In this document: piece after piece, positions 1 to 64,000 of the stretch
How positions within the stretch are numbered: position 1 is the first letter of the stretch
How the letters are laid out: each line of letters opens with the position of its first letter
Assembly: GCA_965248445.1 (NCBI GenBank)
Contig: CBDFJG010000001.1
Span: forward strand, 32,001-96,000
Length of the DNA: 64,000 bases
Direction of reading: 5' to 3'
Source: Planctomycetota bacterium
GTDB taxonomy: Bacteria; Planctomycetota; JAJSAM01; JAJVHW01
Notes under the pieces: generated by a model
The model's input: only the letters and a program-made list of their open reading frames with translations
Database searches by the model: none
Told to the model about the DNA's origin: nothing
Position numbers and translations under genes: made by a program

Positions 1-1562
1 GTAGCCCGCAGGGGACCCTCTTCGCGGGCATCTGTGGACGCACCGCGGTGACGCGCTTCGACGCCGGTACCGTGACGAGCGACGGGGGCGTGCTGCTGCT
101 CGAGCGGGTCGATCGTCGCATCGATCTGCTCTCGCGGTTTGCGCGCTGCTTCGGGGACCACCGGGACCCGCGTCGGGTCGAGCACACGGTCGGCCAGATG
201 CTGCGTCAGCGGGTCTTCGGGCTGTGCGCGGGCTACGAGGATCTGGTGGACCACGACCATGTCGGCAAGGACCCGCTGTTTGCCGCGGCGTGCGGCAAGC
301 GCGAGGGTGCTCTGGCCACGCACCCGACGCTCTCGCGGCTCGAGACCACGCAGCTCGGCGCCACGGCACAGACGCGCTACGCCAAGATCGAGATGGACCA
401 GGAGCGCGTGGACAGCGTGCTCAGCGACGTCTTCTGCGAGGCCATGGGGCCGGAGGATCCGGGCCTGCTCGTGCTGGACCTGGACCACTCCGACGTGCGG
501 CTGCACGGCCGGCAGGAGGGCCGCTTCTTCCACGGCTACTACGGGCACTACTGCTACCTGCCGCTGTACGTCTTCTGCGGCGAGCACCTCTTGCTCGCTC
601 GGCTCCAGACCGCTGACAGAGATCCCGCGCGCGGAGTCGTGGACGAGCTCCGTGCGCTGGTCTTACGTCTGCGGCGCCGCTGGCCCCGGGCCAAGGTGCT
701 CGTGCGCGCAGACTCGGGCTTTTGCCGCGAGGAGCTGATGGCCTGGTGCGAGGCCGCCGGCCACTTCTACCTGCTGGGCATGGCGCGCAATGAGCGCCTT
801 GAGCGACACGTCGAAGACGCGCTCGATGAGGCCGCAGCCCGTGCCGTGCAGACCGGCCGAGCAGCCCGGGTCTTTCGCGACTTTGCCTGGACCACGCTGG
901 GGAGCTGGAGCCAGAGGCGTCGCGTGGTCGCCAAGGCCGAGCACCTGCCGGGCGGCAAGCGCAATCCCCGCTTCGTGGTGACCAATCTGCCGCCTCGTAG
1001 CTGGAGCAGCAAGCGTCTCTACGAGCAGCTCTACTGCGCCCGGGGCGAGGCGGAGAATCGCATCAAGGAGCAGCAGCTCGAGCTCTTCGGCACCCGTCTG
1101 TCGGTGCACACGATGCAGGGCAACGCCGTGCGGATGGCCATGTCGGCCATGGCCTACGTCCTGACCTGTGCGCTGCGACGCATCGGTCTCGCCGGCACCG
1201 AGATGGCGCGTGCGCAAGCCGGCACGATCCGCCTGCGGCTGCTCAAGATCGGCGCGCTCGTGCGGATCACGACGCGCCGGATCTGGGTCTCGATGTCCTC
1301 GTCGTGGCCCTGGCAGCACGTCTTCGAGCGCTGCGCGCAACGACTGCTGGCATCCCCGAAGCCGACCTGACGTCCCGCCGCGCCGTCCGCCACACCACCG
1401 CCCGGCCTACGGTCTGCCCACACCGCAGAATCCGCGCCGTTTCGGCCGCTCACTCGCGTTGCCCTTGTGGCAACGACGACAGCATCCGCCCTCGCCTGGC
1501 CAAGATCTGACCCTGTGGACTCCGAAAGCACCGTCATCGCGACGTCTCGTGAACAGATGCGG
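1..1562 (+). mobile_element. IS1380-family insertion sequence, type A copy 1 (left end outside the window)
   Basis: Near-identical to the corresponding part of 7738-9406; right end GTGAACAGATGCGG followed by CTAG (1563-1566). Confidence 0.93.
48..1370 (+). CDS. IS1380-family DDE transposase (true start probably just before the window, as in copy 2)
   Basis: Motifs TSDGG.LL, GYED..DHD, LDLD, FFHGYY..YCYLPL, RADSGF, LYCARGEAENRIKE, TIRLRLLKIGA. Confidence 0.95.
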   Translation: MTRFDAGTVTSDGGVLLLERVDRRIDLLSRFARCFGDHRDPRRVEHTVGQMLRQRVFGLCAGYEDLVDHDHVGKDPLFAAACGKREGALATHPTLSRLETTQLGATAQTRYAKIEMDQERVDSVLSDVFCEAMGPEDPGLLVLDLDHSDVRLHGRQEGRFFHGYYGHYCYLPLYVFCGEHLLLARLQTADRDPARGVVDELRALVLRLRRRWPRAKVLVRADSGFCREELMAWCEAAGHFYLLGMARNERLERHVEDALDEAAARAVQTGRAARVFRDFAWTTLGSWSQRRRVVAKAEHLPGGKRNPRFVVTNLPPRSWSSKRLYEQLYCARGEAENRIKEQQLELFGTRLSVHTMQGNAVRMAMSAMAYVLTCALRRIGLAGTEMARAQAGTIRLRLLKIGALVRITTRRIWVSMSSSWPWQHVFERCAQRLLASPKPT

Positions 1563-1566
1563 CTAG

Positions 1567-3262
1567 CCTGCATAATTCATCATGCCACGCCCGGAACGTA
1601 GATTCGGGCGCACCGCGCATTGCATAAACTGTTGTTAGAGCAATAGTTACACAGATGCGAGAGGTACGCCCGAGTGACGAATTCTACCCCACACACTGTC
1701 CGGTTTCCCGATCTCTTCGGGAAGGTCACCACGGCCGTGTTCGACGGCGAAGCGCACACGTCCGAGGGAGGCGCGGGACTGCTGCGCGCGGTGGACCGTC
1801 GAATGGGAGTGACCGCAGGTCTGGCTGCGCTGTTGGTGGATCGTCGTGACCCGACGCGGGTGCAGCACTCGTTGGAGGAGCTCTTTCGGCAGCGCGTCTT
1901 CTCGATCGGCCTGGGCTACAGCGACCAGAACGACGCGGCTCGCGTGGGCACCGACCCGATGCTCAAGGGGGTCACGGGCCGCGCGCCGATCAAGGGCGCC
2001 GACCTGGCGTCTCAGGCGACGCTGTCGCGCTTCGAGAACGCGGTCACGGCGCACGAGCTCGTGGCCTTGTCGCGCAAGCTCGAGGAGGACGTGATCGAGC
2101 GTCTTTGCGCTCGCCACCGGGGGGCCCGGCGCATCACGATCGACATGGACCCGAGCTGTGACCCGACCCACGGTGCACAGCAGGGAGCGCTCTTCAACGG
2201 CTTCTACGACACGTGGTGCTACCTGCCGGTTTTCGGCTTCCTCACGGTCGACGGCGATCCGGAGCAGTACCTTTTCTGTGCGCGGCTGCGGCCGGGCAAC
2301 GCGAAGGAGGGCCGCACGTCGCTGCGGACGATCCGCCGGATGGTGAAGCGACTTCGGCGTGCGTTTCCGCGCACGCAGATCCTCGTGCGCCTGGACAGCG
2401 GCTTCGCCGGCTCGCGGCTCTTCGACGCGCTGGACGAACTCGGCGTGAAGTACGTGGTCGGGATGCCCAAGAACAAGCGGCTCCTGGATCTGTGCGACGC
2501 CGAGATGACAGCGGCTGCGGTGCTGGCGGCGATGGAAGACAAGACGGCGCAGATCTACGGCGACTGCGAGTACCGGGCGAAGAGCTGGAGCAGGTCCCGC
2601 CGCGTGGTCTTCAAGGCGCAAGTGCTGGTCGCCACCGGGAAGGTGAACAAGGACAACGCGCGCTTCGTGGTCACCAACGTCTCGCGCAGCTACAAGCCCG
2701 AGACGACCTACTGCAAGACCTACTGCGGTCGCGGCGACGCCGAGAACCGCATCAAGGAACTCAAGGGTGGCCTGGCGGTGGATCGCACGAGCAACTCGAG
2801 CTTCCTGGCGAACCAGTTCCGCGTGCTGATGACCGCGGCGGCCTACGTACTCTTCCAGGAGTTACGCTACCAGTTGCGCGGCACCACGGCCGCAGTCTGG
2901 CAGGTGCACACGATCCGCGAACGGCTGCTCAAGATCGGCGCCCGCGTCGTGGAATCGGTGCGCCGCGTCGTCGTGCATCTCGCGGCGGCCTGCCCATGGC
3001 GCGAGCTGTGGTGCCGCGTCGCGCGAAGGCTCGGCGCTGCGCCGGTCTGAGCGCAGCCGATGGCCAGAAGAACGACACGCTTCCGGCTACCGGTCCGTCC
3101 AGACCTCGTCCGCGCGGCGGCAAATGGACTTGAACGCCCCCTCGGAACGAAGATCCCGCCGTCCGAGACCCCGCCGACCTCGGTGAACGCCGCAAGTCGA
3201 GCGCCCGGGCGCTCGGACCGGCCGAGGGACGCCATCGCGAGCGTCGTCATGAATAGTGCGGG
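1567..3262 (+). mobile_element. IS1380-family insertion sequence, type B (1696 bp)
   Basis: Imperfect terminal inverted repeats CCTGCATAATTCAT / ATGAATAGTGCGGG, flanked by CTAG at 1563-1566 and 3263-3266. Confidence 0.92.
1674..3050 (+). CDS. IS1380-family DDE transposase (distinct from type A)
   Basis: TSEGG..LL, LASQATLSRFEN, IDMD, FNGFY..CYLP, RLDSGF, YCGRGDAENRIKELK, SFLANQFR motifs. Confidence 0.95.
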   Translation: MTNSTPHTVRFPDLFGKVTTAVFDGEAHTSEGGAGLLRAVDRRMGVTAGLAALLVDRRDPTRVQHSLEELFRQRVFSIGLGYSDQNDAARVGTDPMLKGVTGRAPIKGADLASQATLSRFENAVTAHELVALSRKLEEDVIERLCARHRGARRITIDMDPSCDPTHGAQQGALFNGFYDTWCYLPVFGFLTVDGDPEQYLFCARLRPGNAKEGRTSLRTIRRMVKRLRRAFPRTQILVRLDSGFAGSRLFDALDELGVKYVVGMPKNKRLLDLCDAEMTAAAVLAAMEDKTAQIYGDCEYRAKSWSRSRRVVFKAQVLVATGKVNKDNARFVVTNVSRSYKPETTYCKTYCGRGDAENRIKELKGGLAVDRTSNSSFLANQFRVLMTAAAYVLFQELRYQLRGTTAAVWQVHTIRERLLKIGARVVESVRRVVVHLAAACPWRELWCRVARRLGAAPV

Positions 3263-3293
3263 CTAGCTAGATGCCGCTAGAACCACGAGCAAC

Positions 3294-3339
3294 GTTCACA
3301 CGGTGGAAGTCACTGGTTCAAATCCAGTACGGCCCACCA
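3294..3339 (+). pseudogene. 3' half of tRNA-Val(CAC), probable att-site remnant
   Basis: TTCACAC-GGTGG-AAGTC-ACTGG-TTCAAAT-CCAGT-ACGGCCC-ACCA gives the anticodon loop, 3' anticodon stem, complete T-arm, acceptor 3' strand and CCA; no 5' half or D-arm upstream. Confidence 0.8.
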
Positions 3340-3401
3340 TTACGCGCCGAAGTCCCAGGGGGGGGCTTCGACCGCGCCGTGCCCCTCTGGTTGACCCAGT
3401 G

Positions 3402-3768
3402 ATGGACTTCGTCGAGGTTGCTTCGGACGCTCTGCGTCCTCGGCTCTGTCGCTCGCTTTGCTCGCTCCTGTCAAATCCAGTACGGCCCGCGCACCGCAGG
3501 TTGAACCGAGCAAGCGAAGCGAGCGAGGTAGCCGAGATGGAGCCACGGACGCGGCCAGCGCGGCTGGCGTCCCCAATCATCGGAGGCCCCAGCAACGCGA
3601 GGGCAAGCCCGCTTAGCGAGGCGCAGCAACCGAGTGAATGGACTTCGTCGAGGTTGCTGCGCCGACTTCGTCGGCTTGCCCTCGCTCCGCTCGGGCCTTC
3701 GGACGCTGCGCGTCCTCGGCTCTGTCGCTCGCCTTGCTCGCTCCCGTCGAATCCAGTGCGGCCCACCA
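3402..3768 (+). repeat. Two tRNA-linked direct repeats (3402-3488 and 3638-3768), each ending in a copy of the tRNA T-loop/acceptor end
   Basis: Shared ATGGACTTCGTCGAGGTTGCT...TCGGACGCT..GCGTCCTCGGCTCTGTCGCTCGC.TTGCTCGCTCC.GTC.AATCCAGT.CGGCCC; copy 2 has an insert of about 40 nt. Confidence 0.85.
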
Positions 3769-3847
3769 GAGAGCGGTGGATCCGAGGTGGCGGGAACTCG
3801 CTCGCATCCTGAGTCGAACCACTCCTGACTCGGTACGCTCTCGGACG

Positions 3848-5185
3848 ATGTCCGGTACGCGCGAACCAGCTGAGGGAGCGGAGAACGCCGAGCAGGCGGA
3901 GGTCGGTCAACTCTCCCGGCCGCGCAAGGTGCTCTACGCGGGCTGCGTCGTGTTCGGCTGCCTGGTCGCAATCGAGGGCGCTGCGCGGCTGCTCGTGCTG
4001 GCGGATGTGCTCGAACCCGCGCCCAGGATCGCGGTTCGCGAGGCCTGGGCACTCGAGGGCTGGGAGGTCGATTCCCTCCTCGGCTGGAGACTGCTGCCGG
4101 ACACGTCGAGCATTCGCGGCGGCGGACGCTGCGTGACGAACTCGTTCGGTCAGCGCGATCACGAGTTGCCGAGGGAGAAACCTCGCGGCGAGTTCCGGAT
4201 GCTGTCGATCGGAGACTCGACCGCGCTCGGCTACGGAGTGAGCGAACGCGAGGCGTATGCGGGCGCTCTCGAAGACCTGTTGCGCGAGAAGACAGGGCGA
4301 CCGGTCGAGGTCATCAACGCCGGCGTGCCCGGCTACACGAGCGCGCAGGCGCTGCTCTATCTCGAGCATCGCGGTCTGTCATTCGACCCGGATGCCGTGA
4401 TCGTCCAGGTCAACTTCAACGACCGGCGGGCGGTTCCGCCGGGCGATTCATCGGACTCGCCCGGTCGGTTCGTCTCGATCGAGAGAACACTGCGACTGCG
4501 GGAGTCGCTGGACTACTCGATGACGATGCGCCTGATGCGAGGCAGTCCAGACCCGGATGACGACAATGACGACGAGGGCCGCTGGTTCGAAGCCGTCAGC
4601 AACGACTTCCGGGAAGTCGAGGTGGACTCGCCCGCGCGCGTGTCGCTAGAGCAATACGAGGAGAACATTCGCGCGATCGTCCGGCTCTCGAAGCGGCACG
4701 GCGCCGATGTCTATTTGATCGGATTGCCGGACTACCCGGATCTCGCAGCCAACGTGCGCCGGGCCGGAGAAGCAGCCGCGGCTGGCGATTGGGACTTGGC
4801 GGAGAAGGAACTCGCGGACGAAGTCTGGTTCGGCGGGAGCGAGATCTACCGGCTGGTGCGTCAGAAGCTGGTCAACCGCATCCACGTAGAAGCTGGTCGG
4901 CCCGGCGCGGTGCAGGAGAAGATCCCCGTCAACCTCGATTGGACGTCAGCAGACGGTTATCTGCCCACCGAGTTGAGCGGCCGCTACATCGACTTGCTGC
5001 GACGTCTGGGCGAGGAGTTCGATGCAACGGTGATCGTGCCGCACCCGGTCGCGGACTCCGGCGAGATCTACCTGGATTACATCCATCTGAATGCGATCGG
5101 TCACCGCCAGGTGGCGCACGGCCTCGCGACGGCAATCGCGCGATCCGACGCGTTCAAGATGACACCCCGGGGTAGCGGTGACTGA
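3848..5185 (+). CDS. Membrane-anchored SGNH/GDSL hydrolase family protein
   Basis: N-terminal TM helix; blocks GDSTALGYG, VINAGVPGY, VNFND, DYIHLNAIGH. Confidence 0.85.
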   Translation: MSGTREPAEGAENAEQAEVGQLSRPRKVLYAGCVVFGCLVAIEGAARLLVLADVLEPAPRIAVREAWALEGWEVDSLLGWRLLPDTSSIRGGGRCVTNSFGQRDHELPREKPRGEFRMLSIGDSTALGYGVSEREAYAGALEDLLREKTGRPVEVINAGVPGYTSAQALLYLEHRGLSFDPDAVIVQVNFNDRRAVPPGDSSDSPGRFVSIERTLRLRESLDYSMTMRLMRGSPDPDDDNDDEGRWFEAVSNDFREVEVDSPARVSLEQYEENIRAIVRLSKRHGADVYLIGLPDYPDLAANVRRAGEAAAAGDWDLAEKELADEVWFGGSEIYRLVRQKLVNRIHVEAGRPGAVQEKIPVNLDWTSADGYLPTELSGRYIDLLRRLGEEFDATVIVPHPVADSGEIYLDYIHLNAIGHRQVAHGLATAIARSDAFKMTPRGSGD

Positions 5186-7590
5186 CGCGGAGAGCGACCC
5201 TCGCGACCCCCGCGACCCGGCAGCCGGTTCGCCGGGACGCAGCAGGCGGTACGTCGTCCCGGCGGTCCTCGCGGGATCTGTGGTCGTGTTCCTGTGGGAT
5301 TGCCTGTTGGCCGGGCGGTCATTCGTGCTGCGCGACGCCGTGTTCGACTTCCTGCCGTGGCGCCGCTTCGCCGCGGGAGCCGCACGCGACGGGCATGTGC
5401 CGCTCTGGAATCCGTTGTCCCGGTTCGGTCAGCCGTTCGTCGCGGAGCCGCAATCGGGTTTCTTCTACCTGCCCCACCACCTCTTCGACTTCCTGCCTGC
5501 GGCCGCGGCATTTGACCTGACGATCGCGCTGCACCTCTTCGTCGCCGCCATCGGCACCTACGGACTGCTCCGCCGCTTCGACGCAGCAAAGGAGGCAGCG
5601 GTGCTCGCGGCCTTCGTGTTCGCGTTCGGCACGTACTTCACCGTCAACCTCGAGTTCATGAGCGTGATGGATACGCTCGCGTGGGCGCCGCTCACGATCC
5701 TCCTGGTCTGTCGCGTCGGCGACGGGGGCAACATGCGACGGGTCGCGGCTCGAACGCTCGTCCTGACGTTCGTCCTCGCACTCCAGATCTTCGCCGGACA
5801 GATCCAGGTGATGGCGTTCACGTGCGTCGCGGCACTGACCTACGCGATCGCTGCCGGCGTGGCCGAGAAGCGACGCGGCGCGGCCCTCGCGTCGTCCGTC
5901 GGGCTGGTCGCAGCGGCACTGCTTGCGGCCGGACTCGCGCTCGTCCAGGTGCTGCCGACGCTCGATCTCCTGCCCCACTCGATTCGCGCCGGCGGCGTGG
6001 ATCCGGGACTCGACATCGCGTCGATGTCGCCGCGCCATCTGGCAACTGTCGTGTTTCCGTTCGCATTCGGGGGTCCCGGCACGGGGAACTGGTGGGGTGT
6101 CACGCTGTCCGAGTTCTGGATGGGCTGTTTCCACGTCGGGCTGACGCCGCTCGTCGCCGCCGCGTTCGTTGCTCTAGGACGGCGACGCGGCACGGCGGCG
6201 ACGGGTGCAGCAGCGGCGAGCGCGGTCTTGCTGATCGCCGGCCTGCTCGTCGCGATGGGCAAGTACACGCCGGTGTACGGCTGGCTCCAGGCCCTGCCGA
6301 CGGCTGAGCTCGTGCGCTGGCCCGCGAAGGGACTTCAGTTGGTCGCGATTGCGATCGCCGTCCTCGCGGGTCTTGGTTTCGATGCGCTCCTCGCGCGGCG
6401 GGAGTCGACGTCGGGCCGCATCGACCGGGGCACACTCGCGGTCCTCTCCGTCGCAGGCGTGCTCGCGTTGGTGCTCATCGCCGCCGCGGCCAAGGACGGC
6501 GCGGCCACGGTCTCGGCGTTCACCGGGGGTGCGCCCGAGGGGACGGACACGGGGTTTCTAGCAGAGGACGCACGGCGCTCCGCCGCGTTCCTCGTCCTCG
6601 GCGTGCTCGCGCTGGCCGCAGCGGCGCTTCGCACAGTCCCCCGCGCGGTCGGCGTCGGCCTCGTGCTCACCGTGAGCTTCGCAAATCTCTACATCCTAAG
6701 CCGCGAGATCCAGTTCGTCGGCGACGACGCCCTGCTGGACCTCCCACCGCCCGTCCTCGCCGAACAGTCGGCCGACGGCGTCGAAGCGCGCGTGCACTCG
6801 GATCTACTTCCTCGCGGGGTTCGATCTCTACGGCTCGCGCGACGAAGAGGCGTACCGAACGGCGGCCGCCGTGCTCGCGGGCAATACGGGCCTCCCTCAT
6901 GGGATCGCATCAACGTGCCCGGGCGACGCGCTCCTGCTGCAGCGGCCCGACCAGGTAGTCGGCGTACTGGCCGGGCTGCCCGACGGGCCGCGCGGGCGGC
7001 TTGCCGACGTTCTCTCGATCGGCCGCGAGGTCCGCGGTCAGCCGTTCGCCGACTTGCTCCAGGAACTGCGCGCGAATCCGCGGACCGCCCTGCCGGCGTT
7101 CGTGGCGCGGCCGAGCGCACTGCCGCGGGCCTACCTCGTGGGACGCTGGGAGACGATCGAGGAGCCGTCCGCGGCACTCGCCCGTCTGCTCGAACCGTCG
7201 TTCGATCCGCGACACCAGGCGATCGAGGACCCCACAACCGGCCGGCCGCCACTCCCGCCCTCGGGGACCGACTCACGTTCTGCACCGGGTAGCGTCGGTG
7301 GGGTCAGCCACGACTGGAACCGCGTGGACATCGACGTCGACGTCGACGCTCACTGCCTCCTGGTTCTCACCGAGACGTGGCTGCCGGGATGGACGGTCAA
7401 AGTGGACGGCGAGGAGCGACCGCTCGCTCGCGTGAACGTGATTTTCCGCGGCGTAGCGCTTAGCCCGGGCGACCGGCTGGTGGCGATGGTCTACGCGCCG
7501 TCGTCGTTCCGAACTGGCGCCATCGTCAGCGTCCTGTTGCTCGTCGTGCTCGGAACGGCGTTCGTCTGGTGCCGACGAGCCGGCCCGTAG
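5178..7590 (+). pseudogene. YfhO-like multi-pass membrane protein (GT-C-like), frameshifted near 6800
   Basis: PLWNP...GQPFVAEPQSGFFY at the N-terminus and LVLTETWLPGW.V.VDG....L.RVNVIFRGV...G...V...YAP at the C-terminus lie in different frames; removing one G at 6800-6801 joins them. Confidence 0.75.
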
Positions 7591-7596
7591 CCGCCG

Positions 7597-7737
7597 TCAC
7601 CAGCGAAGCCGCGGCTCGTCGACGATCCACTTCGCGATCGCGCCCGCGGCGATCTCGTGAGCGTGGCCGTTCGGGTGGTGGTCGAGCGTGTGGACGTGCA
7701 GAGAATTCGCGTTCATGCCGTCGAACGCGGGCGCTAG
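7597..7737 (-). pseudogene. Detached 3' end of the IS-interrupted SGNH hydrolase
   Basis: Minus strand reads LAPAFDGMNANSLHVHTLDHHPNGHAHEIAAGAIAKWIVDEPRLRW*, containing the SGNH block V DxHPN; in frame with 9407-10397 across the CTAG duplication. Confidence 0.85.
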
Positions 7738-9406
7738 CCCGAATCGTTCACCAGCCGGGAATCTGAGCGGGCCGTCGTCTGTCTAAGTGCTCGTACTCGC
7801 TAGTACTTGCACCGACAGGAGCGCCGGCCCGATGACGACAGACTGTAGCCCGCAGGGGACCCTCTTCGCGGGCATCTGTGGACGCACCGCGGTGACGCGC
7901 TTCGACGCCGGTACCGTGACGAGCGACGGGGGCGTGCTGCTGCTCGAGCGGACCGATCGTCGCATCGATCTGCTCTCGCGGTTTGCGCGCTGCTTCGGGG
8001 ACCACCGGGACCCGCGTCGGGTCGAGCACACGGTCGGCCAGATGCTGCGTCAGCGGGTCTTCGGGCTGTGCGCGGGCTACGAGGATCTGGTGGACCACGA
8101 CCATGTCGGCAAGGACCCGCTGTTTGCCGCGGCGTGCGGCAAGCGCGAGGGTGCTCTGGCCACGCACCCGACGCTCTCGCGGCTCGAGACCACGCAGCTC
8201 GGCGCCACGGCACAGACGCGCTACGCCAAGATCGAGATGGACCAGGAGCGCGTGGACAGCGTGCTCAGCGACGTCTTCTGCGAGGCCATGGGGCCGGAGG
8301 ATCCGGGCCTGCTCGTGCTGGACCTGGACCACTCCGACGTGCGGCTGCACGGCCGGCAGGAGGGCCGCTTCTTCCACGGCTACTACGGGCACTACTGCTA
8401 CCTGCCGCTGTACGTCTTCTGCGGCGAGCACCTCTTGCTCGCTCGGCTCCAGACCGCTGACAGAGATCCCGCGCGCGGAGTCGTGGACGAGCTCCGTGCG
8501 CTGGTCTTACGTCTGCGGCGCCGCTGGCCCCGGGCCAAGGTGCTCGTGCGCGCAGACTCGGGCTTTTGCCGCGAGGAGCTGATGGCCTGGTGCGAGGCCG
8601 CCGGCCACTTCTACCTGCTGGGCATGGCGCGCAATGAGCGCCTTGAGCGACACGTCGAAGACGCGCTCGATGAGGCCGCAGCCCGTGCCGTGCAGACCGG
8701 CCGAGCAGCCCGGGTCTTTCGCGACTTTGCCTGGACCACGCTGGGGAGCTGGAGCCAGAGGCGTCGCGTGGTCGCCAAGGCCGAGCACCTGCCGGGCGGC
8801 AAGCGCAATCCCCGCTTCGTGGTGACCAATCTGCCGCCTCGTAGCTGGAGCAGCAAGCGTCTCTACGAGCAGCTCTACTGCGCCCGGGGCGAGGCGGAGA
8901 ATCGCATCAAGGAGCAGCAGCTCGAGCTCTTCGGCACCCGTCTGTCGGTGCACACGATGCAGGGCAACGCCGTGCGGATGGCCATGTCGGCCATGGCCTA
9001 CGTCCTGACCTGTGCGCTGCGACGCATCGGTCTCGCCGGCACCGAGATGGCGCGTGCGCAAGCCGGCACGATCCGCCTGCGGCTGCTCAAGATCGGCGCG
9101 CTCGTGCGGATCACGACGCGCCGGATCTGGGTCTCGATGTCCTCGTCGTGGCCCTGGCAGCACGTCTTCGAGCGCTGCGCGCAACGACTGCTGGCATCCC
9201 CGAAGCCGACCTGACGTCCCGCCGCGCCGTCCGCCACACCACCGCCCGGCCTACGGTCTGCCCACACCGCAGAATCCGCGCCGTTTCGGCCGCTCACTCG
9301 CGTTGCCCTTGTGGCAACGACGACAGCATCCGCCCTCGCCTGGCCAAGATCTGACCCTGTGGACTCCGAAAGCACCGTCATCGCGACGTCTCGTGAACAG
9401 ATGCGG
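7738..9406 (+). mobile_element. IS1380-family insertion sequence, type A copy 2, complete (1669 bp)
   Basis: Imperfect inverted repeats CCCGAATCGTTCAC / GTGAACAGATGCGG; CTAG direct repeat at 7734-7737 and 9407-9410. Confidence 0.95.
7832..9214 (+). CDS. IS1380-family DDE transposase
   Basis: Same protein as 48-1370 except RTD versus RVD; probable start MTTDCSPQ. Confidence 0.95.
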   Translation: MTTDCSPQGTLFAGICGRTAVTRFDAGTVTSDGGVLLLERTDRRIDLLSRFARCFGDHRDPRRVEHTVGQMLRQRVFGLCAGYEDLVDHDHVGKDPLFAAACGKREGALATHPTLSRLETTQLGATAQTRYAKIEMDQERVDSVLSDVFCEAMGPEDPGLLVLDLDHSDVRLHGRQEGRFFHGYYGHYCYLPLYVFCGEHLLLARLQTADRDPARGVVDELRALVLRLRRRWPRAKVLVRADSGFCREELMAWCEAAGHFYLLGMARNERLERHVEDALDEAAARAVQTGRAARVFRDFAWTTLGSWSQRRRVVAKAEHLPGGKRNPRFVVTNLPPRSWSSKRLYEQLYCARGEAENRIKEQQLELFGTRLSVHTMQGNAVRMAMSAMAYVLTCALRRIGLAGTEMARAQAGTIRLRLLKIGALVRITTRRIWVSMSSSWPWQHVFERCAQRLLASPKPT

Positions 9407-10397
9407 CTAGATCCAGCACCGGCAGCCCCGCCTCGCGCGCCAGCTTCACCACTTGGTCGTGGCACGGCTGGAGCGGGTAGTCGTCGAGCCGGAACATCAT
9501 CGGATAGACGACCAACCCGACACCGACGTCGCGGTAGCTCGCCATGCGCCGGAACTGCGCGGAGAGGGCCGACAGGTTGTCCGCGTTCATGGCCGGGTCG
9601 TACGCGTCGAGATACGAGCGGACGGTGGCGCTCGTGACGTCGCGCACGGCCGAGGTCTCCGCCAGATACGCCGTGACGCGGAACACCCGCTGGTACCAGG
9701 GTCGCGCCGCGCCGGACGGCCCCAATTGCGCAGCGCGCAGATTGACGAGGTCATACGCGCCGTCCAACGGCTCGCGCATCGCCGCAGTCAGCTCCACGTC
9801 GTTCAGGTTGTAGATGACGAGCGCCCGCGGACAGTCGTAGGTCGTCGCCATCCACTCGAGCCGTTCCACGTTGAGTGCTGCGTTCGCGCCGCTCTCGCCA
9901 CAGTTGAGGAACTCGACCCGTGACCCCAGCAAGCCCTGGAGGTGTGCGAAGAGCGTCTTCTCGACCGGAACGCCCTCGCCCAACGCGAACGAGTCCCCGA
10001 TCCCGGCGAAGCGCGTGACACCGGGCGACGGGTGCGCTCCCACCCCCGCTCCGCGCACGCCGAGACTCTCTTGCCTGTACTCCACGCACCATGGCGTGTC
10101 CGTGAGCGCCGAGAGCGGTGCCTCGACAGTCGGCGAGAGCAACTGGGTCAGCTTCCAGCGCCCGCTCGAGACGTCGGGCACGGGCTGGAACTCCCCCGAC
10201 GGGTTTGACGGGAAGCAGTGATACGTGACGCTCGGATCGTCGGCGCTCTCGAGCAGGCACTTCGGCACCGACGGCGCGCCGAGCCCGGCCAGCCGGAAGA
10301 CGATTTCCGTCAGCAGCAGCGCCAAGACGACGCCGAAACAGACGGCGCCGACGCGCCGCCCGACGCCGCCCGACCGCCCGACCTCGTTCACGCGCAA
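9407..10397 (-). pseudogene. SGNH/GDSL hydrolase, 5' part, interrupted by IS
   Basis: TM helix, GIGDSFALGEG, LNCGESG, YNLND; reading breaks at ...GLPVLDL where the IS begins. Confidence 0.85.
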
Positions 10398-10436
10398 AGA
10401 CTACCGGAGACGGAGCCGCAACGGCGGCGTCCGCAC

Positions 10437-12818
10437 TCAGATCGTCGGGCCGGCGCCCGGCTGCAGGTTCGTCGTTCGCCAGTAGGCGTCCGCGCGCGCG
10501 ACCGCCAGGTGAAGCAGCGAGTTCTCGGGGTAATCGCCGTCCTCGGGACGGACGCCGGCCACCTTGCCGGTGAGCACTTCGAGGGCCTGGAGCACCGTGC
10601 CGACCGCGTACACGGCGAAGTCGCCCTCGCGGCAGGCCTCGACGATGTCGTGGCGCAGCATCAGGTCACCCGCATTGCTCTCCGGGATGAGCACACCCTG
10701 GTCCCCGGTCAGGCCGCCTTCCGAACTTGCGCAGACGTCGTAGAAGCCCTCGACCTTCTCGTTGACGCCGCCGATCGCCTGGACGTGTCCGTGCTGGTCG
10801 ATCGCACCCGTCATCGCGAACGACTGCTTGATCGGGACCTCTGTGAGCGCCGACAGCAAACAGCAGATCTCCGCTCCGGAGGCCGAGTCGCCGTCGATGC
10901 CTCCGTAGCTCTGCTCGAACGCAAGCGACGCGCTGAACATGAGGGGATGCTCGGGGTGCAGCAGCGTTCGCAGGCAGCCGCCGAGGATGTGAAATCCCTT
11001 CGTGTGGATCGAGCCGGACAGCGCCGCGCGGCCTTCGATGTCCACGATCCCGGCATTTCCAGGAGAGATCGACGCCGTGATGCGGGCCGGGAACCCGTAA
11101 GTGATCGGACCCGCTGTGAGGACGGCCAGCCCGTTGATCTGGCCGATGGCTACGCCCGACGTCTGCACGCGGATGGTACCGCGCCGGATCATCTCCTGGA
11201 ACCGGCGGGACGGCAGCGACGCGCGCTCCTTGGTGCGGCGCACCGTCTGCACGATGTGATCGCCCGTGACGACATCCGCACCGGCCTTGCCCGCGATGAA
11301 CGCCGCCTCCCGCGCGATGTCCACCACACGGCCCAGGCGCGCTGTGACCTTGTCCGGACTCGCGGCAATGCGCGCGCCGTGATCGACGAGCGCCGCCACC
11401 GCGACCTTGTCGAACGGCGGAAGCTTCTCCGCTCGCGCCACACGGGAGAGGACTCCGGCGTACGCGGTCGCCGCACCCTCCCTGGGCATGCTCGAGTCGA
11501 AGTCCGCCAACACCTTGAAGAGACTGGAGAAGTCCGGTTCGACACCATCGAGCATGTAGTACGTGCGGCCGTCGCCGACCAGGATCACGCGCAGCTTCAC
11601 GGGGATCGCGTCGGGCTTGATCATCGGCGCGCCGAACGGATTGATCGTATCGTGCGGGACGATCTCTAGACGGTCCGCGCGCAGCGTCCGCACGAGTGCC
11701 TGCCATGCGCCCGGCTCGAGGAGCACGTCCCGTGCGTCGAGGATCAGGTAGCCACCGTCGGCGCGCAGCACGGCGCCGGCGCGGATGCCCATGTGGTCCG
11801 CGGTGACGCCGCCCTGGCGCGTCCACGTGCGCTCGACCGCCCCCATCAGATTGACGACACTCGGGTTCGTCTCGATGACCACCGGGCAACCGTCGTCACG
11901 GCGAGTGCGCACGACGTTGACGGCGTAGCGCAGCGTGGGATCGTCGCTCGCGGTCTCCTCACCCAGACGGTCGACGACGTCGTCGATCACCTCTTCGAGG
12001 AAAGCGGCCACGTCGGTGCCGGCGAACGCCTCGCGGATGGGACTGGCCAGAGACGACAGCGCGGCGCGCACCTCCGACTCGTGCAGCTCCCGCAACGCCT
12101 GCATGTTCGTGCGCCGCAGCTTCTCCACGGATCGCGTCACCTCTCCGAGCCGGCGCTGCAGGTCCTCGCGCTTCGTCTCCCAGGCCTGCCACGACTCGTC
12201 GTCGACCTTGCCCTCTTCGTGCAGCTTCTCGAATTCGTCGGGCGGCACAGGCTTCCCGTCCGCCAGCGGGAACACGGTCGGGCGGGAGACCGGGCCGACC
12301 TGCAGTGAGACGAGTCCGAGTCCGGCTTCGTCGACCTCCGTCTGGAACGGTCCGGTCACGCCCTCGAGTTGGGTGGCCGCGCGCTTCTCGAGCGCCTCGC
12401 GGCGGGCGCGAAGGCCGTCGGACTCGAGCACCTGGCCGAGGCGCTCGGAGACGAACTCCGCGAGCTCGTGAACGAGGCGCCGCAGACGAGGCGCGCTCCC
12501 TGCCGGAACGGTCAGCAAGCGCGGGCGACCCGGGTCCTCGAAGTTCCGGACGAAGCAGCGATCGGGCGCGTCCGAGCATGACGGGCGGAGCTCATCGAGG
12601 ATCTGCGCGATGAGCGTCATGCGGCCGGTGCCGGTGATGCCGCGCACGTACACGTTCTGGCCGGGCGCATCGCACTCGATGCCGAAGCGCAGCGCTTCGA
12701 CGGCGCCGGGCTGCCCGACTACCCCCAGCTCATCCGCGACGTCGGCCGTCGTCTCGAACGGCAACGTGCTTGGATCGCAACGCCAGCGAAGAGCCTCGGT
12801 TGGGAGCGGGTCGTGCAT
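10437..12818 (-). CDS. Lon-like protease (LonC / AAA_32 plus S16 protease domain)
   Basis: LRWRCDP N-terminus, degenerate Walker A GITGTGRMT, GQINGLAV, FEQSYGGIDGDSAS (catalytic Ser), IGGVNEKVEGF (Lys). Confidence 0.9.
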   Translation of the reverse strand: MHDPLPTEALRWRCDPSTLPFETTADVADELGVVGQPGAVEALRFGIECDAPGQNVYVRGITGTGRMTLIAQILDELRPSCSDAPDRCFVRNFEDPGRPRLLTVPAGSAPRLRRLVHELAEFVSERLGQVLESDGLRARREALEKRAATQLEGVTGPFQTEVDEAGLGLVSLQVGPVSRPTVFPLADGKPVPPDEFEKLHEEGKVDDESWQAWETKREDLQRRLGEVTRSVEKLRRTNMQALRELHESEVRAALSSLASPIREAFAGTDVAAFLEEVIDDVVDRLGEETASDDPTLRYAVNVVRTRRDDGCPVVIETNPSVVNLMGAVERTWTRQGGVTADHMGIRAGAVLRADGGYLILDARDVLLEPGAWQALVRTLRADRLEIVPHDTINPFGAPMIKPDAIPVKLRVILVGDGRTYYMLDGVEPDFSSLFKVLADFDSSMPREGAATAYAGVLSRVARAEKLPPFDKVAVAALVDHGARIAASPDKVTARLGRVVDIAREAAFIAGKAGADVVTGDHIVQTVRRTKERASLPSRRFQEMIRRGTIRVQTSGVAIGQINGLAVLTAGPITYGFPARITASISPGNAGIVDIEGRAALSGSIHTKGFHILGGCLRTLLHPEHPLMFSASLAFEQSYGGIDGDSASGAEICCLLSALTEVPIKQSFAMTGAIDQHGHVQAIGGVNEKVEGFYDVCASSEGGLTGDQGVLIPESNAGDLMLRHDIVEACREGDFAVYAVGTVLQALEVLTGKVAGVRPEDGDYPENSLLHLAVARADAYWRTTNLQPGAGPTI

Positions 12819-12873
12819 GTGGATCTCCGTCTCGCTCCAGCGCCGCGAGGTTGTCACGGCGTTCCCCCGTCCG

Positions 12874-15800
12874 TCAACGCAGGAGCAGCTCCAGATCTTC
12901 AACCGTGAGATTGCGCATCATCGCGTTGTCCTCGGTCAGGAGGGCGGCGACCAACTCACGTTTCTTCTCCTGCAACTCGAGGACGCGTTCCTCGACGGTG
13001 TCGCGGCAGACCAGACGATAGGCCATCACGCGACGGGTCTGCCCGATCCGGTACGTGCGGTCGATCGCCTGCGCCTCCGCTGCCGGGTTCCACCACGGGT
13101 CCAGGATGAACACGTAGTCCGCGGCGGTCAGGTTGAGGCCGAGTCCACCCGCCTTCAGGCTGATCACGAACACGGGGCACGCGTCGTCGTTCTGGAACCG
13201 ATCGACCGCGGCGCGGCGGTCCCGCGTCTTCCCGTCGAGGTACTCGTGCACGATCCCCGCCTTGTCGAGGCGGTCGCGAACCAGCGCCAGGAACGACGTG
13301 AACTGGCTGAACACCAGTGCCTTGTGTCCCTCCTCGACCACCTCCGTGAGCATGGGCAGAAGCGCATCGAGCTTGCCGCACTCCTCGTCCTTGCGCGTCA
13401 CGTCGAGGAGGCCCGGATGGCACGCGGTCTGCCGCAGGCGGAGCAGCGCTTCGAGCACGTGCATCCGGGACGTGGGAACCACCTCCCCGCCGCCGCGCGC
13501 CAGGAGCGACGTCCGGTAGTGGCGCGCCAGCTCGCGGTACGACCGCCGCTGCCGCGGGGTCATTTCGCAATGCAGAGTCTGCTCGGTCTTCGGCGGCAGG
13601 TCCTTCGCGACCTGCTCCTTCGTGCGTCGCAACAGGAAAGGCCGCAGTGCGCGAGCCAGCAGTGCGCGTCCCTCGCGGTCGGTGGACGCGGCGCCGCGTC
13701 GCGAGATCATCCGACGGAACGCGGACGACCGCCCGAGCATGCCCGGGTTCAAGAACTCGAACAGTGACCACAGTTCCTCGAGGTGGTTCTCGATCGGCGT
13801 TCCCGAGAGTGCCAGCTTGTGCCGTGCCCGCAGCAGGCGAGCCGCGCGGGCGACCTGCGTGGACGCGTTCTTCACGGCCTGGGATTCATCAAGCACGGCG
13901 TAATCGAACTCGAGCGCCGACATCAACTCGCCGTCGCGGCGCAGCACGCCGTAGGTCGTGACGATCAGGTCGTGCTTACCAGCGTCCGCGAGATGCTTGC
14001 GGCGCCCGGGTCCGCTGTAGTCGAGGACCTTCAACTCGGGGGTGAAACGGGCGGCTTCGTCGATCCAGTTGAAGACGACCGAACGCGGTGCGACGACGAG
14101 CGACGGCGGCCGCTTCGTGTCGTCGGCCCGCCGCGCCTCGAGCAGCGCGAGCACTTGCACCGTCTTGCCGAGACCCATGTCGTCGGCGAGGCACCCGCCG
14201 CAGCCGAACTGCCGGAGGAAGGCGAACCACGCCAACCCCTCGCGCTGATACTCGCGCAACTCGCCTTGGAACGTGGGCGGTTCGGTGCCCGGTGCGATGC
14301 CGTCGAACGAGGCGAGCGCAGCGCGGAACTGCTCGAACTCGTCGTCGGTGGTGACGTCCGCGTCGCCGGCCACCAGAGCGTCGAGCAGCCATCCCTGGTG
14401 ACGGCCGAAGCGCAGCGCGTCTCCGTCCTCCTCTCCTAGAATCCCGAGCAGTGCCAACCGTCTGGACAGATCCGCGGGGAGCATGCCCTGCGAGCCGTCC
14501 GGCAACGGGACGACGGTCGCGCCATCGCGGGCGGCTCGCAGCAGGTCCGGCAACTCGACGGATTGGTCGTCGAACTCGACCGCGCCGCGCAGCTCGAACC
14601 AGTCGATCCCCGACGTGACCCCCCCGGACAGCGTGCCCGCGGTGCGGCGGCGTCGGCCCGCGACGGAAACCGTCCAGCCCGCTGCCAGCAGGCGCTCGAG
14701 GAGCACGGATGCCGCAGGGGCCGCGAGCGATATCTCGCCCAGGTCCGCCCCGTCCTCGACGCGCGCGGAGACGTCGGAGAGGACCTCGCCCAGCAGGACC
14801 GCCTCGCCCTCCCGGTCCCGGATCGTCGGCGGACCGTCCTCGGCCGGCTGCTCGGCGTCCTTCTCGGAGACGCGGTTGTCATCGCCGTCCTCACCGTCCC
14901 CAGTGGCCGCAGTGGGTGCTCCCACGGGGAGCACGGCCCGGAGATCGCCGGCGGCGATCCGGTGATCGCCGTACTGGAAGTACACACGTCCGACGACCGC
15001 GCCGCCCGCCCCCGGCGACTGATCCACGTCGAGATGGCCTGTGGGTGCCGGGGCAATGGAGAGGGGCGCGCCGTCTATGTGCACTGCCGGCAGCGCGGGC
15101 AAAGCGAACAGCGCCGTCGTCAACTCCGGTGCGTCGGCCGCCGGCGCGCGCAACGGGCCCTCGTCGAGCAGGGAGCGCAACACCGAGCCGGCGCCGCCTG
15201 TGTCGAGCGGCGCGATCCGCCGGTCCACGATCGCGAGCCCCTCCGCGATCACGAGATCCGCATCCTCGATCGGCAGATCGCGCTCGCCGCGCACAAGGCG
15301 GCCGCACCCGCGCACCTCGCCCTCGGACGTGCGGACGTCGAGGACCAGGGTCCACGCGCCCTCCTCGTCCCACGAGAGCGCGTCGAGTTCCTCGCCCCGC
15401 GGTTCCTCGTACAGAAGGCGCCCGGTGCGACACAGCGCAGGAAGCGTCAGAACCGCGTGCGGCGGCGGGAGCAGGAACGCGTCAACGCGTGCCGACTCGT
15501 CGCGGTACGCGGATGCGCCGCGCAGAAGCGCCAACAGCGTCCGATCCGTGGGATCGAGCGGGACGGGGTTGTCCCGTTCGGCCCCGGAGAGAGCGCGCGT
15601 GGTGCCCCATCGCCCGCTCCGCAGACGCCGCCGCAGGAACGCGTTCACGGCGAGACCGCCACCGCGACGGGTGCGGCGCCGGTCCAGCACGTAGAGGATC
15701 TGCAGGTCTCCGCGCACCGCGCCGGCGCCGGGCAGTTCTCCCCGCCGAGCCGCAGCGGCCAGCTCGGACCTCACGCCGATGAGGCGGCCCTCCCAGTCGC

Positions 15801-16128
15801 TGCCGCGCGCCTGCGCCGCGTCGGGGGTGGACACGACCCGACGGTCTCGCAGAGACGGCAGCCCGGCACGGTCCGCCTCGACGATCGCTGCCCAGATGTG
15901 CGCGCAGGGCGTGCCGCGCGCCCAGGAGTCGCAGGTGCACGCGAGCGTCGGCGCGTCCTCGAAGGGCACGCGCGCAGTCACCGAGTGCGCGCCGTCGTCA
16001 GCCACGGAGGCCTCGAGTTCCTCGTCCGCAAGGCGCAGCAAGGTCACGGCACGCCCCGACAACAACGCACGTGCGCGACGGCGCACCGTGGGTGGAAACA
16101 TGGCGACGAGACGGGCTGGTAGCGGCAT
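12874..16128 (-). CDS. SWIM zinc-finger SNF2-family helicase
   Basis: CTC...PCAH SWIM motif; LREYQREG, LADDMGLGKT, LDESQAVKN, LSGTPIENHLEELW, ISLKAGGLGLNLTAAD, DPWWNPAAEAQAIDR. Confidence 0.93.
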   Translation of the reverse strand: MPLPARLVAMFPPTVRRRARALLSGRAVTLLRLADEELEASVADDGAHSVTARVPFEDAPTLACTCDSWARGTPCAHIWAAIVEADRAGLPSLRDRRVVSTPDAAQARGSDWEGRLIGVRSELAAAARRGELPGAGAVRGDLQILYVLDRRRTRRGGGLAVNAFLRRRLRSGRWGTTRALSGAERDNPVPLDPTDRTLLALLRGASAYRDESARVDAFLLPPPHAVLTLPALCRTGRLLYEEPRGEELDALSWDEEGAWTLVLDVRTSEGEVRGCGRLVRGERDLPIEDADLVIAEGLAIVDRRIAPLDTGGAGSVLRSLLDEGPLRAPAADAPELTTALFALPALPAVHIDGAPLSIAPAPTGHLDVDQSPGAGGAVVGRVYFQYGDHRIAAGDLRAVLPVGAPTAATGDGEDGDDNRVSEKDAEQPAEDGPPTIRDREGEAVLLGEVLSDVSARVEDGADLGEISLAAPAASVLLERLLAAGWTVSVAGRRRRTAGTLSGGVTSGIDWFELRGAVEFDDQSVELPDLLRAARDGATVVPLPDGSQGMLPADLSRRLALLGILGEEDGDALRFGRHQGWLLDALVAGDADVTTDDEFEQFRAALASFDGIAPGTEPPTFQGELREYQREGLAWFAFLRQFGCGGCLADDMGLGKTVQVLALLEARRADDTKRPPSLVVAPRSVVFNWIDEAARFTPELKVLDYSGPGRRKHLADAGKHDLIVTTYGVLRRDGELMSALEFDYAVLDESQAVKNASTQVARAARLLRARHKLALSGTPIENHLEELWSLFEFLNPGMLGRSSAFRRMISRRGAASTDREGRALLARALRPFLLRRTKEQVAKDLPPKTEQTLHCEMTPRQRRSYRELARHYRTSLLARGGGEVVPTSRMHVLEALLRLRQTACHPGLLDVTRKDEECGKLDALLPMLTEVVEEGHKALVFSQFTSFLALVRDRLDKAGIVHEYLDGKTRDRRAAVDRFQNDDACPVFVISLKAGGLGLNLTAADYVFILDPWWNPAAEAQAIDRTYRIGQTRRVMAYRLVCRDTVEERVLELQEKKRELVAALLTEDNAMMRNLTVEDLELLLR

Positions 16129-16168
16129 CAGACCAAGCCAGCGATGCTAGCTCGGACCGCTAGCTGTC

Positions 16169-17977
16169 CTAGCGAGCGATGAGCAACTCGTGGATAAAGC
16201 GGAGCGAACCGACGTCGAGGCTATGCACGTGCGGCTCCAGCAGCGACGCGAGAGGCAGCGTCTCTTCCGTCACGAGCAGGCGTCCGACTGCGGACACACA
16301 CGCCGCGCGCACCAGATCTGGGCGGCTCTCCCCGACCCGCGACGCCGCGAGCAGCATGTCCAGCGCGCCTTCGTCCTCCGCGGCACCGAGACCCATCGCC
16401 GCTGAAGCGCGGGCAAGGATCGAGTCCGACTCCAGGAGCGTCTTGCGCAGATGGACGCGACCTCGGGGATCACCGAGCCGCGCCAGCGAGACGGCGAGCG
16501 TCGTTCGCAGCCGCGGATCGGCGGCGTCGACCATGCGCGCGGCGAGCTCGTCGGCCGCGCCCATGTCGCCGATCATGACGAGCGCCTGCGCGGCGTAGCC
16601 CGGCGACCAGAAGCGGCGATTGCGACCGATCTCCTTCGTGAGCAACGGCACGGCCGGGCGGTCGGCGAGCAGACCCAGCGCCAGTGCGTACGACGCCTGC
16701 AAGCTCTCCTCGTGATCGTGCTCGACGAACGACTTTCGGATCAGTGGAGCGGATGCCGGATCGCCCTGGAGTCCGAGCGCGAGTGCGCGATATGGCCGGT
16801 CGAAGTCGTTCGTCTTCGCGAACAGCGAGACCAGTTCGTCGCGCACGGCGTCGCCCCGGATTCCGCCCAGCGACAGAACGGCCAGCGACTGGGTCCCGGC
16901 GTCGCGATCGCTGCGGGCGGCGTGGATCAGGACGTTCACGCCACGTACGTCGTCGATCGTGAGGAGGTTCCCGAGAGCGACCGCACCGGCTCGCCGCAGC
17001 GACGACTGCGGTGCCGCCAGCAGCACGGCGATCGCATCTTCGATCGCCTCACGATCCCCGAGCGCGCCGCGCCCTGTCAGCGCGAACGCGCGCACCGCAG
17101 GACGCACGTGTTCGTTCGCATACGCCTGCCGGAGCGGCAACACCGCTTCGTTGCGACCGGATGCGGCGAGGCCGATGAGCGCGGCGGCGGCGACACCCGG
17201 CTGCTCGCGATCGAGGGTCTTGCCCTCCGGATCGGCCAGCAGCGTCAGCGTCTCGACCGCGGGTGCCGTGCCGATTGCTCCGAGCGAGATCATTGCGAGG
17301 GCCCGGTCGCGCGGCGCCGCCTTGCGGTCCTTGGCGATGCCGTGCAGGAACAGAACCGCGTCCTCGTGTCCGCGCAGTCCCAGGGCGACGAGCGCCACCT
17401 GGCGCACATCGGGACTCGCGTCCTTCTCGACCAGATTGCGCAGCGCAGGGCCGGCTTCGGCGTCACGGGCTCGCCCGAGTGCCAGGGCGGCGGACGCGCG
17501 CACGTCTGCCGACGTGTCGTCGAGCGCGGCGCGCAGCACGGGCAACGCACGGTCGCGCAGTTCGTCCGTCGTCGGCCCTGCGGCGTCGCGCGCTGACGGC
17601 GTGATGTCGAGTGGAGACAGTTTCCGGGCCGGGCCCACGAAGCGCGGCCGGTGCACGGCCCACCAGTACTCCCACGCGTTGCCGGCCAGCGGTGCGTCCG
17701 CGATCGCGCTCGGCAGGCGGGCCGTGCGCGGCGTGATCGCGGGCGGTTCATCCCGCGAGCGCCCTGTGACCGCCGGACCGGACGACGGCATGCCGGGCGG
17801 CACGCCTCCCGTGAGCGCCGGAACGCCGACGCCGGGCGATCCCGTCGGCAGCGGAATCCCGTCCGACGTCTTGGGGCCCTGGTAGTAACCGCCGTGCGCG
17901 AGCGCCGGCGGCGCCAGCAGCGCAGCCAGCGCGATGGCCGTGAAAGCGCCGATCCGTCTTTCCGACAGATGCTGCAT
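16169..17977 (-). CDS. Exported HEAT-repeat protein
   Basis: Signal peptide ending ALA-HGGYYQGP, Pro/Gly linker, WEYWW, repeated D....VR..AALALG units. Confidence 0.8.
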   Translation of the reverse strand: MQHLSERRIGAFTAIALAALLAPPALAHGGYYQGPKTSDGIPLPTGSPGVGVPALTGGVPPGMPSSGPAVTGRSRDEPPAITPRTARLPSAIADAPLAGNAWEYWWAVHRPRFVGPARKLSPLDITPSARDAAGPTTDELRDRALPVLRAALDDTSADVRASAALALGRARDAEAGPALRNLVEKDASPDVRQVALVALGLRGHEDAVLFLHGIAKDRKAAPRDRALAMISLGAIGTAPAVETLTLLADPEGKTLDREQPGVAAAALIGLAASGRNEAVLPLRQAYANEHVRPAVRAFALTGRGALGDREAIEDAIAVLLAAPQSSLRRAGAVALGNLLTIDDVRGVNVLIHAARSDRDAGTQSLAVLSLGGIRGDAVRDELVSLFAKTNDFDRPYRALALGLQGDPASAPLIRKSFVEHDHEESLQASYALALGLLADRPAVPLLTKEIGRNRRFWSPGYAAQALVMIGDMGAADELAARMVDAADPRLRTTLAVSLARLGDPRGRVHLRKTLLESDSILARASAAMGLGAAEDEGALDMLLAASRVGESRPDLVRAACVSAVGRLLVTEETLPLASLLEPHVHSLDVGSLRFIHELLIAR

Positions 17978-18256
17978 TTCTGTCCCCGTCTCCCAGTCGA
18001 ACTGGCGACGCCCCGCTGACAGGGTAGCAGCGCCCGGCAGGACGTCTGCGTCGCCGGATGACTGCGGTGTAACGTCCGCCCGTGGCCCGTGCACGTCTCG
18101 TTCTGGCCTCACATTTGGACCATCCCGCTCACGGTGCTCGTGGGCGTGGCGATCGGGTGGCTCCTGCGGTCCCAGTTGCCGGATCGCTGACACTCTGCTG
18201 CCGCCGAGACTGGACCGCCGAGAACTGGGCCGCCGCTGCCTGGTGAACGATGCGAG

Positions 18257-19738
18257 CTACGCTCGGACGCCGACCGCCTGCTTGCGGAAACGCGCCGGCG
18301 CCGTGCCGTGCGACATCTCGGCGGTCTGCATCGGCTGCCCCTTGCCGCAGTTCGGCACTCCCCACAGCACCCAGTCCGACGGTCCGCAGACCGCGTCGCA
18401 CGCGTTCCAGAACTCCGGCGTGATGCCCTGATACGTGGGGTTCTTCAGAAGGCGCCCGGTCTTCCCGTTCTTGATCTCGCGGCCGTACTCGCAGGTGAAC
18501 TGGAAGTTCAGGCGGCGCTGGTCGATGGACCAGCACTTCACGCCGTCCATGAAGATGCCGTCCTCGGTGTCCGCGACGAGGTCGGGGAGCTTCCAGTCCC
18601 CGGGCATCAGCGAGAGGTTCGAGATCCGCACGATCGGCACGTTCCACGGGCCTTCGGCACGGCTGCAGCCGCGGCTCCGTTCATTTCCCTCGAAGTGCGC
18701 GACGTCGCGCGATGTCTGGTAGGCCTCGAAGCGTCCGTCGCGCACGACGTGCCACCGCTGGCTGCGCACGCCGTCATCGTCGTAACCCACCGTTGCGAGG
18801 CCGGCCGGCACCGTCGCGTCCGCGACGAGATTGACGACGTCGCTTCCGTAGCGGAAGCCGTCGAGCTTGCCGGTGTCCACGAACGAACCGCCGGCGAAGT
18901 CGCGCTCCCAGCCCTGCACCCGGTCGAGCTCCGTAGCGTGACCCACCGATTCGTGGATCTGCAGCGCCAGTTGGTTGCCCGCCAGGATGATGTCCTTCTC
19001 GTCCACCGGGCATGGATCGGCGGTCAAGAGCTCGATCGCCTCTTCGCGGCACCGTTCGGCGTTACCCGGCAGGTCGAGCGCGTTGACCAACTCGTACCCC
19101 ACCGCCATGAAGTTCCCGCCGAACGCGTTCGGGTAACTGCGTACCTGCGTCTCGCCGTGCGCGTGCGCCATGCACGAGATCCCGGCGCCGCTTCGCAGGA
19201 TCACCTGCTCGATGTCCGCTCCCTCCGAGGAGAGGAACACTTGGTGCTCCCGGCGGAAGCTCATCGACGACTTCGTCGCGGACACAGCGTCGTGGTCGCG
19301 CAGAATCGCGTCCGCGCCTGTGAGCGTCTCGAGTTTGCGCTCCAGCGGGATCTGGAACGGATCGATCAAGTAGGTCGACGTCCAGACGTCGCGGTGCGCC
19401 GCCTCGCCGGCCCAGCGGATGCGGCCGGGACCGGCCCGGCGGCCCGCCCGCGCCAGCCGCACGGCGAGCCGCGCGACGCGTTCCACCTCCTCCGGGGTCA
19501 CGTCGAAGCCCGAGGCGAACCCGTGTGCACCGTCTACGAGCACGCGTATGCCGAAACCGAGGGTCTCGACCTGCTCGAGCTGCGCGACGATGCCGTTGCG
19601 AACCGCCAGGTCCTCGGTCTCGACGCGCCCGACACGAGCGTCCGCCCACGTCGCGCCGAGGGACGCCGTCACGTCGAGCGCACGGCGGCCCAGTGCGCGC
19701 CAGGCGTTGCTCTCGGTCTTCGTCGTGCTTGCGATCAT
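18257..19738 (-). CDS. tldD: TldD-family metalloprotease subunit
   Basis: LQIHESVGHATELDR (HExxGH), YDDDGV, PIVRISNLSL, NCGKGQP.Q....SHG. Confidence 0.9.
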   Translation of the reverse strand: MIASTTKTESNAWRALGRRALDVTASLGATWADARVGRVETEDLAVRNGIVAQLEQVETLGFGIRVLVDGAHGFASGFDVTPEEVERVARLAVRLARAGRRAGPGRIRWAGEAAHRDVWTSTYLIDPFQIPLERKLETLTGADAILRDHDAVSATKSSMSFRREHQVFLSSEGADIEQVILRSGAGISCMAHAHGETQVRSYPNAFGGNFMAVGYELVNALDLPGNAERCREEAIELLTADPCPVDEKDIILAGNQLALQIHESVGHATELDRVQGWERDFAGGSFVDTGKLDGFRYGSDVVNLVADATVPAGLATVGYDDDGVRSQRWHVVRDGRFEAYQTSRDVAHFEGNERSRGCSRAEGPWNVPIVRISNLSLMPGDWKLPDLVADTEDGIFMDGVKCWSIDQRRLNFQFTCEYGREIKNGKTGRLLKNPTYQGITPEFWNACDAVCGPSDWVLWGVPNCGKGQPMQTAEMSHGTAPARFRKQAVGVRA

Positions 19739-19771
19739 CGGAGTCTCCGAAGGGTCAGAAGTCCGCCCGAA

Positions 19772-21124
19772 TCAGAAGTCTGTCCGGCTCGTGAAGCGGA
19801 AGCCGTCGACGCGCATCGCGGGCACGACCGTGTATCCCCCGAAGAGGGCGGAGCAGAGGTGCGGGTCGGCGGCCAGTCCGGAGACACGGCCGAGCGCCTC
19901 CACGAGCGACTGCGTGAACCGCATGTTGCGGACGGCGCGCGTCACCTTGCCATTCTCGATGAGGAACGTGCCGTTGCGCGTCATCCCCGTCAGCGTCAGC
20001 CGAGTCGGCTCGATCATGTTCGTGTAGTGGAATTCGGTGACGAGCACACCGCGGTCGACGTCGCGCACCAGGTCCTCGATGGACGCCTGCCCAGGGGAGA
20101 GAACGAGGTTGTGTGGCAACGGCCCCATCGCACTCGGCTGCGGCGTCGCGTGCCCCGTCGAGCGGCAGCCGTTGCGCCGCGCTGTCGCCCTATCGTGGAC
20201 GAGTCCGACAGCGACTCCCTCTTGGATCAGCGGCACCGGTGCGCGGGGCACGCCTTCCCCGTCGAACACGTGTCCGACCGTCATGGGGTGATACGCGTCG
20301 TCGCTGATCGTGATTCCGCTCGCGGCAACCATCTCACCCAGCTGGCCGGCGAGGAAGCTCGAGCCCTCCTCCACCTGCTGCGCACCGAAGCCCTTGTACG
20401 CGGCGAACAGGAGCAGCGACGCGACGGCCGACGGCTCGAGCACGACTGTGTAGTCACCCGGCCCCAAGTCGTCGGGCGACTCGCTGGCCAGCGCCTTGCC
20501 CACAGCCACCTTCGCAACGCGATCGAGGTCGAGTCCGTCCGGATCCGGGCGCATCGCGTCTGCCCAGCCCGCACCCTCCCCGCGAAACACGCTGAGGGAG
20601 ACCCTCGCGCGCGTGTCGAGGTCCCAGACCGAGAGGCCGCGGGAGTTCGCGACCAAGCGCAGGTCGTTGACTCCGCCGTGCGTTCCCGCCGCAGTGCAGT
20701 TCGCGTCCCGTGCCGCCGCGGTCAGCCGCGCCACGGAGTCCGCCGTGCGCTCCGGATCCGGCGTGAGCGGCGATCGTCGTCGCAAGCTGTACTGCTGCTC
20801 CCCCGGAAACGGCATGAGGTCCGGCCGGGGCGGTGCGTGCCGCGCCGCGATGCGGGCGCGCTCGACTGCGCGCAGCACCGCATCGTCTGTCGGCGTTCCG
20901 GTCGTGGCCTTGCCCTCGCGACCGTTCTCACGTACCCGCACGGCGATCCGCGAGGTTCTGCGCACCAGGTTCTGCACCGGGTGCTCTTCGACGAAGCGGT
21001 TCAGCTCCTCCTCGACCTGGCAGACGGTCACCTCGGTCTCGTCCGCGGCGGAACCGTTCAGTGCCACGTCGGCGAGGCGCTGTGCCCGGTCCGGATCAAG
21101 TTGTGCCCGGTCCGGATCCAGCAT
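19772..21124 (-). CDS. TldE/PmbA-family partner subunit
   Basis: PGDYTVVLEPSAV, FDGEGVPR, TGMTRNGTFLIENGK, NMRFTQS; no HExxH; adjacent to tldD. Confidence 0.88.
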   Translation of the reverse strand: MLDPDRAQLDPDRAQRLADVALNGSAADETEVTVCQVEEELNRFVEEHPVQNLVRRTSRIAVRVRENGREGKATTGTPTDDAVLRAVERARIAARHAPPRPDLMPFPGEQQYSLRRRSPLTPDPERTADSVARLTAAARDANCTAAGTHGGVNDLRLVANSRGLSVWDLDTRARVSLSVFRGEGAGWADAMRPDPDGLDLDRVAKVAVGKALASESPDDLGPGDYTVVLEPSAVASLLLFAAYKGFGAQQVEEGSSFLAGQLGEMVAASGITISDDAYHPMTVGHVFDGEGVPRAPVPLIQEGVAVGLVHDRATARRNGCRSTGHATPQPSAMGPLPHNLVLSPGQASIEDLVRDVDRGVLVTEFHYTNMIEPTRLTLTGMTRNGTFLIENGKVTRAVRNMRFTQSLVEALGRVSGLAADPHLCSALFGGYTVVPAMRVDGFRFTSRTDF

Positions 21125-21219
21125 GCCGCCTCCTCGCTGCCGCTCTCCCACCATTGCTCCCCCAACGCAGGTGGATCGTAGCGGCGGCGGGCCGGGCCGC
21201 GGCACCCCGAAGCTCAGCG

Positions 21220-23301
21220 CTACTCGGCGGCGTCGCGTTGCAGCTGATCGAGCACGGGATCGAGACGGCCGCCGGCTTCGCCAAACTGCCGGAACCGTTG
21301 TCGGACGGCCCTCTTGTCCTTCATCGCGAGCGCCGCACGGGCGAAGTGCTTGAGCGCCATGGCGTTGTCCGGGTGCTTGTCCAGGATGCTCTCGAGCCGC
21401 GTCACGCCGTTGGCACCCGACTCGCTACCCTGCGCCAGCGCCGCGGAGCGGACGATCGCCAGGCTGAGCGGACCGCCGTTCTTGTTCATGTGGGCGAGCG
21501 CCTGCTTGAGGATCAGTTCGACGGTCGCCTCGGCTCGCTCGGCCTCTTCCTCAGGCAGCGCGTGCACCGCATCCAACAGCATGTCGAGATACTCGCTCCG
21601 CCACGCGAGCCGCGACGGTTCGAGTGAGAGCGCGGCGCGATACCCCTGCTCGCACTCACGCAGACGGCCCAGCCCGCGGGCCGCGGCTCCGAGTAGCTGG
21701 AAGTACGGCGCGGCTTGACGGCGCGCGAGGAGAAGGCGCGCGTCCTCGTGCGCCTGTTCGTAACGGCGGGCAGCCAGCCGGGCCCGTGCTCGAAGCCAGA
21801 GAACGGCCTCCGGCACCTCGCCCGACTTCGCGAGCTGCGAGGCAGCGGTCTCCGCGCGGCCGACCGCTTCAACTGCGTCGTAGTCGGGCCCGGATCCGAG
21901 GAACCAGCGGGCTGCCACGACCGCCATCGCCGGATTCGACGGCGCTGCCTCGAGCCCGCGCCGGATCACGAGGCCACCCTCTTTGACGTGGCCACCGCTG
22001 CGCAGCGCGTGGAGATACGTCTCCGTCAATTCCACGTCCCCCGGCGCCGCTTCCCACTTGGTGCGAAGTCCGGCCAGCGGGTCGTCGGCGGTGCCGCCCG
22101 CCGCGTGCTCTACGAGCACCCTCCAGACGTCGGCGAGCGATGCGTCGATCTCGCCTCCCAACCGCACGTAGTCACGCAGCCAGCGGTAGCACTTCTCGCG
22201 GTACTCCCCCTCCTGACCGCCCTGCTTCCAGTCGTAGTAGATGACGGCGAGATTGCGCAGCACCTGCGGGTCGTTCGGGTCCTCGCCGAGCAGTTCCTGA
22301 TAGATGTCCGCCGCCTGATCGAGTCGGTCTGCGCGCACCAGCGCCCGCGCGCGAAGGACCCGGACGGAACGCAGGTTCCCCCACGACTTCATCAGCGGAT
22401 CCGTGGCCTCGACGATCTCCGGCCCACGCGCATTGGTGGCGATGAGCAACTGCACGTAGTTCTCACGCCACAGGCGGCTCTGCGGATGATTCTCCGGCAC
22501 GAGGTCCAGAGCCCCGCGGTACGCGGCCGTCGCCTCCTCGAGGCGTCCGCTCGCCTGCGCGGCATCGCCAAGCAGGATGTGGAACTTCGCGTCGCCGGGC
22601 CACCGCCGTACTGACTGTCGTGCCAGGTCCAGCGCCTGGAACCGCCGGCCCGAAGCGAGGCGGGCCTGGCCGAGCAGATACGACAGATAGTCATCCCGGA
22701 TCGCCGTCGGGTCCTCCGACGACGCGACGCGTTCACTGAGGGCGCGCGCTCGCTCGAGCAGTGTCTTGGCCTCGACGGCGTTCGGCTCCGGCAGCGAGAG
22801 GTGGTGTTGCGCCGCCAGAACGAGGAACCGCTCGTCGTAGCGCCGCGAGCCGTCGTCGCCGACGGTGGGGAGGATCAGCCGGCCGGCCTCGTCGACGCGA
22901 TCGAGCGCGCGGAGCGCCGCGTACTCGGCGGAGACCGGCCGCCATTCGTCCTGGTGCTCACGGCGCGCTTGCTGAGCCGACGCGAGAGCACCGGCGTAGG
23001 CCGCCTTGGCCTCCGCCGTGCGTCCGGCAGCTTGCACGGTCGCCGCCTCGCTGAACTGGATGACCGATTCGAGGTAGAGGCGCGCGGGAGCAGAGATCTC
23101 GGGACCCAGTCGCTCGAGCTCGGCGCGCGCGCCGTCCGGTCCGCCCCCCTTGTTCGGCGCCAGCCGCAGGGTGTGCTCGACGCGGAGAACCTCCTGCGCG
23201 TCGAACCCCGGCCCCTCGAACGAACGATCCCGCCCGAGCATCCAGAAGATGCCGACTGCGAGGACGATCAAGAGAAGCACGAGCGGCAGGACGCGGCGCA
23301 T
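21220..23301 (-). CDS. Membrane-anchored tetratricopeptide-repeat protein
   Basis: N-terminal TM/signal; repeats such as LLGDAAQASGRLEEATAAYRGALDLVPEN and YQELLGEDPNDPQVLRNLAVIY. Confidence 0.8.
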   Translation of the reverse strand: MRRVLPLVLLLIVLAVGIFWMLGRDRSFEGPGFDAQEVLRVEHTLRLAPNKGGGPDGARAELERLGPEISAPARLYLESVIQFSEAATVQAAGRTAEAKAAYAGALASAQQARREHQDEWRPVSAEYAALRALDRVDEAGRLILPTVGDDGSRRYDERFLVLAAQHHLSLPEPNAVEAKTLLERARALSERVASSEDPTAIRDDYLSYLLGQARLASGRRFQALDLARQSVRRWPGDAKFHILLGDAAQASGRLEEATAAYRGALDLVPENHPQSRLWRENYVQLLIATNARGPEIVEATDPLMKSWGNLRSVRVLRARALVRADRLDQAADIYQELLGEDPNDPQVLRNLAVIYYDWKQGGQEGEYREKCYRWLRDYVRLGGEIDASLADVWRVLVEHAAGGTADDPLAGLRTKWEAAPGDVELTETYLHALRSGGHVKEGGLVIRRGLEAAPSNPAMAVVAARWFLGSGPDYDAVEAVGRAETAASQLAKSGEVPEAVLWLRARARLAARRYEQAHEDARLLLARRQAAPYFQLLGAAARGLGRLRECEQGYRAALSLEPSRLAWRSEYLDMLLDAVHALPEEEAERAEATVELILKQALAHMNKNGGPLSLAIVRSAALAQGSESGANGVTRLESILDKHPDNAMALKHFARAALAMKDKRAVRQRFRQFGEAGGRLDPVLDQLQRDAAE

Positions 23302-23537
23302 AGGCGAATCGTAGCAGCGCCCTCGGGGAGCCCCCTCTGCTACCGAGGGGCCGGGCAACTGCGGCAGTACGATGGATCTTCGCCGTCGCGGCGGGCCCGC
23401 CGTGTGCTGACCGGATCGGGGGTTTACCGGGTCGAAGGTGCGGCGGTCATCCGTCTTCCTGAGGGTCGGTCAGACTTGTTCCTGCGGTCAGACCGGGGAT
23501 TCTGGGACGGGAGGGATCGCTGCACCAACGGACCGGG

Positions 23538-24482
23538 ATGGACCTCGAGCCACGGGCGGGAGCCGGACTCACGCGCCGGGCGCTGCTGTCCGCGTCCATG
23601 GCGGCGATCGTCCTGAGCGCGTGTCGTCGCGCCCCGCTCGTGATCGGACGCCCGGGGGTCGAGCGGGGCGGCGCGTTCCGTCATCCGCGCGCGGTGGCTG
23701 CGTCGCACCACGGACTGGCAGTGCTGGATCGCACCGGGCGACTCCAGATCCTCGATCTCGACGGCAACTTCGTGCGGCAGTTCGCCGTGGCGCCGGACGG
23801 CAGCCGCCGCGGCCTACCGATCGGCGTGACCTGGCTCCCGGACGGAGCGCTGGCCGTCGCGGACACGCACCAAAGCCGCGTCCGCGTCTACGACACCTCT
23901 GGAGAGACACTCCGAACGGTCGGAGGATACGGACTCGAGCCCGGGCAGTTCCTCGCGCCCCAGCGCATCGTCCCCACCAGTGGCGGAGGCCTGCTCGTGA
24001 GCGATCACGGGCTGGGCAAGACCAATCGCGTACAGGTCCTCGACGCCAACGGCAACGCGCTCCTGGTCATGGGCGGCCCGGAGCCGGAGGACGGCGGCCT
24101 GGCCCGCCCGATGGGCGTGCTCGAGACCGACGCGGGTTATCTGGTCGCCGACCAGCGCGCGGGACTGGTGACGTTCGACTCGGCAGGAGAACTCTCGGGA
24201 CCTCCGAGCGGTTGGCCTGCGGAGTGGGACGGGATGACCTACGGACTGACGCGCGACGACGAGGGCTCGCTGTACGTGTCGGATCTCGCCGCAAACCGCA
24301 TCCTTCGTCTCGATTCGCAGGGGACCCCGACGGGTACCTTCGGCAGCCAGGGCCGCGACGCAGGACTGTTCGTGGACCCGTGGGACGTCCAATGGCACGC
24401 GGGACAGCTCTACGTGGCCGACTCGGGGAATCACAGGGTGCAGCGGATCGACGCGCAGCGCGCGGGGTGGAAGGACGTATGA
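23538..24482 (+). CDS. NHL-repeat beta-propeller protein, possible Tat-exported lipoprotein
   Basis: LTRRALL...IVLSAC signal; repeats G.F..P.......L.VAD....RV.V.D, e.g. LYVADSGNHRVQ. Confidence 0.85.
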   Translation: MDLEPRAGAGLTRRALLSASMAAIVLSACRRAPLVIGRPGVERGGAFRHPRAVAASHHGLAVLDRTGRLQILDLDGNFVRQFAVAPDGSRRGLPIGVTWLPDGALAVADTHQSRVRVYDTSGETLRTVGGYGLEPGQFLAPQRIVPTSGGGLLVSDHGLGKTNRVQVLDANGNALLVMGGPEPEDGGLARPMGVLETDAGYLVADQRAGLVTFDSAGELSGPPSGWPAEWDGMTYGLTRDDEGSLYVSDLAANRILRLDSQGTPTGTFGSQGRDAGLFVDPWDVQWHAGQLYVADSGNHRVQRIDAQRAGWKDV

Positions 24483-26698
24483 GCAGCAGTTTCCCCCGAA
24501 TCGGCGGGATGACGTTCCGGGCGATGACGGCCGGCGCGCTCGTCCGATCGCTGCTCGCGGCGCTGGTGCTTGCAGCGATCCCGGCCGCTGCGTTCGCGGA
24601 TGTGGACGTCCGCACCGAGATGGGCCACGCCGGCTCGTGGACCGAGGACGTGAACGCGCCGGTCACGGTGCAGCTGCGCAACTCGGGGAGTTCGCCGGTG
24701 GTCGTGCGCATCGCACTGAGCGATTCGGACCGCTTCTCCGGTGGCTCATACCGGCACGAGAGAAGCGTCGCACTCGGCCCGGGCGCCGTCCGCCGCGAGG
24801 TGTTCCTGGTCCCCGGGCCGACCACGTTCTCCTCGTCTCTCACAGTCGCTCTGACGACGGAGCCACGTACGACGATTCAGGCCGGCGGAACCGCGTTCAC
24901 TCGCGGAGTCGCGTCGGTTGCGGTGACCAACGAGCTCGCGCGCGGCGGACGGGTGCCGCTCTCGGGCCGCATCATCGGCGTCTTGGCGGAGGGCGGCGTC
25001 AGCGCGTTCGCCGACCCGCTGCGCCGCGCTTCCGGCGTGTGGGTAGAAGGCGACGAGATCGACACCGTGGCGGTCATCAGCGTCGATCCCGCAATGCTGT
25101 CGATCGCGCCGTTGGCGCTCGCGGGCCTCGACGCCCTCGTCGTCGTCGCTCCTTCGGCCGGATTCGCCGTCGACGCCCGGGAGCGAGAGGGCCTGCTGGC
25201 GTGGGTCGCGCTGGGCGGCCGGCTCGTGTTCGGTTCGCCGGAGGATCTCGCAGGCGTGGCCCGCGGACCACTTGGGCCAGAGCTTCCGGCCGACGTCACC
25301 TCGATCGGGCGGCAGTCGTACTCCGCGTTCCTGACCGCGCACACCGATCTGCTGCCCGCGAAGCTGCGTCCCAAGCTCCCCCCGAAGTCCACCGCCGGTC
25401 CGTTCGCGGAGCTGCGTCCACGGCCCGGCGGCCGCGCCACCGGCATCGCGTTCGGCGGCGGCCGCTCGCGGGTCGAGCGCGCGTTCGGCCAGGGAACGAT
25501 CGTGATGCTGGCGTACGACCTGCGCCCGGCACTCAGCGCCGCGGACGTGCAGGGCGGGCGGTACGCCGAACGGCTGGCGACAGAGATCACCGGCCGCGAG
25601 GCGCCGATGTCGTACGCCACGCTGCGTGACCAGGCGCTCGACTTCGGGATGTCCCGGCGCGTCGATGTGGACACCGAGTTGCAGAGCGTGCTCTCGCACG
25701 GGGCGTTCGCGCCACCGCCGTTCCCCCTGGTTCTGGGCGCGCTGCTGCTCTACGTCATCGCCGTCGGCCCGCTCGACTACCTCGTCCTCAAGCGCCTCGG
25801 GAAGCAGCGTCTGACCACCTTCACGTTCGCTGCCTCGGTGATCGTGTTCACGGCGCTCGCATACGGCGCCTCGTTCCTCGTCTTCGCCCGCGGCGCGGTG
25901 GTCAACCGCGTCGTGTTCGTGGACCTGGCCAGTGCCGGGGCCGACGGGCAGGCACTCGCGCGCGTCACGGATCTCGCCGGGTTCTACTCGCCGGTCGGCT
26001 CGACGACCGAGCTCAGCTACTCGTTGCCCGCCGCGATCGGCGGCTCGGGTCTGCCCGGATCCGTGTCCACCGGTGATATCGGGCGGTCGCTCGCCATCGC
26101 GATCGAGGGAACGGCTCCCACGCAGCCCCGGGCGCGAGTCGAGGTCGCGTTCCGGTCGCAGCGCAACGTGTGCTCCGTGCTAGCCGGCCCGAGCGCGCGG
26201 TCGGTCGACGTGCTCATCAAGCGGTCCGGCGCAGCGACTTCTGCAGAGGTCACAAACGGACTGCCCGTGGCACTCCACGAGGTCGCGCTCATCGCACCGA
26301 ACGGGCGCGGCCAGTACGACGTGGGCGACATCGCGCCAGGCGAGACGGTCACGATCCCGCTCGGCGCACTGAATCGCGCACGCGGCTCTCGATTCGCCAG
26401 CGGCCAGCAGGACCTCGGCGGAGGTGAGGCCGAGCGGGAGGTGAGGACGTTCCTCACCTTCCTCTCGCGAGTTGGCACGATCGGCATCGACGGCGCCCCG
26501 CCGCGCAAGAACGAGATGCCGGCCGTCGATCCCAATCGCGCGGTCCAGCTGGCGAAGTCGGGGATCGGGCACGGGGACGCGCTCGCCCGCGGACGCGCGC
26601 TCCTGATCGGGTTCGCGGACGAGTCGCCCTTTCCGCTTCCCGCGGATGACGAGAACGGCCGCACCTACGTCGTGGTGCGCAAGGAGATCGATCTGTGA
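24479..26698 (+). CDS. Membrane protein with a GATase-like domain, typical of ABC/MoxR operons
   Basis: Signal-like N-terminus; LAGLDALVV...LLAWVALGGRLV; LLLYVIAVGPLDYLVLKRLGK; ATGA overlap with the upstream gene. Confidence 0.75.
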   Translation: MSSSFPRIGGMTFRAMTAGALVRSLLAALVLAAIPAAAFADVDVRTEMGHAGSWTEDVNAPVTVQLRNSGSSPVVVRIALSDSDRFSGGSYRHERSVALGPGAVRREVFLVPGPTTFSSSLTVALTTEPRTTIQAGGTAFTRGVASVAVTNELARGGRVPLSGRIIGVLAEGGVSAFADPLRRASGVWVEGDEIDTVAVISVDPAMLSIAPLALAGLDALVVVAPSAGFAVDAREREGLLAWVALGGRLVFGSPEDLAGVARGPLGPELPADVTSIGRQSYSAFLTAHTDLLPAKLRPKLPPKSTAGPFAELRPRPGGRATGIAFGGGRSRVERAFGQGTIVMLAYDLRPALSAADVQGGRYAERLATEITGREAPMSYATLRDQALDFGMSRRVDVDTELQSVLSHGAFAPPPFPLVLGALLLYVIAVGPLDYLVLKRLGKQRLTTFTFAASVIVFTALAYGASFLVFARGAVVNRVVFVDLASAGADGQALARVTDLAGFYSPVGSTTELSYSLPAAIGGSGLPGSVSTGDIGRSLAIAIEGTAPTQPRARVEVAFRSQRNVCSVLAGPSARSVDVLIKRSGAATSAEVTNGLPVALHEVALIAPNGRGQYDVGDIAPGETVTIPLGALNRARGSRFASGQQDLGGGEAEREVRTFLTFLSRVGTIGIDGAPPRKNEMPAVDPNRAVQLAKSGIGHGDALARGRALLIGFADESPFPLPADDENGRTYVVVRKEIDL

Positions 26699-27651
26699 CG
26701 CCCGCCATCGAGACCCGTGGACTCACCAAGGTCTACCGCGGCGTCACCGCCGTGCGCGATCTGGACCTCGTCATCGAGGCGGGCGACGCATTCGGGTTCA
26801 TCGGACCGAACGGAGCCGGCAAGTCGACCACGATCAAGATCCTGGCGACGCTCGTCCGGCCGAGCGGGGGCAGCGCCAAGGTGAACGGGACGGACGTGCG
26901 CCTGTCGCCCGAGCGCGTGAAACCGCAGATCGGCTACATGCCCGACGTGCTGGGCGTTTACGACGACATGCTCGTCGGCGAGTACCTCGAGTTCTTCGCC
27001 GCGGCGTATCGGATCCGCGGGCAGGCACGGGCCAGCAAGATCGACGAGGTCCTCGAGCTGACCGACTTGACCGCGAAGCGCCACGCGCCCGTCATGGGGC
27101 TCTCCCGCGGAATGGGACAGCGGCTCGGACTCGCGCGCTGCCTGCTGCACGATCCGAACGTCTTGCTGCTCGACGAACCGGCCGCCGGTCTCGATCCGCG
27201 GGCGCGCATCGAGTTCAAGGAACTCGTGAGCCACTTGCGCGCGCTGAACAAGACGCTCCTGATCTCGAGTCACATCCTCGGTGAGATCGGAGAGATGTGC
27301 AACACGATCGGGATCATCGAGACGGGGCGTCTCCTATTCGCGGGACCGATCACCGAAGCACGCAAGCGGCTCGGCACCGAACGCGTGGTGCGGGTTCGCG
27401 TGCTCGAGGAGGCCGAGGACGATCGCGAGGTGAACGCGCTGACCGACATCCTGCGCGCACACCCGGAGGTCGAAGCGACCAAGCGCGGCGGTGAAGGAGA
27501 GCTGCTCGTCCGTGTGCGCACCGAGGTCGTCGACATCGCGTTCATCGCCAAGGAAGTCGTGCACGCCGGGCTCAAGCTGGTTCACCTCGAGGAGACGTCG
27601 CTCAGCGTGGAGGACATCTTCCTCCAGGTGACCAAGGGCGAGGTCGCGTAG
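26695..27651 (+). CDS. ABC transporter ATP-binding protein
   Basis: GPNGAGKST, LSRGMGQR, LLLDEPAAGLDP, LISSH. Confidence 0.95.
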   Translation: MTPAIETRGLTKVYRGVTAVRDLDLVIEAGDAFGFIGPNGAGKSTTIKILATLVRPSGGSAKVNGTDVRLSPERVKPQIGYMPDVLGVYDDMLVGEYLEFFAAAYRIRGQARASKIDEVLELTDLTAKRHAPVMGLSRGMGQRLGLARCLLHDPNVLLLDEPAAGLDPRARIEFKELVSHLRALNKTLLISSHILGEIGEMCNTIGIIETGRLLFAGPITEARKRLGTERVVRVRVLEEAEDDREVNALTDILRAHPEVEATKRGGEGELLVRVRTEVVDIAFIAKEVVHAGLKLVHLEETSLSVEDIFLQVTKGEVA

Positions 27652-27660
27652 CCCCGGTCG

Positions 27661-29331
27661 ATGAACCTGCCCCGGCCGGCCGCCTGGCGTATGCCGATCG
27701 ACGTGATCGCCGGCACCCGCGCCGTGTTCGAGCGAGACTTCATCGTCTACACGTCGCAACGGCGGTTCATCGTGATGCGCACGATCGCCATCGCGCTCGC
27801 CGCCGCGATCACCGCAGCCGTGCTCCTGGGCAACCTGCGCGCCGAGGCCGGCGCGATGGGCAAGTACATCATGACCAGCATGGCCATCACGGTCCCGGCG
27901 CTCGTGCTCCTGCTCGCCCCGGCGATGGCGGCGTCGTGCATCTCCGGAGAGCGCGCCGTGCGAACGCTCGACCTCGTCCTCGCAGCCCCGGTCACGCCGG
28001 CGTCGTTCGTTCTCGCCAAGTTCGCATCCAGACTCGCGACGGTGCTGGTGATCGTGTTCGCAACGCTGCCCGTGTCCGCACTCGCGCTGCTGTACGGAGG
28101 CGTCGCGCCCGCACTGTTCCTCGAGGTGTACCTCTTCTCGACCGCGTGCGCCGTGCTCGGCGTCGCAGCGGGCGTCGTCAGTTCCGCGTACTCGCGAGGC
28201 GTAGCCGCTTCCGTGCTACGCGCGTACTCGATCGCCATCCTGCTTCCGGGGCTCTACGTCGGGCTGCTCGTGGTCGCGGCCATCGTGCTGCGCAACACGG
28301 GTTGGATGAACAGCCCGGACTTCGAGGCCTTGGTGGCGCCGAGCCCGTACGGCGCGTGGACGTTCATGATCGTGCAGATTCAGGGCGTTGGACTCGCGAC
28401 AGGGGCCGTCGGCGCGGCGAGCGGGATCATGATCGGAGTGTCGGGGGTCTGTCTTCTCCTGGCGATGTGGCGCATGGGCCGCGAGTCCGAGGTGCGCACG
28501 GCGCCCGGGAGGGCAACGAAAGTGCGCAAGTCGCGCGTGCCGCTCGAGCGCCCGGCACTGGCGCGCGCCCTGCGTGGCAGCCTGCTCCTACGGCCGACCC
28601 GGGCCACCAAGCTGTTCACCATGGCGGTGCTGATCGCGTGGGGAATCGTGCTGTGGCTCGTCCTCGAAGAGGGGGGCAACGGCCAGGAGTGGGGACACCT
28701 CGGCATGCTCGTCTCGCTGACGGCGCTGCTGGTGCTACGCGTACTGGCGACGTCGCCGTCCCACCTCGCTGGGGCCCGGCGCGCCGGGAGCATGGCCCTC
28801 ATGCTCACGTCACCGGTCGGCCCAGCCGACGTGGTGCACGACGAGTTCGCGGCGGCGTACGGCAACATGTTGCCGCTCCTGATCCTGGGCGTGCTGCACG
28901 CCGCCGTCGCGACCTTCTTCGGACCGCTGCTGCATGAGGCCGCTCTGGCGTGGCTCGCGACAACGACGGTGTACATCGGCCTGGCCGCCGCGATCGGGCT
29001 GCGCATCGGCGCGACTGCAACGTCCGCCGGCCGCGCGGTCCTGCGCACGTTCGCCGTTTTCCTGGGAGGCAGCGTCCTGATCGGTGTCGCCGGCATCGTG
29101 GTCGGGATGGCGACGAACTCGATGAGTGAAGAGTCCATGTTCTGGTTCGGCGCTGCCCCCGTCGTCACCCTCGTCGGCATGCCGCTCTCCACGCTGGGCG
29201 TGACGCTGTCCACCGGCCGCGATGACCTGGCCGTTCCGATCGCGTGCGGCGGCTGGCTCATCCTGCATGGGCTGTGCATCCCGTTCCTGCTGCGTGCCGC
29301 CGTCTCGAAACTGGGCCAGAACGCGGAATGA
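27661..29331 (+). CDS. ABC-2-type permease (duplicated membrane domain)
   Basis: Many TM helices; LLAPAMAASCISGERAVRTLDLVLAAPVTP...VLAKF motif. Confidence 0.82.
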   Translation: MNLPRPAAWRMPIDVIAGTRAVFERDFIVYTSQRRFIVMRTIAIALAAAITAAVLLGNLRAEAGAMGKYIMTSMAITVPALVLLLAPAMAASCISGERAVRTLDLVLAAPVTPASFVLAKFASRLATVLVIVFATLPVSALALLYGGVAPALFLEVYLFSTACAVLGVAAGVVSSAYSRGVAASVLRAYSIAILLPGLYVGLLVVAAIVLRNTGWMNSPDFEALVAPSPYGAWTFMIVQIQGVGLATGAVGAASGIMIGVSGVCLLLAMWRMGRESEVRTAPGRATKVRKSRVPLERPALARALRGSLLLRPTRATKLFTMAVLIAWGIVLWLVLEEGGNGQEWGHLGMLVSLTALLVLRVLATSPSHLAGARRAGSMALMLTSPVGPADVVHDEFAAAYGNMLPLLILGVLHAAVATFFGPLLHEAALAWLATTTVYIGLAAAIGLRIGATATSAGRAVLRTFAVFLGGSVLIGVAGIVVGMATNSMSEESMFWFGAAPVVTLVGMPLSTLGVTLSTGRDDLAVPIACGGWLILHGLCIPFLLRAAVSKLGQNAE

Positions 29332-29424
29332 GGGCACCGAACCCCCGGGCTGCGCGTCTGTTAATCTGAGAGGGGGCAGTTCCGCTGCCCCACCGACCTG
29401 CCGATATCAGCCTCAGGAGGGCGT

Positions 29425-31128
29425 ATGTCACGGACCGATCGGCTCCTCGCGCGCGTACGGGCGCGCCTCGTGCTCGTGGGAGCGGCTACCGACCTCCAGC
29501 TCGGCCTCGTGGCCGCTGCGGCCGTCGTACTGCTCGCCGTGCTCGGCCGCGCGTTCGCCGTCGTGGTCCTCGACTGGTCCGTGATCGCGGCGATCGCCGT
29601 GATCGCGCTGGTCATGCTGCCGCTCATCGGCCTGATCCGCCGCCGCCGGTCGCCCGCCGCACTGGCCGCTCACGCGGACCGCGGGCTCGCTCTCTCCGAG
29701 CGCGTCTCCACGGCACTCTGGGCCGAGCGCAACGCCGACGTCGCCGGACCGCTGGCCAGCGAGGTTCGCCGCGACGCCGACGAGACGGCTGCAGAGATCG
29801 ACGGTGCGCACATCCGGCGGGCGTTCCAGCCGCGCCTCGAGCGGCGGCCTCTGCTGGCGGCCGCGATGCTCGTCGCAGTGACCGGCGCGCTGTTGTTCGT
29901 CGGACCGGGCGAGGCATCCGTGATCGAGTCCGGCGAGGACCGCGCCGCGCGTCTCGCCGACGAAGAGCGGATCGCGGACGTGGCACGCCGCATGGCACAG
30001 GCCGCGAAGCGCGTCGAGGACCTTGCCGGGGAGCGCAAGCAGGACGATCTCGCGAAACTCGCCGCCGAGATTGCGAAGCAGACACAGCGGATGTCCGCTG
30101 CCCCCCCACAGCGCCCGAAGGCGCTGCAGAAGTTGAATGAACTGGCCGATCAGGCCCGTGCGACGGCGCGCAAGCGCTCCGGCATGAAGACGCCGACCAC
30201 CGAAGCGGAGGCGCGCGAGGGCAACAAGCAGCTCGCCGATCTGCTCCGGAAGATGAGCGCCTCGGGACTCGAGAACCTGCAGAAGGACCTGAAGCAGCTC
30301 ACCGACCGGCTCGACGCCGGCGAGAAGGGCGACTCGCAGGTCAGTGCCGACGACATGCGCGCGATGGCCAACCGCCTCGATGCGCTGGCTCGCGCCATGA
30401 AGAACGCGGACGCGCTCGGCATGAAGGACCTGCGCGAGCAGCTGCAGTCGATCGGCAACGAGGACCTGCTGCGGAAGATCGCGGAGCGCATGCGCGAAAT
30501 CGCCTCGAAGATGGAGGCCGGCGAGGACTACCAGAATCTCGAGAGTCCCGACGCCAACGACCTGGACATGTCCCAGATGACGCGGGAGGAGCTCGAGGAG
30601 CTTCTCAAGCAGCTCGACGAACTCGCCAACATGGAAGACCTCGCCGAGATGCTCCGCCAGGGCAGCCGCGAGATGTCCGGCGGCCGGCGCATGCGCATCC
30701 CGCAGCCCGGTGGGACCTGAAGCGGCGGTGACGGTTCAGGCGGGACCTGAACAGGCGGCGGATCATCGTCGTGCAGTTCGTGCGGCGCAAGTGGAGCGGG
30801 AGCGGGCCAGGGCAGCGGTCAGGGATCGGGAGCCGGCAGTGGCGGCGGCATGGGCGGACCGGGCACCGGAAACGGCGGCACGGCCCCATTCTCAAACGAC
30901 AAGAACGGCACCAGTCCCGACACCATCCGTGGGCAACTCGATCCGACCGGGCGCATCTCGGTGACCACGTTCCGCGGCCTGCCGCGACCCGGTGAGATCA
31001 CCCCGGAGTTCCGGGCGGAGGTCGAGCGTGCGCGCGCCGATGCACAGGCTCCCTTGGAGTCCGAAGTCATCCCGCGCCGCTATCGCGACGGTATCCGACG
31101 CTACTTCGACGACCTCGAAGACGAGTAA
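29425..31128 (+). CDS. Membrane-anchored coiled-coil protein with a Gly/Ser/Cys linker; one 567-aa ORF if two in-frame TGA codons (30718, 30748) are recoded
   Basis: ORFs 29425-30720 and 30850-31128 share a frame. The link reads PGGT*SGGDGSGGT*TGGGSSSCSSCGASGAGAGQGSG. N-terminal ADRGLALSERVSTAL and C-terminal IPRRYRDGIRRYFD resemble the two ends of single proteins in MoxR/vWA operons. Confidence 0.7.
30734..30787 (+). promoter_or_regulatory. Two SECIS-like hairpins, one downstream of each in-frame UGA
   Basis: GTTCAGG-CGGGA-CCTGAAC (30734-30752, 7 Watson-Crick pairs) and CGTCGTGC-AGTTC-GTGCGGCG (30767-30787, 8 pairs including G-U). The loops start 21 and 25 nt after their UGA and have G at loop position 2. 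Confidence 0.45.
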
Positions 31129-31131
31129 CGA

Positions 31132-32778
31132 TTGAACGCCGTCTTCGAGCGGGACTACGTCGCGTTCAGTTCGTCCCTGCGATTCCTGCTCCTGCGCGGC
31201 GGATTCGCCGCAGCGATGGCGCTGCTGTTCTTCGTCCGCATAGCCGGCGCGTACTCGGGGAAGGACTGGAGTGACGTCGGCTCCACGTTGCTGACGACCG
31301 CCGTCGCGCTCGGCACCGTGCTGCTCGGCGTCGCGGCCCCCGCGTCGTTCGGCACCGTCTTCGTCCACGCACGCGCACGCAACAGCCTGCCGATCCTGCT
31401 TGCGTCCCCGCTGACGCCACTCGGCATCAGCGCCGGTGCGTTCCTCTCGCGCGCAGGACTCCTCGCGCTCCTCGTCCTGGCGGTTGCACCGCCGATGGCG
31501 CTGGCTCTCGTGTTCGGCGGAGTCCGCGGCGCTCAGCTCGTCGATGCGCTCTTCGCGGTCACGTCGACGATGCTGCTACTCGGGGCTCCGGCGTTCGTCA
31601 TCTCGGCGTACGCGCAACGCACTTCCTCGGCGGTCGTCACGGCGTATCTGATTGCGGTCTCCGTCCTCGCGGGCACATGGTTCATGGGAACCTGGATCAC
31701 GAAGGTGACGAGCGATGCCGCCCTCGCCGCCGCGGTCTCACCGCTGCACGCCTACGACGCGGCGATCTCGTTCGAGCGGCTGCCTCCGGCGGCTTTCGGA
31801 TTCTTGTCCGGTCCGTTCGTGCTGCTCGTGCTGTCCCTCTGCGTCGCTGCGGGCGCGATCTTCGTCGCCGCGTTGCGGCTGCGCCGCGAGGCAACCGGCG
31901 CCGTCTCGCGGACCGATCTCCTGACGCGCCGCCAGTGCCGTCCGCTCCGTCGCGAGAACCCGGTGCTCGACCACGAACTGCGACGGGGCAAGTTCCTGCG
32001 CCGCCGCAGCCCCGCGCACGGCCTGCTGGTACTCATGCTGCTCGCTGAAGTGGCGTTCTTCGCGTACGCGCGTTCGGCCGGGACATGGAGCGACATCAAC
32101 TCGCACCTCGGGCTGCTCGCGTTCGAGCTGTTCCTCCTCGTGCTGGCGGTCGCCGCCGCGGGCGCCACCGCGCTGGCACAAGACAAGGAGGCCAACACGC
32201 TCGAGTTGATGCGCGCGGCACCATTGACACCGGCGCAGGTCGTGGTCGGGAAGCTTGCCGGTGTCCTGCGCACCCTGCTGCCCTGTCTGCTGGTGCCGTT
32301 CGTGCATCTCCTGATCGCAGCCCACCACGGTGTGTTCTCGTGGCTGGCGGCACCCGCCGTGGCACTCACCGGCGTGGTCGCGCTCGGTGCGTGGGCGATC
32401 GCCGGGCTCCACCAGTCCCTCGAGCAACGGCTGCCCCGCCGGGCGGTCTCGCGCACCACGGCGCTCCTCGGCATCGTGGGAATCATCGGCGCCGTCACGC
32501 TCTACGGCCCCGCGTCGGGCCTGATGCGCGCCTTCGACGACTACATCGGCCTCTCGGCGTCCCTCGGCGCCAATCCCGTGGCCACGATGCTGCTGCCGGC
32601 CACACTGCTCCGGACCGGGGGATCGAGCGCGGAGATGACGGTCGTACCAGCTCCAGACGCCGAAAGCCTCGCGGCCGGTGCGATCGCCCTCGGCATCTGG
32701 TTGATGCTGCACCTCATCGCGGCATACTGGACGTACCGACGTCTGTTCGCGCTGTATCGCACGAGGTACGAGGGATGA
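31132..32778 (+). CDS. ABC-2-type permease (second)
   Basis: NAVFERDY start paralogous to the 27661 gene; ALAQDKEANTLELMRAAPLTPAQVVVGKLAG. Confidence 0.82.
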   Translation: MNAVFERDYVAFSSSLRFLLLRGGFAAAMALLFFVRIAGAYSGKDWSDVGSTLLTTAVALGTVLLGVAAPASFGTVFVHARARNSLPILLASPLTPLGISAGAFLSRAGLLALLVLAVAPPMALALVFGGVRGAQLVDALFAVTSTMLLLGAPAFVISAYAQRTSSAVVTAYLIAVSVLAGTWFMGTWITKVTSDAALAAAVSPLHAYDAAISFERLPPAAFGFLSGPFVLLVLSLCVAAGAIFVAALRLRREATGAVSRTDLLTRRQCRPLRRENPVLDHELRRGKFLRRRSPAHGLLVLMLLAEVAFFAYARSAGTWSDINSHLGLLAFELFLLVLAVAAAGATALAQDKEANTLELMRAAPLTPAQVVVGKLAGVLRTLLPCLLVPFVHLLIAAHHGVFSWLAAPAVALTGVVALGAWAIAGLHQSLEQRLPRRAVSRTTALLGIVGIIGAVTLYGPASGLMRAFDDYIGLSASLGANPVATMLLPATLLRTGGSSAEMTVVPAPDAESLAAGAIALGIWLMLHLIAAYWTYRRLFALYRTRYEG

Positions 32779-35690
32779 CCGGCCTGCTCGCGCTGTCCAT
32801 CGGATTGGGACGCCCGATCTGGCTCCTCGTCCTTTTGTTGGCGCCGCTGTTCGCGTGGTACGCGCTCCGGGGCTCCGGCGGGCTGTTCGGATCCGGCGGG
32901 CGCCGCCGCGCAGGTGACGTGGCCGCAGTCGCCGCACGATCCGTGCTGCTGCTCCTGGTCGCTCTCGCGCTTGCCCTTCCGACGATCCGCCGGGACGCAG
33001 CCTTCCGCGCCGTGGCGTACGTCCTGGACGTGAGCGAGAGCGTCCCGGAGGACGCTTCGGCCATCGGGCGCGAGTTCGTGCGCCGTAGCGCGGAGTTGCG
33101 TGGAGAGGACGACGACGCCGCGCTCATCGTGTTCGCGGACGGCGCCGCCGTCGAGGCACCGTTCACGCGCATCTCGTATTCCGAGCGGCTTGAGCCGATC
33201 CCGATCGACCCCGAGCACATCGCCTCCGTCGTCCCGCGCGGCGAGAGCGACATCGCCGGCGCGCTCCAGATCTCACGCGCGAGCTTCCCGCCCGGCGGCG
33301 CTCGCCGGATCGTGCTGGTGACGGACGGGAACGAGACGCGCGGCAGCGCGGTGGAGACCGTGCGCGACCTCGTCGACGGCGGCGCCGACGTGCAGGTCGT
33401 GCCGCTCCGATTCGAGCGCGAGCGCGACGTACTGGTCCAGAAACTGGTCGTCCCCGCCACCGTCGAGGAGCGCCAGCCCGCCCCCGTGCGCGCCGTGATC
33501 GAGAGCACGCACGCCGGCGTGGACGCGCAGGTGCGGTTCATCGTGGACGGCGAGGAGGTCTACTCGTCGAACGAGACGCTGCGTGAGGGCCGCAACGTCT
33601 ATGAGATGGGCTATCCGTTCGAGGGCCAGGGATATCACCGCGTAGAGGTGCGCGTCGATCCTGTGCTCGACGGCGATCCGCGCAACAACGTGGGGATGGC
33701 CGCAACGCGGGTGAGAAGCACCGGCCGCGTGCTGGTCGTCACGACCGCCGACTCATCCCACCTCGCGTCCGCTCTGAACGACGACCTCGACGTTCCCGTG
33801 GACGCAGCCGGCGTGGCCGCGCTCCCCGTCGCTGCGGGCGGCTACGTGGACTACGACTGCGTCGTGCTGGAGAACGTTCCGGCCTTCGCCATGAGCGCCA
33901 CACAGCGACGCGTGCTCGCGGCCGCCGTGCGCGACCTCGGTGTGGGCCTCGTCTGCATCGGCGGCAACGACTCCTACGGCCCCGGCGGCTACGCCGGCAC
34001 GCCGCTCGAAGAGGTCTTGCCGGTCTCGTGCGACATTCGGCAGAAGCGCGTGCTCCCGAGCGGCGCGCTCGTCGTGATCCTGCACACGTGCGAGTTCCCC
34101 GGCGGAAACACCGCTGCTCGGCAGATCACCGTCGCCGCGATGCAAGCGCTCTCGTCGAACGACGAGTTCGGCGTGCTTCTGTACACGGGAGTCGTGGAGT
34201 GGCTCATCCCGCTCGAGCGATTGGGCGACAAGCGCCGCCACATGTCGACGATCAAGAACGCAGCGCCGGCGGACATGCCGAGCTTCGACGACACGATGAT
34301 CAAGGCTGAGAAGGCGCTCGCCGAGTGCACGGCCGCGACCAAGCACATGATCATCATCTCGGACGGCGATCCGACGCCGCCGAACAAGAAGCTCGCCGCG
34401 CGCATCAAGGCGCAGCGCATCACCATGTCCACCGTGTGCGTCGATCCGCACATGCCCGAATCGAGCGCGGTGATGAAGAGGCTCTCGAGCGAGGCGGGCG
34501 GCCGGCACTACGACATCTCATCGAAGAACCTCTCGCGCCTCCCCCAGATCTTCATCAAGGAAGCCGTGACCGTCCGCCGCTCAGCCTGGCGCAACGAAGC
34601 GTTCACGCCGGCGCTCTCCGGCACTCACGTGATGTTGCGAGGCTTCAAGGACTCCGGCTTCCCGCAGCTGGGCGGCTACACCGTCACGTCCCTGAAGCCC
34701 CGCGCCGAGCAGCTGATGACCGCGCAGCACGACGATCCTCTGCTCGCCACCTGGCGGCACGGCCTCGGGGAGGTGACGGCGTGGACGTCGGACGCCGGCT
34801 CGGGACGCATGAAATGGGCCGGGCCGTGGCTCGGCTGGGGGGGCTACAGCCGGTTCTTCGGACAGATGGTGCGGGCGACCGCCCGTGCACTCGAGCGATC
34901 GACCGCACACGTCGTGGTGGACGTCGAGGGCGGCCGCGCGCACGTGGTTCTCGACGCCCTCACACCGGACGGGTCTTTCGAGAACGGCCTGCGGGTGACC
35001 GGGCTCGCCGTGCGACCGGACGGCGAGACGGTCGAGTTCGAGGTCGCGCAGTCCGGACCCGGCCGGTACGAGGGGCGGTTCCCCGCCAGCGACGTCGGCA
35101 CGTACGTCGCGTCGCTGCTGATCCGCTCGCCCGACGGCGACGCCGACGAGAAGCCCCGCCAAGCGCTGGCGGCGGCGTCCGTCGCCTACTCCGCCGAACA
35201 CCGCGCGCAGCGCTCGAACGAACGACTGTTCGCAATGCTCGAGACAGCGGGCGCGACCATCGTGGATCTCGACGCCGACGTCCCGGCAGACGGTGGCGAG
35301 ATCGCGGACCCCGCGCTCGCTCCTTGGTCCGGACCGTTGCTCTCGTCGGAGGAGCCGGTCCCACTGTGGCCGTGGATCGCTGCGCTCGCGGCGCTGGTGA
35401 TGGTCATCGACGTCGCCGTTCGGCGGCTGCGGCTCAAGCTGCCGCAGCGCATCAAGAAGACGGCCGAGGCCGCCAAGTCCCTGCCTGCAAAGGCGGCTCG
35501 GCTGTCCGAGCGGATGGCCCGGCCGGGCGGCGCCTACGTGCCACCGACCGAGACGTCGGCGGCGCAGGCTGCGGCACCCAGCGAGAAGAAACCGGATGCG
35601 ACCACGGAGAGCGGAACGGCACCGGCCAGCGGCCTGCTCTCCGCGAAGAAGAAGGCCAAGAAGAAGCAGTCGTGGGAGGAGAACCAGTGA
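32775..35690 (+). CDS. Large membrane vWA-domain protein with a GATase1-like domain
   Basis: YVLDVSES MIDAS, RRIVLVTDGNET, IGGNDSYGPGGYAGTPLEEVLPV, second vWA (IIISDGDP), DPLLATWRHGLGEVTAWTSD. Confidence 0.88.
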   Translation: MTGLLALSIGLGRPIWLLVLLLAPLFAWYALRGSGGLFGSGGRRRAGDVAAVAARSVLLLLVALALALPTIRRDAAFRAVAYVLDVSESVPEDASAIGREFVRRSAELRGEDDDAALIVFADGAAVEAPFTRISYSERLEPIPIDPEHIASVVPRGESDIAGALQISRASFPPGGARRIVLVTDGNETRGSAVETVRDLVDGGADVQVVPLRFERERDVLVQKLVVPATVEERQPAPVRAVIESTHAGVDAQVRFIVDGEEVYSSNETLREGRNVYEMGYPFEGQGYHRVEVRVDPVLDGDPRNNVGMAATRVRSTGRVLVVTTADSSHLASALNDDLDVPVDAAGVAALPVAAGGYVDYDCVVLENVPAFAMSATQRRVLAAAVRDLGVGLVCIGGNDSYGPGGYAGTPLEEVLPVSCDIRQKRVLPSGALVVILHTCEFPGGNTAARQITVAAMQALSSNDEFGVLLYTGVVEWLIPLERLGDKRRHMSTIKNAAPADMPSFDDTMIKAEKALAECTAATKHMIIISDGDPTPPNKKLAARIKAQRITMSTVCVDPHMPESSAVMKRLSSEAGGRHYDISSKNLSRLPQIFIKEAVTVRRSAWRNEAFTPALSGTHVMLRGFKDSGFPQLGGYTVTSLKPRAEQLMTAQHDDPLLATWRHGLGEVTAWTSDAGSGRMKWAGPWLGWGGYSRFFGQMVRATARALERSTAHVVVDVEGGRAHVVLDALTPDGSFENGLRVTGLAVRPDGETVEFEVAQSGPGRYEGRFPASDVGTYVASLLIRSPDGDADEKPRQALAAASVAYSAEHRAQRSNERLFAMLETAGATIVDLDADVPADGGEIADPALAPWSGPLLSSEEPVPLWPWIAALAALVMVIDVAVRRLRLKLPQRIKKTAEAAKSLPAKAARLSERMARPGGAYVPPTETSAAQAAAPSEKKPDATTESGTAPASGLLSAKKKAKKKQSWEENQ

Positions 35691-36709
35691 GCCCGATCGA
35701 GATGCCAGCGGATGCGCGTGAGCGTGCCGAGTTGTTCCGGGACCGCTACGGCACCGTCCGCGCCGAGGTCTCGAAGGTGATCGTCGGACAGGACGACGTG
35801 GTCGACACCGTCCTGCGCGCGTTCTTCGCCGGCGGCAACGTGCTGCTCGAAGGCGTACCCGGCCTCGGGAAGACCATGCTGGTGCGGACACTGTCCGAGG
35901 CGCTGCAACTGCGGTTCAAGCGAATTCAGTTCACGCCCGACCTGATGCCCGCGGACGTCGTCGGCACGACCATCGTGACCGAGGACGACGACGGGAAACG
36001 CGTGATGGTCTTCCGCAAGGGTCCGATCTTCGCCAACCTCGTGCTGGCGGACGAGATCAACCGCGCAACTCCCAAGACACAGAGCGCGCTGCTCGAGGCG
36101 ATGCAGGAACAGAGTGTCACGGTGGGCGGCGAGACGCGTCAACTCGAGAAGCCGTTCCTCGTCATCGCGACACAGAACCCGATCGACATGGAGGGCACGT
36201 ATCCCCTGCCGGAGGCGCAACTCGACCGATTCATGGTCAAGGTGCTCGTGGGATACGGCACACGGGAGGACCTGAACGAGGTCATCCGGCGCACAACCCG
36301 CGGGGACTTCCCGCGAGCCGCGAAGGTCATGGACGCCGGGGAGGTCGTGCAATGGCGCGACTTCGTCCGCGACGTCGCAGTGGCCCCGCACGTGGCCGAC
36401 TTCGCGACGCGTCTGGTCATCGCGACCCACCCGGGGTCGACGTACGCCCCGGACGAGGTGAACCACTACGTGCGGTTCGGGGCGTCGCCCCGCGGCGCGC
36501 AGGCGCTGATCCTCATGGCCAAGGTGCGCGCGCTCCTCGAGGGCCGATACAACGTCTCGTTCCGTGATGTAGCGCGCGAGGCGAACTCTGTCCTGCGCCA
36601 CCGGCTCATCCGCAACTTCGAGGCGGAGGCGGACGGCATCGAACAGGAGCAGATCGTGGCCGAGGTCGTTCGCGTGACGAAACAAGAAGACCAACTCGCC
36701 TCCGCCTAG
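35687..36709 (+). CDS. moxR: MoxR-family AAA+ ATPase
   Basis: LLEGVPGLGKT, RIQFTPDLMPAD, LADEINRATPKTQSALLEAMQE, ATQNPIDMEGTYPLPEAQLDRF, GASPRG. Confidence 0.95.
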   Translation: MSPIEMPADARERAELFRDRYGTVRAEVSKVIVGQDDVVDTVLRAFFAGGNVLLEGVPGLGKTMLVRTLSEALQLRFKRIQFTPDLMPADVVGTTIVTEDDDGKRVMVFRKGPIFANLVLADEINRATPKTQSALLEAMQEQSVTVGGETRQLEKPFLVIATQNPIDMEGTYPLPEAQLDRFMVKVLVGYGTREDLNEVIRRTTRGDFPRAAKVMDAGEVVQWRDFVRDVAVAPHVADFATRLVIATHPGSTYAPDEVNHYVRFGASPRGAQALILMAKVRALLEGRYNVSFRDVAREANSVLRHRLIRNFEAEADGIEQEQIVAEVVRVTKQEDQLASA

Positions 36710-36721
36710 CGAGCCCCGGTC

Positions 36722-37597
36722 ATGCCTCTTCTGGACCGCGACTTCCTGGCCCGGCTGGAGCGACTCGAGATCGTGTCGCGGCGGCTGCGTCGTGGATCCA
36801 CGCGCGGCGAGCGCCGATCGCTTCGCCGAGGGTCGTCCGTGGAGTTCGCGGATCACCGGCAGTACGGCGCCGGTGACGATCTTCGCTTCCTCGACTGGAA
36901 CCTCTACGCGCGCCTCGACCAGCTGATGACGAAGCTGTTCTACGACGAGGAGGACCTGCAGATCTTCCTGGTCGTCGATCGCAGCGCGTCGATGGAGTTC
37001 GGCGAACCCACGAAGGCGCTCGTGGCGAAACGGATCGCCGCGGCGCTCGGCTACGTCGCACTGCTCGGCCAGAACCGCGTGAACCTGTTTACCCCGGGCG
37101 AGGGCGGCGACGTCGAGGTCCGTCACCTGCGCGGGCGGATCGCCTCGCAACGACTGTTCGATGCGCTCGAGCGCGCCCCCGTGGGCGGCGCGGCCGGGCT
37201 GGACGACTCGCTCAAGCGGTACATCGGGACACGGCGGCCGCGCGGGGTGATCGTCCTCGTCTCCGACTTCCTCCACCCCGACGGCGCGTGGGAGCACCTG
37301 CGCGCGATCGTGCGAGGCGGGTTGGAGCCGTTCTGCGTCCGCGTGCTTGCCCCGCAGGAGGTCGAGCCCGATCTCGAGGGCGACCTGCGGCTGGTCGACG
37401 TCGAGGAACGCGGCGCGGTGGACGTCAGCATCTCCCCGTCACTGCTGGAGCGATATCACGCTGCGCGGCTCGACTATGACCGCCGGCTGGATCAGTTCTG
37501 CCGTAGCCGGCAAATCGTGCTGGCCGAGACGCACACCGACATGCCGATCGAGATCCTCGTGCTCGAGATTCTCCGGCGCAAGGGTCTGCTGCGGTGA
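36722..37597 (+). CDS. DUF58-family protein
   Basis: GSSVEFADHRQYGAGDDLRFLDWNLYAR, VDRSASM, LVSDF; follows moxR. Confidence 0.92.
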   Translation: MPLLDRDFLARLERLEIVSRRLRRGSTRGERRSLRRGSSVEFADHRQYGAGDDLRFLDWNLYARLDQLMTKLFYDEEDLQIFLVVDRSASMEFGEPTKALVAKRIAAALGYVALLGQNRVNLFTPGEGGDVEVRHLRGRIASQRLFDALERAPVGGAAGLDDSLKRYIGTRRPRGVIVLVSDFLHPDGAWEHLRAIVRGGLEPFCVRVLAPQEVEPDLEGDLRLVDVEERGAVDVSISPSLLERYHAARLDYDRRLDQFCRSRQIVLAETHTDMPIEILVLEILRRKGLLR

Positions 37598-39450
37598 GCC
37601 TCCTCTTCCCGCTCGGAATCGCCGCGCTCGGCGCACTCGTGCCGCTGATCGTCCTGTACATCCTCAAGCAACGGCGTGAGGACTACCCGATCTCCGCAGC
37701 GTTCCTGTGGCAGCACGCACTGGAGGATCTGCGCGCGTCGTCTCTGTTCCAGCGGTTGCGCACGCCGCTCCTCCTCTTCCTGCAGGCGCTCGCCGTGATC
37801 CTGTTCGCGCTGGCGGCAGCGGGCGCGTCGCTGGATCTCGACCTCGGCCGCGAACCGCGACGAACGATCCTGGTCATCGACCGCAGTGCGAGCATGCGCG
37901 CCACCGACGAGGACGGGGGTTCGCGATTCGAGGTCGCGATCGAACTCGCCCATGATGCCGTCAGCGGACTGCGCACCGGCGACGAGATGATGATCATCGC
38001 GTTCGACGATGAGGCGCAGGTGATCACATCGTTCCTGGACGAAGGGGACGTGCTCGACGACGCCCTTGACCGGCTCGAAGCGCGCGATCTGGCGAGCGAA
38101 CCCGTCGGCGCCTTGCGCCTTGCGGACTCGTTCGCACAGGCGTCTCCGGGGTTCAAGGCCGAGGCGATCGTCATCTCCGACGGTGCAGTCGAGGGCGAGT
38201 TACCGCTCCTCTCCTGCGAGACCCGCTTCGCGCGCGTTGGCAAAAGCGATGAGAACCAGGGCTTCGCCGACGTGCACCTGGAGCAGATGCCCGGCGAAGC
38301 CGCGCAGCTGTTCGTCAGGATCGTCAACGGTGACGACGCGCCCGTGTCGCGCAGCGTGCTCGTGCGTCGCAACGGAGAGGTCACCGACGCGCGCCAGGTG
38401 GATCTCCCCGCGAGCGGCGACGTCGCGACCTTCTTCGAGTTCGAAGAGCCCGAGGGGGACGAGGTCCAGATCCTCGAGGTCGCGCTGGACGGCGAGGACA
38501 TCCTCGCGAGTGACAACCGGGTTCGGCTGCTGCTCCGCCCGGCGGTGCCGAGGACCGGTGTTCTCGTCCGTCCGTCGAAGACCGTGTACCTCGATCCGCG
38601 CAAGCTGGAAGCGCTGCACCCGGGGCTCGCGATGATCGAGGCGACTCCCGACGACGCGGCAGGTCTTGTCGCCGCAGGCGGCGTGGATCTCGTGATCTAC
38701 GACGGAGTGTCGCCCGCCGTCATCCCCGAGGTCGCCGCGCAGATCTACATCGGTGCCCTGCCCCCGGACAGCGGTCTCATCTCCGTCGGCATGCTGGAAC
38801 TGCCCAGCGTCATCGATTGGGACCGCACGCACCCGGTGACGACGCGCTGTCAGTTCGACGACGTCTGGGTCCTCGAAGCGTCCGATCTGAGCGGCCATGA
38901 GCGCTCCCAGCCACTGGTCGAGACCACGGGTGACCCGCTCGTACTGCTCACACCCGTCCCGGGCCGCGAGGTCCTGGTGATCGCCTTCGATCCGTCGAGG
39001 TCGAACTTGCCGCTGAAGCTCGCCTGGCCACTCATGCTCGCCAACTCGCTCGACCATCTGTTGCGCGGCGTGCAACGCACGGGCGAGGAGCCACTGCACG
39101 AGACCGGTGCGCCGATCCACGACGATGAGCCGTTCACCGTTGTCGCTCCCGGAGGAGAGAAGCACGATTCGAAGCCGTCCCACGATGGGCGCGCCGTGTT
39201 TCGCGAGACCTACGACGCGGGCGTCTACTCGATGACGCGGGACGACGGCAGCGAGGACCTGCGGGCGTTCGCGTTGCTCAACGCCGCCGAGGTGCGGGTG
39301 CGGCCGCGCGAAGAGCTCGTGCTCGGAGGCGACAAGGTCGCGTCGGCCGGCGGCGGGCTGCGGCGCAACGTCCTGCTGCGCGATCCGCTGCTCCTGCTCG
39401 TCCTCGGCCTGCTGATCCTCGAGTGGGCGGTGTGGTGCGGCCGCCGCTAG
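37594..39450 (+). CDS. BatA-like N-terminus plus vWA-domain membrane protein
   Basis: LLFPLG....LVPLIVLYILK......S..FLW; VIDRSASM; C-terminal LLILEW. Confidence 0.88.
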   Translation: MSLLFPLGIAALGALVPLIVLYILKQRREDYPISAAFLWQHALEDLRASSLFQRLRTPLLLFLQALAVILFALAAAGASLDLDLGREPRRTILVIDRSASMRATDEDGGSRFEVAIELAHDAVSGLRTGDEMMIIAFDDEAQVITSFLDEGDVLDDALDRLEARDLASEPVGALRLADSFAQASPGFKAEAIVISDGAVEGELPLLSCETRFARVGKSDENQGFADVHLEQMPGEAAQLFVRIVNGDDAPVSRSVLVRRNGEVTDARQVDLPASGDVATFFEFEEPEGDEVQILEVALDGEDILASDNRVRLLLRPAVPRTGVLVRPSKTVYLDPRKLEALHPGLAMIEATPDDAAGLVAAGGVDLVIYDGVSPAVIPEVAAQIYIGALPPDSGLISVGMLELPSVIDWDRTHPVTTRCQFDDVWVLEASDLSGHERSQPLVETTGDPLVLLTPVPGREVLVIAFDPSRSNLPLKLAWPLMLANSLDHLLRGVQRTGEEPLHETGAPIHDDEPFTVVAPGGEKHDSKPSHDGRAVFRETYDAGVYSMTRDDGSEDLRAFALLNAAEVRVRPREELVLGGDKVASAGGGLRRNVLLRDPLLLLVLGLLILEWAVWCGRR

Positions 39451-39718
39451 CGGTCGCGTCGCGTCACTCGGGTCGCTAAGGCGCCCCTCGCGCCTCTCCT
39501 TGCCCGCGTGTCTCCCTCCTACTCGGACTCCGTCCGCTACGGAGGAGGTCGGTCACGCCGCTTGCTATGCAACCGTCGCGCCCTCCCGATTCGGACTCGA
39601 ACAGACAGCTCGCCGTAGGGGCGGGCCGATGCGCCCACCCGCGGCCGGAGCAGCCCACGATGACTGGGCGGGCCGGGATTCCCGTGGGCGCGCAGCCCAC
39701 GGGACGGAACATCACTCC

Positions 39719-40858
39719 ATGTCGATCGAAGTGCTGAGTGACAAGAGCGGCCTGCGCGAGATCCGGCGCAAGGTCGAGCGGGAGGAACGGCTCACGTTCG
39801 ACGACGGTGTCGCGCTCTACGCGACGCCCGAGATCGCCGGTCTGATGGAACTCGCCGACTTCGCCAACCGCCGCGTGAACGGGCTGCGCGTTGGCTACAA
39901 CGTCAACCGACACATCAACTACTCGAACATCTGCATGCTGAGCTGCATGTTCTGTGCCTTCGCCAAGAAGCGCGGCGAAGACGGTGCGTACGAGTTCTCG
40001 ATGGACGAGATCATGGAGCGCTCGCGCGAGGCGTACGAAGGCGGCGCCGACGAGTTGCACATCGTCGGTGGACTGCACCCCGACTATCCGTACGAGTACT
40101 ACCCCGAGATGCTCCGCGCCATTCGCGCGCGCTACCCGGAACTGCACCTCAAGGCATTCACCGCCGTCGAGATCGATTATCTCGCCGAACTGTCCGGCAA
40201 GTCCCACGCGGACGTGCTGCGCGAGCTGCTCCACGCGGGTCTCGGCTCGATGCCCGGTGGCGGCGCAGAGATCCTCACCGATCGCGTCTGGAACCGCGTG
40301 TACCGGGACAAGATGGGACCGGACAAGTGGATCCAGGTGATCCGCACCGCGCACCTGACGGGCGTCAAGACCAACTCGACGATGCTCCACGGCCACGTCG
40401 AACGGGATGACGAGAAGGTCACCCACCTACTCCGGCTGCGCGAGCTGCAGGATGAGACCGGCGGCTTCATGACCTACATCCCGCTGCGCTTCCACCCCGA
40501 GAACACGCCGATCCAGAAGCTCGGCATCGTCCACGGAGTCTCGTCCGTCCGGGAGATCGCCGTCGGGCGACTGCTGTTCGACAACGTCCCCCACGTGAAG
40601 ACGTACTGGATCATGACGAGTCTCGAGGTTGCCCAGATCTGCCTGGCCGCCGGAGCCGACGACATGGACGGCACCGTGGTGGAGGAGAAGATCACGCACA
40701 TGGCCGGCGCCACCACCCCCGAGCACGTCTCGGAGGAAGACCTGCGGCGGATCATCCAGGAAGCGGGTCGGGTCCCCTACCGCCGCGACACGGTCTACAA
40801 CGAGCTGCCCTACCCGGCGCCGCCCCGCGCCCCCCGGCCGGTCCTGGCCTCGAACTGA
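39719..40858 (+). CDS. mqnE: Aminofutalosine synthase (radical SAM, futalosine menaquinone pathway)
   Basis: NRHINYSNICMLSCMFC, ELHIVGGLHP, HLKAFTAVEI, MPGGGAEI, NVPHVKTYW, GADDMDGTVVEEKITHMAGA. Confidence 0.88.
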   Translation: MSIEVLSDKSGLREIRRKVEREERLTFDDGVALYATPEIAGLMELADFANRRVNGLRVGYNVNRHINYSNICMLSCMFCAFAKKRGEDGAYEFSMDEIMERSREAYEGGADELHIVGGLHPDYPYEYYPEMLRAIRARYPELHLKAFTAVEIDYLAELSGKSHADVLRELLHAGLGSMPGGGAEILTDRVWNRVYRDKMGPDKWIQVIRTAHLTGVKTNSTMLHGHVERDDEKVTHLLRLRELQDETGGFMTYIPLRFHPENTPIQKLGIVHGVSSVREIAVGRLLFDNVPHVKTYWIMTSLEVAQICLAAGADDMDGTVVEEKITHMAGATTPEHVSEEDLRRIIQEAGRVPYRRDTVYNELPYPAPPRAPRPVLASN

Positions 40859-40988
40859 TCCCGACTCGCCTCAGCCTCCGGTTCGATCACAGAGGCGGAA
40901 AAGTTCCGGGCGGCCTCGCTCATAGACACACGGTAGGGCCCGGTATGTAGTCGGCCTGCCATCACCCCGTAAGCCGGAGAACAGCACG

Positions 40989-41501
40989 ATGAGGAAGGTC
41001 TTCGTTACCGCCCTGGCGCTCGCCGCCGTGGCCATGGCAGGCTGCCACACGGCCAAGCCCGCCGACCAGCGCTTCCACAACACCGTCGTCGACACCGTCG
41101 ACGCGCCCAGTGTTGTGATGGCGAACCTGACCGCAGACGCCACGAACAACGGCTTCGGCGTCAGCCAGTCGGGTCCGTTCGATCTCGTCGTCGACTTCGG
41201 CGAGCAGGTCATGCGCGTCCCGGTGCCCACCGACTACGGGATCTGGGGCTCGCGGGTCTCGTTCCGCAACACGCGTGTGCGCGGCAGCGCGGCCTACAGC
41301 GTCTCTGCCGCGCCCGGCGGAGGCAGCCGCATCCGCATGAGCAACAACCCGATCTATTATCACCCCGACATCGGCAACTGGCTGCCGGGACCCTACGACG
41401 TGCCGCCGGGCGGCGGCGTGCTCGACGACCTCGGCGAACAGGTCGAGACCGATGAGATCGTCCTCGTCGACTCCGACTCCTCGATCGTCCTCGTCAAGTA
41501 G
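40989..41501 (+). CDS. Hypothetical lipoprotein
   Basis: MRKVFVTALALAAVAMAG-C lipobox; GGAG RBS; high-GC3 codon usage. Confidence 0.75.
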   Translation: MRKVFVTALALAAVAMAGCHTAKPADQRFHNTVVDTVDAPSVVMANLTADATNNGFGVSQSGPFDLVVDFGEQVMRVPVPTDYGIWGSRVSFRNTRVRGSAAYSVSAAPGGGSRIRMSNNPIYYHPDIGNWLPGPYDVPPGGGVLDDLGEQVETDEIVLVDSDSSIVLVK

Positions 41502-41753
41502 CACGGCAGCCGGGCGCTGCGAGGCCAGCGGGCGACGGCCACCACCGCGGTGCCGTCGCCCGCTTCTCGTTCGCGGCCGGGATCGAACGCCACCTGCTCG
41601 AGCGGCAGGAGCGACCGCCCTCCCTCTTCCGCGTGCCCTTTCCCTCTTCCGCGTGCCGTGAGGAGCGCTACGATTCAGGGCTCGCCGCGGTTCTCCGGGA
41701 CCGCGGCGTCCTACCTGGACTCCGGCTGCCGGGTTCTCTCTGGAGATTCTGCG

Positions 41754-42227
41754 ATGTCCCGATTCATGACACGGATGCAATACCAGCGCCACGTCGCCGC
41801 TGTGAGGGCGTGCGAAGACAAGCTCGACATCGCGCGCAAGAAGGTGGGCAAGGCCGCCGAGCACGGCGACCTCTCGGAGAACGCCGAGTACGAGGCTGCC
41901 GTCGAGGAGTCAGGATTCCTCGCCGGGCGACTCGAGGAACTCCGTTCGGTCACGATCGGCACGAACGTCGTGGATCCACGCAACACGGACCCGGACATCG
42001 TCAGCCTCGGCAAGACGGTGCGCATCCGAGACGAGGAGACCGCCAAGGAGGTCGTCTATCACATCGTCGGAACCGGAGTTACGCAGACCGACGCAGGTGA
42101 GGTCAGCTACACCGCGCCACTGGGCGCCGCTCTGGTCGCGTCCCGGATCGACGACGTCGTGACGGCCAAGCTGCCTTCCGGCACCCGGCAATACCGAGTC
42201 CTCGAAATCTCGTACTACGAGGACTGA
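41754..42227 (+). CDS. greA: GreA/GreB-family transcription elongation factor
   Basis: AAEHGDLSENAEYEAA, YHIVG, VSYTAPLGAAL. Confidence 0.88.
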   Translation: MSRFMTRMQYQRHVAAVRACEDKLDIARKKVGKAAEHGDLSENAEYEAAVEESGFLAGRLEELRSVTIGTNVVDPRNTDPDIVSLGKTVRIRDEETAKEVVYHIVGTGVTQTDAGEVSYTAPLGAALVASRIDDVVTAKLPSGTRQYRVLEISYYED

Positions 42228-42506
42228 TCGCACCGGATCTGCGTCTGCGATCGACCCGCCGGGGCCCACGACATGATGCGGTCACGGTCGAGAACGCGAT
42301 GGAAGCGGCGATGGCGGGGTGCCTTGGAAACGAGACATGGCCGTCGATGTCGCCGCGATCCGCAACGCTGGGTGCACGCGACCCTCATTCGTGCAGCGGA
42401 TTCCCTTTCGGGGGTTGTTACGCTGCGCCAGTGAGTGAGATGGGCAGTGGGTTGAGAGATGGGGACTCTGATCCACTCGGTAACAGCAATAGGGAGACGT
42501 GCGGCG

Positions 42507-42767
42507 ATGGAAGACTTCCGTTCCGAGGACCAGAAGACGGCCGATGAGCGGCTCGTCGGAACGTGGTGGCGGTGCGCGACGCACCGACTGACCGAAGCGC
42601 CGATCCTTCTGGGCAGCATCGCGTACTGTCCCAACGACGAGTGCTCGAACCAGGTCAAGCTGGTTCATTCCTCCATCAACGATCCCAACGCCAACGCCCA
42701 GGCGCGGAGCGTCTGGCGTAAGTCGAGCGACCTGTTCCTCGCGCCCGTCAAGAAGGCGAAGAAGTAG
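42507..42767 (+). CDS. Small hypothetical protein with CxxH...CxxxxC
   Basis: GGGAG RBS; WRCATH...YCPNDEC; lysine-rich tail. Confidence 0.6.
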   Translation: MEDFRSEDQKTADERLVGTWWRCATHRLTEAPILLGSIAYCPNDECSNQVKLVHSSINDPNANAQARSVWRKSSDLFLAPVKKAKK

Positions 42768-42926
42768 CGGGGCTGCTGCTCCTGCACGCCCGGCATCGCG
42801 TGGGCGTCTGAACTCTGACCGGCGGCCAATCCTCCGGCGCCGCCTAATCCTTGGTCGGTGCCGGGGCCGATCCTACTCTCCGCCCGCTGTGAGTCCGCGC
42901 CTCGCGCCGGGCTCGTGCAACACGGC

Positions 42927-43001
42927 TCCGCGGTAGCTCAGTGGTAGAGCGGCCGGCTGTTAACCGGCGGGTCGTAGGTTCGAATCCTACCCGCGGAGCC
43001 A
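42927..43001 (+). tRNA. tRNA-Asn(GTT)
   Basis: TCCGCGG acceptor, TAGCTCAGTGGTAGAGC D-arm, GCCGG-CTGTTAA-CCGGC anticodon arm, GTAGG-TTCGAAT-CCTAC T-arm, CCGCGGA-G-CCA. Confidence 0.97.
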
Positions 43002-43491
43002 ACCCCACCCCGCCCCGAACGGGGGCTCTCGGTGGTTGACGCAGCGTGCCCCGGCTCGCGTCCCGCCACGCTTCGCGTAACCCGCGCCGCCCTCGGCACT
43101 TGCACGCCCGCGCGCACCGGGCCGCGATTCTCTCTTCCGAACCCGCGAGCCCCGGGGTCCGAGGGCAACCCCGGGGGTTGGCCCCGGCCCCCAACCGCAA
43201 CCCCTCTCGAACTCTCCTTCTCTCTGGTTTCGGATCGCCCTTGGTTAACGGAAGGGTTGCCCGCGAAGACCGGGACCCGGCGTTTCGAACTCGCTTCCGG
43301 TATCTATCTGTTGAGGCCGTCGCGGCACCCCACCGCGCGGTCCCGATCCACCAGACGACGAACCGGCCGGGACGCCCGGAGGACGCCGTGGGTGCCGCGC
43401 CCCGCGGGCCCGCGCGGTTCTCTTCGCCGGTCCAGGGTAGGCGGCCCCCACCGCGTCTGACGGCGCCTCCGGCAACGACCGGAGACGAGCC

Positions 43492-43755
43492 GTGCAGGAC
43501 CCGTTCGACCCCAACCTGATGACGCCCGAGGAGCGCACGCGCGAGATCGCGGAGCTGCTCGCCACGGGTTACCTGCGACACCGCGAAATTCGCGCATCGG
43601 GGGCCGTTCCCGGCGATCACGCGGACATTCTCGCCCGTGGGCCGGAATCCCCCCGTGAACCGGAGAACGAACTGGATGCGCCGGGAGACCAGAGCGTCCA
43701 TGCAACCCGCGCCGACGGGAGTCCCCCGTCGGCAGAACAGGAGGCATGGACATGA
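43492..43755 (+). CDS. Small hypothetical protein preceding DUF2924
   Basis: PNLMTPEERTREIAELLATGYLR motif typical of the small gene upstream of DUF2924/recombinase pairs. Confidence 0.65.
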   Translation: MQDPFDPNLMTPEERTREIAELLATGYLRHREIRASGAVPGDHADILARGPESPREPENELDAPGDQSVHATRADGSPPSAEQEAWT

Positions 43756-44263
43756 AGTACACGATGGCAGCAAGGATCGCCGCGCTGCGGGAGATGACCG
43801 TCACGGACCTGCGCGAGAAGTACCACGAGGTCTTCGGCGAGCAGACGCGGTCGCGTCACAAGCACTTCCTCTTCCGGCAGATCGCGTGGCGGATGCAGGC
43901 ACTCGAGATGGGCGACCTCTCAGAGCGCGCGCGGCGCCGAGCGGCAGAACTGGCGAACGACGCCGACGTGCGCGTGCGCGTCCCGAGCGGCGCGTTCCGC
44001 GCGGGGCTTGCGTCCCACGCGCGAACCGCGACGCACGCCTTCGGTCGCGCTCACGACCCGCGCGTCCCGATGCCCGGGACGATCCTCACGCGCGAGTACA
44101 AGGGCCGCGTCCTGCGGGTCACCGTCCTGGACGAGGGCTTCGAGTGGGAGGGGCGGGTCTACCGCTCGCTCAGCGCGATCGCGAACGCCGTCACCGGCTC
44201 GCGCTGGAACGGCTTCCTCTTCTTCGGACTGAAGAAGACACCGGCGGCTGCGGGAGGGGGGCG

Positions 44264-44267
<4 letters not shown>
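43746..44267 (+). CDS. DUF2924-family protein
   Basis: IAWRMQAL..G.LSERA, PMPGTILTREYKG....VTV...GFEWEG..YRSLSAIA.AVTGSRWNG.LFFGL. Confidence 0.88.
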
Positions 44268-45742
<1,475 letters not shown>

Positions 45743-45746
<4 letters not shown>

Positions 45747-46183
45747 GCCGGGGAACCGAGACCGCGCCGGACTGGACGTTCGTCACCAAGGTCCACTTCA
45801 AGAGCGGAGACAAGGGCCGCAGGCGACTGCGCCAAGGAGCGGTTCCGCCGCCGGTGCCGGTGATCCCCGGCCGCGTCCCCCGCATCACGCGGCTGGTGGC
45901 ACTCGCGCACCGCTTCGCCGGGCTCATCGAGTCGGGCGAGGTCGCGGACTACGCCGACCTCGCGCGCCTCGCCGGGGTCACGCGGGCGCGGATCACGCAG
46001 ATCATGAACCTGCTCCACCTCGCCCCGGACATCCAGGAGGTCCTGCTCGACCTGCCACGCACCGCCCAAGGCCGCGACCCGTACCACGAGCGGGACGTCC
46101 GCCCCATCGCCGCGATCCCCGAGTGGAAGCGGCAGCGGGCCATGTGGCAGGGACTCAGCACGCGCGCGAAGGGAGATCGATGA
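45743..46183 (+). CDS. Recombinase-associated hypothetical protein (HTH-like)
   Basis: ATGA overlap; GEVADYADLARLAGVTRARITQIMNLLHLAPDIQE motif. Confidence 0.75.
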
Positions 46184-46497
46184 TGCGCTACGGACCCGAG
46201 GACAAGCTCTGGATGGTGACCGACCCCACGCCCGAGTCCGAGGAGGCCGACATCCTCTTCGAGACCTCGCTGGCCGGGCTGGAGCGGCAGTTCAAGGGCG
46301 GGCTCACCGCCACGCAGAACCCGACGCTCTTCACGGACCACGCCGAGGCCAAGATCGAGGCGTTCGGCCGCATGGTCGCGATGCGCGCCGCGCGCGCCAT
46401 CGTGCGGCGGGCCGCCGACGGCACTCCGATCGAGCGTGCCGAACGGATCGAGATCCTTGACGGGGACGGGAACGTGCTCTTCGAGGCTGATCTGTAG
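46180..46497 (+). CDS. Hypothetical protein
   Basis: ATGA overlap, GGGAG RBS, high-GC3 frame. Confidence 0.65.
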   Translation: MMRYGPEDKLWMVTDPTPESEEADILFETSLAGLERQFKGGLTATQNPTLFTDHAEAKIEAFGRMVAMRAARAIVRRAADGTPIERAERIEILDGDGNVLFEADL

Positions 46498-46721
46498 TCG
46501 GCACTCCCGCGCCCCGTCCCCTGTCCCCGGCGGTCTGTACCCTCGGTGCCCCCATGTCGAGAGACTCCGGCCCTCTCGATCCGGACCGCATGACACGAGT
46601 CTTCATCAACTGTTACCCCGACGGACCCTCGTCGCCGCAGCTCGCTGCTGGGACGGGTTATCGATTCTCGGCGGCGCTCGCTGCCTCGATGTCCGGGGGG
46701 CCTTGATGTGAGGTTTCGATC

Positions 46722-47878
46722 ATGCAGTACACGCCCAAGACGTTCTTCCGCCTCGTACCGAAGGACCTGCTGCGCCGCTACTTTGCGGACCGCAACGAAC
46801 TGACCGACTTTCCCTGGGACGAAGCCGAGGACGGAGGCGATGTCGCGCCTCTCTTCGAAGCGTGGCAGGAGTTGCCACCAGCGGAGCGCGCCGAGACCGA
46901 GAGCGCGTTCCGGGCGGTGTGGGATCTGTCGTCAGCCGACGGGGCGCGAATCCTGATCGAGGAAGGGGAGTTCCACCAACTCGATCTGGCGACAGCTCTG
47001 GACGCGCTCGACGGCTTCCAGCACAAGGCTCTGTGGGTGTACGTCGAGCACCAGAGGGTCTTCCGGGTAGCGCACGACATCAACCACGCGGACAAGCTGC
47101 ACCGCAGGTACTGGCGCACGCGCAAGGACATGCCGCTGAAGGAACCGGACGACAGCACCGCGATGCTCGAAGCCCTGGGGATGGCGATCTCCGCGTTCTA
47201 CCGCGAGCAGGGCCGAGGCTACGACTGCCGCGTCGAGTGCTATCTGCGCGGGGGAAGGCGGCACTACTACTTCGCGTACCCGTCCGACTACACGGACACG
47301 TTTGTCGGCTACGACGGGAGCGGCCGGTTCGTCCGACGTGCGCAGAAGCCGGCCTTCGAGGTCGTGTTCGTGTACGACCCGATTGACGGCACGCTCGATC
47401 TCTTCGCGCAGGGTGGCAAGAAGGTGGGCCGCCAACTCCAGGAGATCTTCGGTCGCGTGATCCTCGGCGAGGAACTCGGCCCCGAGAATCGCGTGGTCAC
47501 GCCGTTCGAGCTTCACGGGCTCAAGAGCCGGGACTTCGCGTTCCCGACCGACCCGGCTGACGGCATCATCGAGGTCCGCGTCAAGGCGCTGCGTCTCGCG
47601 ATACTTGGCGGGAGCCGTCGCGTGACACTGGAAGTGGACGTCGGGGGCGCCAGGAACTGTACGAACTAATGGACGTGATCCTCAACGCGGAGAAGGTCCC
47701 ACTCTCCAACCTGAACGTCACGCTCGCCACGATCCAGATCGTGTTCGCGCAACAGAACGGACGCCCCAAGACACTCACGTTCAACGTGTCCGCGCCGGAC
47801 TCGTGCAACCTCAAGGACTCGCCCGAGCATCTGAAGGCGAGGGAGTACCTGAAGCACTGGGGCATCGCGCGTGTCTGA
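46722..47878 (+). pseudogene. Hypothetical protein split by a frameshift at a G5 run (about 47643-47647)
   Basis: ORFs 46722-47669 and 47669-47878 join if one G is added: ...VDVGGRQELYELMDVIL... Confidence 0.6.
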
Positions 47879-48806
47879 CGCGCTGCCGCGCGTCCTCCAG
47901 CGAGCCGAGATCCCCGGCGCCGTGTTCACGGGCGACGAGTTCTTGCGCTGGCCAGATCCGCTGCGCGCGCACCTGCTGGAATCCGGGCTCCTGCGGAGCG
48001 CCGTCAACGCGGCGTCCGTGGCATGTGACGCATGCGGTCAGGACCACATCGAGGAAGTGCAGTACATCGTCTCCCCTGCGGGAAGCGCGGCTCGCGCCTA
48101 CATCCCATGCCCGGAGAACCTCCGGATCCACGTCGATCCGCAACGTCTGCTCCAGTGGGACGTTGACCTGGCGGCGCTGGCCCGAGCGGTAGCCACCGCG
48201 CTCTCGTCAAGCGGAGCGGTGACGGAGCTGGTGCAGGGACGCCTGTGGCGGCTCGGGCGATCCGCTTTCGGGAGCCGAACGCGCGACGTCTTTCTTGCGC
48301 GCGGTGCGTCGTGGAGCGACGGGACTGACGCGCTCTCCGAGGTCCCGCGTTCTCCGGCGTTGCCGCCGCTGGTGCTCGTCACCGGCACGGTTCCGAAGCA
48401 CTCGCCACCGGTCGACGAGCCGATGCACATCGTGCCACTCACCGATGTTGCGCGCCTCAACGGTGCGAGGCTCACGGTGGATCGCGACGCGATCACCACG
48501 ACGCTGTCCGCCGGATCGGTAGGCGCTGCAGAGACGGTCAACGCGAGTCCCCTGGACGACGACGGCTGGTATGCCAGTTCACGCATCGCCAATGCCTACG
48601 ACATCAGCGCGGACGCCCTCCGAAAACGCCTTCAGAGGTTCCGGCACGGCAACATGGACGGGTGGAAGGACAACGATGATCGCCGCCGGAACGAGCCGAA
48701 GCATCTCTACCAGCTCAAGGCTGTGATGCCCGTGGTCAACGCTCTTCGCGCCTCGGCCCGGCGTCCGACGAACGTCCAGCGGAAGAAACCCCGCCGCCGC
48801 GCCTAG
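47871..48806 (+). CDS. Hypothetical protein with CxxC..H...CPE Zn-binding motif and C-terminal HTH-like region
   Basis: CDACGQDHIEEV...YIPCPE; LWRLGR; SRIANAYDISADALRKRLQRFR. Confidence 0.7.
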   Translation: MSDALPRVLQRAEIPGAVFTGDEFLRWPDPLRAHLLESGLLRSAVNAASVACDACGQDHIEEVQYIVSPAGSAARAYIPCPENLRIHVDPQRLLQWDVDLAALARAVATALSSSGAVTELVQGRLWRLGRSAFGSRTRDVFLARGASWSDGTDALSEVPRSPALPPLVLVTGTVPKHSPPVDEPMHIVPLTDVARLNGARLTVDRDAITTTLSAGSVGAAETVNASPLDDDGWYASSRIANAYDISADALRKRLQRFRHGNMDGWKDNDDRRRNEPKHLYQLKAVMPVVNALRASARRPTNVQRKKPRRRA

Positions 48807-48923
48807 GCTCGCGAATCGACCGTCGCCGCTGGTCGCGGCGCCCAGTGGACGTCCACCGACAACAGGCGCCTCGAGGCCAAAACTACGCTGCCCACCGTGA
48901 AGACGAACTCACGGAGGCAGCAC

Positions 48924-49274
48924 ATGCAGCGACAGGAAACGGCGGGGCGCTCGATCTCCAAGCGCACCCTCTCGACCGAGCGACGGCGGCTCGTCGAGGT
49001 CATGCAGGACCTCAACTTCGGCCGGATCGAGGGGGTGGCCGTCCGTGACGGTGAGCCGGTCTGGGATCCAGCACCTCGGACGCTGCGCGACATCCGACTC
49101 CGCAAGAGTCGCGGCCCGCACCGGATGCGTGGAGCGCCGGAATTCACGCTCAGGGCCGAGGTCGTGGAACTCCTCGAGTTCTTCGATCGGGAGCGATCAC
49201 TTCTGATCGAGACGCTGGACGTGCAGCACGGCCTCCCCCATCGCATGGTGGTCGCATGTCCGGGGGGTGAGTAG
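48924..49274 (+). CDS. Phage-associated hypothetical protein
   Basis: GGAGG RBS; RRLVEVMQDLNFGRIE.V.VRDGEPV.DP...V.HGLP motif. Confidence 0.7.
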   Translation: MQRQETAGRSISKRTLSTERRRLVEVMQDLNFGRIEGVAVRDGEPVWDPAPRTLRDIRLRKSRGPHRMRGAPEFTLRAEVVELLEFFDRERSLLIETLDVQHGLPHRMVVACPGGE

Positions 49275-49276
49275 TC

Positions 49277-49888
49277 ATGCTCAACTCCGCACCGGCACCG
49301 CAGGTCTCCGACCGCGACCTAGATTTGGTCCGTTCACGCATCGGGCGCGCCGTCGGCCGTGCAGGACTGACTGGCGCGGATCGAGACGACCTCTCGCAGC
49401 ACGCGTTGGTCGAGTTGTGCCGCAGGGCCCACCGATACGACGCGGGCCGCGGCCCTCGCGATGCCTTCGTCGCGAACGTGGCACTGAACGCGGTCGCCAA
49501 CGTCGTCGAACGCCGCTGCGCAGCCAAGCGGGACTGGCGGCGCTGCCGAGTCTCACTCGATGACGAGGTGCTTACAGCATCGGGCTCGCGCTTGCCGCGA
49601 GTAGCCACAGTCGCCGACGACGAGCACGCGGTCCGGACCCGAGGCGCACGGCTGGGCCCCGTTGAACGCGCGGATCTCCGGCTCGACATGGCGACGGTGC
49701 TCGCCGGACTTCCCGAGCGCCGACGCCGCGTCTGCTGGCTGCTGATGCGCCTGAACCCCACCGACGCGGCCTGGGAGTTAGGGATTGCGCGCGGGACGCT
49801 CCACGAGATCGTCCGGCGGATACGCGAGGAGTTCGAGCGGGCCGGTCTGGACGCCTACGTCAACACATCCGCGGGAGGCCGACGATGA
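49277..49888 (+). CDS. Sigma-70/ECF-like phage regulator
   Basis: DRDDLSQ..L......RYD region 2-like; LDMATVLAGLPERRRRVC.LL......AAWELGIARGTL region 4-like HTH. Confidence 0.75.
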   Translation: MLNSAPAPQVSDRDLDLVRSRIGRAVGRAGLTGADRDDLSQHALVELCRRAHRYDAGRGPRDAFVANVALNAVANVVERRCAAKRDWRRCRVSLDDEVLTASGSRLPRVATVADDEHAVRTRGARLGPVERADLRLDMATVLAGLPERRRRVCWLLMRLNPTDAAWELGIARGTLHEIVRRIREEFERAGLDAYVNTSAGGRR

Positions 49889-52368
49889 CCGCCGATCCGC
49901 TCGCGATGGCAGCCCTCGCCTACGCCAGAGACGGGATGGCCGTCCTTCCGCTCCACTCGATCGAGAACGGCGCCTGCACGTGCCGAAAGCCGGGCTGCTC
50001 GTCCCCGGCGAAGCACCCGCGAACCCAGCACGGGTTGAGCGAGGCGTCGAAGGACGAGGACACCATCCGACGCTGGTGGGAGCGGTGGCCGTCCGCCAAC
50101 GTCGGCATCGCGACGGGAGCCCTCTCGGGGATCGTCGTCCTGGACGTTGATCCGAAGAACGGCGGCGACGACGGCCTGGTCGGACTGCGCGAGGAGTACG
50201 GCGACCTGCCCGCCACTCGCACCGTGGCCACCGGCGGCGACGGCTCGCACTTCTACTTCCGCCATCCCGGCGTCGAGGTTCGCAACTCGGCTCAGCGCGT
50301 CGGACTGGGACTCGACGTACGGGGCGACGGGGGCTACGTCGTCGCCCCGCCGAGTCTTCACGCCAGTGCCCGGAACTACGAGTGGCTGAACGACCTGGAG
50401 CCGGCACAGCTGCCGGACTGGCTCCTCACGGAGATGCAGGGAAAGCGTGCTCGTACGAAGGAGCGCAACCCGCCCGTCGCGGGCGTCGGCGAGTCGCCGT
50501 ATGGGCGCGCCGCCCTGGACCGCGAGTCGGCCGACGTGTCTTCCGCGCCCGAGGGAACCCGCAACGACCGCCTGAACGCTGCGGCGTTCTCGCTCGGCCA
50601 ACTGGTCGGTGGCGGCGAACTGGAACAAGGCGCCTCCGAGGCGGCCCTACTGGACGCCGCCCTCGCGTCGGGGCTCCCCGAGTCCGAGGCGCGACGCACG
50701 CTACGCAGCGGCATCGAAAGCGGGATGCAGGAGCCGCGCACAGCGCCGTCCCCGGAGAACTACTTCACGCCATCCGCGAACGGGCCCGGCGCAGATGACG
50801 ACGGACCTGCCGAGCCCCGGCCCCGCGGCATCCTCTGCACCGACCTGGGAAACGCGCGACGGCTCGTCGTCCGTCACGGGAAGGACCTCCGGTACTGCGC
50901 GTCGCTCGGCTGGTTCGTGTGGGACGGGCGTCGCTGGAAGAAGGACGAGACCGGAGCGGCGATGCGCCGCGCGAAGGAGACGGTCGAGTCGGTGTGGGAC
51001 GAGGTGAAGCGCGCGGGCACGACCGAGGAGCGCGATCGCCTGGTGAAGTGGGCCATCCGTTCGCAAGCCGCGCAGCGCCTCACGGCGCTCCTCTCCGTCG
51101 CGGCCACCGAGGCGCCCATTGCCGTCACGACGGCCGACTTCGACAGCGACGCCTGGGCGCTGAACGTCCGGACGGGCACGATCGACCTGCGGACCGGGGA
51201 ACTCCGTCCCCACCGTCGCGAGGATCTGATCACGAAGATCGCGCCGGTGGAGTACGACCCGGCCGCGTCCTGCCCGGTGTTCGAGCGGTTCATCGGTCAG
51301 GTCTTCCAGGAGAAGCCCGACCTCATCGGCTTCGTGCAGAAGGCCTGCGGCTACGCGCTGACGGGCGACGTCTCTCACCAGGTGCTCTTCTTCCTCTACG
51401 GCGAGGGAGCGAACGGCAAGAGCACGCTCATGGACGTACTGCTCCACGTGCTGGGCGAGTACGCCTCGCCGGCTGCGCCCGACCTCCTCCTGGCCCGGCG
51501 CGGCGAACGCCACCCGACCGAGATCGCCGACCTCTTCGGGAAGCGTCTCGTCTCCTGCGTCGAGGCCGGTGAGAAGCGCGGCTTCAACGAGGCGATCGTG
51601 AAGTGGATCACCGGCGGCGACCGCCTGAAGGCGCGCCTCATGCGCATGGACTTCTTCGAGTTCCCGCCGACGCACAAGGTGTTCCTCAGCGCCAACCACC
51701 GGCCGCGTGTCACCGAGACGGCGCACGCATTCTGGCGCCGCATCCGGATGATCCCGTTCAACGTCGTCTTCAGGGACCGCCCCCCGGGCGCAACCGGCGA
51801 TCCGGCACCGGGTGAGAAGGATGCGCGGCTCCCGGAGAAGCTGCGAGCCGAGGCGGCCGGAGTACTGCGCTGGGCGGTCGAGGGTTGCCTCCGGATGCAG
51901 TCCGAGGGGATCGACCCGCCGCAGGAGGTCCGCCAGGCCACCGACGACTACCGCCAGGGCGAGGACCTCATCGGCACGTTCCTGGGCGAGTGCTGCGTCC
52001 GTCGGGACGGCGCCCGTTGCGGGAAGACCGAACTCTACAAGGCGTACGTTGCGTGGACCGAAGAGGGGGGCGAGAAGCACGTCGCGAACCGCGGCTTCCG
52101 GGCCTACCTGCTGCGCCACGGTGTGGTCGAGAAACGCGTCGGCAAGAAGAGGTTCTGGAGCGGGATCGGGCTGCTTTCGGACCACCCCGGAGACCCCGCA
52201 GGTGACGCGGTGACGCGGGGTGACGGCAATCTCCGTATGACGGGAGAATCGTATGCGCGCGAAGGCGTCATACCGGATTCGGCGTCACCTGCCGTCACCG
52301 CGTCACCCGCACCCAGAAGTCCCTCTCGCACAACGCTTTACGACGACGCCATGGAAGTGCCGTTCTGA
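49885..52368 (+). CDS. Bifunctional primase-polymerase fused to a P4/D5-family helicase
   Basis: CTC..PGC.SPAKHP, ANVGIATG, VLDVD, DVRGDGGYVVAPPS; TDLGNARRL; GEGANGKST; KWITGGDRLKAR; FWRRIRMIPF. Confidence 0.92.
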   Translation: MTADPLAMAALAYARDGMAVLPLHSIENGACTCRKPGCSSPAKHPRTQHGLSEASKDEDTIRRWWERWPSANVGIATGALSGIVVLDVDPKNGGDDGLVGLREEYGDLPATRTVATGGDGSHFYFRHPGVEVRNSAQRVGLGLDVRGDGGYVVAPPSLHASARNYEWLNDLEPAQLPDWLLTEMQGKRARTKERNPPVAGVGESPYGRAALDRESADVSSAPEGTRNDRLNAAAFSLGQLVGGGELEQGASEAALLDAALASGLPESEARRTLRSGIESGMQEPRTAPSPENYFTPSANGPGADDDGPAEPRPRGILCTDLGNARRLVVRHGKDLRYCASLGWFVWDGRRWKKDETGAAMRRAKETVESVWDEVKRAGTTEERDRLVKWAIRSQAAQRLTALLSVAATEAPIAVTTADFDSDAWALNVRTGTIDLRTGELRPHRREDLITKIAPVEYDPAASCPVFERFIGQVFQEKPDLIGFVQKACGYALTGDVSHQVLFFLYGEGANGKSTLMDVLLHVLGEYASPAAPDLLLARRGERHPTEIADLFGKRLVSCVEAGEKRGFNEAIVKWITGGDRLKARLMRMDFFEFPPTHKVFLSANHRPRVTETAHAFWRRIRMIPFNVVFRDRPPGATGDPAPGEKDARLPEKLRAEAAGVLRWAVEGCLRMQSEGIDPPQEVRQATDDYRQGEDLIGTFLGECCVRRDGARCGKTELYKAYVAWTEEGGEKHVANRGFRAYLLRHGVVEKRVGKKRFWSGIGLLSDHPGDPAGDAVTRGDGNLRMTGESYAREGVIPDSASPAVTASPAPRSPSRTTLYDDAMEVPF
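52201..52307. repeat. Symmetric iteron-like array, candidate replication origin
   Basis: GGTGACG at 52201/52209/52219 mirrored by CGTCACC at 52283/52293/52301; TATGACG 52236 mirrored by CGTCATA 52266. Confidence 0.75.
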
Positions 52369-52904
52369 TGCGGGGCGCCGAGACCGCCCTCGAAGCCCCG
52401 TCGGTGGACGGCTCGCCGGGCACCGCAGGTGACGCAGCCGTCACTCTTTCGACGACCCGGGCGCCCTGTATCGCCGCCGACTCCAGCGGACAGCACTGCG
52501 TCCTCGGTCTGCTGCTCGGTGTGGCCTGTTGCCCGGACGGGGACTGCTCCCAATGCCAAGAGACCGGCGAGCGGATGCGCCGCAGCGGGTTCTCCCTGGC
52601 GGCCGTGGCACGGTCCCACGCCCGCTCTCGGCGCGGCCTGCTCGCGGTCTGCCCGACGTGCGGCTGTCCGCCGCCGCCCGCGCCGGACGTGATGCCGCCG
52701 CTGCCGCGCCTCGACCGCTCGACGAAGGTGCTCTCGGGTTCACCGTGCTGCCGCATCTGCGGCGCGTCGCTCAAGCCGCCAAAGCGCCACTACTGCTCCA
52801 ACGAGTGCTGGCTCGAGCGCCGCCGCGACGTGGAGGGTTGGGGACAGAACGGTCACCGCCGCTCGCCGGCTGGGGTCACGGCGCACCGCATCCGCAGGGC
52901 GTGA
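52368..52904 (+). CDS. Cys-rich hypothetical protein
   Basis: TGATG overlap with the primase stop; CRICGASLK.....YCSNEC motif. Confidence 0.5.
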   Translation: MRGAETALEAPSVDGSPGTAGDAAVTLSTTRAPCIAADSSGQHCVLGLLLGVACCPDGDCSQCQETGERMRRSGFSLAAVARSHARSRRGLLAVCPTCGCPPPPAPDVMPPLPRLDRSTKVLSGSPCCRICGASLKPPKRHYCSNECWLERRRDVEGWGQNGHRRSPAGVTAHRIRRA

Positions 52905-52961
52905 CCGGGATGACGACCGACCGATTGGCACGAGGCTCCGTACGCACCCACGCTGGACCCA

Positions 52962-53339
52962 ATGCCGCATCGACCTCCCCACGGCTGCGCCCAGCCCGGC
53001 TGCCCGGCCCTCGTCCGGCGCGGCGCGCGCTGCCCCGACCACGCCCGCGCGCTGGCCAGGGAGATCGACTCCATGCGTCCGTCGGCCGCGCGTCGCGGGT
53101 ACGGACACGGGTGGCGACAGATCCGTGCCGCCCGCCTGCGTCGCCACCCGCTCTGCGTGGTGTGCGAACGCCAGGGCCGCACGGTCCCAGCGACCGACGT
53201 GGACCACGTCGTCGCGCTGCGGCGCGGCGGCACCAACGCCGCGAGCAACCTCCAGTCGCTCTGCCACTACCACCACGCCAGCAAGACCGCCCGCGAGGAC
53301 GGTCGCTTCGGCCGCAGGCCACGGAGTGCCGCACGATGA
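52962..53339 (+). CDS. HNH endonuclease (packaging-associated)
   Basis: CAQPGCP, RGYG..W...R...L..HPLCVVC, VDHVV....GG.....NLQSLC..HHA.KT. Confidence 0.92.
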   Translation: MPHRPPHGCAQPGCPALVRRGARCPDHARALAREIDSMRPSAARRGYGHGWRQIRAARLRRHPLCVVCERQGRTVPATDVDHVVALRRGGTNAASNLQSLCHYHHASKTAREDGRFGRRPRSAAR

Positions 53340-53683
53340 CCCGCTTCGCCGTCCCGCTGCACGATCTCGAATGCATCTGGCGCACGCCGATGGGCGCCGC
53401 GCTGGTGGAGTCCGTACTCGACGACGAGGGCGAGGGCGCGGTCGTCACGATCCGCGGCGGCGAGGCGCTGGCCCTGACCGGCAACCCGCCGCGTGTGTCC
53501 GCCCTGGTGGCCGGACTACTGCGCGCGCGGCTGCCGGGGCCACTCGGTCGCGCGGCCCGCGTGTACGCCAACGAGGGCCGCGGGTGGCGAAGGGTCAGGA
53601 AGCCGCCGCCTGTGCTGGACCTCCCCGATGACCCGCCGCGCTTCGACGACGAGGCGCCGGAGGAGGCGCTCCTCCATGTCTGA
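53336..53683 (+). CDS. Hypothetical protein
   Basis: ATGA overlap with HNH; high-GC3 frame. Confidence 0.55.
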   Translation: MTRFAVPLHDLECIWRTPMGAALVESVLDDEGEGAVVTIRGGEALALTGNPPRVSALVAGLLRARLPGPLGRAARVYANEGRGWRRVRKPPPVLDLPDDPPRFDDEAPEEALLHV

Positions 53684-55139
53684 CACTCTGGCACCGGAGG
53701 GACCTCGAACGGGTCAGCCTCGGCCGAATGGACCGGCGGGGAAATCTTCCGCGCGTGACCGCGAAATAACGGCAGGGGGGGATGGAGCCTCCTCGGCGGC
53801 TCAGAACGGAGATTCCGGCGGCTGGCGCTCGCGCATCGTGGACCGCGGCGACGCGGCGCCCGGCGACCTCACGCTGAACCCGAAGAACTGGCGCGGCCAC
53901 CCCGCCGCGCAGCGTGACGCCCTCGCCGGTCTGCTCGACCAGGTCGGTTGGGTCCAGGACGTGGTCGTGAACCGCCGCACCGGCCATCTCGTGGACGGAC
54001 ACCTCCGCGTGGACCTCGCGCGGTCCCGCGGCGAGGCGACCGTGCCGGTGGTCTACGTGGACCTCTCCGAGGAGGAAGAGGTCCTCGTCCTCGCGTCGCT
54101 CGATCCGCTGGCCGCGATGGCGACCGCGAACCACGAGAAGCTCGTGTCGCTGCTCGGCGAGGCGAAGACCAACGACGCCGCGCTCCAGTCGCTCCTGTCC
54201 GATCTCGCGGCGCGCGCCGGGATGGGCGGCCACAGCACGGACGGGCTGACCGACCCCGACGACGTGCCGGACGCCCCCGACGAAGCCGTCACGCGACCCG
54301 GCGACCTGTGGGTGCTCGGGGACCACCGTCTGCTCTGCGGCGACAGCGGCAGAGCAGAGGACCTCGACCGGCTCCTCGACGGAGACGTCGTCCACCTCGT
54401 CAACACCGACCCGCCCTACAACGTGGCGGTCGAGCCGCGCAGCAACAACGCCATCGCCGCGAAGCGCGCGAAGCGATCGAACCACCAGCAGTCCGACGTC
54501 AACCGCGACCCGAGCAAGACCGTCGCGACGCACCAGCAGCTCCGCCCGCGCGACCGCGTGCTCGCGAACGACTGGCTGCCGGACTCCGAATTCGCGGCGC
54601 TGCTCCGCGCGTGGTTCGGGAACGTCTCCCGCGTCCTGCTGCCGGGCCGCAGCTTCTACATCTGGGGCGGCTACGCGAACTGCGCCAACTACCCGCCCGC
54701 CCTGGCCGAGGCAGGACTCTACTTCAGCCAGGCGATCATCTGGATGAAGGAGCACCCCGTCCTCACGCGCAAGGACTTCATGGGGAACCACGAGTGGGCC
54801 TTCTACGGGTGGAAGGAGGGCGTGGCCCACTACTTCGATCCCTCGGTCAACAACGAGACCGACGTGTGGTCCGTCAAGAAGGTGAACCCGCGCACGATGG
54901 TCCACCTGACGGAGAAGCCCGTCGAGTTGGCCGCACGCGCGATCCGCTACTCGTCGCGGCCGGGCGAGACGGTGCTCGACCTCTTCGGCGGTTCGGGCTC
55001 GACGCTCATCGCCGCCGAGCAGCTCGGTCGCCGCGCGCGAGTCATGGAACTGGACACTCTCTACTGCGACGTGATCGTCAAGCGGTGGGAGGCGTTCACC
55101 GGAAGCAAGGCCGAGCGCGCCCAGGAGGCGGCGGCGTGA
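53676..55139 (+). CDS. ParB-like domain plus N6/N4 DNA methyltransferase (start uncertain)
   Basis: NPKNWRGHP, LVDGHLR; GDLWVLGDHRLLCGDS, NTDPPYNV, H.TEKPVEL, VLDLFGGSGSTLIA. Confidence 0.92.
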   Translation: MSDTLAPEGPRTGQPRPNGPAGKSSARDREITAGGDGASSAAQNGDSGGWRSRIVDRGDAAPGDLTLNPKNWRGHPAAQRDALAGLLDQVGWVQDVVVNRRTGHLVDGHLRVDLARSRGEATVPVVYVDLSEEEEVLVLASLDPLAAMATANHEKLVSLLGEAKTNDAALQSLLSDLAARAGMGGHSTDGLTDPDDVPDAPDEAVTRPGDLWVLGDHRLLCGDSGRAEDLDRLLDGDVVHLVNTDPPYNVAVEPRSNNAIAAKRAKRSNHQQSDVNRDPSKTVATHQQLRPRDRVLANDWLPDSEFAALLRAWFGNVSRVLLPGRSFYIWGGYANCANYPPALAEAGLYFSQAIIWMKEHPVLTRKDFMGNHEWAFYGWKEGVAHYFDPSVNNETDVWSVKKVNPRTMVHLTEKPVELAARAIRYSSRPGETVLDLFGGSGSTLIAAEQLGRRARVMELDTLYCDVIVKRWEAFTGSKAERAQEAAA

Positions 55140-55312
55140 AGCGCGTGTTCGTCTGCTCACCCTGGCGGGAGGACCCCGTGCGCGGCGCGGCGACCCTGCG
55201 CGCGGTCCTGCGCGACGTACTGCGGGAGGGGAACGCGCCGTTCGCGCCCCACGGGCTCTACCCGCAGGTGCTCGACGACGCGCTGGCCGAGCAGGAGGCG
55301 CGTCGTGGGTAG
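55136..55312 (+). CDS. Short, probably truncated phage hypothetical protein
   Basis: KRVFVCSPW...G.APFAPHGLYPQVLDD matches the N-terminal half of a common phage protein family; only 58 aa. Confidence 0.5.
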   Translation: MKRVFVCSPWREDPVRGAATLRAVLRDVLREGNAPFAPHGLYPQVLDDALAEQEARRG

Positions 55313-55802
55313 GGCGCGCGCTCCGGGAGGCGGCCGCAAGCCCAAGCCCACGGCGCTCAAGGTGCTGGCAGGGAACCCCGGCAAGCGCAAGCTCAACGAC
55401 CGCGAACCGAAGCCCAGGGCCGTGATCCCCAAGTGCCCGAAGATCCTCCAGGGCGAGGCGCGTTCGGAGTGGCGGCGCATCGCCAAGAAGCTCCACGCGC
55501 TCGGGCTCCTCACCGAGATCGACGGCGCGGCGCTCACGACCTACTGCCTGACGTGGGCACGGCTCGTCGATGCCGAGGAGAAGCTGCGCCAGCACGGCAC
55601 GATCATCATCTCGCCGAACGGCTTTCCCGTTCAGTCGCCCTACCTCAGCATCGCGACCAAGGCGACCGAGCAGCTCGTGCGGGTTCTCGTTGAGTTCGGG
55701 ATGACCCCGTCGTCGCGTGCCCGTGTCCAGGTCCCGCAGGCGCCGGCTGCCGCCCAGGACCCGGAGCTCGAGCGGTTCTTCGGCGCGTCCGGTGGTGCGT
55801 AG
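55305..55802 (+). CDS. terS: Phage terminase small subunit, P27 family
   Basis: GRKPKPTALKVLAGNPGKRKLN, GLLTEIDGAAL..YC, QSPYLSI, EFGMTPSSRAR. Confidence 0.92.
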   Translation: MGRARAPGGGRKPKPTALKVLAGNPGKRKLNDREPKPRAVIPKCPKILQGEARSEWRRIAKKLHALGLLTEIDGAALTTYCLTWARLVDAEEKLRQHGTIIISPNGFPVQSPYLSIATKATEQLVRVLVEFGMTPSSRARVQVPQAPAAAQDPELERFFGASGGA

Positions 55803-58599
55803 CGACGACCGCGCCGCCGCGACCGAGGCCGCCGTCCGCGCGAACGCCGAGGCGCGCGAGCGGTGGCCCGGCGTCACGATCGCCATCGACGACGCGGACG
55901 GGCGCTACTGGTTCGACGAGACCGAGGCCGCGCGCGCCGTGGACTTCTTCCCGACGTTCCTCAGGCACCTGAAGGGCGAGTTCGCGGGTCGGGCGTTCGA
56001 GCTCTTGGACTGGCAAGCGGAGCTGCTCGTCCGTCCGCTCTTCGGCTGGAAGCGGCCGAGCGACGGCCTGAGGCGGTTCCGGCGCGTGTTCCTGGAGATC
56101 GCCAAGAAGAACGGCAAGGCTCTCGGCCTCGACACGCCGATCCCGACGCCCGCGGGCTGGAGAACGATGCGCGACCTGCGTCCCGGGGACCGCGTCTTTG
56201 GGGCCGACGGGCATCCGATCCACGTGGTCGCCGCCACAGGCGTCCTGCACGGCCGCGAGTGCTTCCGCGTACGCTTCTCCGACGGCACGTCGCTGGTCGC
56301 CGACGCCGATCACCTCTGGTACACCGAGGCGCGCTCGGCGGGCGAGCAGGCCAGGGGACGGGCGGGGTCGATCCGCACCACGCGCGAACTGCACGCGACC
56401 GTGACCGGCCCGTTCCTCGGTGCGGGCGTGCGGTCGAACAACCACCGCATTCCGGTCGCCGCCCCCCTACGCCTCCCGCCGGCACGCCTCCCCATCCCGC
56501 CGTACACGCTCGGCGTCTGGCTCGGCGACGGCGACTCCGCCGGGAGTGGCGTTACGATCAATGATCGCGACCTCGACATCCTGGCGCACGTCTGGGACGA
56601 GGGCATCCCGCTGCGCGAGACCGCGGCGCAGCCTGGCTGCTCGCACTTCCGGCTCGGCCTCCAGAACCAGCCCAGCGTGCTCGACGGCGTGTCGCTCCAA
56701 GGGGTGCTCCGCGACCTCGGCCTGCTCGGCGACAAGCACATCCCGGCCGTCTACCTGCGCGCCTCGTTCGAAGAGCGCATGGCGCTCGTGCAGGGGCTCA
56801 TGGACACCGACGGCACTGCGAGCAAGGCGGGCGAGTGCGAGATTACGACCGTCCATCCGAGGCTCCGCGACGGCATCGTGGAGCTGCTGCGGAGTCTCGG
56901 ATTCAAGCCGTCCGTGCGCGAGGAGCGGGCCGTCCTCGACGGCCGAGACTGCGGCCCGTGCTACGACATCCAGTTCCGCTCATGGTCTGACGATCGGCCG
57001 GTGTTCCGGACGCCGTGGAAGCTCGGTCGCTTGAAGCCGCGCCCCAACCGCCGGCCGCGCTCCACGTCGCGCTACGTCGTCGCCATCGAGCCCGTGCCGT
57101 CAGTGCCCGTGCGCTGCATCCAGGTGGACGCGCCCGACGGGCTCTTCCTGGCGGGCGACGGGATGGTCCCCACGCACAACAGCGGGATGTGCTCGGGGCT
57201 CGGGCTCTACCTGCTGCACTGCGACCGGGAGCCCGGCGCCGAGATCCTGGCCGCTGCGGCCGACCGCGAGCAGGCGGGCATCGTCTTCAACGAGGCGCGC
57301 GACATGAACGAGGTGAGCCCCGCGCTCGCCGGTCGCTCGGAGACCTACCGACGGTCCATCGTCGTGCCCGAGACGCGCTCCTCGTTCAAGGTCGTCAGCA
57401 GCGACGTGAAGGGTCGCCACGGCCCGAACATCCACGCGCTGCTCTTCGACGAGTTCCACGCGCAGCCCAACCGCGCGCTGTACGAGACGCTGGCGAAGGG
57501 CGTCGCGGCGCGGCGGCAGCCGATCGTACTGCTCATCACGACGGCGGGCGACGACCACGACTCGGTCTGCTACGAGGAGTATGAGTACGCGCGCCGCGTG
57601 ATGTCGGGCGTCTACGAAGACGAGACGTACCTGCCGATCGTCTTCGAGGCGGCCGAGGAGGACGACTGGCGCGACCCGGCGACGTGGGCGAAGGCCAACC
57701 CCTCACTCGACGTCACCGTCAAGCGCGACTACCTCGAAGCCGAGTGCCGCGCCGCTCAGGTCGAGCCCCGCAAGCAGAACGCCTTCAAGCGCCTGCACCT
57801 GAACGTCTGGACGCGGACCACCGACGTGTGGATTCCCGTGGAGTGGTGGAAGGCGTGTCCGCCGCTCCCGCCGATCGACACGCTCGCCGGGCTCCCCGTG
57901 GCGGGCGGCCTCGACCTCTCCAGCACGACGGACCTCACGGCGTTCGTGCTGGTGTTCCGGCTCCCGGCGACGACGACGGACGCCGAGGCCGTGGAGGTCG
58001 CGGAGTTCGACGAGTCGGGCGAGCCGATCAAGCGCACGCTCTCCATCAACTACGACCTGGCGGTCGTCCCCTACCTCTGGATGCCCGGGGACCGGATGCG
58101 CGAGCGGTCGCGCGAGGACGGCGTGGACTACGGCGTGTGGGAGCGCGCCGGGCACCTGCGGACCACGCCCGGCAGCGTCGTGGACTACGACTTCATCTAC
58201 CGCTCGATCGTGGACGAGATCGCGCCGCGCTACAAGGTGCGCCAGATCGGCTACGACCCGTGGAACGCGCTGCAGTTCGCGCTCCAGCTCGAGAAGGCGG
58301 GGTTCGACGCGATCGAGGTCCGGCAGGGGCCGCGCACGCTCTCGGCCGCCTGCAAGGTGCTCCACGCGCTCGTGAAAGCGGGCCGCGTCCACCACGCGGG
58401 CAACCAGACGATGACGTGGTGCGTGGCGAACACCGCCGTCAAGGAGGACGAGAACGAGAACGTCCGCCCCGTGAAGTCGAGCCCGAAGAAGCGCATCGAC
58501 GGCGTCGTCGCGGCCGTCACGGCTCTCTCCAGGCTGATGGTGCTGCCGGACCGTCCGGCGTCCCCGTACACCTACAGGGGCGTGCGCTCGGTCGGTTGA
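55795..58599 (+). CDS. terL: Phage terminase large subunit containing an intein
   Basis: FELLDWQ, EIAKKNGK|S Walker A, FDEFH, LITTAG, WAKANPSL, GLDLSSTTDLTA, YDPWNA, RIDGVVA. Confidence 0.95.
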   Translation: MRSDDRAAATEAAVRANAEARERWPGVTIAIDDADGRYWFDETEAARAVDFFPTFLRHLKGEFAGRAFELLDWQAELLVRPLFGWKRPSDGLRRFRRVFLEIAKKNGKALGLDTPIPTPAGWRTMRDLRPGDRVFGADGHPIHVVAATGVLHGRECFRVRFSDGTSLVADADHLWYTEARSAGEQARGRAGSIRTTRELHATVTGPFLGAGVRSNNHRIPVAAPLRLPPARLPIPPYTLGVWLGDGDSAGSGVTINDRDLDILAHVWDEGIPLRETAAQPGCSHFRLGLQNQPSVLDGVSLQGVLRDLGLLGDKHIPAVYLRASFEERMALVQGLMDTDGTASKAGECEITTVHPRLRDGIVELLRSLGFKPSVREERAVLDGRDCGPCYDIQFRSWSDDRPVFRTPWKLGRLKPRPNRRPRSTSRYVVAIEPVPSVPVRCIQVDAPDGLFLAGDGMVPTHNSGMCSGLGLYLLHCDREPGAEILAAAADREQAGIVFNEARDMNEVSPALAGRSETYRRSIVVPETRSSFKVVSSDVKGRHGPNIHALLFDEFHAQPNRALYETLAKGVAARRQPIVLLITTAGDDHDSVCYEEYEYARRVMSGVYEDETYLPIVFEAAEEDDWRDPATWAKANPSLDVTVKRDYLEAECRAAQVEPRKQNAFKRLHLNVWTRTTDVWIPVEWWKACPPLPPIDTLAGLPVAGGLDLSSTTDLTAFVLVFRLPATTTDAEAVEVAEFDESGEPIKRTLSINYDLAVVPYLWMPGDRMRERSREDGVDYGVWERAGHLRTTPGSVVDYDFIYRSIVDEIAPRYKVRQIGYDPWNALQFALQLEKAGFDAIEVRQGPRTLSAACKVLHALVKAGRVHHAGNQTMTWCVANTAVKEDENENVRPVKSSPKKRIDGVVAAVTALSRLMVLPDRPASPYTYRGVRSVG
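56119..57180 (+). mobile_element. Class 3 (Ala1, WCT) intein with LAGLIDADG homing endonuclease, 354 aa
   Basis: Starts ALGLDTPIPTP, DADHLW, LGVWLGDG, LVQGLMDTDG, VRCIQV, ends PTHN followed by Ser. Confidence 0.92.
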
Positions 58600-59381
58600 C
58601 CAGACTCGTCGTCGCTGACTGAAGTCGCGCTACTCGATGCTAGGTCCTCCGGCCATAGGAAGTACGGACCGAACCTCTTCGACACCTTGCGCTCGCCACC
58701 TGCCGCAACGCCGGACGGCGTCAGCCGATGGTCATCACCGGCGGGAACGAGGTAGCCGCGTGCCACCAACCGCTCCAACACCTGCGCCGCCTTCAACTTG
58801 TGCTTCCGCCCGAGCTTCGAAGTCGACAGCTTCTTCTCACCGCTGCTCTTCGGCGGCGCGTCCGCCTTTGCCTCCGCAACGGTCGGTGCCGCCGATGCCG
58901 GTTCGGACACACGCTCTGGCTCGGCTTCGCGAACGACCTTCTCGACGGACAGACGAACCTCGTCGCTGATCCGCAGGAGTCGGCGAGCCTCTTCGTAGAT
59001 CGCGTCGTAGAGGTCCGGTTCGCTCTGCCGCTCGACGAGCATCCCCATCTCGTGGTTGTTCACCTGGCTGAACTCGTAGAGGTTCATCGAGGCGACGATC
59101 GCCGTGGACTCGTTCAGATAGCACTTGGCGTGCAAGTTCTTGCAGAAGCTGGTTCGCACCGAGGAGAGGGAGCGGAGCCACGTGATCTCCTGCGGCTGCA
59201 GTTCGCTCTTCCCGTAGACGATCTGGATATTGATCTTCATCCGATCTTGGTCTTCCAGGCGCTGCCGGACGCGCTCGTTGAACTTCAGGTACGGGCTGAT
59301 GATGAAGATCTCCCGCTTCGCCTCCTTGAAGATCTGATCGAGTCGGTAGTTGATGCCATTGGTGTCGAGGAACTCGGCCAC
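58572..59381 (-). CDS. Phospholipase D-like (single HxK motif) nuclease-family protein, antisense cargo
   Basis: IISPYLK, NLHAKCYLNE..AIVASMNLYEFSQVNNHEMG; basic C-terminal domain; GGAG RBS. Confidence 0.85.
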   Translation of the reverse strand: MAEFLDTNGINYRLDQIFKEAKREIFIISPYLKFNERVRQRLEDQDRMKINIQIVYGKSELQPQEITWLRSLSSVRTSFCKNLHAKCYLNESTAIVASMNLYEFSQVNNHEMGMLVERQSEPDLYDAIYEEARRLLRISDEVRLSVEKVVREAEPERVSEPASAAPTVAEAKADAPPKSSGEKKLSTSKLGRKHKLKAAQVLERLVARGYLVPAGDDHRLTPSGVAAGGERKVSKRFGPYFLWPEDLASSSATSVSDDESGQPTERTPL

Positions 59382-59527
59382 GCGAATCTCCTGTGTTGGG
59401 GTCTCACGCCGGGGTTGACTCCAGCGCCTTCCAGACTGCCAGGAAGAGCGCCGATCGGGCGAACGATGACGGGCCGCGCAGACTCCGCACGTGGCGCGAG
59501 GCTCCGCGCGACCGCATCGTCGGACGG

Positions 59528-60781
59528 GTGCCGAGCCCGTCGTCCCGCCGCAGCCTCATCGCCCGCGTCCGCTCGGGCATCCGCGCGTTCCTCCTGAGCA
59601 ACGAGCCCCCGGCGTGGTTCTGGCGCACGCCGGGCGTGAACCAACCGGTCACGTCGGGCGTCACGGTCACCGACCAGTCCGCGCTCCAGGTCACGGCGGT
59701 CCTCTCCTGCGTGAAGGTGCTGGCCGAGTCCATCTCGACGCTGCCGCTGATGGTGTTCGAGCGTCAGGCCAACGGCGACAAGCGGGCTGCGCCCGACCAC
59801 CCGCTCTCGGAGATCCTGCACACGCTCGCCAACGAGGAGAGCACGGCGCAGTCCGTTCGCGAGACGCTCTGCGCGCACGTCCTGCTGCGCGGCAACGCCT
59901 ACGCGCGCGTCGTTCGGGACGGCGGCGGCGACGTGCGCGAGATCTGGCCCATCGCGCCGGGTTGCGTTCAGGCCGACCGACCGCAACCCGGCGGTCCACT
60001 GGTCTTCCGCGTTTCCGAGACCGGCGTGCCGCCCGAGACGCTGCGCGCCGATCAGGTCTGGCGCATCCCCGGCCTATCCTGAGGTGGCGCGACCGGGCTC
60101 TCGCCCATCGGCGTCGCGCGGGAGAGTGTCGGTCTCGCGCTTGCGCTGGAGACCAACACCGCGTCGGCGCTCAAGCACGGCGCGCGGATTGCCGGGATCG
60201 TCACGCATCCGCACGTCATGGACGACCCCGAGTACAAGCGGTTCAAGGAGTCGTGGGACGAGGCGTACGGCGGCGTCACGAACGCCGGGAAGACCGTGAT
60301 CCTCGAACAGGGCGCGCGCTTTGAGAAGGTCGGGATGACGTTTGAGGACCTGCAGTTCTTAGAGCTCAAGAAGTTCCAGGTGGCCGAGATCGCGCGGCTC
60401 TTCCGCGTGCCGCTCCACATGCTGTTTGACGAGCGGGCGCAGCCGCGCGCCAACATGGAACAGGCGTCGCTGGAGTTCGTGGTCTACACGCTGCGGCCCT
60501 GGCTCGTGCGCTTCGAGCAGACCATCGCGCGTGACCTGCTGCTCCCCACCGAGCGCCGCCGCTACTTCGCCGAGCACAACGTCTCGGGGCTGCTGCGCGG
60601 CGACTTCGCGACGCGCATGGCGGGCTACGCGCAGGGCCGCCAGTGGGGCTGGTGGTCCGTCAACGACATCCGCCGGCTGGAGAACCTGAACGGCATCCCC
60701 GAGGGGGACACCTACCTCCAGCCGCTCAACATGGCCCCGGCGGGTTCCGTGCCCGAGGGCGCTTCGGAGAACGCCGCATGA
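59528..60781 (+). pseudogene. HK97-family portal protein with an in-frame TGA at 60080-60082
   Basis: AVLSCVKVLAESISTLPL, LLRGNAYA, IPGLS*GGATGLSPI, NAGKTVILEQG, EIARLFRVP.HM, LLRGDF..R; both halves are in the same frame. Confidence 0.85.
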
Positions 60782-61557
60782 CCACCGCCCAGGATCGCCA
60801 CCGCCTCTACGCGCTCGACGCGCCGACCGACGAGTCGCCCACCGCAACGCTCCACCTCTACGACGTGATCGGCGAGGACCTGCTCGGCGGAACGCCCGCT
60901 CGCCTCGTCGCACACGATCTCGACGCGCTGGGTGACGTTCCCGAGATCGTCGTGCGGCTGAACAGTCCCGGTGGCGACGTGTTCGAGGGCGTCGCGATCT
61001 ACAACGCGCTGGTCCGGCACCCCGCCCGCGTGACGGTTCACGTAGACGGGATCGCCGCGTCGATCGCGTCGCTCGTCGCGATGGCCGGAGACCGCACGGT
61101 CGTCGCGGAGAACGCGATGTTCATGGTCCACCGCCCCTGGACGGCGGTCGTCGGCGACGCCGAGGAGATGCGGCGGCAAGCGGGCACGCTCGACAAGGCG
61201 TGGTCTGCGATGCTCGCGACGTACCAGCGACGGACCGGCCGCCGCGCGGCCAAGATCGAGAAGGCCGTCGCGGATGCGGGCGGGGAGTGGTGGATGACCG
61301 CCGAAGAGGCGGTCGCGGCCGGGTTCGCTGACGCCGTGGAGAAGACCGCGAAGAAGGCGCAGGCGTTCGGGCTCTCACGCTTTCGCCGCGTTCCCGAGCG
61401 GCTTGCGGCGTCTTCTGACGACGAGCACGTCCCCGCCGCCGGACCGCCCTGCGTACTGGAGATCGCTCCGTCCCCGGTCGAGGCCGACGTGCCCTCGCCG
61501 GGCATGTCTCGGGCAGCCCGTCGGCGGGTCGTCGAGGTTCTGCGCCTTTCGATTTGA
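60778..61557 (+). CDS. ClpP-type prohead protease
   Basis: RLNSPGGDVFEGVAIYNAL, DGIAASIAS, FMVHRPW, WMTAEEAVAAGFAD. Confidence 0.92.
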   Translation: MTTAQDRHRLYALDAPTDESPTATLHLYDVIGEDLLGGTPARLVAHDLDALGDVPEIVVRLNSPGGDVFEGVAIYNALVRHPARVTVHVDGIAASIASLVAMAGDRTVVAENAMFMVHRPWTAVVGDAEEMRRQAGTLDKAWSAMLATYQRRTGRRAAKIEKAVADAGGEWWMTAEEAVAAGFADAVEKTAKKAQAFGLSRFRRVPERLAASSDDEHVPAAGPPCVLEIAPSPVEADVPSPGMSRAARRRVVEVLRLSI

Positions 61558-61619
61558 ACGACCCTCCGTACACCTCGACGCTCGGGGGAGCCGAACGGCC
61601 CCACCCGGAGGAACCGCCC

Positions 61620-62858
61620 ATGTCGAAGGTGCTCGAACTCAAGCGCGCGCGGAAGGATCTCGTCGCCAAGCTCGCGCCGCTCGCCGAGAAGGACGACCTC
61701 GAGCCCGACGAGGCCACCGCGTTCGCGGACATGCGCGCCGAAGTGGAGAGCCTCGGGAGCCGCATCGAGCGGCTGGAGTTCGTCGATGGCGAGCGCGCGG
61801 TACTGGGCCGCCTCGACCCCGTGCCGAGCAAGCCGCGTCCCGAGGTGGAACCGGTCAAGAAGCCGCGCTCGCGCATCGTGAACCCCGGCTTCGAGTGCCT
61901 CGGCGAGATCGTCTACTGCGCCCGCTTCCAGCCCGGTGACTCGCGACTGCGTGCTCTCCAGGAGATGGGCGTCGGCGAGTCGGGCGGCTTCGCGATCCCC
62001 GACGAGTTCAACCCCACGCTGCGCGAGGTCTCGCCGCAGGAGGCGATCGTGCGCCCGCGCGCAACGGTCGTCCCCGGTGGGTCATCGCCCGACGCCGACC
62101 TCGTGCTCCCCGCGCTCAACCAGGGCACGGGCTCCAACATGTACGGCGGCGTCGAGGTCTCGTGGATCGCCGAGGGGGGCGACAAGCCCGAGACGGGCGC
62201 CAAGCTCCGCGAGTGCCGCTGGAGTCCCAAGGAGGTCGCGGCGCACATCGTCGTGACCGACAAGCTCCTGCGGAACTGGTCGGCTGCCACGACGCTCATC
62301 GAGCGCATGCTGCGCGACGCGCTGCTCGCCGCCGAGGACGTGGCGTTCTTCTCCGGCAACAGCGCGGGACGCCCCAGCGGCATCCTCGCGTCGGACGCGC
62401 TGATCAAGGTCAACCGCGCGGGTGCCGGAGCGGTCGCGTACGACGATCTCGTGGACATGGAGGCCGAGCTGCACGAGGACGGCCAGGCCGTCTGGGTCGT
62501 GAACCCCCGCGTGATCCCGGTGCTTCGCAAGATGGAGGACACCGCCGGTCACCTGATCTGGCAGGAGCACGCGCGCTCGGGCGCGCCCGCGACGCTGCTC
62601 GGCCGCCCGGTGGTGAAGAACTACCGCAGCCCCGCGCTCGGGGCGCTCGGCGACGTGCTGCTCGCGAACCTGTCCTACTACCTCATCAAGGACGGCGTGG
62701 ACGTGACGGTCGCGGCCAGCGAGCACGTGCTCTTCAAGCAGAACAAGACGGTCGTGAAGGCCTTCAAGACCGTCGACGGCGGTCCGTGGCTCGACGGCCC
62801 GATCGCGCAGGAGGACGGGAACAAGTACAGCCCGTTCGTCGCGCTCGACGTCCCCTAG
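61620..62858 (+). CDS. HK97-fold major capsid protein
   Basis: Coiled-coil N-terminus, SGGFAIPDEF, WIAEG..KPET, G.PSGIL, TLLGRPV; position after the protease. Confidence 0.9.
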   Translation: MSKVLELKRARKDLVAKLAPLAEKDDLEPDEATAFADMRAEVESLGSRIERLEFVDGERAVLGRLDPVPSKPRPEVEPVKKPRSRIVNPGFECLGEIVYCARFQPGDSRLRALQEMGVGESGGFAIPDEFNPTLREVSPQEAIVRPRATVVPGGSSPDADLVLPALNQGTGSNMYGGVEVSWIAEGGDKPETGAKLRECRWSPKEVAAHIVVTDKLLRNWSAATTLIERMLRDALLAAEDVAFFSGNSAGRPSGILASDALIKVNRAGAGAVAYDDLVDMEAELHEDGQAVWVVNPRVIPVLRKMEDTAGHLIWQEHARSGAPATLLGRPVVKNYRSPALGALGDVLLANLSYYLIKDGVDVTVAASEHVLFKQNKTVVKAFKTVDGGPWLDGPIAQEDGNKYSPFVALDVP

Positions 62859-62882
62859 ACCGCCTGACGGAGGAGACCCCAC

Positions 62883-63281
62883 ATGACGCGCAAGCTCACC
62901 GAGGCGCTCGCCATCGACGCCATCGTCCCGCCCCAGGACGTGGGGACGGCGGACGTGACCGGCACCTGGATCGACGTGGCCAAGTGCGGGCGCTTCGCCG
63001 TGCTCGCGAAGGCGGGCGCGGTCACGGCCGGAAAGATCCTGACCGTGCAGCTGCGCCAGGCGCAGGACGCCTCGGGCACCGGCGCGAAGGACCTCGGCAC
63101 GGCGGTCACGGCCGTCGGCGTCGGCGGGGCCGCGCCCCCCGACGTGGAGGTCGAGAAGGTGAACCCCGACCTCGACGGCGCGAACGGCTTCACGCACGTG
63201 ACCGCCGTGCTGGGCATCGACGAGAACGCCAAGCTCGGCGCGGCCTGGGTCGTGCGGGGCGAGCGCCGCTACATCCCGTAG
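62883..63281 (+). CDS. Hypothetical virion (decoration-like) protein
   Basis: GGAGG RBS; follows the capsid gene; LRQAQDASGTGAKDL motif. Confidence 0.7.
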   Translation: MTRKLTEALAIDAIVPPQDVGTADVTGTWIDVAKCGRFAVLAKAGAVTAGKILTVQLRQAQDASGTGAKDLGTAVTAVGVGGAAPPDVEVEKVNPDLDGANGFTHVTAVLGIDENAKLGAAWVVRGERRYIP

Positions 63282-63305
63282 CGGCCGACCGACCGGAGGT
63301 GACGC

Positions 63306-63511
63306 ATGGGTTACGAGGTCGTCTCGCGCTTCTACGACCGTGACCGGGACCGCTACGTGGACCCCAGCCCTGCCCTGCACTCTCCGAGGAGACGGCCGCG
63401 CGCCTCGTCCGCGCCGGCTGCTTCGTCGCGGTCCCGGCCGCGCGCAAACCCAAGCGCGGACGCAAGAACGCGGGAGCGGGCGATCCGCCCGCCGACCCGC
63501 CGTCGGCGTGA
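63306..63511 (+). pseudogene. Small phage protein, apparently frameshifted near 63365
   Basis: GGAGG RBS, MGYEVVSRFYDRDRDRYVDP; the high-GC3 frame then switches to ...LSEETAARLVRAGC...* ending 3 nt before the next start. Confidence 0.45.
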
Positions 63512-63514
63512 CCC

Positions 63515-64000
63515 GTGGGCCTCGTTCAGATCCAGGCCCCCGCCGAGCCGGTGGTCTCGATCGACGAGGCCATGCTCCACCTGCGCGTGGACGGCTACGA
63601 CGAGACATCGCTCATCCAGGCGCTCGTCGAGGCCGCCACGGCGCAGGCCGAGGCGTACTGCCGCCGCCGTTTCGTGACGCAGCAGTGGCGACTCACGTTG
63701 GGCGCGTTCCCGAGCGGAGCGGTCGTCCTCCCGCATCCGCCGCTCGCGTCGGTCGAGAGCATCGCGTACGTGGACACCGACGGCGTGCTCCAGACGGTCG
63801 CGCCGAACGACTATGTCGTCCGCACGAGCGAGTCCCCGGGTGAGGTCGTCTCCGCGTACGGCGCGGCGTGGCCGTCGGCGCGCGTCGAGTCCGACTCCGT
63901 GCGGGTCGAGTTCACCTGCGGGTACGGCGTCGCGGCGGCCGTCCCGCACGCCATCCGCCGGGCCGTCCTGCTGATCGTCGGCACGCTCTACGCGAATCGC
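63515..64000 (+). CDS. Head-tail connector protein (phiE125 gp8-like), runs off the window
   Basis: PAEPVVSIDEAMLHLRVDG.DE..LIQALVEAATAQAEAYCRRRFVTQQWRL...V.FTCGYG....VPHAIRRAVLLIVGTLYANR. Confidence 0.88.
   Translation, partial: MGLVQIQAPAEPVVSIDEAMLHLRVDGYDETSLIQALVEAATAQAEAYCRRRFVTQQWRLTLGAFPSGAVVLPHPPLASVESIAYVDTDGVLQTVAPNDYVVRTSESPGEVVSAYGAAWPSARVESDSVRVEFTCGYGVAAAVPHAIRRAVLLIVGTLYANR

Follow-up and report, generated by a model that had tools for sequence, protein, structure and literature searches.

The window, a 64,000-nt stretch of a Planctomycetota contig (CBDFJG010000001.1, positions 32,001 to 96,000), carries on its forward strand a gene cluster that encodes an ABC-2-type transporter, a putative selenoprotein and a set of MoxR, DUF58 and vWA proteins (Table 1). 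In the frame opened by the ATG at 29425, codons 432 and 442 are TGA, and past both the frame stays open until a TAA at 31126-31128, which gives 567 residues. The sequence-only reading had taken a 431-aa and a 92-aa ORF to be one frame split by the two TGAs, with U at residues 432 and 442 of 567, and had claimed a common context for both codons. This layout was confirmed: the 92-aa ORF, starting at the ATG at 30850, shares its frame with the ORF at 29425-30720, and both TGAs are embedded in GGGACCTGAA, with a CSSC downstream at residues 450-453.

Because read errors had been named as a possible source of the TGAs, independent per-run assemblies were checked. Contigs assembled separately for four runs of a single sample, which may be the source sample, matched 30300-31200 without any difference or gap. 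In three of the four assemblies that interval lay in one piece, and both TGAs were kept. TGA is an ordinary stop codon in the source genome; 22 of the 33 long high-GC3 ORFs in the window terminate with it, including the gene directly upstream. The genome also encodes the selenocysteine (Sec) machinery that had been proposed as a check (selA, selB, selC, selD or a tRNA with a UCA anticodon). We identified a tRNA-Sec (68.3 bits against a cut-off of 47), with ARAGORN reporting a SeC tRNA of anticodon tca as the sole UCA-anticodon tRNA among 56 tRNAs, as well as SelA (425.7 bits), a SelB wing domain within a 744-aa ORF, and a Sec-type SelD (386.1 bits) that itself carries one in-frame TGA.

Judged from the comparisons below, it is very probable that both TGA codons specify selenocysteine, in a so far unnamed family of Planctomycetota membrane proteins, with the decoding of the first (UGA1) being less certain. 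We consider it highly likely that the two ORFs form one gene, encoding a 567-residue selenoprotein of this large family.

Table 1. Features of the candidate selenoprotein gene and its operon, in window coordinates
Feature	Position	Strand	Basis
DUF4350-containing protein	24479..26698	+	start inferred from GC3 rise
ABC transporter ATPase, DrrA/GldA-like	26695..27651	+	domain match
ABC-2-type permease-like protein, gene ends TGA	27661..29331	+	domain match
Shine-Dalgarno AGGAGG, 4 nt ahead of ATG	29415..29420	+	read from sequence
Candidate selenoprotein gene, 567 codons, UGA at codons 432 and 442, true stop TAA	29425..31128	+	sequence; full-length homologs in same frame
N-terminal membrane module, residues 1-160: TM hairpin, ~60-aa helical loop flanked by Arg runs, third TM helix	29425..29904	+	hydropathy, K/R counts, AF2
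Helical-bundle/coiled-coil domain, residues 170-417, predicted extracytoplasmic	29932..30675	+	AF2
Gly/Ser-rich segment, residues 421-517, predicted disordered; carries both putative Sec codons and CSSC	30685..30975	+	composition, AF2
UGA1 (U432), in 10-codon insertion	30718..30720	+	alignment
Hairpin 1, GUUCAGG-CGGGA-CCUGAAC	30734..30752	+	centroid structure; positional stem score 7.0
UGA2 (U442), putative ancestral Sec codon of GGTU motif	30748..30750	+	alignment
Hairpin 2, CGUCGUGC-AGUUC-GUGCGGCG	30767..30787	+	stem score 6.5; homology to relatives' hairpin
CSSC, C450 and C453	30772..30783	+	alignment
Conserved C-terminal helix pair, residues 527-567, with IPRRYRDGIRRYF	31003..31125	+	alignment, AF2
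ABC-2 permease-like membrane protein, begins 4 nt past selenoprotein TAA	31132..32778	+	domain match
Two vWA domains and GATase1-like domain; ATGA overlap with preceding gene	32775..35690	+	domain match
MoxR AAA+ ATPase (AAA_3)	35687..36709	+	domain match
DUF58 protein	36722..37597	+	domain match
BatA_N and vWA membrane protein	37594..39450	+	domain match

Predicted topology, operon context and chemistry of the loop

The AF2 model of the N-terminal module comprised helices at residues 3-43, 51-72, 77-133 and 140-159, with a block-mean pLDDT mostly at or above 94 and of 88 in blocks 41-50 and 151-160. By the positive-inside rule, the N-terminus would lie inside and the C-terminal part of the protein outside. 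For the helical domain at residues 170-417, Foldseek found no fold match in the PDB at E<=1e-3, and a profile search of PDB sequences returned coiled-coil and linker noise only, with no meaningful relative. The segment that follows (32 Gly and 14 Ser per 100 residues) had pLDDT below 50 across residues 430-517. Within it C450 is invariant in the window's family, and the CSSC codons double as the 5' arm of hairpin 2. Conservation across the family peaks in the C-terminal helix pair, downstream of both UGAs, in which P550 and F561 are invariant (102 sequences). A thioredoxin fold was not found, the model being all-helical and its disordered loop carrying the motif, and family proteins had no Trx-type Pfam match.

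MoxR-DUF58-vWA (Bat-like) clusters are widespread, and their role is poorly understood. As in the Bat operons of Bacteroides, Leptospira, Borrelia and Rhizobium, genes for MoxR AAA_3, DUF58 and BatA_N-vWA proteins adjoin one another here in one operon, to which the planctomycete cluster adds the Sec/Cys protein, the ABC-2 transporter and a ~1000-aa protein with vWA and GATase1-like domains. Synteny with the vWA-GATase1-like, MoxR, DUF58 and BatA genes was observed in four of six distant genomes, for Sec and Cys forms alike. A general domain scan of the operon ORFs detected no BatC (TPR), BatD or BatE; upstream, the opposite strand encodes a TPR protein (21220-23358). Bat clusters are envelope-associated, and one report advances a role in periplasmic reducing power as an unproven hypothesis (PMC5700661). 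No selenoprotein in a Bat cluster was reported in the literature searched.

We propose that the N-terminus is cytoplasmic and that, beyond three TM helices, the long helical domain, a flexible Gly-rich loop with U432, U442, C450 and C453, and the conserved C-terminal helix pair would all be periplasmic. The loop would be a redox arm of selenol and thiol groups, with soft-metal binding as the alternative role, and the protein may act in a membrane complex with the operon-encoded ABC-2 transporter, vWA-GATase1-like, MoxR, DUF58 and BatA-vWA proteins. Both the periplasmic location and the redox or metal role of the loop are what we infer. U..U..CxxC may plausibly serve the MoxR machine as the metal or redox site that was suggested earlier.

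That the loop of this selenoprotein binds a soft metal or metalloid (Cu, Zn, Hg, As or an Fe-S cluster), and is not a redox arm, is a serious but less favored possibility. Some clusters look like metal sites, among them CxxC...GTU...GTU, CPTGKCPGGKCKGGC and CxxCxxxxxC, and the vWA partners carry what we take to be metal-dependent MIDAS sites, which we count on the same side. GxGU, GVGU, UxxU and CU motifs are likewise catalogued in proteins linked to metal or metalloid handling, according to a review (PMC13188914). However, the operon holds no metal-handling gene, and Cys/Sec residues vary greatly in how many there are and how they are spaced. Cys is absent from the segment in 30 of the 131 full-length public family members, and the Sec/Cys motif is therefore not needed for the core role of the family.

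Hairpins behind the two UGA codons

UGA2 belongs to the GGTU motif, and its position is TGA in seven of seven aligned family sequences as well as in the partial L018 and in the sister family; the alignment shows that the U442 UGA was inherited from a common ancestor of two families of the order. UGA1 lies in an insertion that, among eight family members, occurred in the source genome only. The U..U..CxxC pattern of the sequence-only reading thus survives in part: its second U is ancestral and conserved, whereas the first is a recent, genome-specific addition and not a family feature. The flanks of UGA1 repeat the UGA2 unit directly but imperfectly (by hand count, 18 identical positions in the first 22 nt), and this match together with the protein alignment suggests that a duplication of the GGTU unit, 10 codons long, gave rise to UGA1. 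Tandem Repeats Finder reported no repeat in 30600-30900.

Folding energy was dropped as SECIS evidence because GC-rich Gly codons fold anyway. The energies of the window's hairpins were no better than those of shuffles (z of -0.88 and +0.29), those of relatives gave z of -1.20 (L015) and +1.02 (L012), and by sliding-window energy the sites had a median rank of 0.25, with the window's own at ~0.5. We used instead a positional stem-loop count, in which the hairpin loop must begin 12-27 nt after the codon and control codons come from the same genes. A hairpin with a stem score of >=6 followed 42 of the 53 UGAs compared with 9.4% of 19,031 control codons, and one of >=7 followed 27 of 53 compared with 3.5%. 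A 4-5 nt loop beginning GGU was found behind 23 of 53 UGAs and 164 of 19,031 controls (0.86%), and these counts are not independent, since control codons and UGAs were drawn from one set of related genes. Stem sequences behind UGAs differ between lineages, and in the hairpin columns with an invariant residue the codons were also invariant (3 of 3, versus 20 of 138 columns overall).

Across the family, stem-loops with G/U in the apical loop were thus present at the distance expected of a SECIS. The nearest relatives carry the apex GGUCUGCAC 18 nt past the UGA, equal in loop and spacing to the SECIS of E. coli fdhF (TGA, 18 nt, GGTCTGCAC), and L015 has the identical 9-mer at an equal distance. 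An Rfam scan of 30600-30900 gave chance matches only (E >=0.5). In the window, the loop of hairpin 2 begins 24 nt past UGA2, and its score lies above the level of 6 that 9.4% of control codons reach; it is homologous to the GUCGUGC-GGUCU-GCACGGC hairpin of relatives. Hairpin 1 has a perfect 7-bp stem, scores at a level that only 3.5% of control codons reach, and begins its loop 20 nt past UGA1, with UGA2 included in its 3' arm. The loops of both, AGUUC and CGGGA, depart from the GGUC type. An arrangement like that of hairpin 1, with the 3' arm taken from the next UGA unit, was also seen in two-Sec relatives.

SelB with Sec-tRNA(Sec) would read UGA2 via hairpin 2, and UGA1 via hairpin 1, in which the GGGACCUGAA around UGA2 supplies the 3' arm. 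Because UGA1 is restricted to the source genome, it may terminate a share of ribosomes. The stronger proposal, that only UGA2 works as a Sec codon while UGA1 mostly terminates, leaving chiefly a 431-residue product and a decaying copy, seems unlikely to us, although it deserves weight: UGA1 is missing from the other seven family members, the CGGGA loop is not of GGU type, and the folding energy does not improve on that of shuffles. Two- and three-Sec relatives, however, regularly carry a non-GGU hairpin behind the upstream UGA, with its 3' arm from the next GGGACCUGA unit, and the window fits that pattern with its perfect stem; the downstream frame is also intact and the C-terminal domain fully conserved. 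Examples of relatives with such upstream hairpins are L019, L020, L021, L024, L091 and L092.

Spread of the TGA and cysteine forms

The reading of both UGAs as Sec codons can be set against the distribution of the gene. Family members were found in 171 of 401 sampled genomes of the phylum, and the family profile matched 1373 clusters (50% identity) at E<=1e-30. All seven same-family genomes had one in-frame TGA, in the GGTU motif, all five sister-family genomes had two, and at least 24 further Planctomycetota genomes, in a sample of Sec forms that was chosen and not drawn at random, had one to three in the same Cys/Gly-rich segment. U fell inside this segment in all 24 TGA forms examined from outside the order. 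An in-frame TGA thus recurs at the homologous site in 37 genomes or more, a pattern far beyond chance. SelA was present in 37 of 37 genomes with the TGA form versus 290 of 401 overall, and the 36 SelA-negative genomes with a match were, among the matches listed, all without an in-frame stop (36 of 36, hand count).

At these sites, relatives from other lineages have either UGA, in one to three copies, or Cys (UxxC/CxxC, GTU/GTC), with the alignment inside the Gly-rich segment being uncertain for distant pairs. GKGURGC in L074 corresponds to CxxC in L075, L076 and L078; GTU in L091 to GTC in L095, with L096 also a Cys form; and YURGC in L089 to ECRGGC in L082. Orthologous UGAs and aligned Cys, the marks of SelB/SECIS selenoproteins, were thus both found. 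The tree needs at least four changes of Sec status and places the window's family and its sister family in a single all-Sec clade (support 96). The window's own family has no known Cys form; P0017 (635 aa), considered as an undivided close relative, was rejected as a frameshifted gene call. A Cys-form homolog used as a query in the cluster atlas retrieved unnamed planctomycete clusters only.

Homologs consistently split into two genes would have spoken against the sequence-only reading, and this was not what we observed: either TGA and frame are both retained, or Cys takes the place of the TGA. Every refuting condition named in that reading was thus decided in favor of a selenoprotein. We regard it as very improbable that the region is two genes or a pseudogene, with real stops at the TGAs and the 92-aa ORF translated by itself from the ATG at 30850 behind a non-coding spacer. 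Public gene calls are consistent with it, in that 13 of 15 short representatives end at GGT or GGG and 11 of 12 close database relatives stop at the TGA, and the ATG is there, but its Met is part of a GMGGPG motif shared with undivided Cys forms. The spacer is in frame and stop-free in 35 of 35 examined TGA-form genes, keeping motifs such as SCGLHG; TGA-less homologs are single genes, TGA forms are confined to SelA-positive genomes, and SECIS-like hairpins follow the TGAs. Because gene finders truncate the family at the UGA, its most conserved domain is lost from annotation. Least probable of all is a UGA read without selenocysteine (for example by a suppressor tRNA that inserts Gly, Trp or Cys) or a double frameshift: Gly would be tolerated in the Gly-rich context and another frame is open across the site (ORF 30710-30964), but TGA ends 22 of the 33 long ORFs, neighboring genes included, tRNA-Sec is the only one of 56 tRNAs with a UCA anticodon, unambiguous pairs show Cys and not Gly or Trp, and conserved motifs stand on both sides in the zero frame.

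Relation to known selenoproteins

The sequence-only reading knew of no Sec family described in a MoxR/vWA context, and none was found in our comparison with the literature, NCBIfam and Pfam. Zero NCBIfam families match the window protein, 16 family members gave weak coiled-coil matches only (NCBIfam, E<=0.01), and no Pfam family matches the selenoprotein. None of the 119 prokaryotic selenoprotein families in Table 1 of a 2026 review (PMC13188914) matches; the families of Haft and Tolstoy 2025 were compared through that table and NCBIfam. Planctomycetes, MoxR and von Willebrand are not mentioned in the text of that review or of BSepDB (PMC13326102). Catalogued families do have similar UxxC, CxxU and Gly-flanked U motifs, such as the GxGU of UXX-star family 2 and the GVGU of HgcB (PMC13188914). 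A planctomycete 'hypothetical' selenoprotein candidate, with a gene split by TGA, a Rhodopirellula Cys homolog and a predicted SECIS, is listed in PMC4807772 (Table S9) with no sequence or description, so it may or may not belong to the window's family.

Taken as a whole, we hold it possible, at a little short of an even chance, that this is an unreported, widespread Planctomycetota envelope selenoprotein family with one to three Sec on a flexible periplasmic loop, whose close UGAs are decoded by a chain of hairpins. In such a chain each upstream SECIS would be built around the next UGA, and the last alone would be of the classical GGUC type. If this is true, no chemically reactive element would have been identified in MoxR/DUF58/vWA (Bat-like) systems before this loop, which would indicate a redox or metal-handling function for them. 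The Sec/Cys-bearing subunit would also give a testable handle on MoxR/Bat biochemistry, including the 'periplasmic reducing power' idea. The putative Sec forms are absent from selenoproteome counts of a phylum in which most sampled genomes (290 of 401) have SelA.

The C-terminal arm of thioredoxin reductase is Gly-Cys-Sec-Gly. There as here, Sec lies near Cys on a flexible, Gly-flanked segment, which by analogy could form a selenenylsulfide and carry electrons; the planctomycete protein differs in having no flavoprotein domain and in its predicted periplasmic location, and the analogy is functional only. With E. coli fdhF the gene shares an in-frame UGA with a stem-loop just downstream, Cys homologs and an accompanying selA/B/C/D set, whereas the protein is unrelated, being membrane-anchored and helical with Sec in a predicted disordered loop and not in an enzyme active site. 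The family also differs from fdhF in that a gene may carry as many as three UGAs at intervals of 8-15 codons, with a non-GGU hairpin that takes in the next UGA behind each upstream one. These two- and three-UGA genes, in which a hairpin overlaps the UGA that comes next, would offer a natural test of SelB with consecutive SECIS elements.

One gene across two in-frame TGAs in a Sec-competent host

Translation with TGA read as Sec (U) gave a single protein of 567 residues with U432, U442, and CSSC at 450-453. This bears out the sequence-only reading, which had placed two TGAs in one frame and in an identical context; the surrounding sequence of both is GGGACCTGAA. The open reading frames (ORFs) across these TGAs (UGA1 and UGA2) are one gene, not two. 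TGA is a normal stop in this stretch (GC ~0.69), ending 22 of 33 long high-GC3 ORFs, including the gene immediately upstream. As for the possibility that the TGAs are errors, four sequencing runs of a single sample (possibly the source of the genome), each assembled on its own, yielded contigs with zero differences over positions 30300-31200.

The host is Sec-competent, and all four components named in the sequence-only reading were present in its 5.4-Mb, four-contig assembly: SelA, SelB with the wing domain, SelD, and tRNA-Sec, which scored 68.3 bits in Rfam (cut-off 47). ARAGORN called this tRNA SeC with anticodon tca, the sole such tRNA among 56. The selD gene, which lies outside the window (G000:C3:1080793-1081719, locus L038; TIGR00476, 386 bits), has one in-frame TGA, which makes SelD a selenophosphate synthetase of the Sec type as well.

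Features of the selenoprotein gene, its product (residue numbers), and its surroundings
Feature	Position	Strand	Remarks
TPR protein, 712 aa	21220-23358	-	upstream of operon, opposite strand
957-aa ORF	18308-21181	+	no Pfam match
Operon gene 1			DUF4350 protein
Operon gene 2			ABC ATPase
Operon gene 3			ABC-2 permease-like protein
AGGAGG	4 nt before ATG 29425	+	read from sequence
Operon gene 4, selenoprotein ORF	ATG 29425 to TAA 31126-31128	+	one frame through both TGAs
UGA1	30718-30720	+	first in-frame TGA
Hairpin behind UGA1	30734-30752		GUUCAGG-CGGGA-CCUGAAC; 3' arm contains UGA2
UGA2	30748-30750	+	second TGA, same frame
Hairpin behind UGA2	30767-30787		CGUCGUGC-AGUUC-GUGCGGCG; three wobble pairs, loop AGUUC
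Operon gene 5			second ABC-2-like membrane protein
Operon gene 6			~970-aa protein, two vWA domains and GATase1-like domain
Operon gene 7			MoxR (AAA_3)
Operon gene 8			DUF58
Operon gene 9			BatA_N-vWA
Radical SAM protein, CofH/MqnC C-terminal region	39500-40858	+	50 nt behind BatA-vWA gene
tRNA-Asn (GTT)	42927-43001	+	sole tRNA in window
Hydrophobic hairpin	residues 3-43 and 51-72		two helices, AlphaFold2
Helical segment	residues 77-133		AlphaFold2; flanked by RRRRS and RLERR
Third hydrophobic helix	residues 140-159		AlphaFold2
Helical bundle	residues 170-417		AlphaFold2
Unstructured stretch	residues 430-517		AlphaFold2; contains U432, U442, C450, C453
Two conserved helices	residues 527-566		AlphaFold2; carry IPRRYRDGIRRYF

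Conservation of the recoded UGA and exchange with Cys

Of 41 related genomes, 21 gave a match to the protein in a six-frame search reading through stops. Exactly one in-frame TGA was carried by all seven genomes of the same family (45-55% identity) and two by all five genomes of a sister family of the order (~30-34% identity), while three of four genomes in a third family encoded the protein without TGA. SelA was found in 17 of 17 genomes of the order, including the third, TGA-less family. The U-aligned motif of the window's family was GG[SA]GGTU[SAT]GGG(S)SCG[LTS]HG, and that of the sister family CQNCGLTGGTU...GTU. In the window, the GGTU unit is preceded by a 10-codon insertion repeating GGTU that is absent from every other family member. 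The UGA2 unit is kept in relatives. UGA1 is our main reservation for the selenoprotein gene: it probably arose by recent duplication, its hairpin departs from the canonical form, and it may be read inefficiently.

In a sample of the phylum, Planctomycetota, the family was detected in 171 of 401 genomes (E ≤ 1e-10). Beyond the order, 24 matches carried a TGA, and every one had its U residues (one to three each) within the same Cys/Gly-rich segment. The recoded UGA is conserved and has Cys counterparts, both of the states sought among homologs. Unambiguous Sec/Cys pairs included GKGURGCEG versus GKECQKC, GEQCGGC, and GKQCEGC; CPDCLNGTUQAKSGGTU versus CPDCLAGTCQARSGGTU; and GYURGC versus GECRGGC; one homolog had CPSU...GU...GU. 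Among 131 full-length public members, the segment contained two Cys in 33, frequently in the form LDGxxCxxCxGxxDY, and none in 30.

Phylogeny of the N-terminal 72% of 43 sequences (biased toward Sec forms, partial and duplicate rows excluded) required six changes in Sec status, at least four of which were forced by well-supported branches, and grouped the sister family with the window's family as a single all-Sec clade (support 96). SelA occurred in 290 of the 401 sampled genomes and in 37 of 37 carrying the TGA form. It was not found in ~50 of the 171 family-positive genomes (hand count), and among the matches listed, none of 36 SelA-negative genomes had an in-frame stop (hand count). Because related genomes are non-independent, this association is support, not a test statistic.

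SECIS-like hairpins behind the UGA codons

Folding-energy z-scores (-1.2 to +1.0) were uninformative alone, and energy ranks were shifted mildly, with the window's own sites ranking ~0.5. We therefore report a positional test, in which a contiguous stem with its loop starting 12-27 nt past the codon was scored, with 19,031 further codons from these genes as controls. By this measure SECIS-like hairpins sit at the right place: stem scores of ≥6 were reached by 42 of 53 in-frame UGAs versus 9.4% of controls, scores of ≥7 by 27 of 53 versus 3.5%, and a 4-5-nt GGU-initial loop on a stem of ≥4 bp (found stems, 5-9 bp) was present behind 23 of 53 versus 0.86%. In multi-UGA genes the GGU-type loop lay behind the last UGA, and in two-Sec relatives the GGUC type was confined to that position. 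Stem sequences varied by lineage with pairing retained. The hairpin in the window's family is GUCGUGC-GGUCU-GCACGGC, and all three invariant residues within the GGUCU hairpin had invariant codons, compared with 20 of 138 invariant-residue columns protein-wide. At locus L015, GGTCTGCAC lies 18 nt after the TGA, the same as in Escherichia coli fdhF (NC_000913.3).

The window's UGA2 hairpin is weaker than its relatives' version. Like the UGA1 hairpin, those that two-Sec relatives (L019, L020, L021, L024, L091, and L092) have behind their upstream UGAs draw on the next UGA's GGGACCUGA context, which would give the repeated TGA context seen in the sequence-only reading an RNA-level rationale. At L021, L091, and L092, the second UGA falls at the stem/apical-loop junction of the first UGA's hairpin (e.g., ...ACCU/GAGC...).

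A large family, as yet without a name, with links to MoxR/vWA clusters

At E ≤ 1e-3, profile searching matched 10,352 proteins among 1.84 billion cluster representatives; cut-offs of E ≤ 1e-10 and E ≤ 1e-30 left 5,035 and 1,373. Fifteen of the best 150 matches were <470 aa, and in 13 of them the last residue was the one immediately ahead of U (...GGT or ...GGG). A 5.8-billion-protein collection contained 12 non-self close relatives, publicly named only 'hypothetical protein'; 11 were 392-441 aa and covered 75-76% of the query. The twelfth (P0017, 635 aa) leaves the frame a short distance ahead of the GGTU site and continues as an Arg-rich tail, a frameshift or assembly error in the record. Pfam and NCBIfam gave no family match for the window protein or 15 aligned relatives. 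None of the 119 families in a May 2026 review of prokaryotic selenoproteomes, as given in its Table 1, fits the window protein (PMC13188914), the accessible BSepDB text mentions neither phylum nor operon, and full-text literature yielded no relevant selenoprotein report with MoxR, von Willebrand/BatA, DUF58, or aerotolerance, in agreement with the initial impression that no Sec family had been described in this context. Table S9 of a 2016 planctomycete genome paper (PMC4807772) includes, without sequence, a single Sec candidate labelled 'hypothetical' that has a Cys homolog and could belong to the same family. The selenoprotein family is new; the system is not of a new type.

The operon, which may also include the radical SAM gene, is tightly packed, with stops and starts overlapping or nearly abutting. 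In four of six distant genomes (three Sec forms, one Cys form) the homolog precedes vWA-GATase1-like, MoxR, and DUF58 genes that share its strand, followed by BatA-vWA at L102 and L106, the two whose fetched stretch extends that far; in the other two it is located elsewhere. NHL-repeat propeller proteins, not an ABC-2 permease, separate the homolog from the vWA-GATase1-like gene at L102, L103, and L106, and the cluster's transporter part is therefore variable. L103 also has an ABC ATPase fused to NHL repeats and a solute-binding protein. Bat (aerotolerance) clusters have the core MoxR-DUF58-BatA set in common with the window operon; a part for these clusters in maintaining a reducing periplasm has been put forward as a hypothesis (PMC5700661).

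AlphaFold2 with a 102-sequence alignment gave a model of mean pLDDT 80.5, for which no similar solved structures were found. The K/R distribution suggests that the N-terminus and the 73-140 loop are cytoplasmic and the last 400 residues outside. Both window UGAs would be decoded as Sec, and the Sec/Cys loop, putatively periplasmic, may act within a membrane complex as a soft-metal site or, the option we favour, as a selenol/thiol redox arm. The N-terminal ~160-residue membrane module also opens longer ORFs (364-1092 aa) in this genome (e.g., G000:C4:1704361-1704834, locus L066) and in related genomes, which suggests a membrane anchor common to a broader set of proteins.
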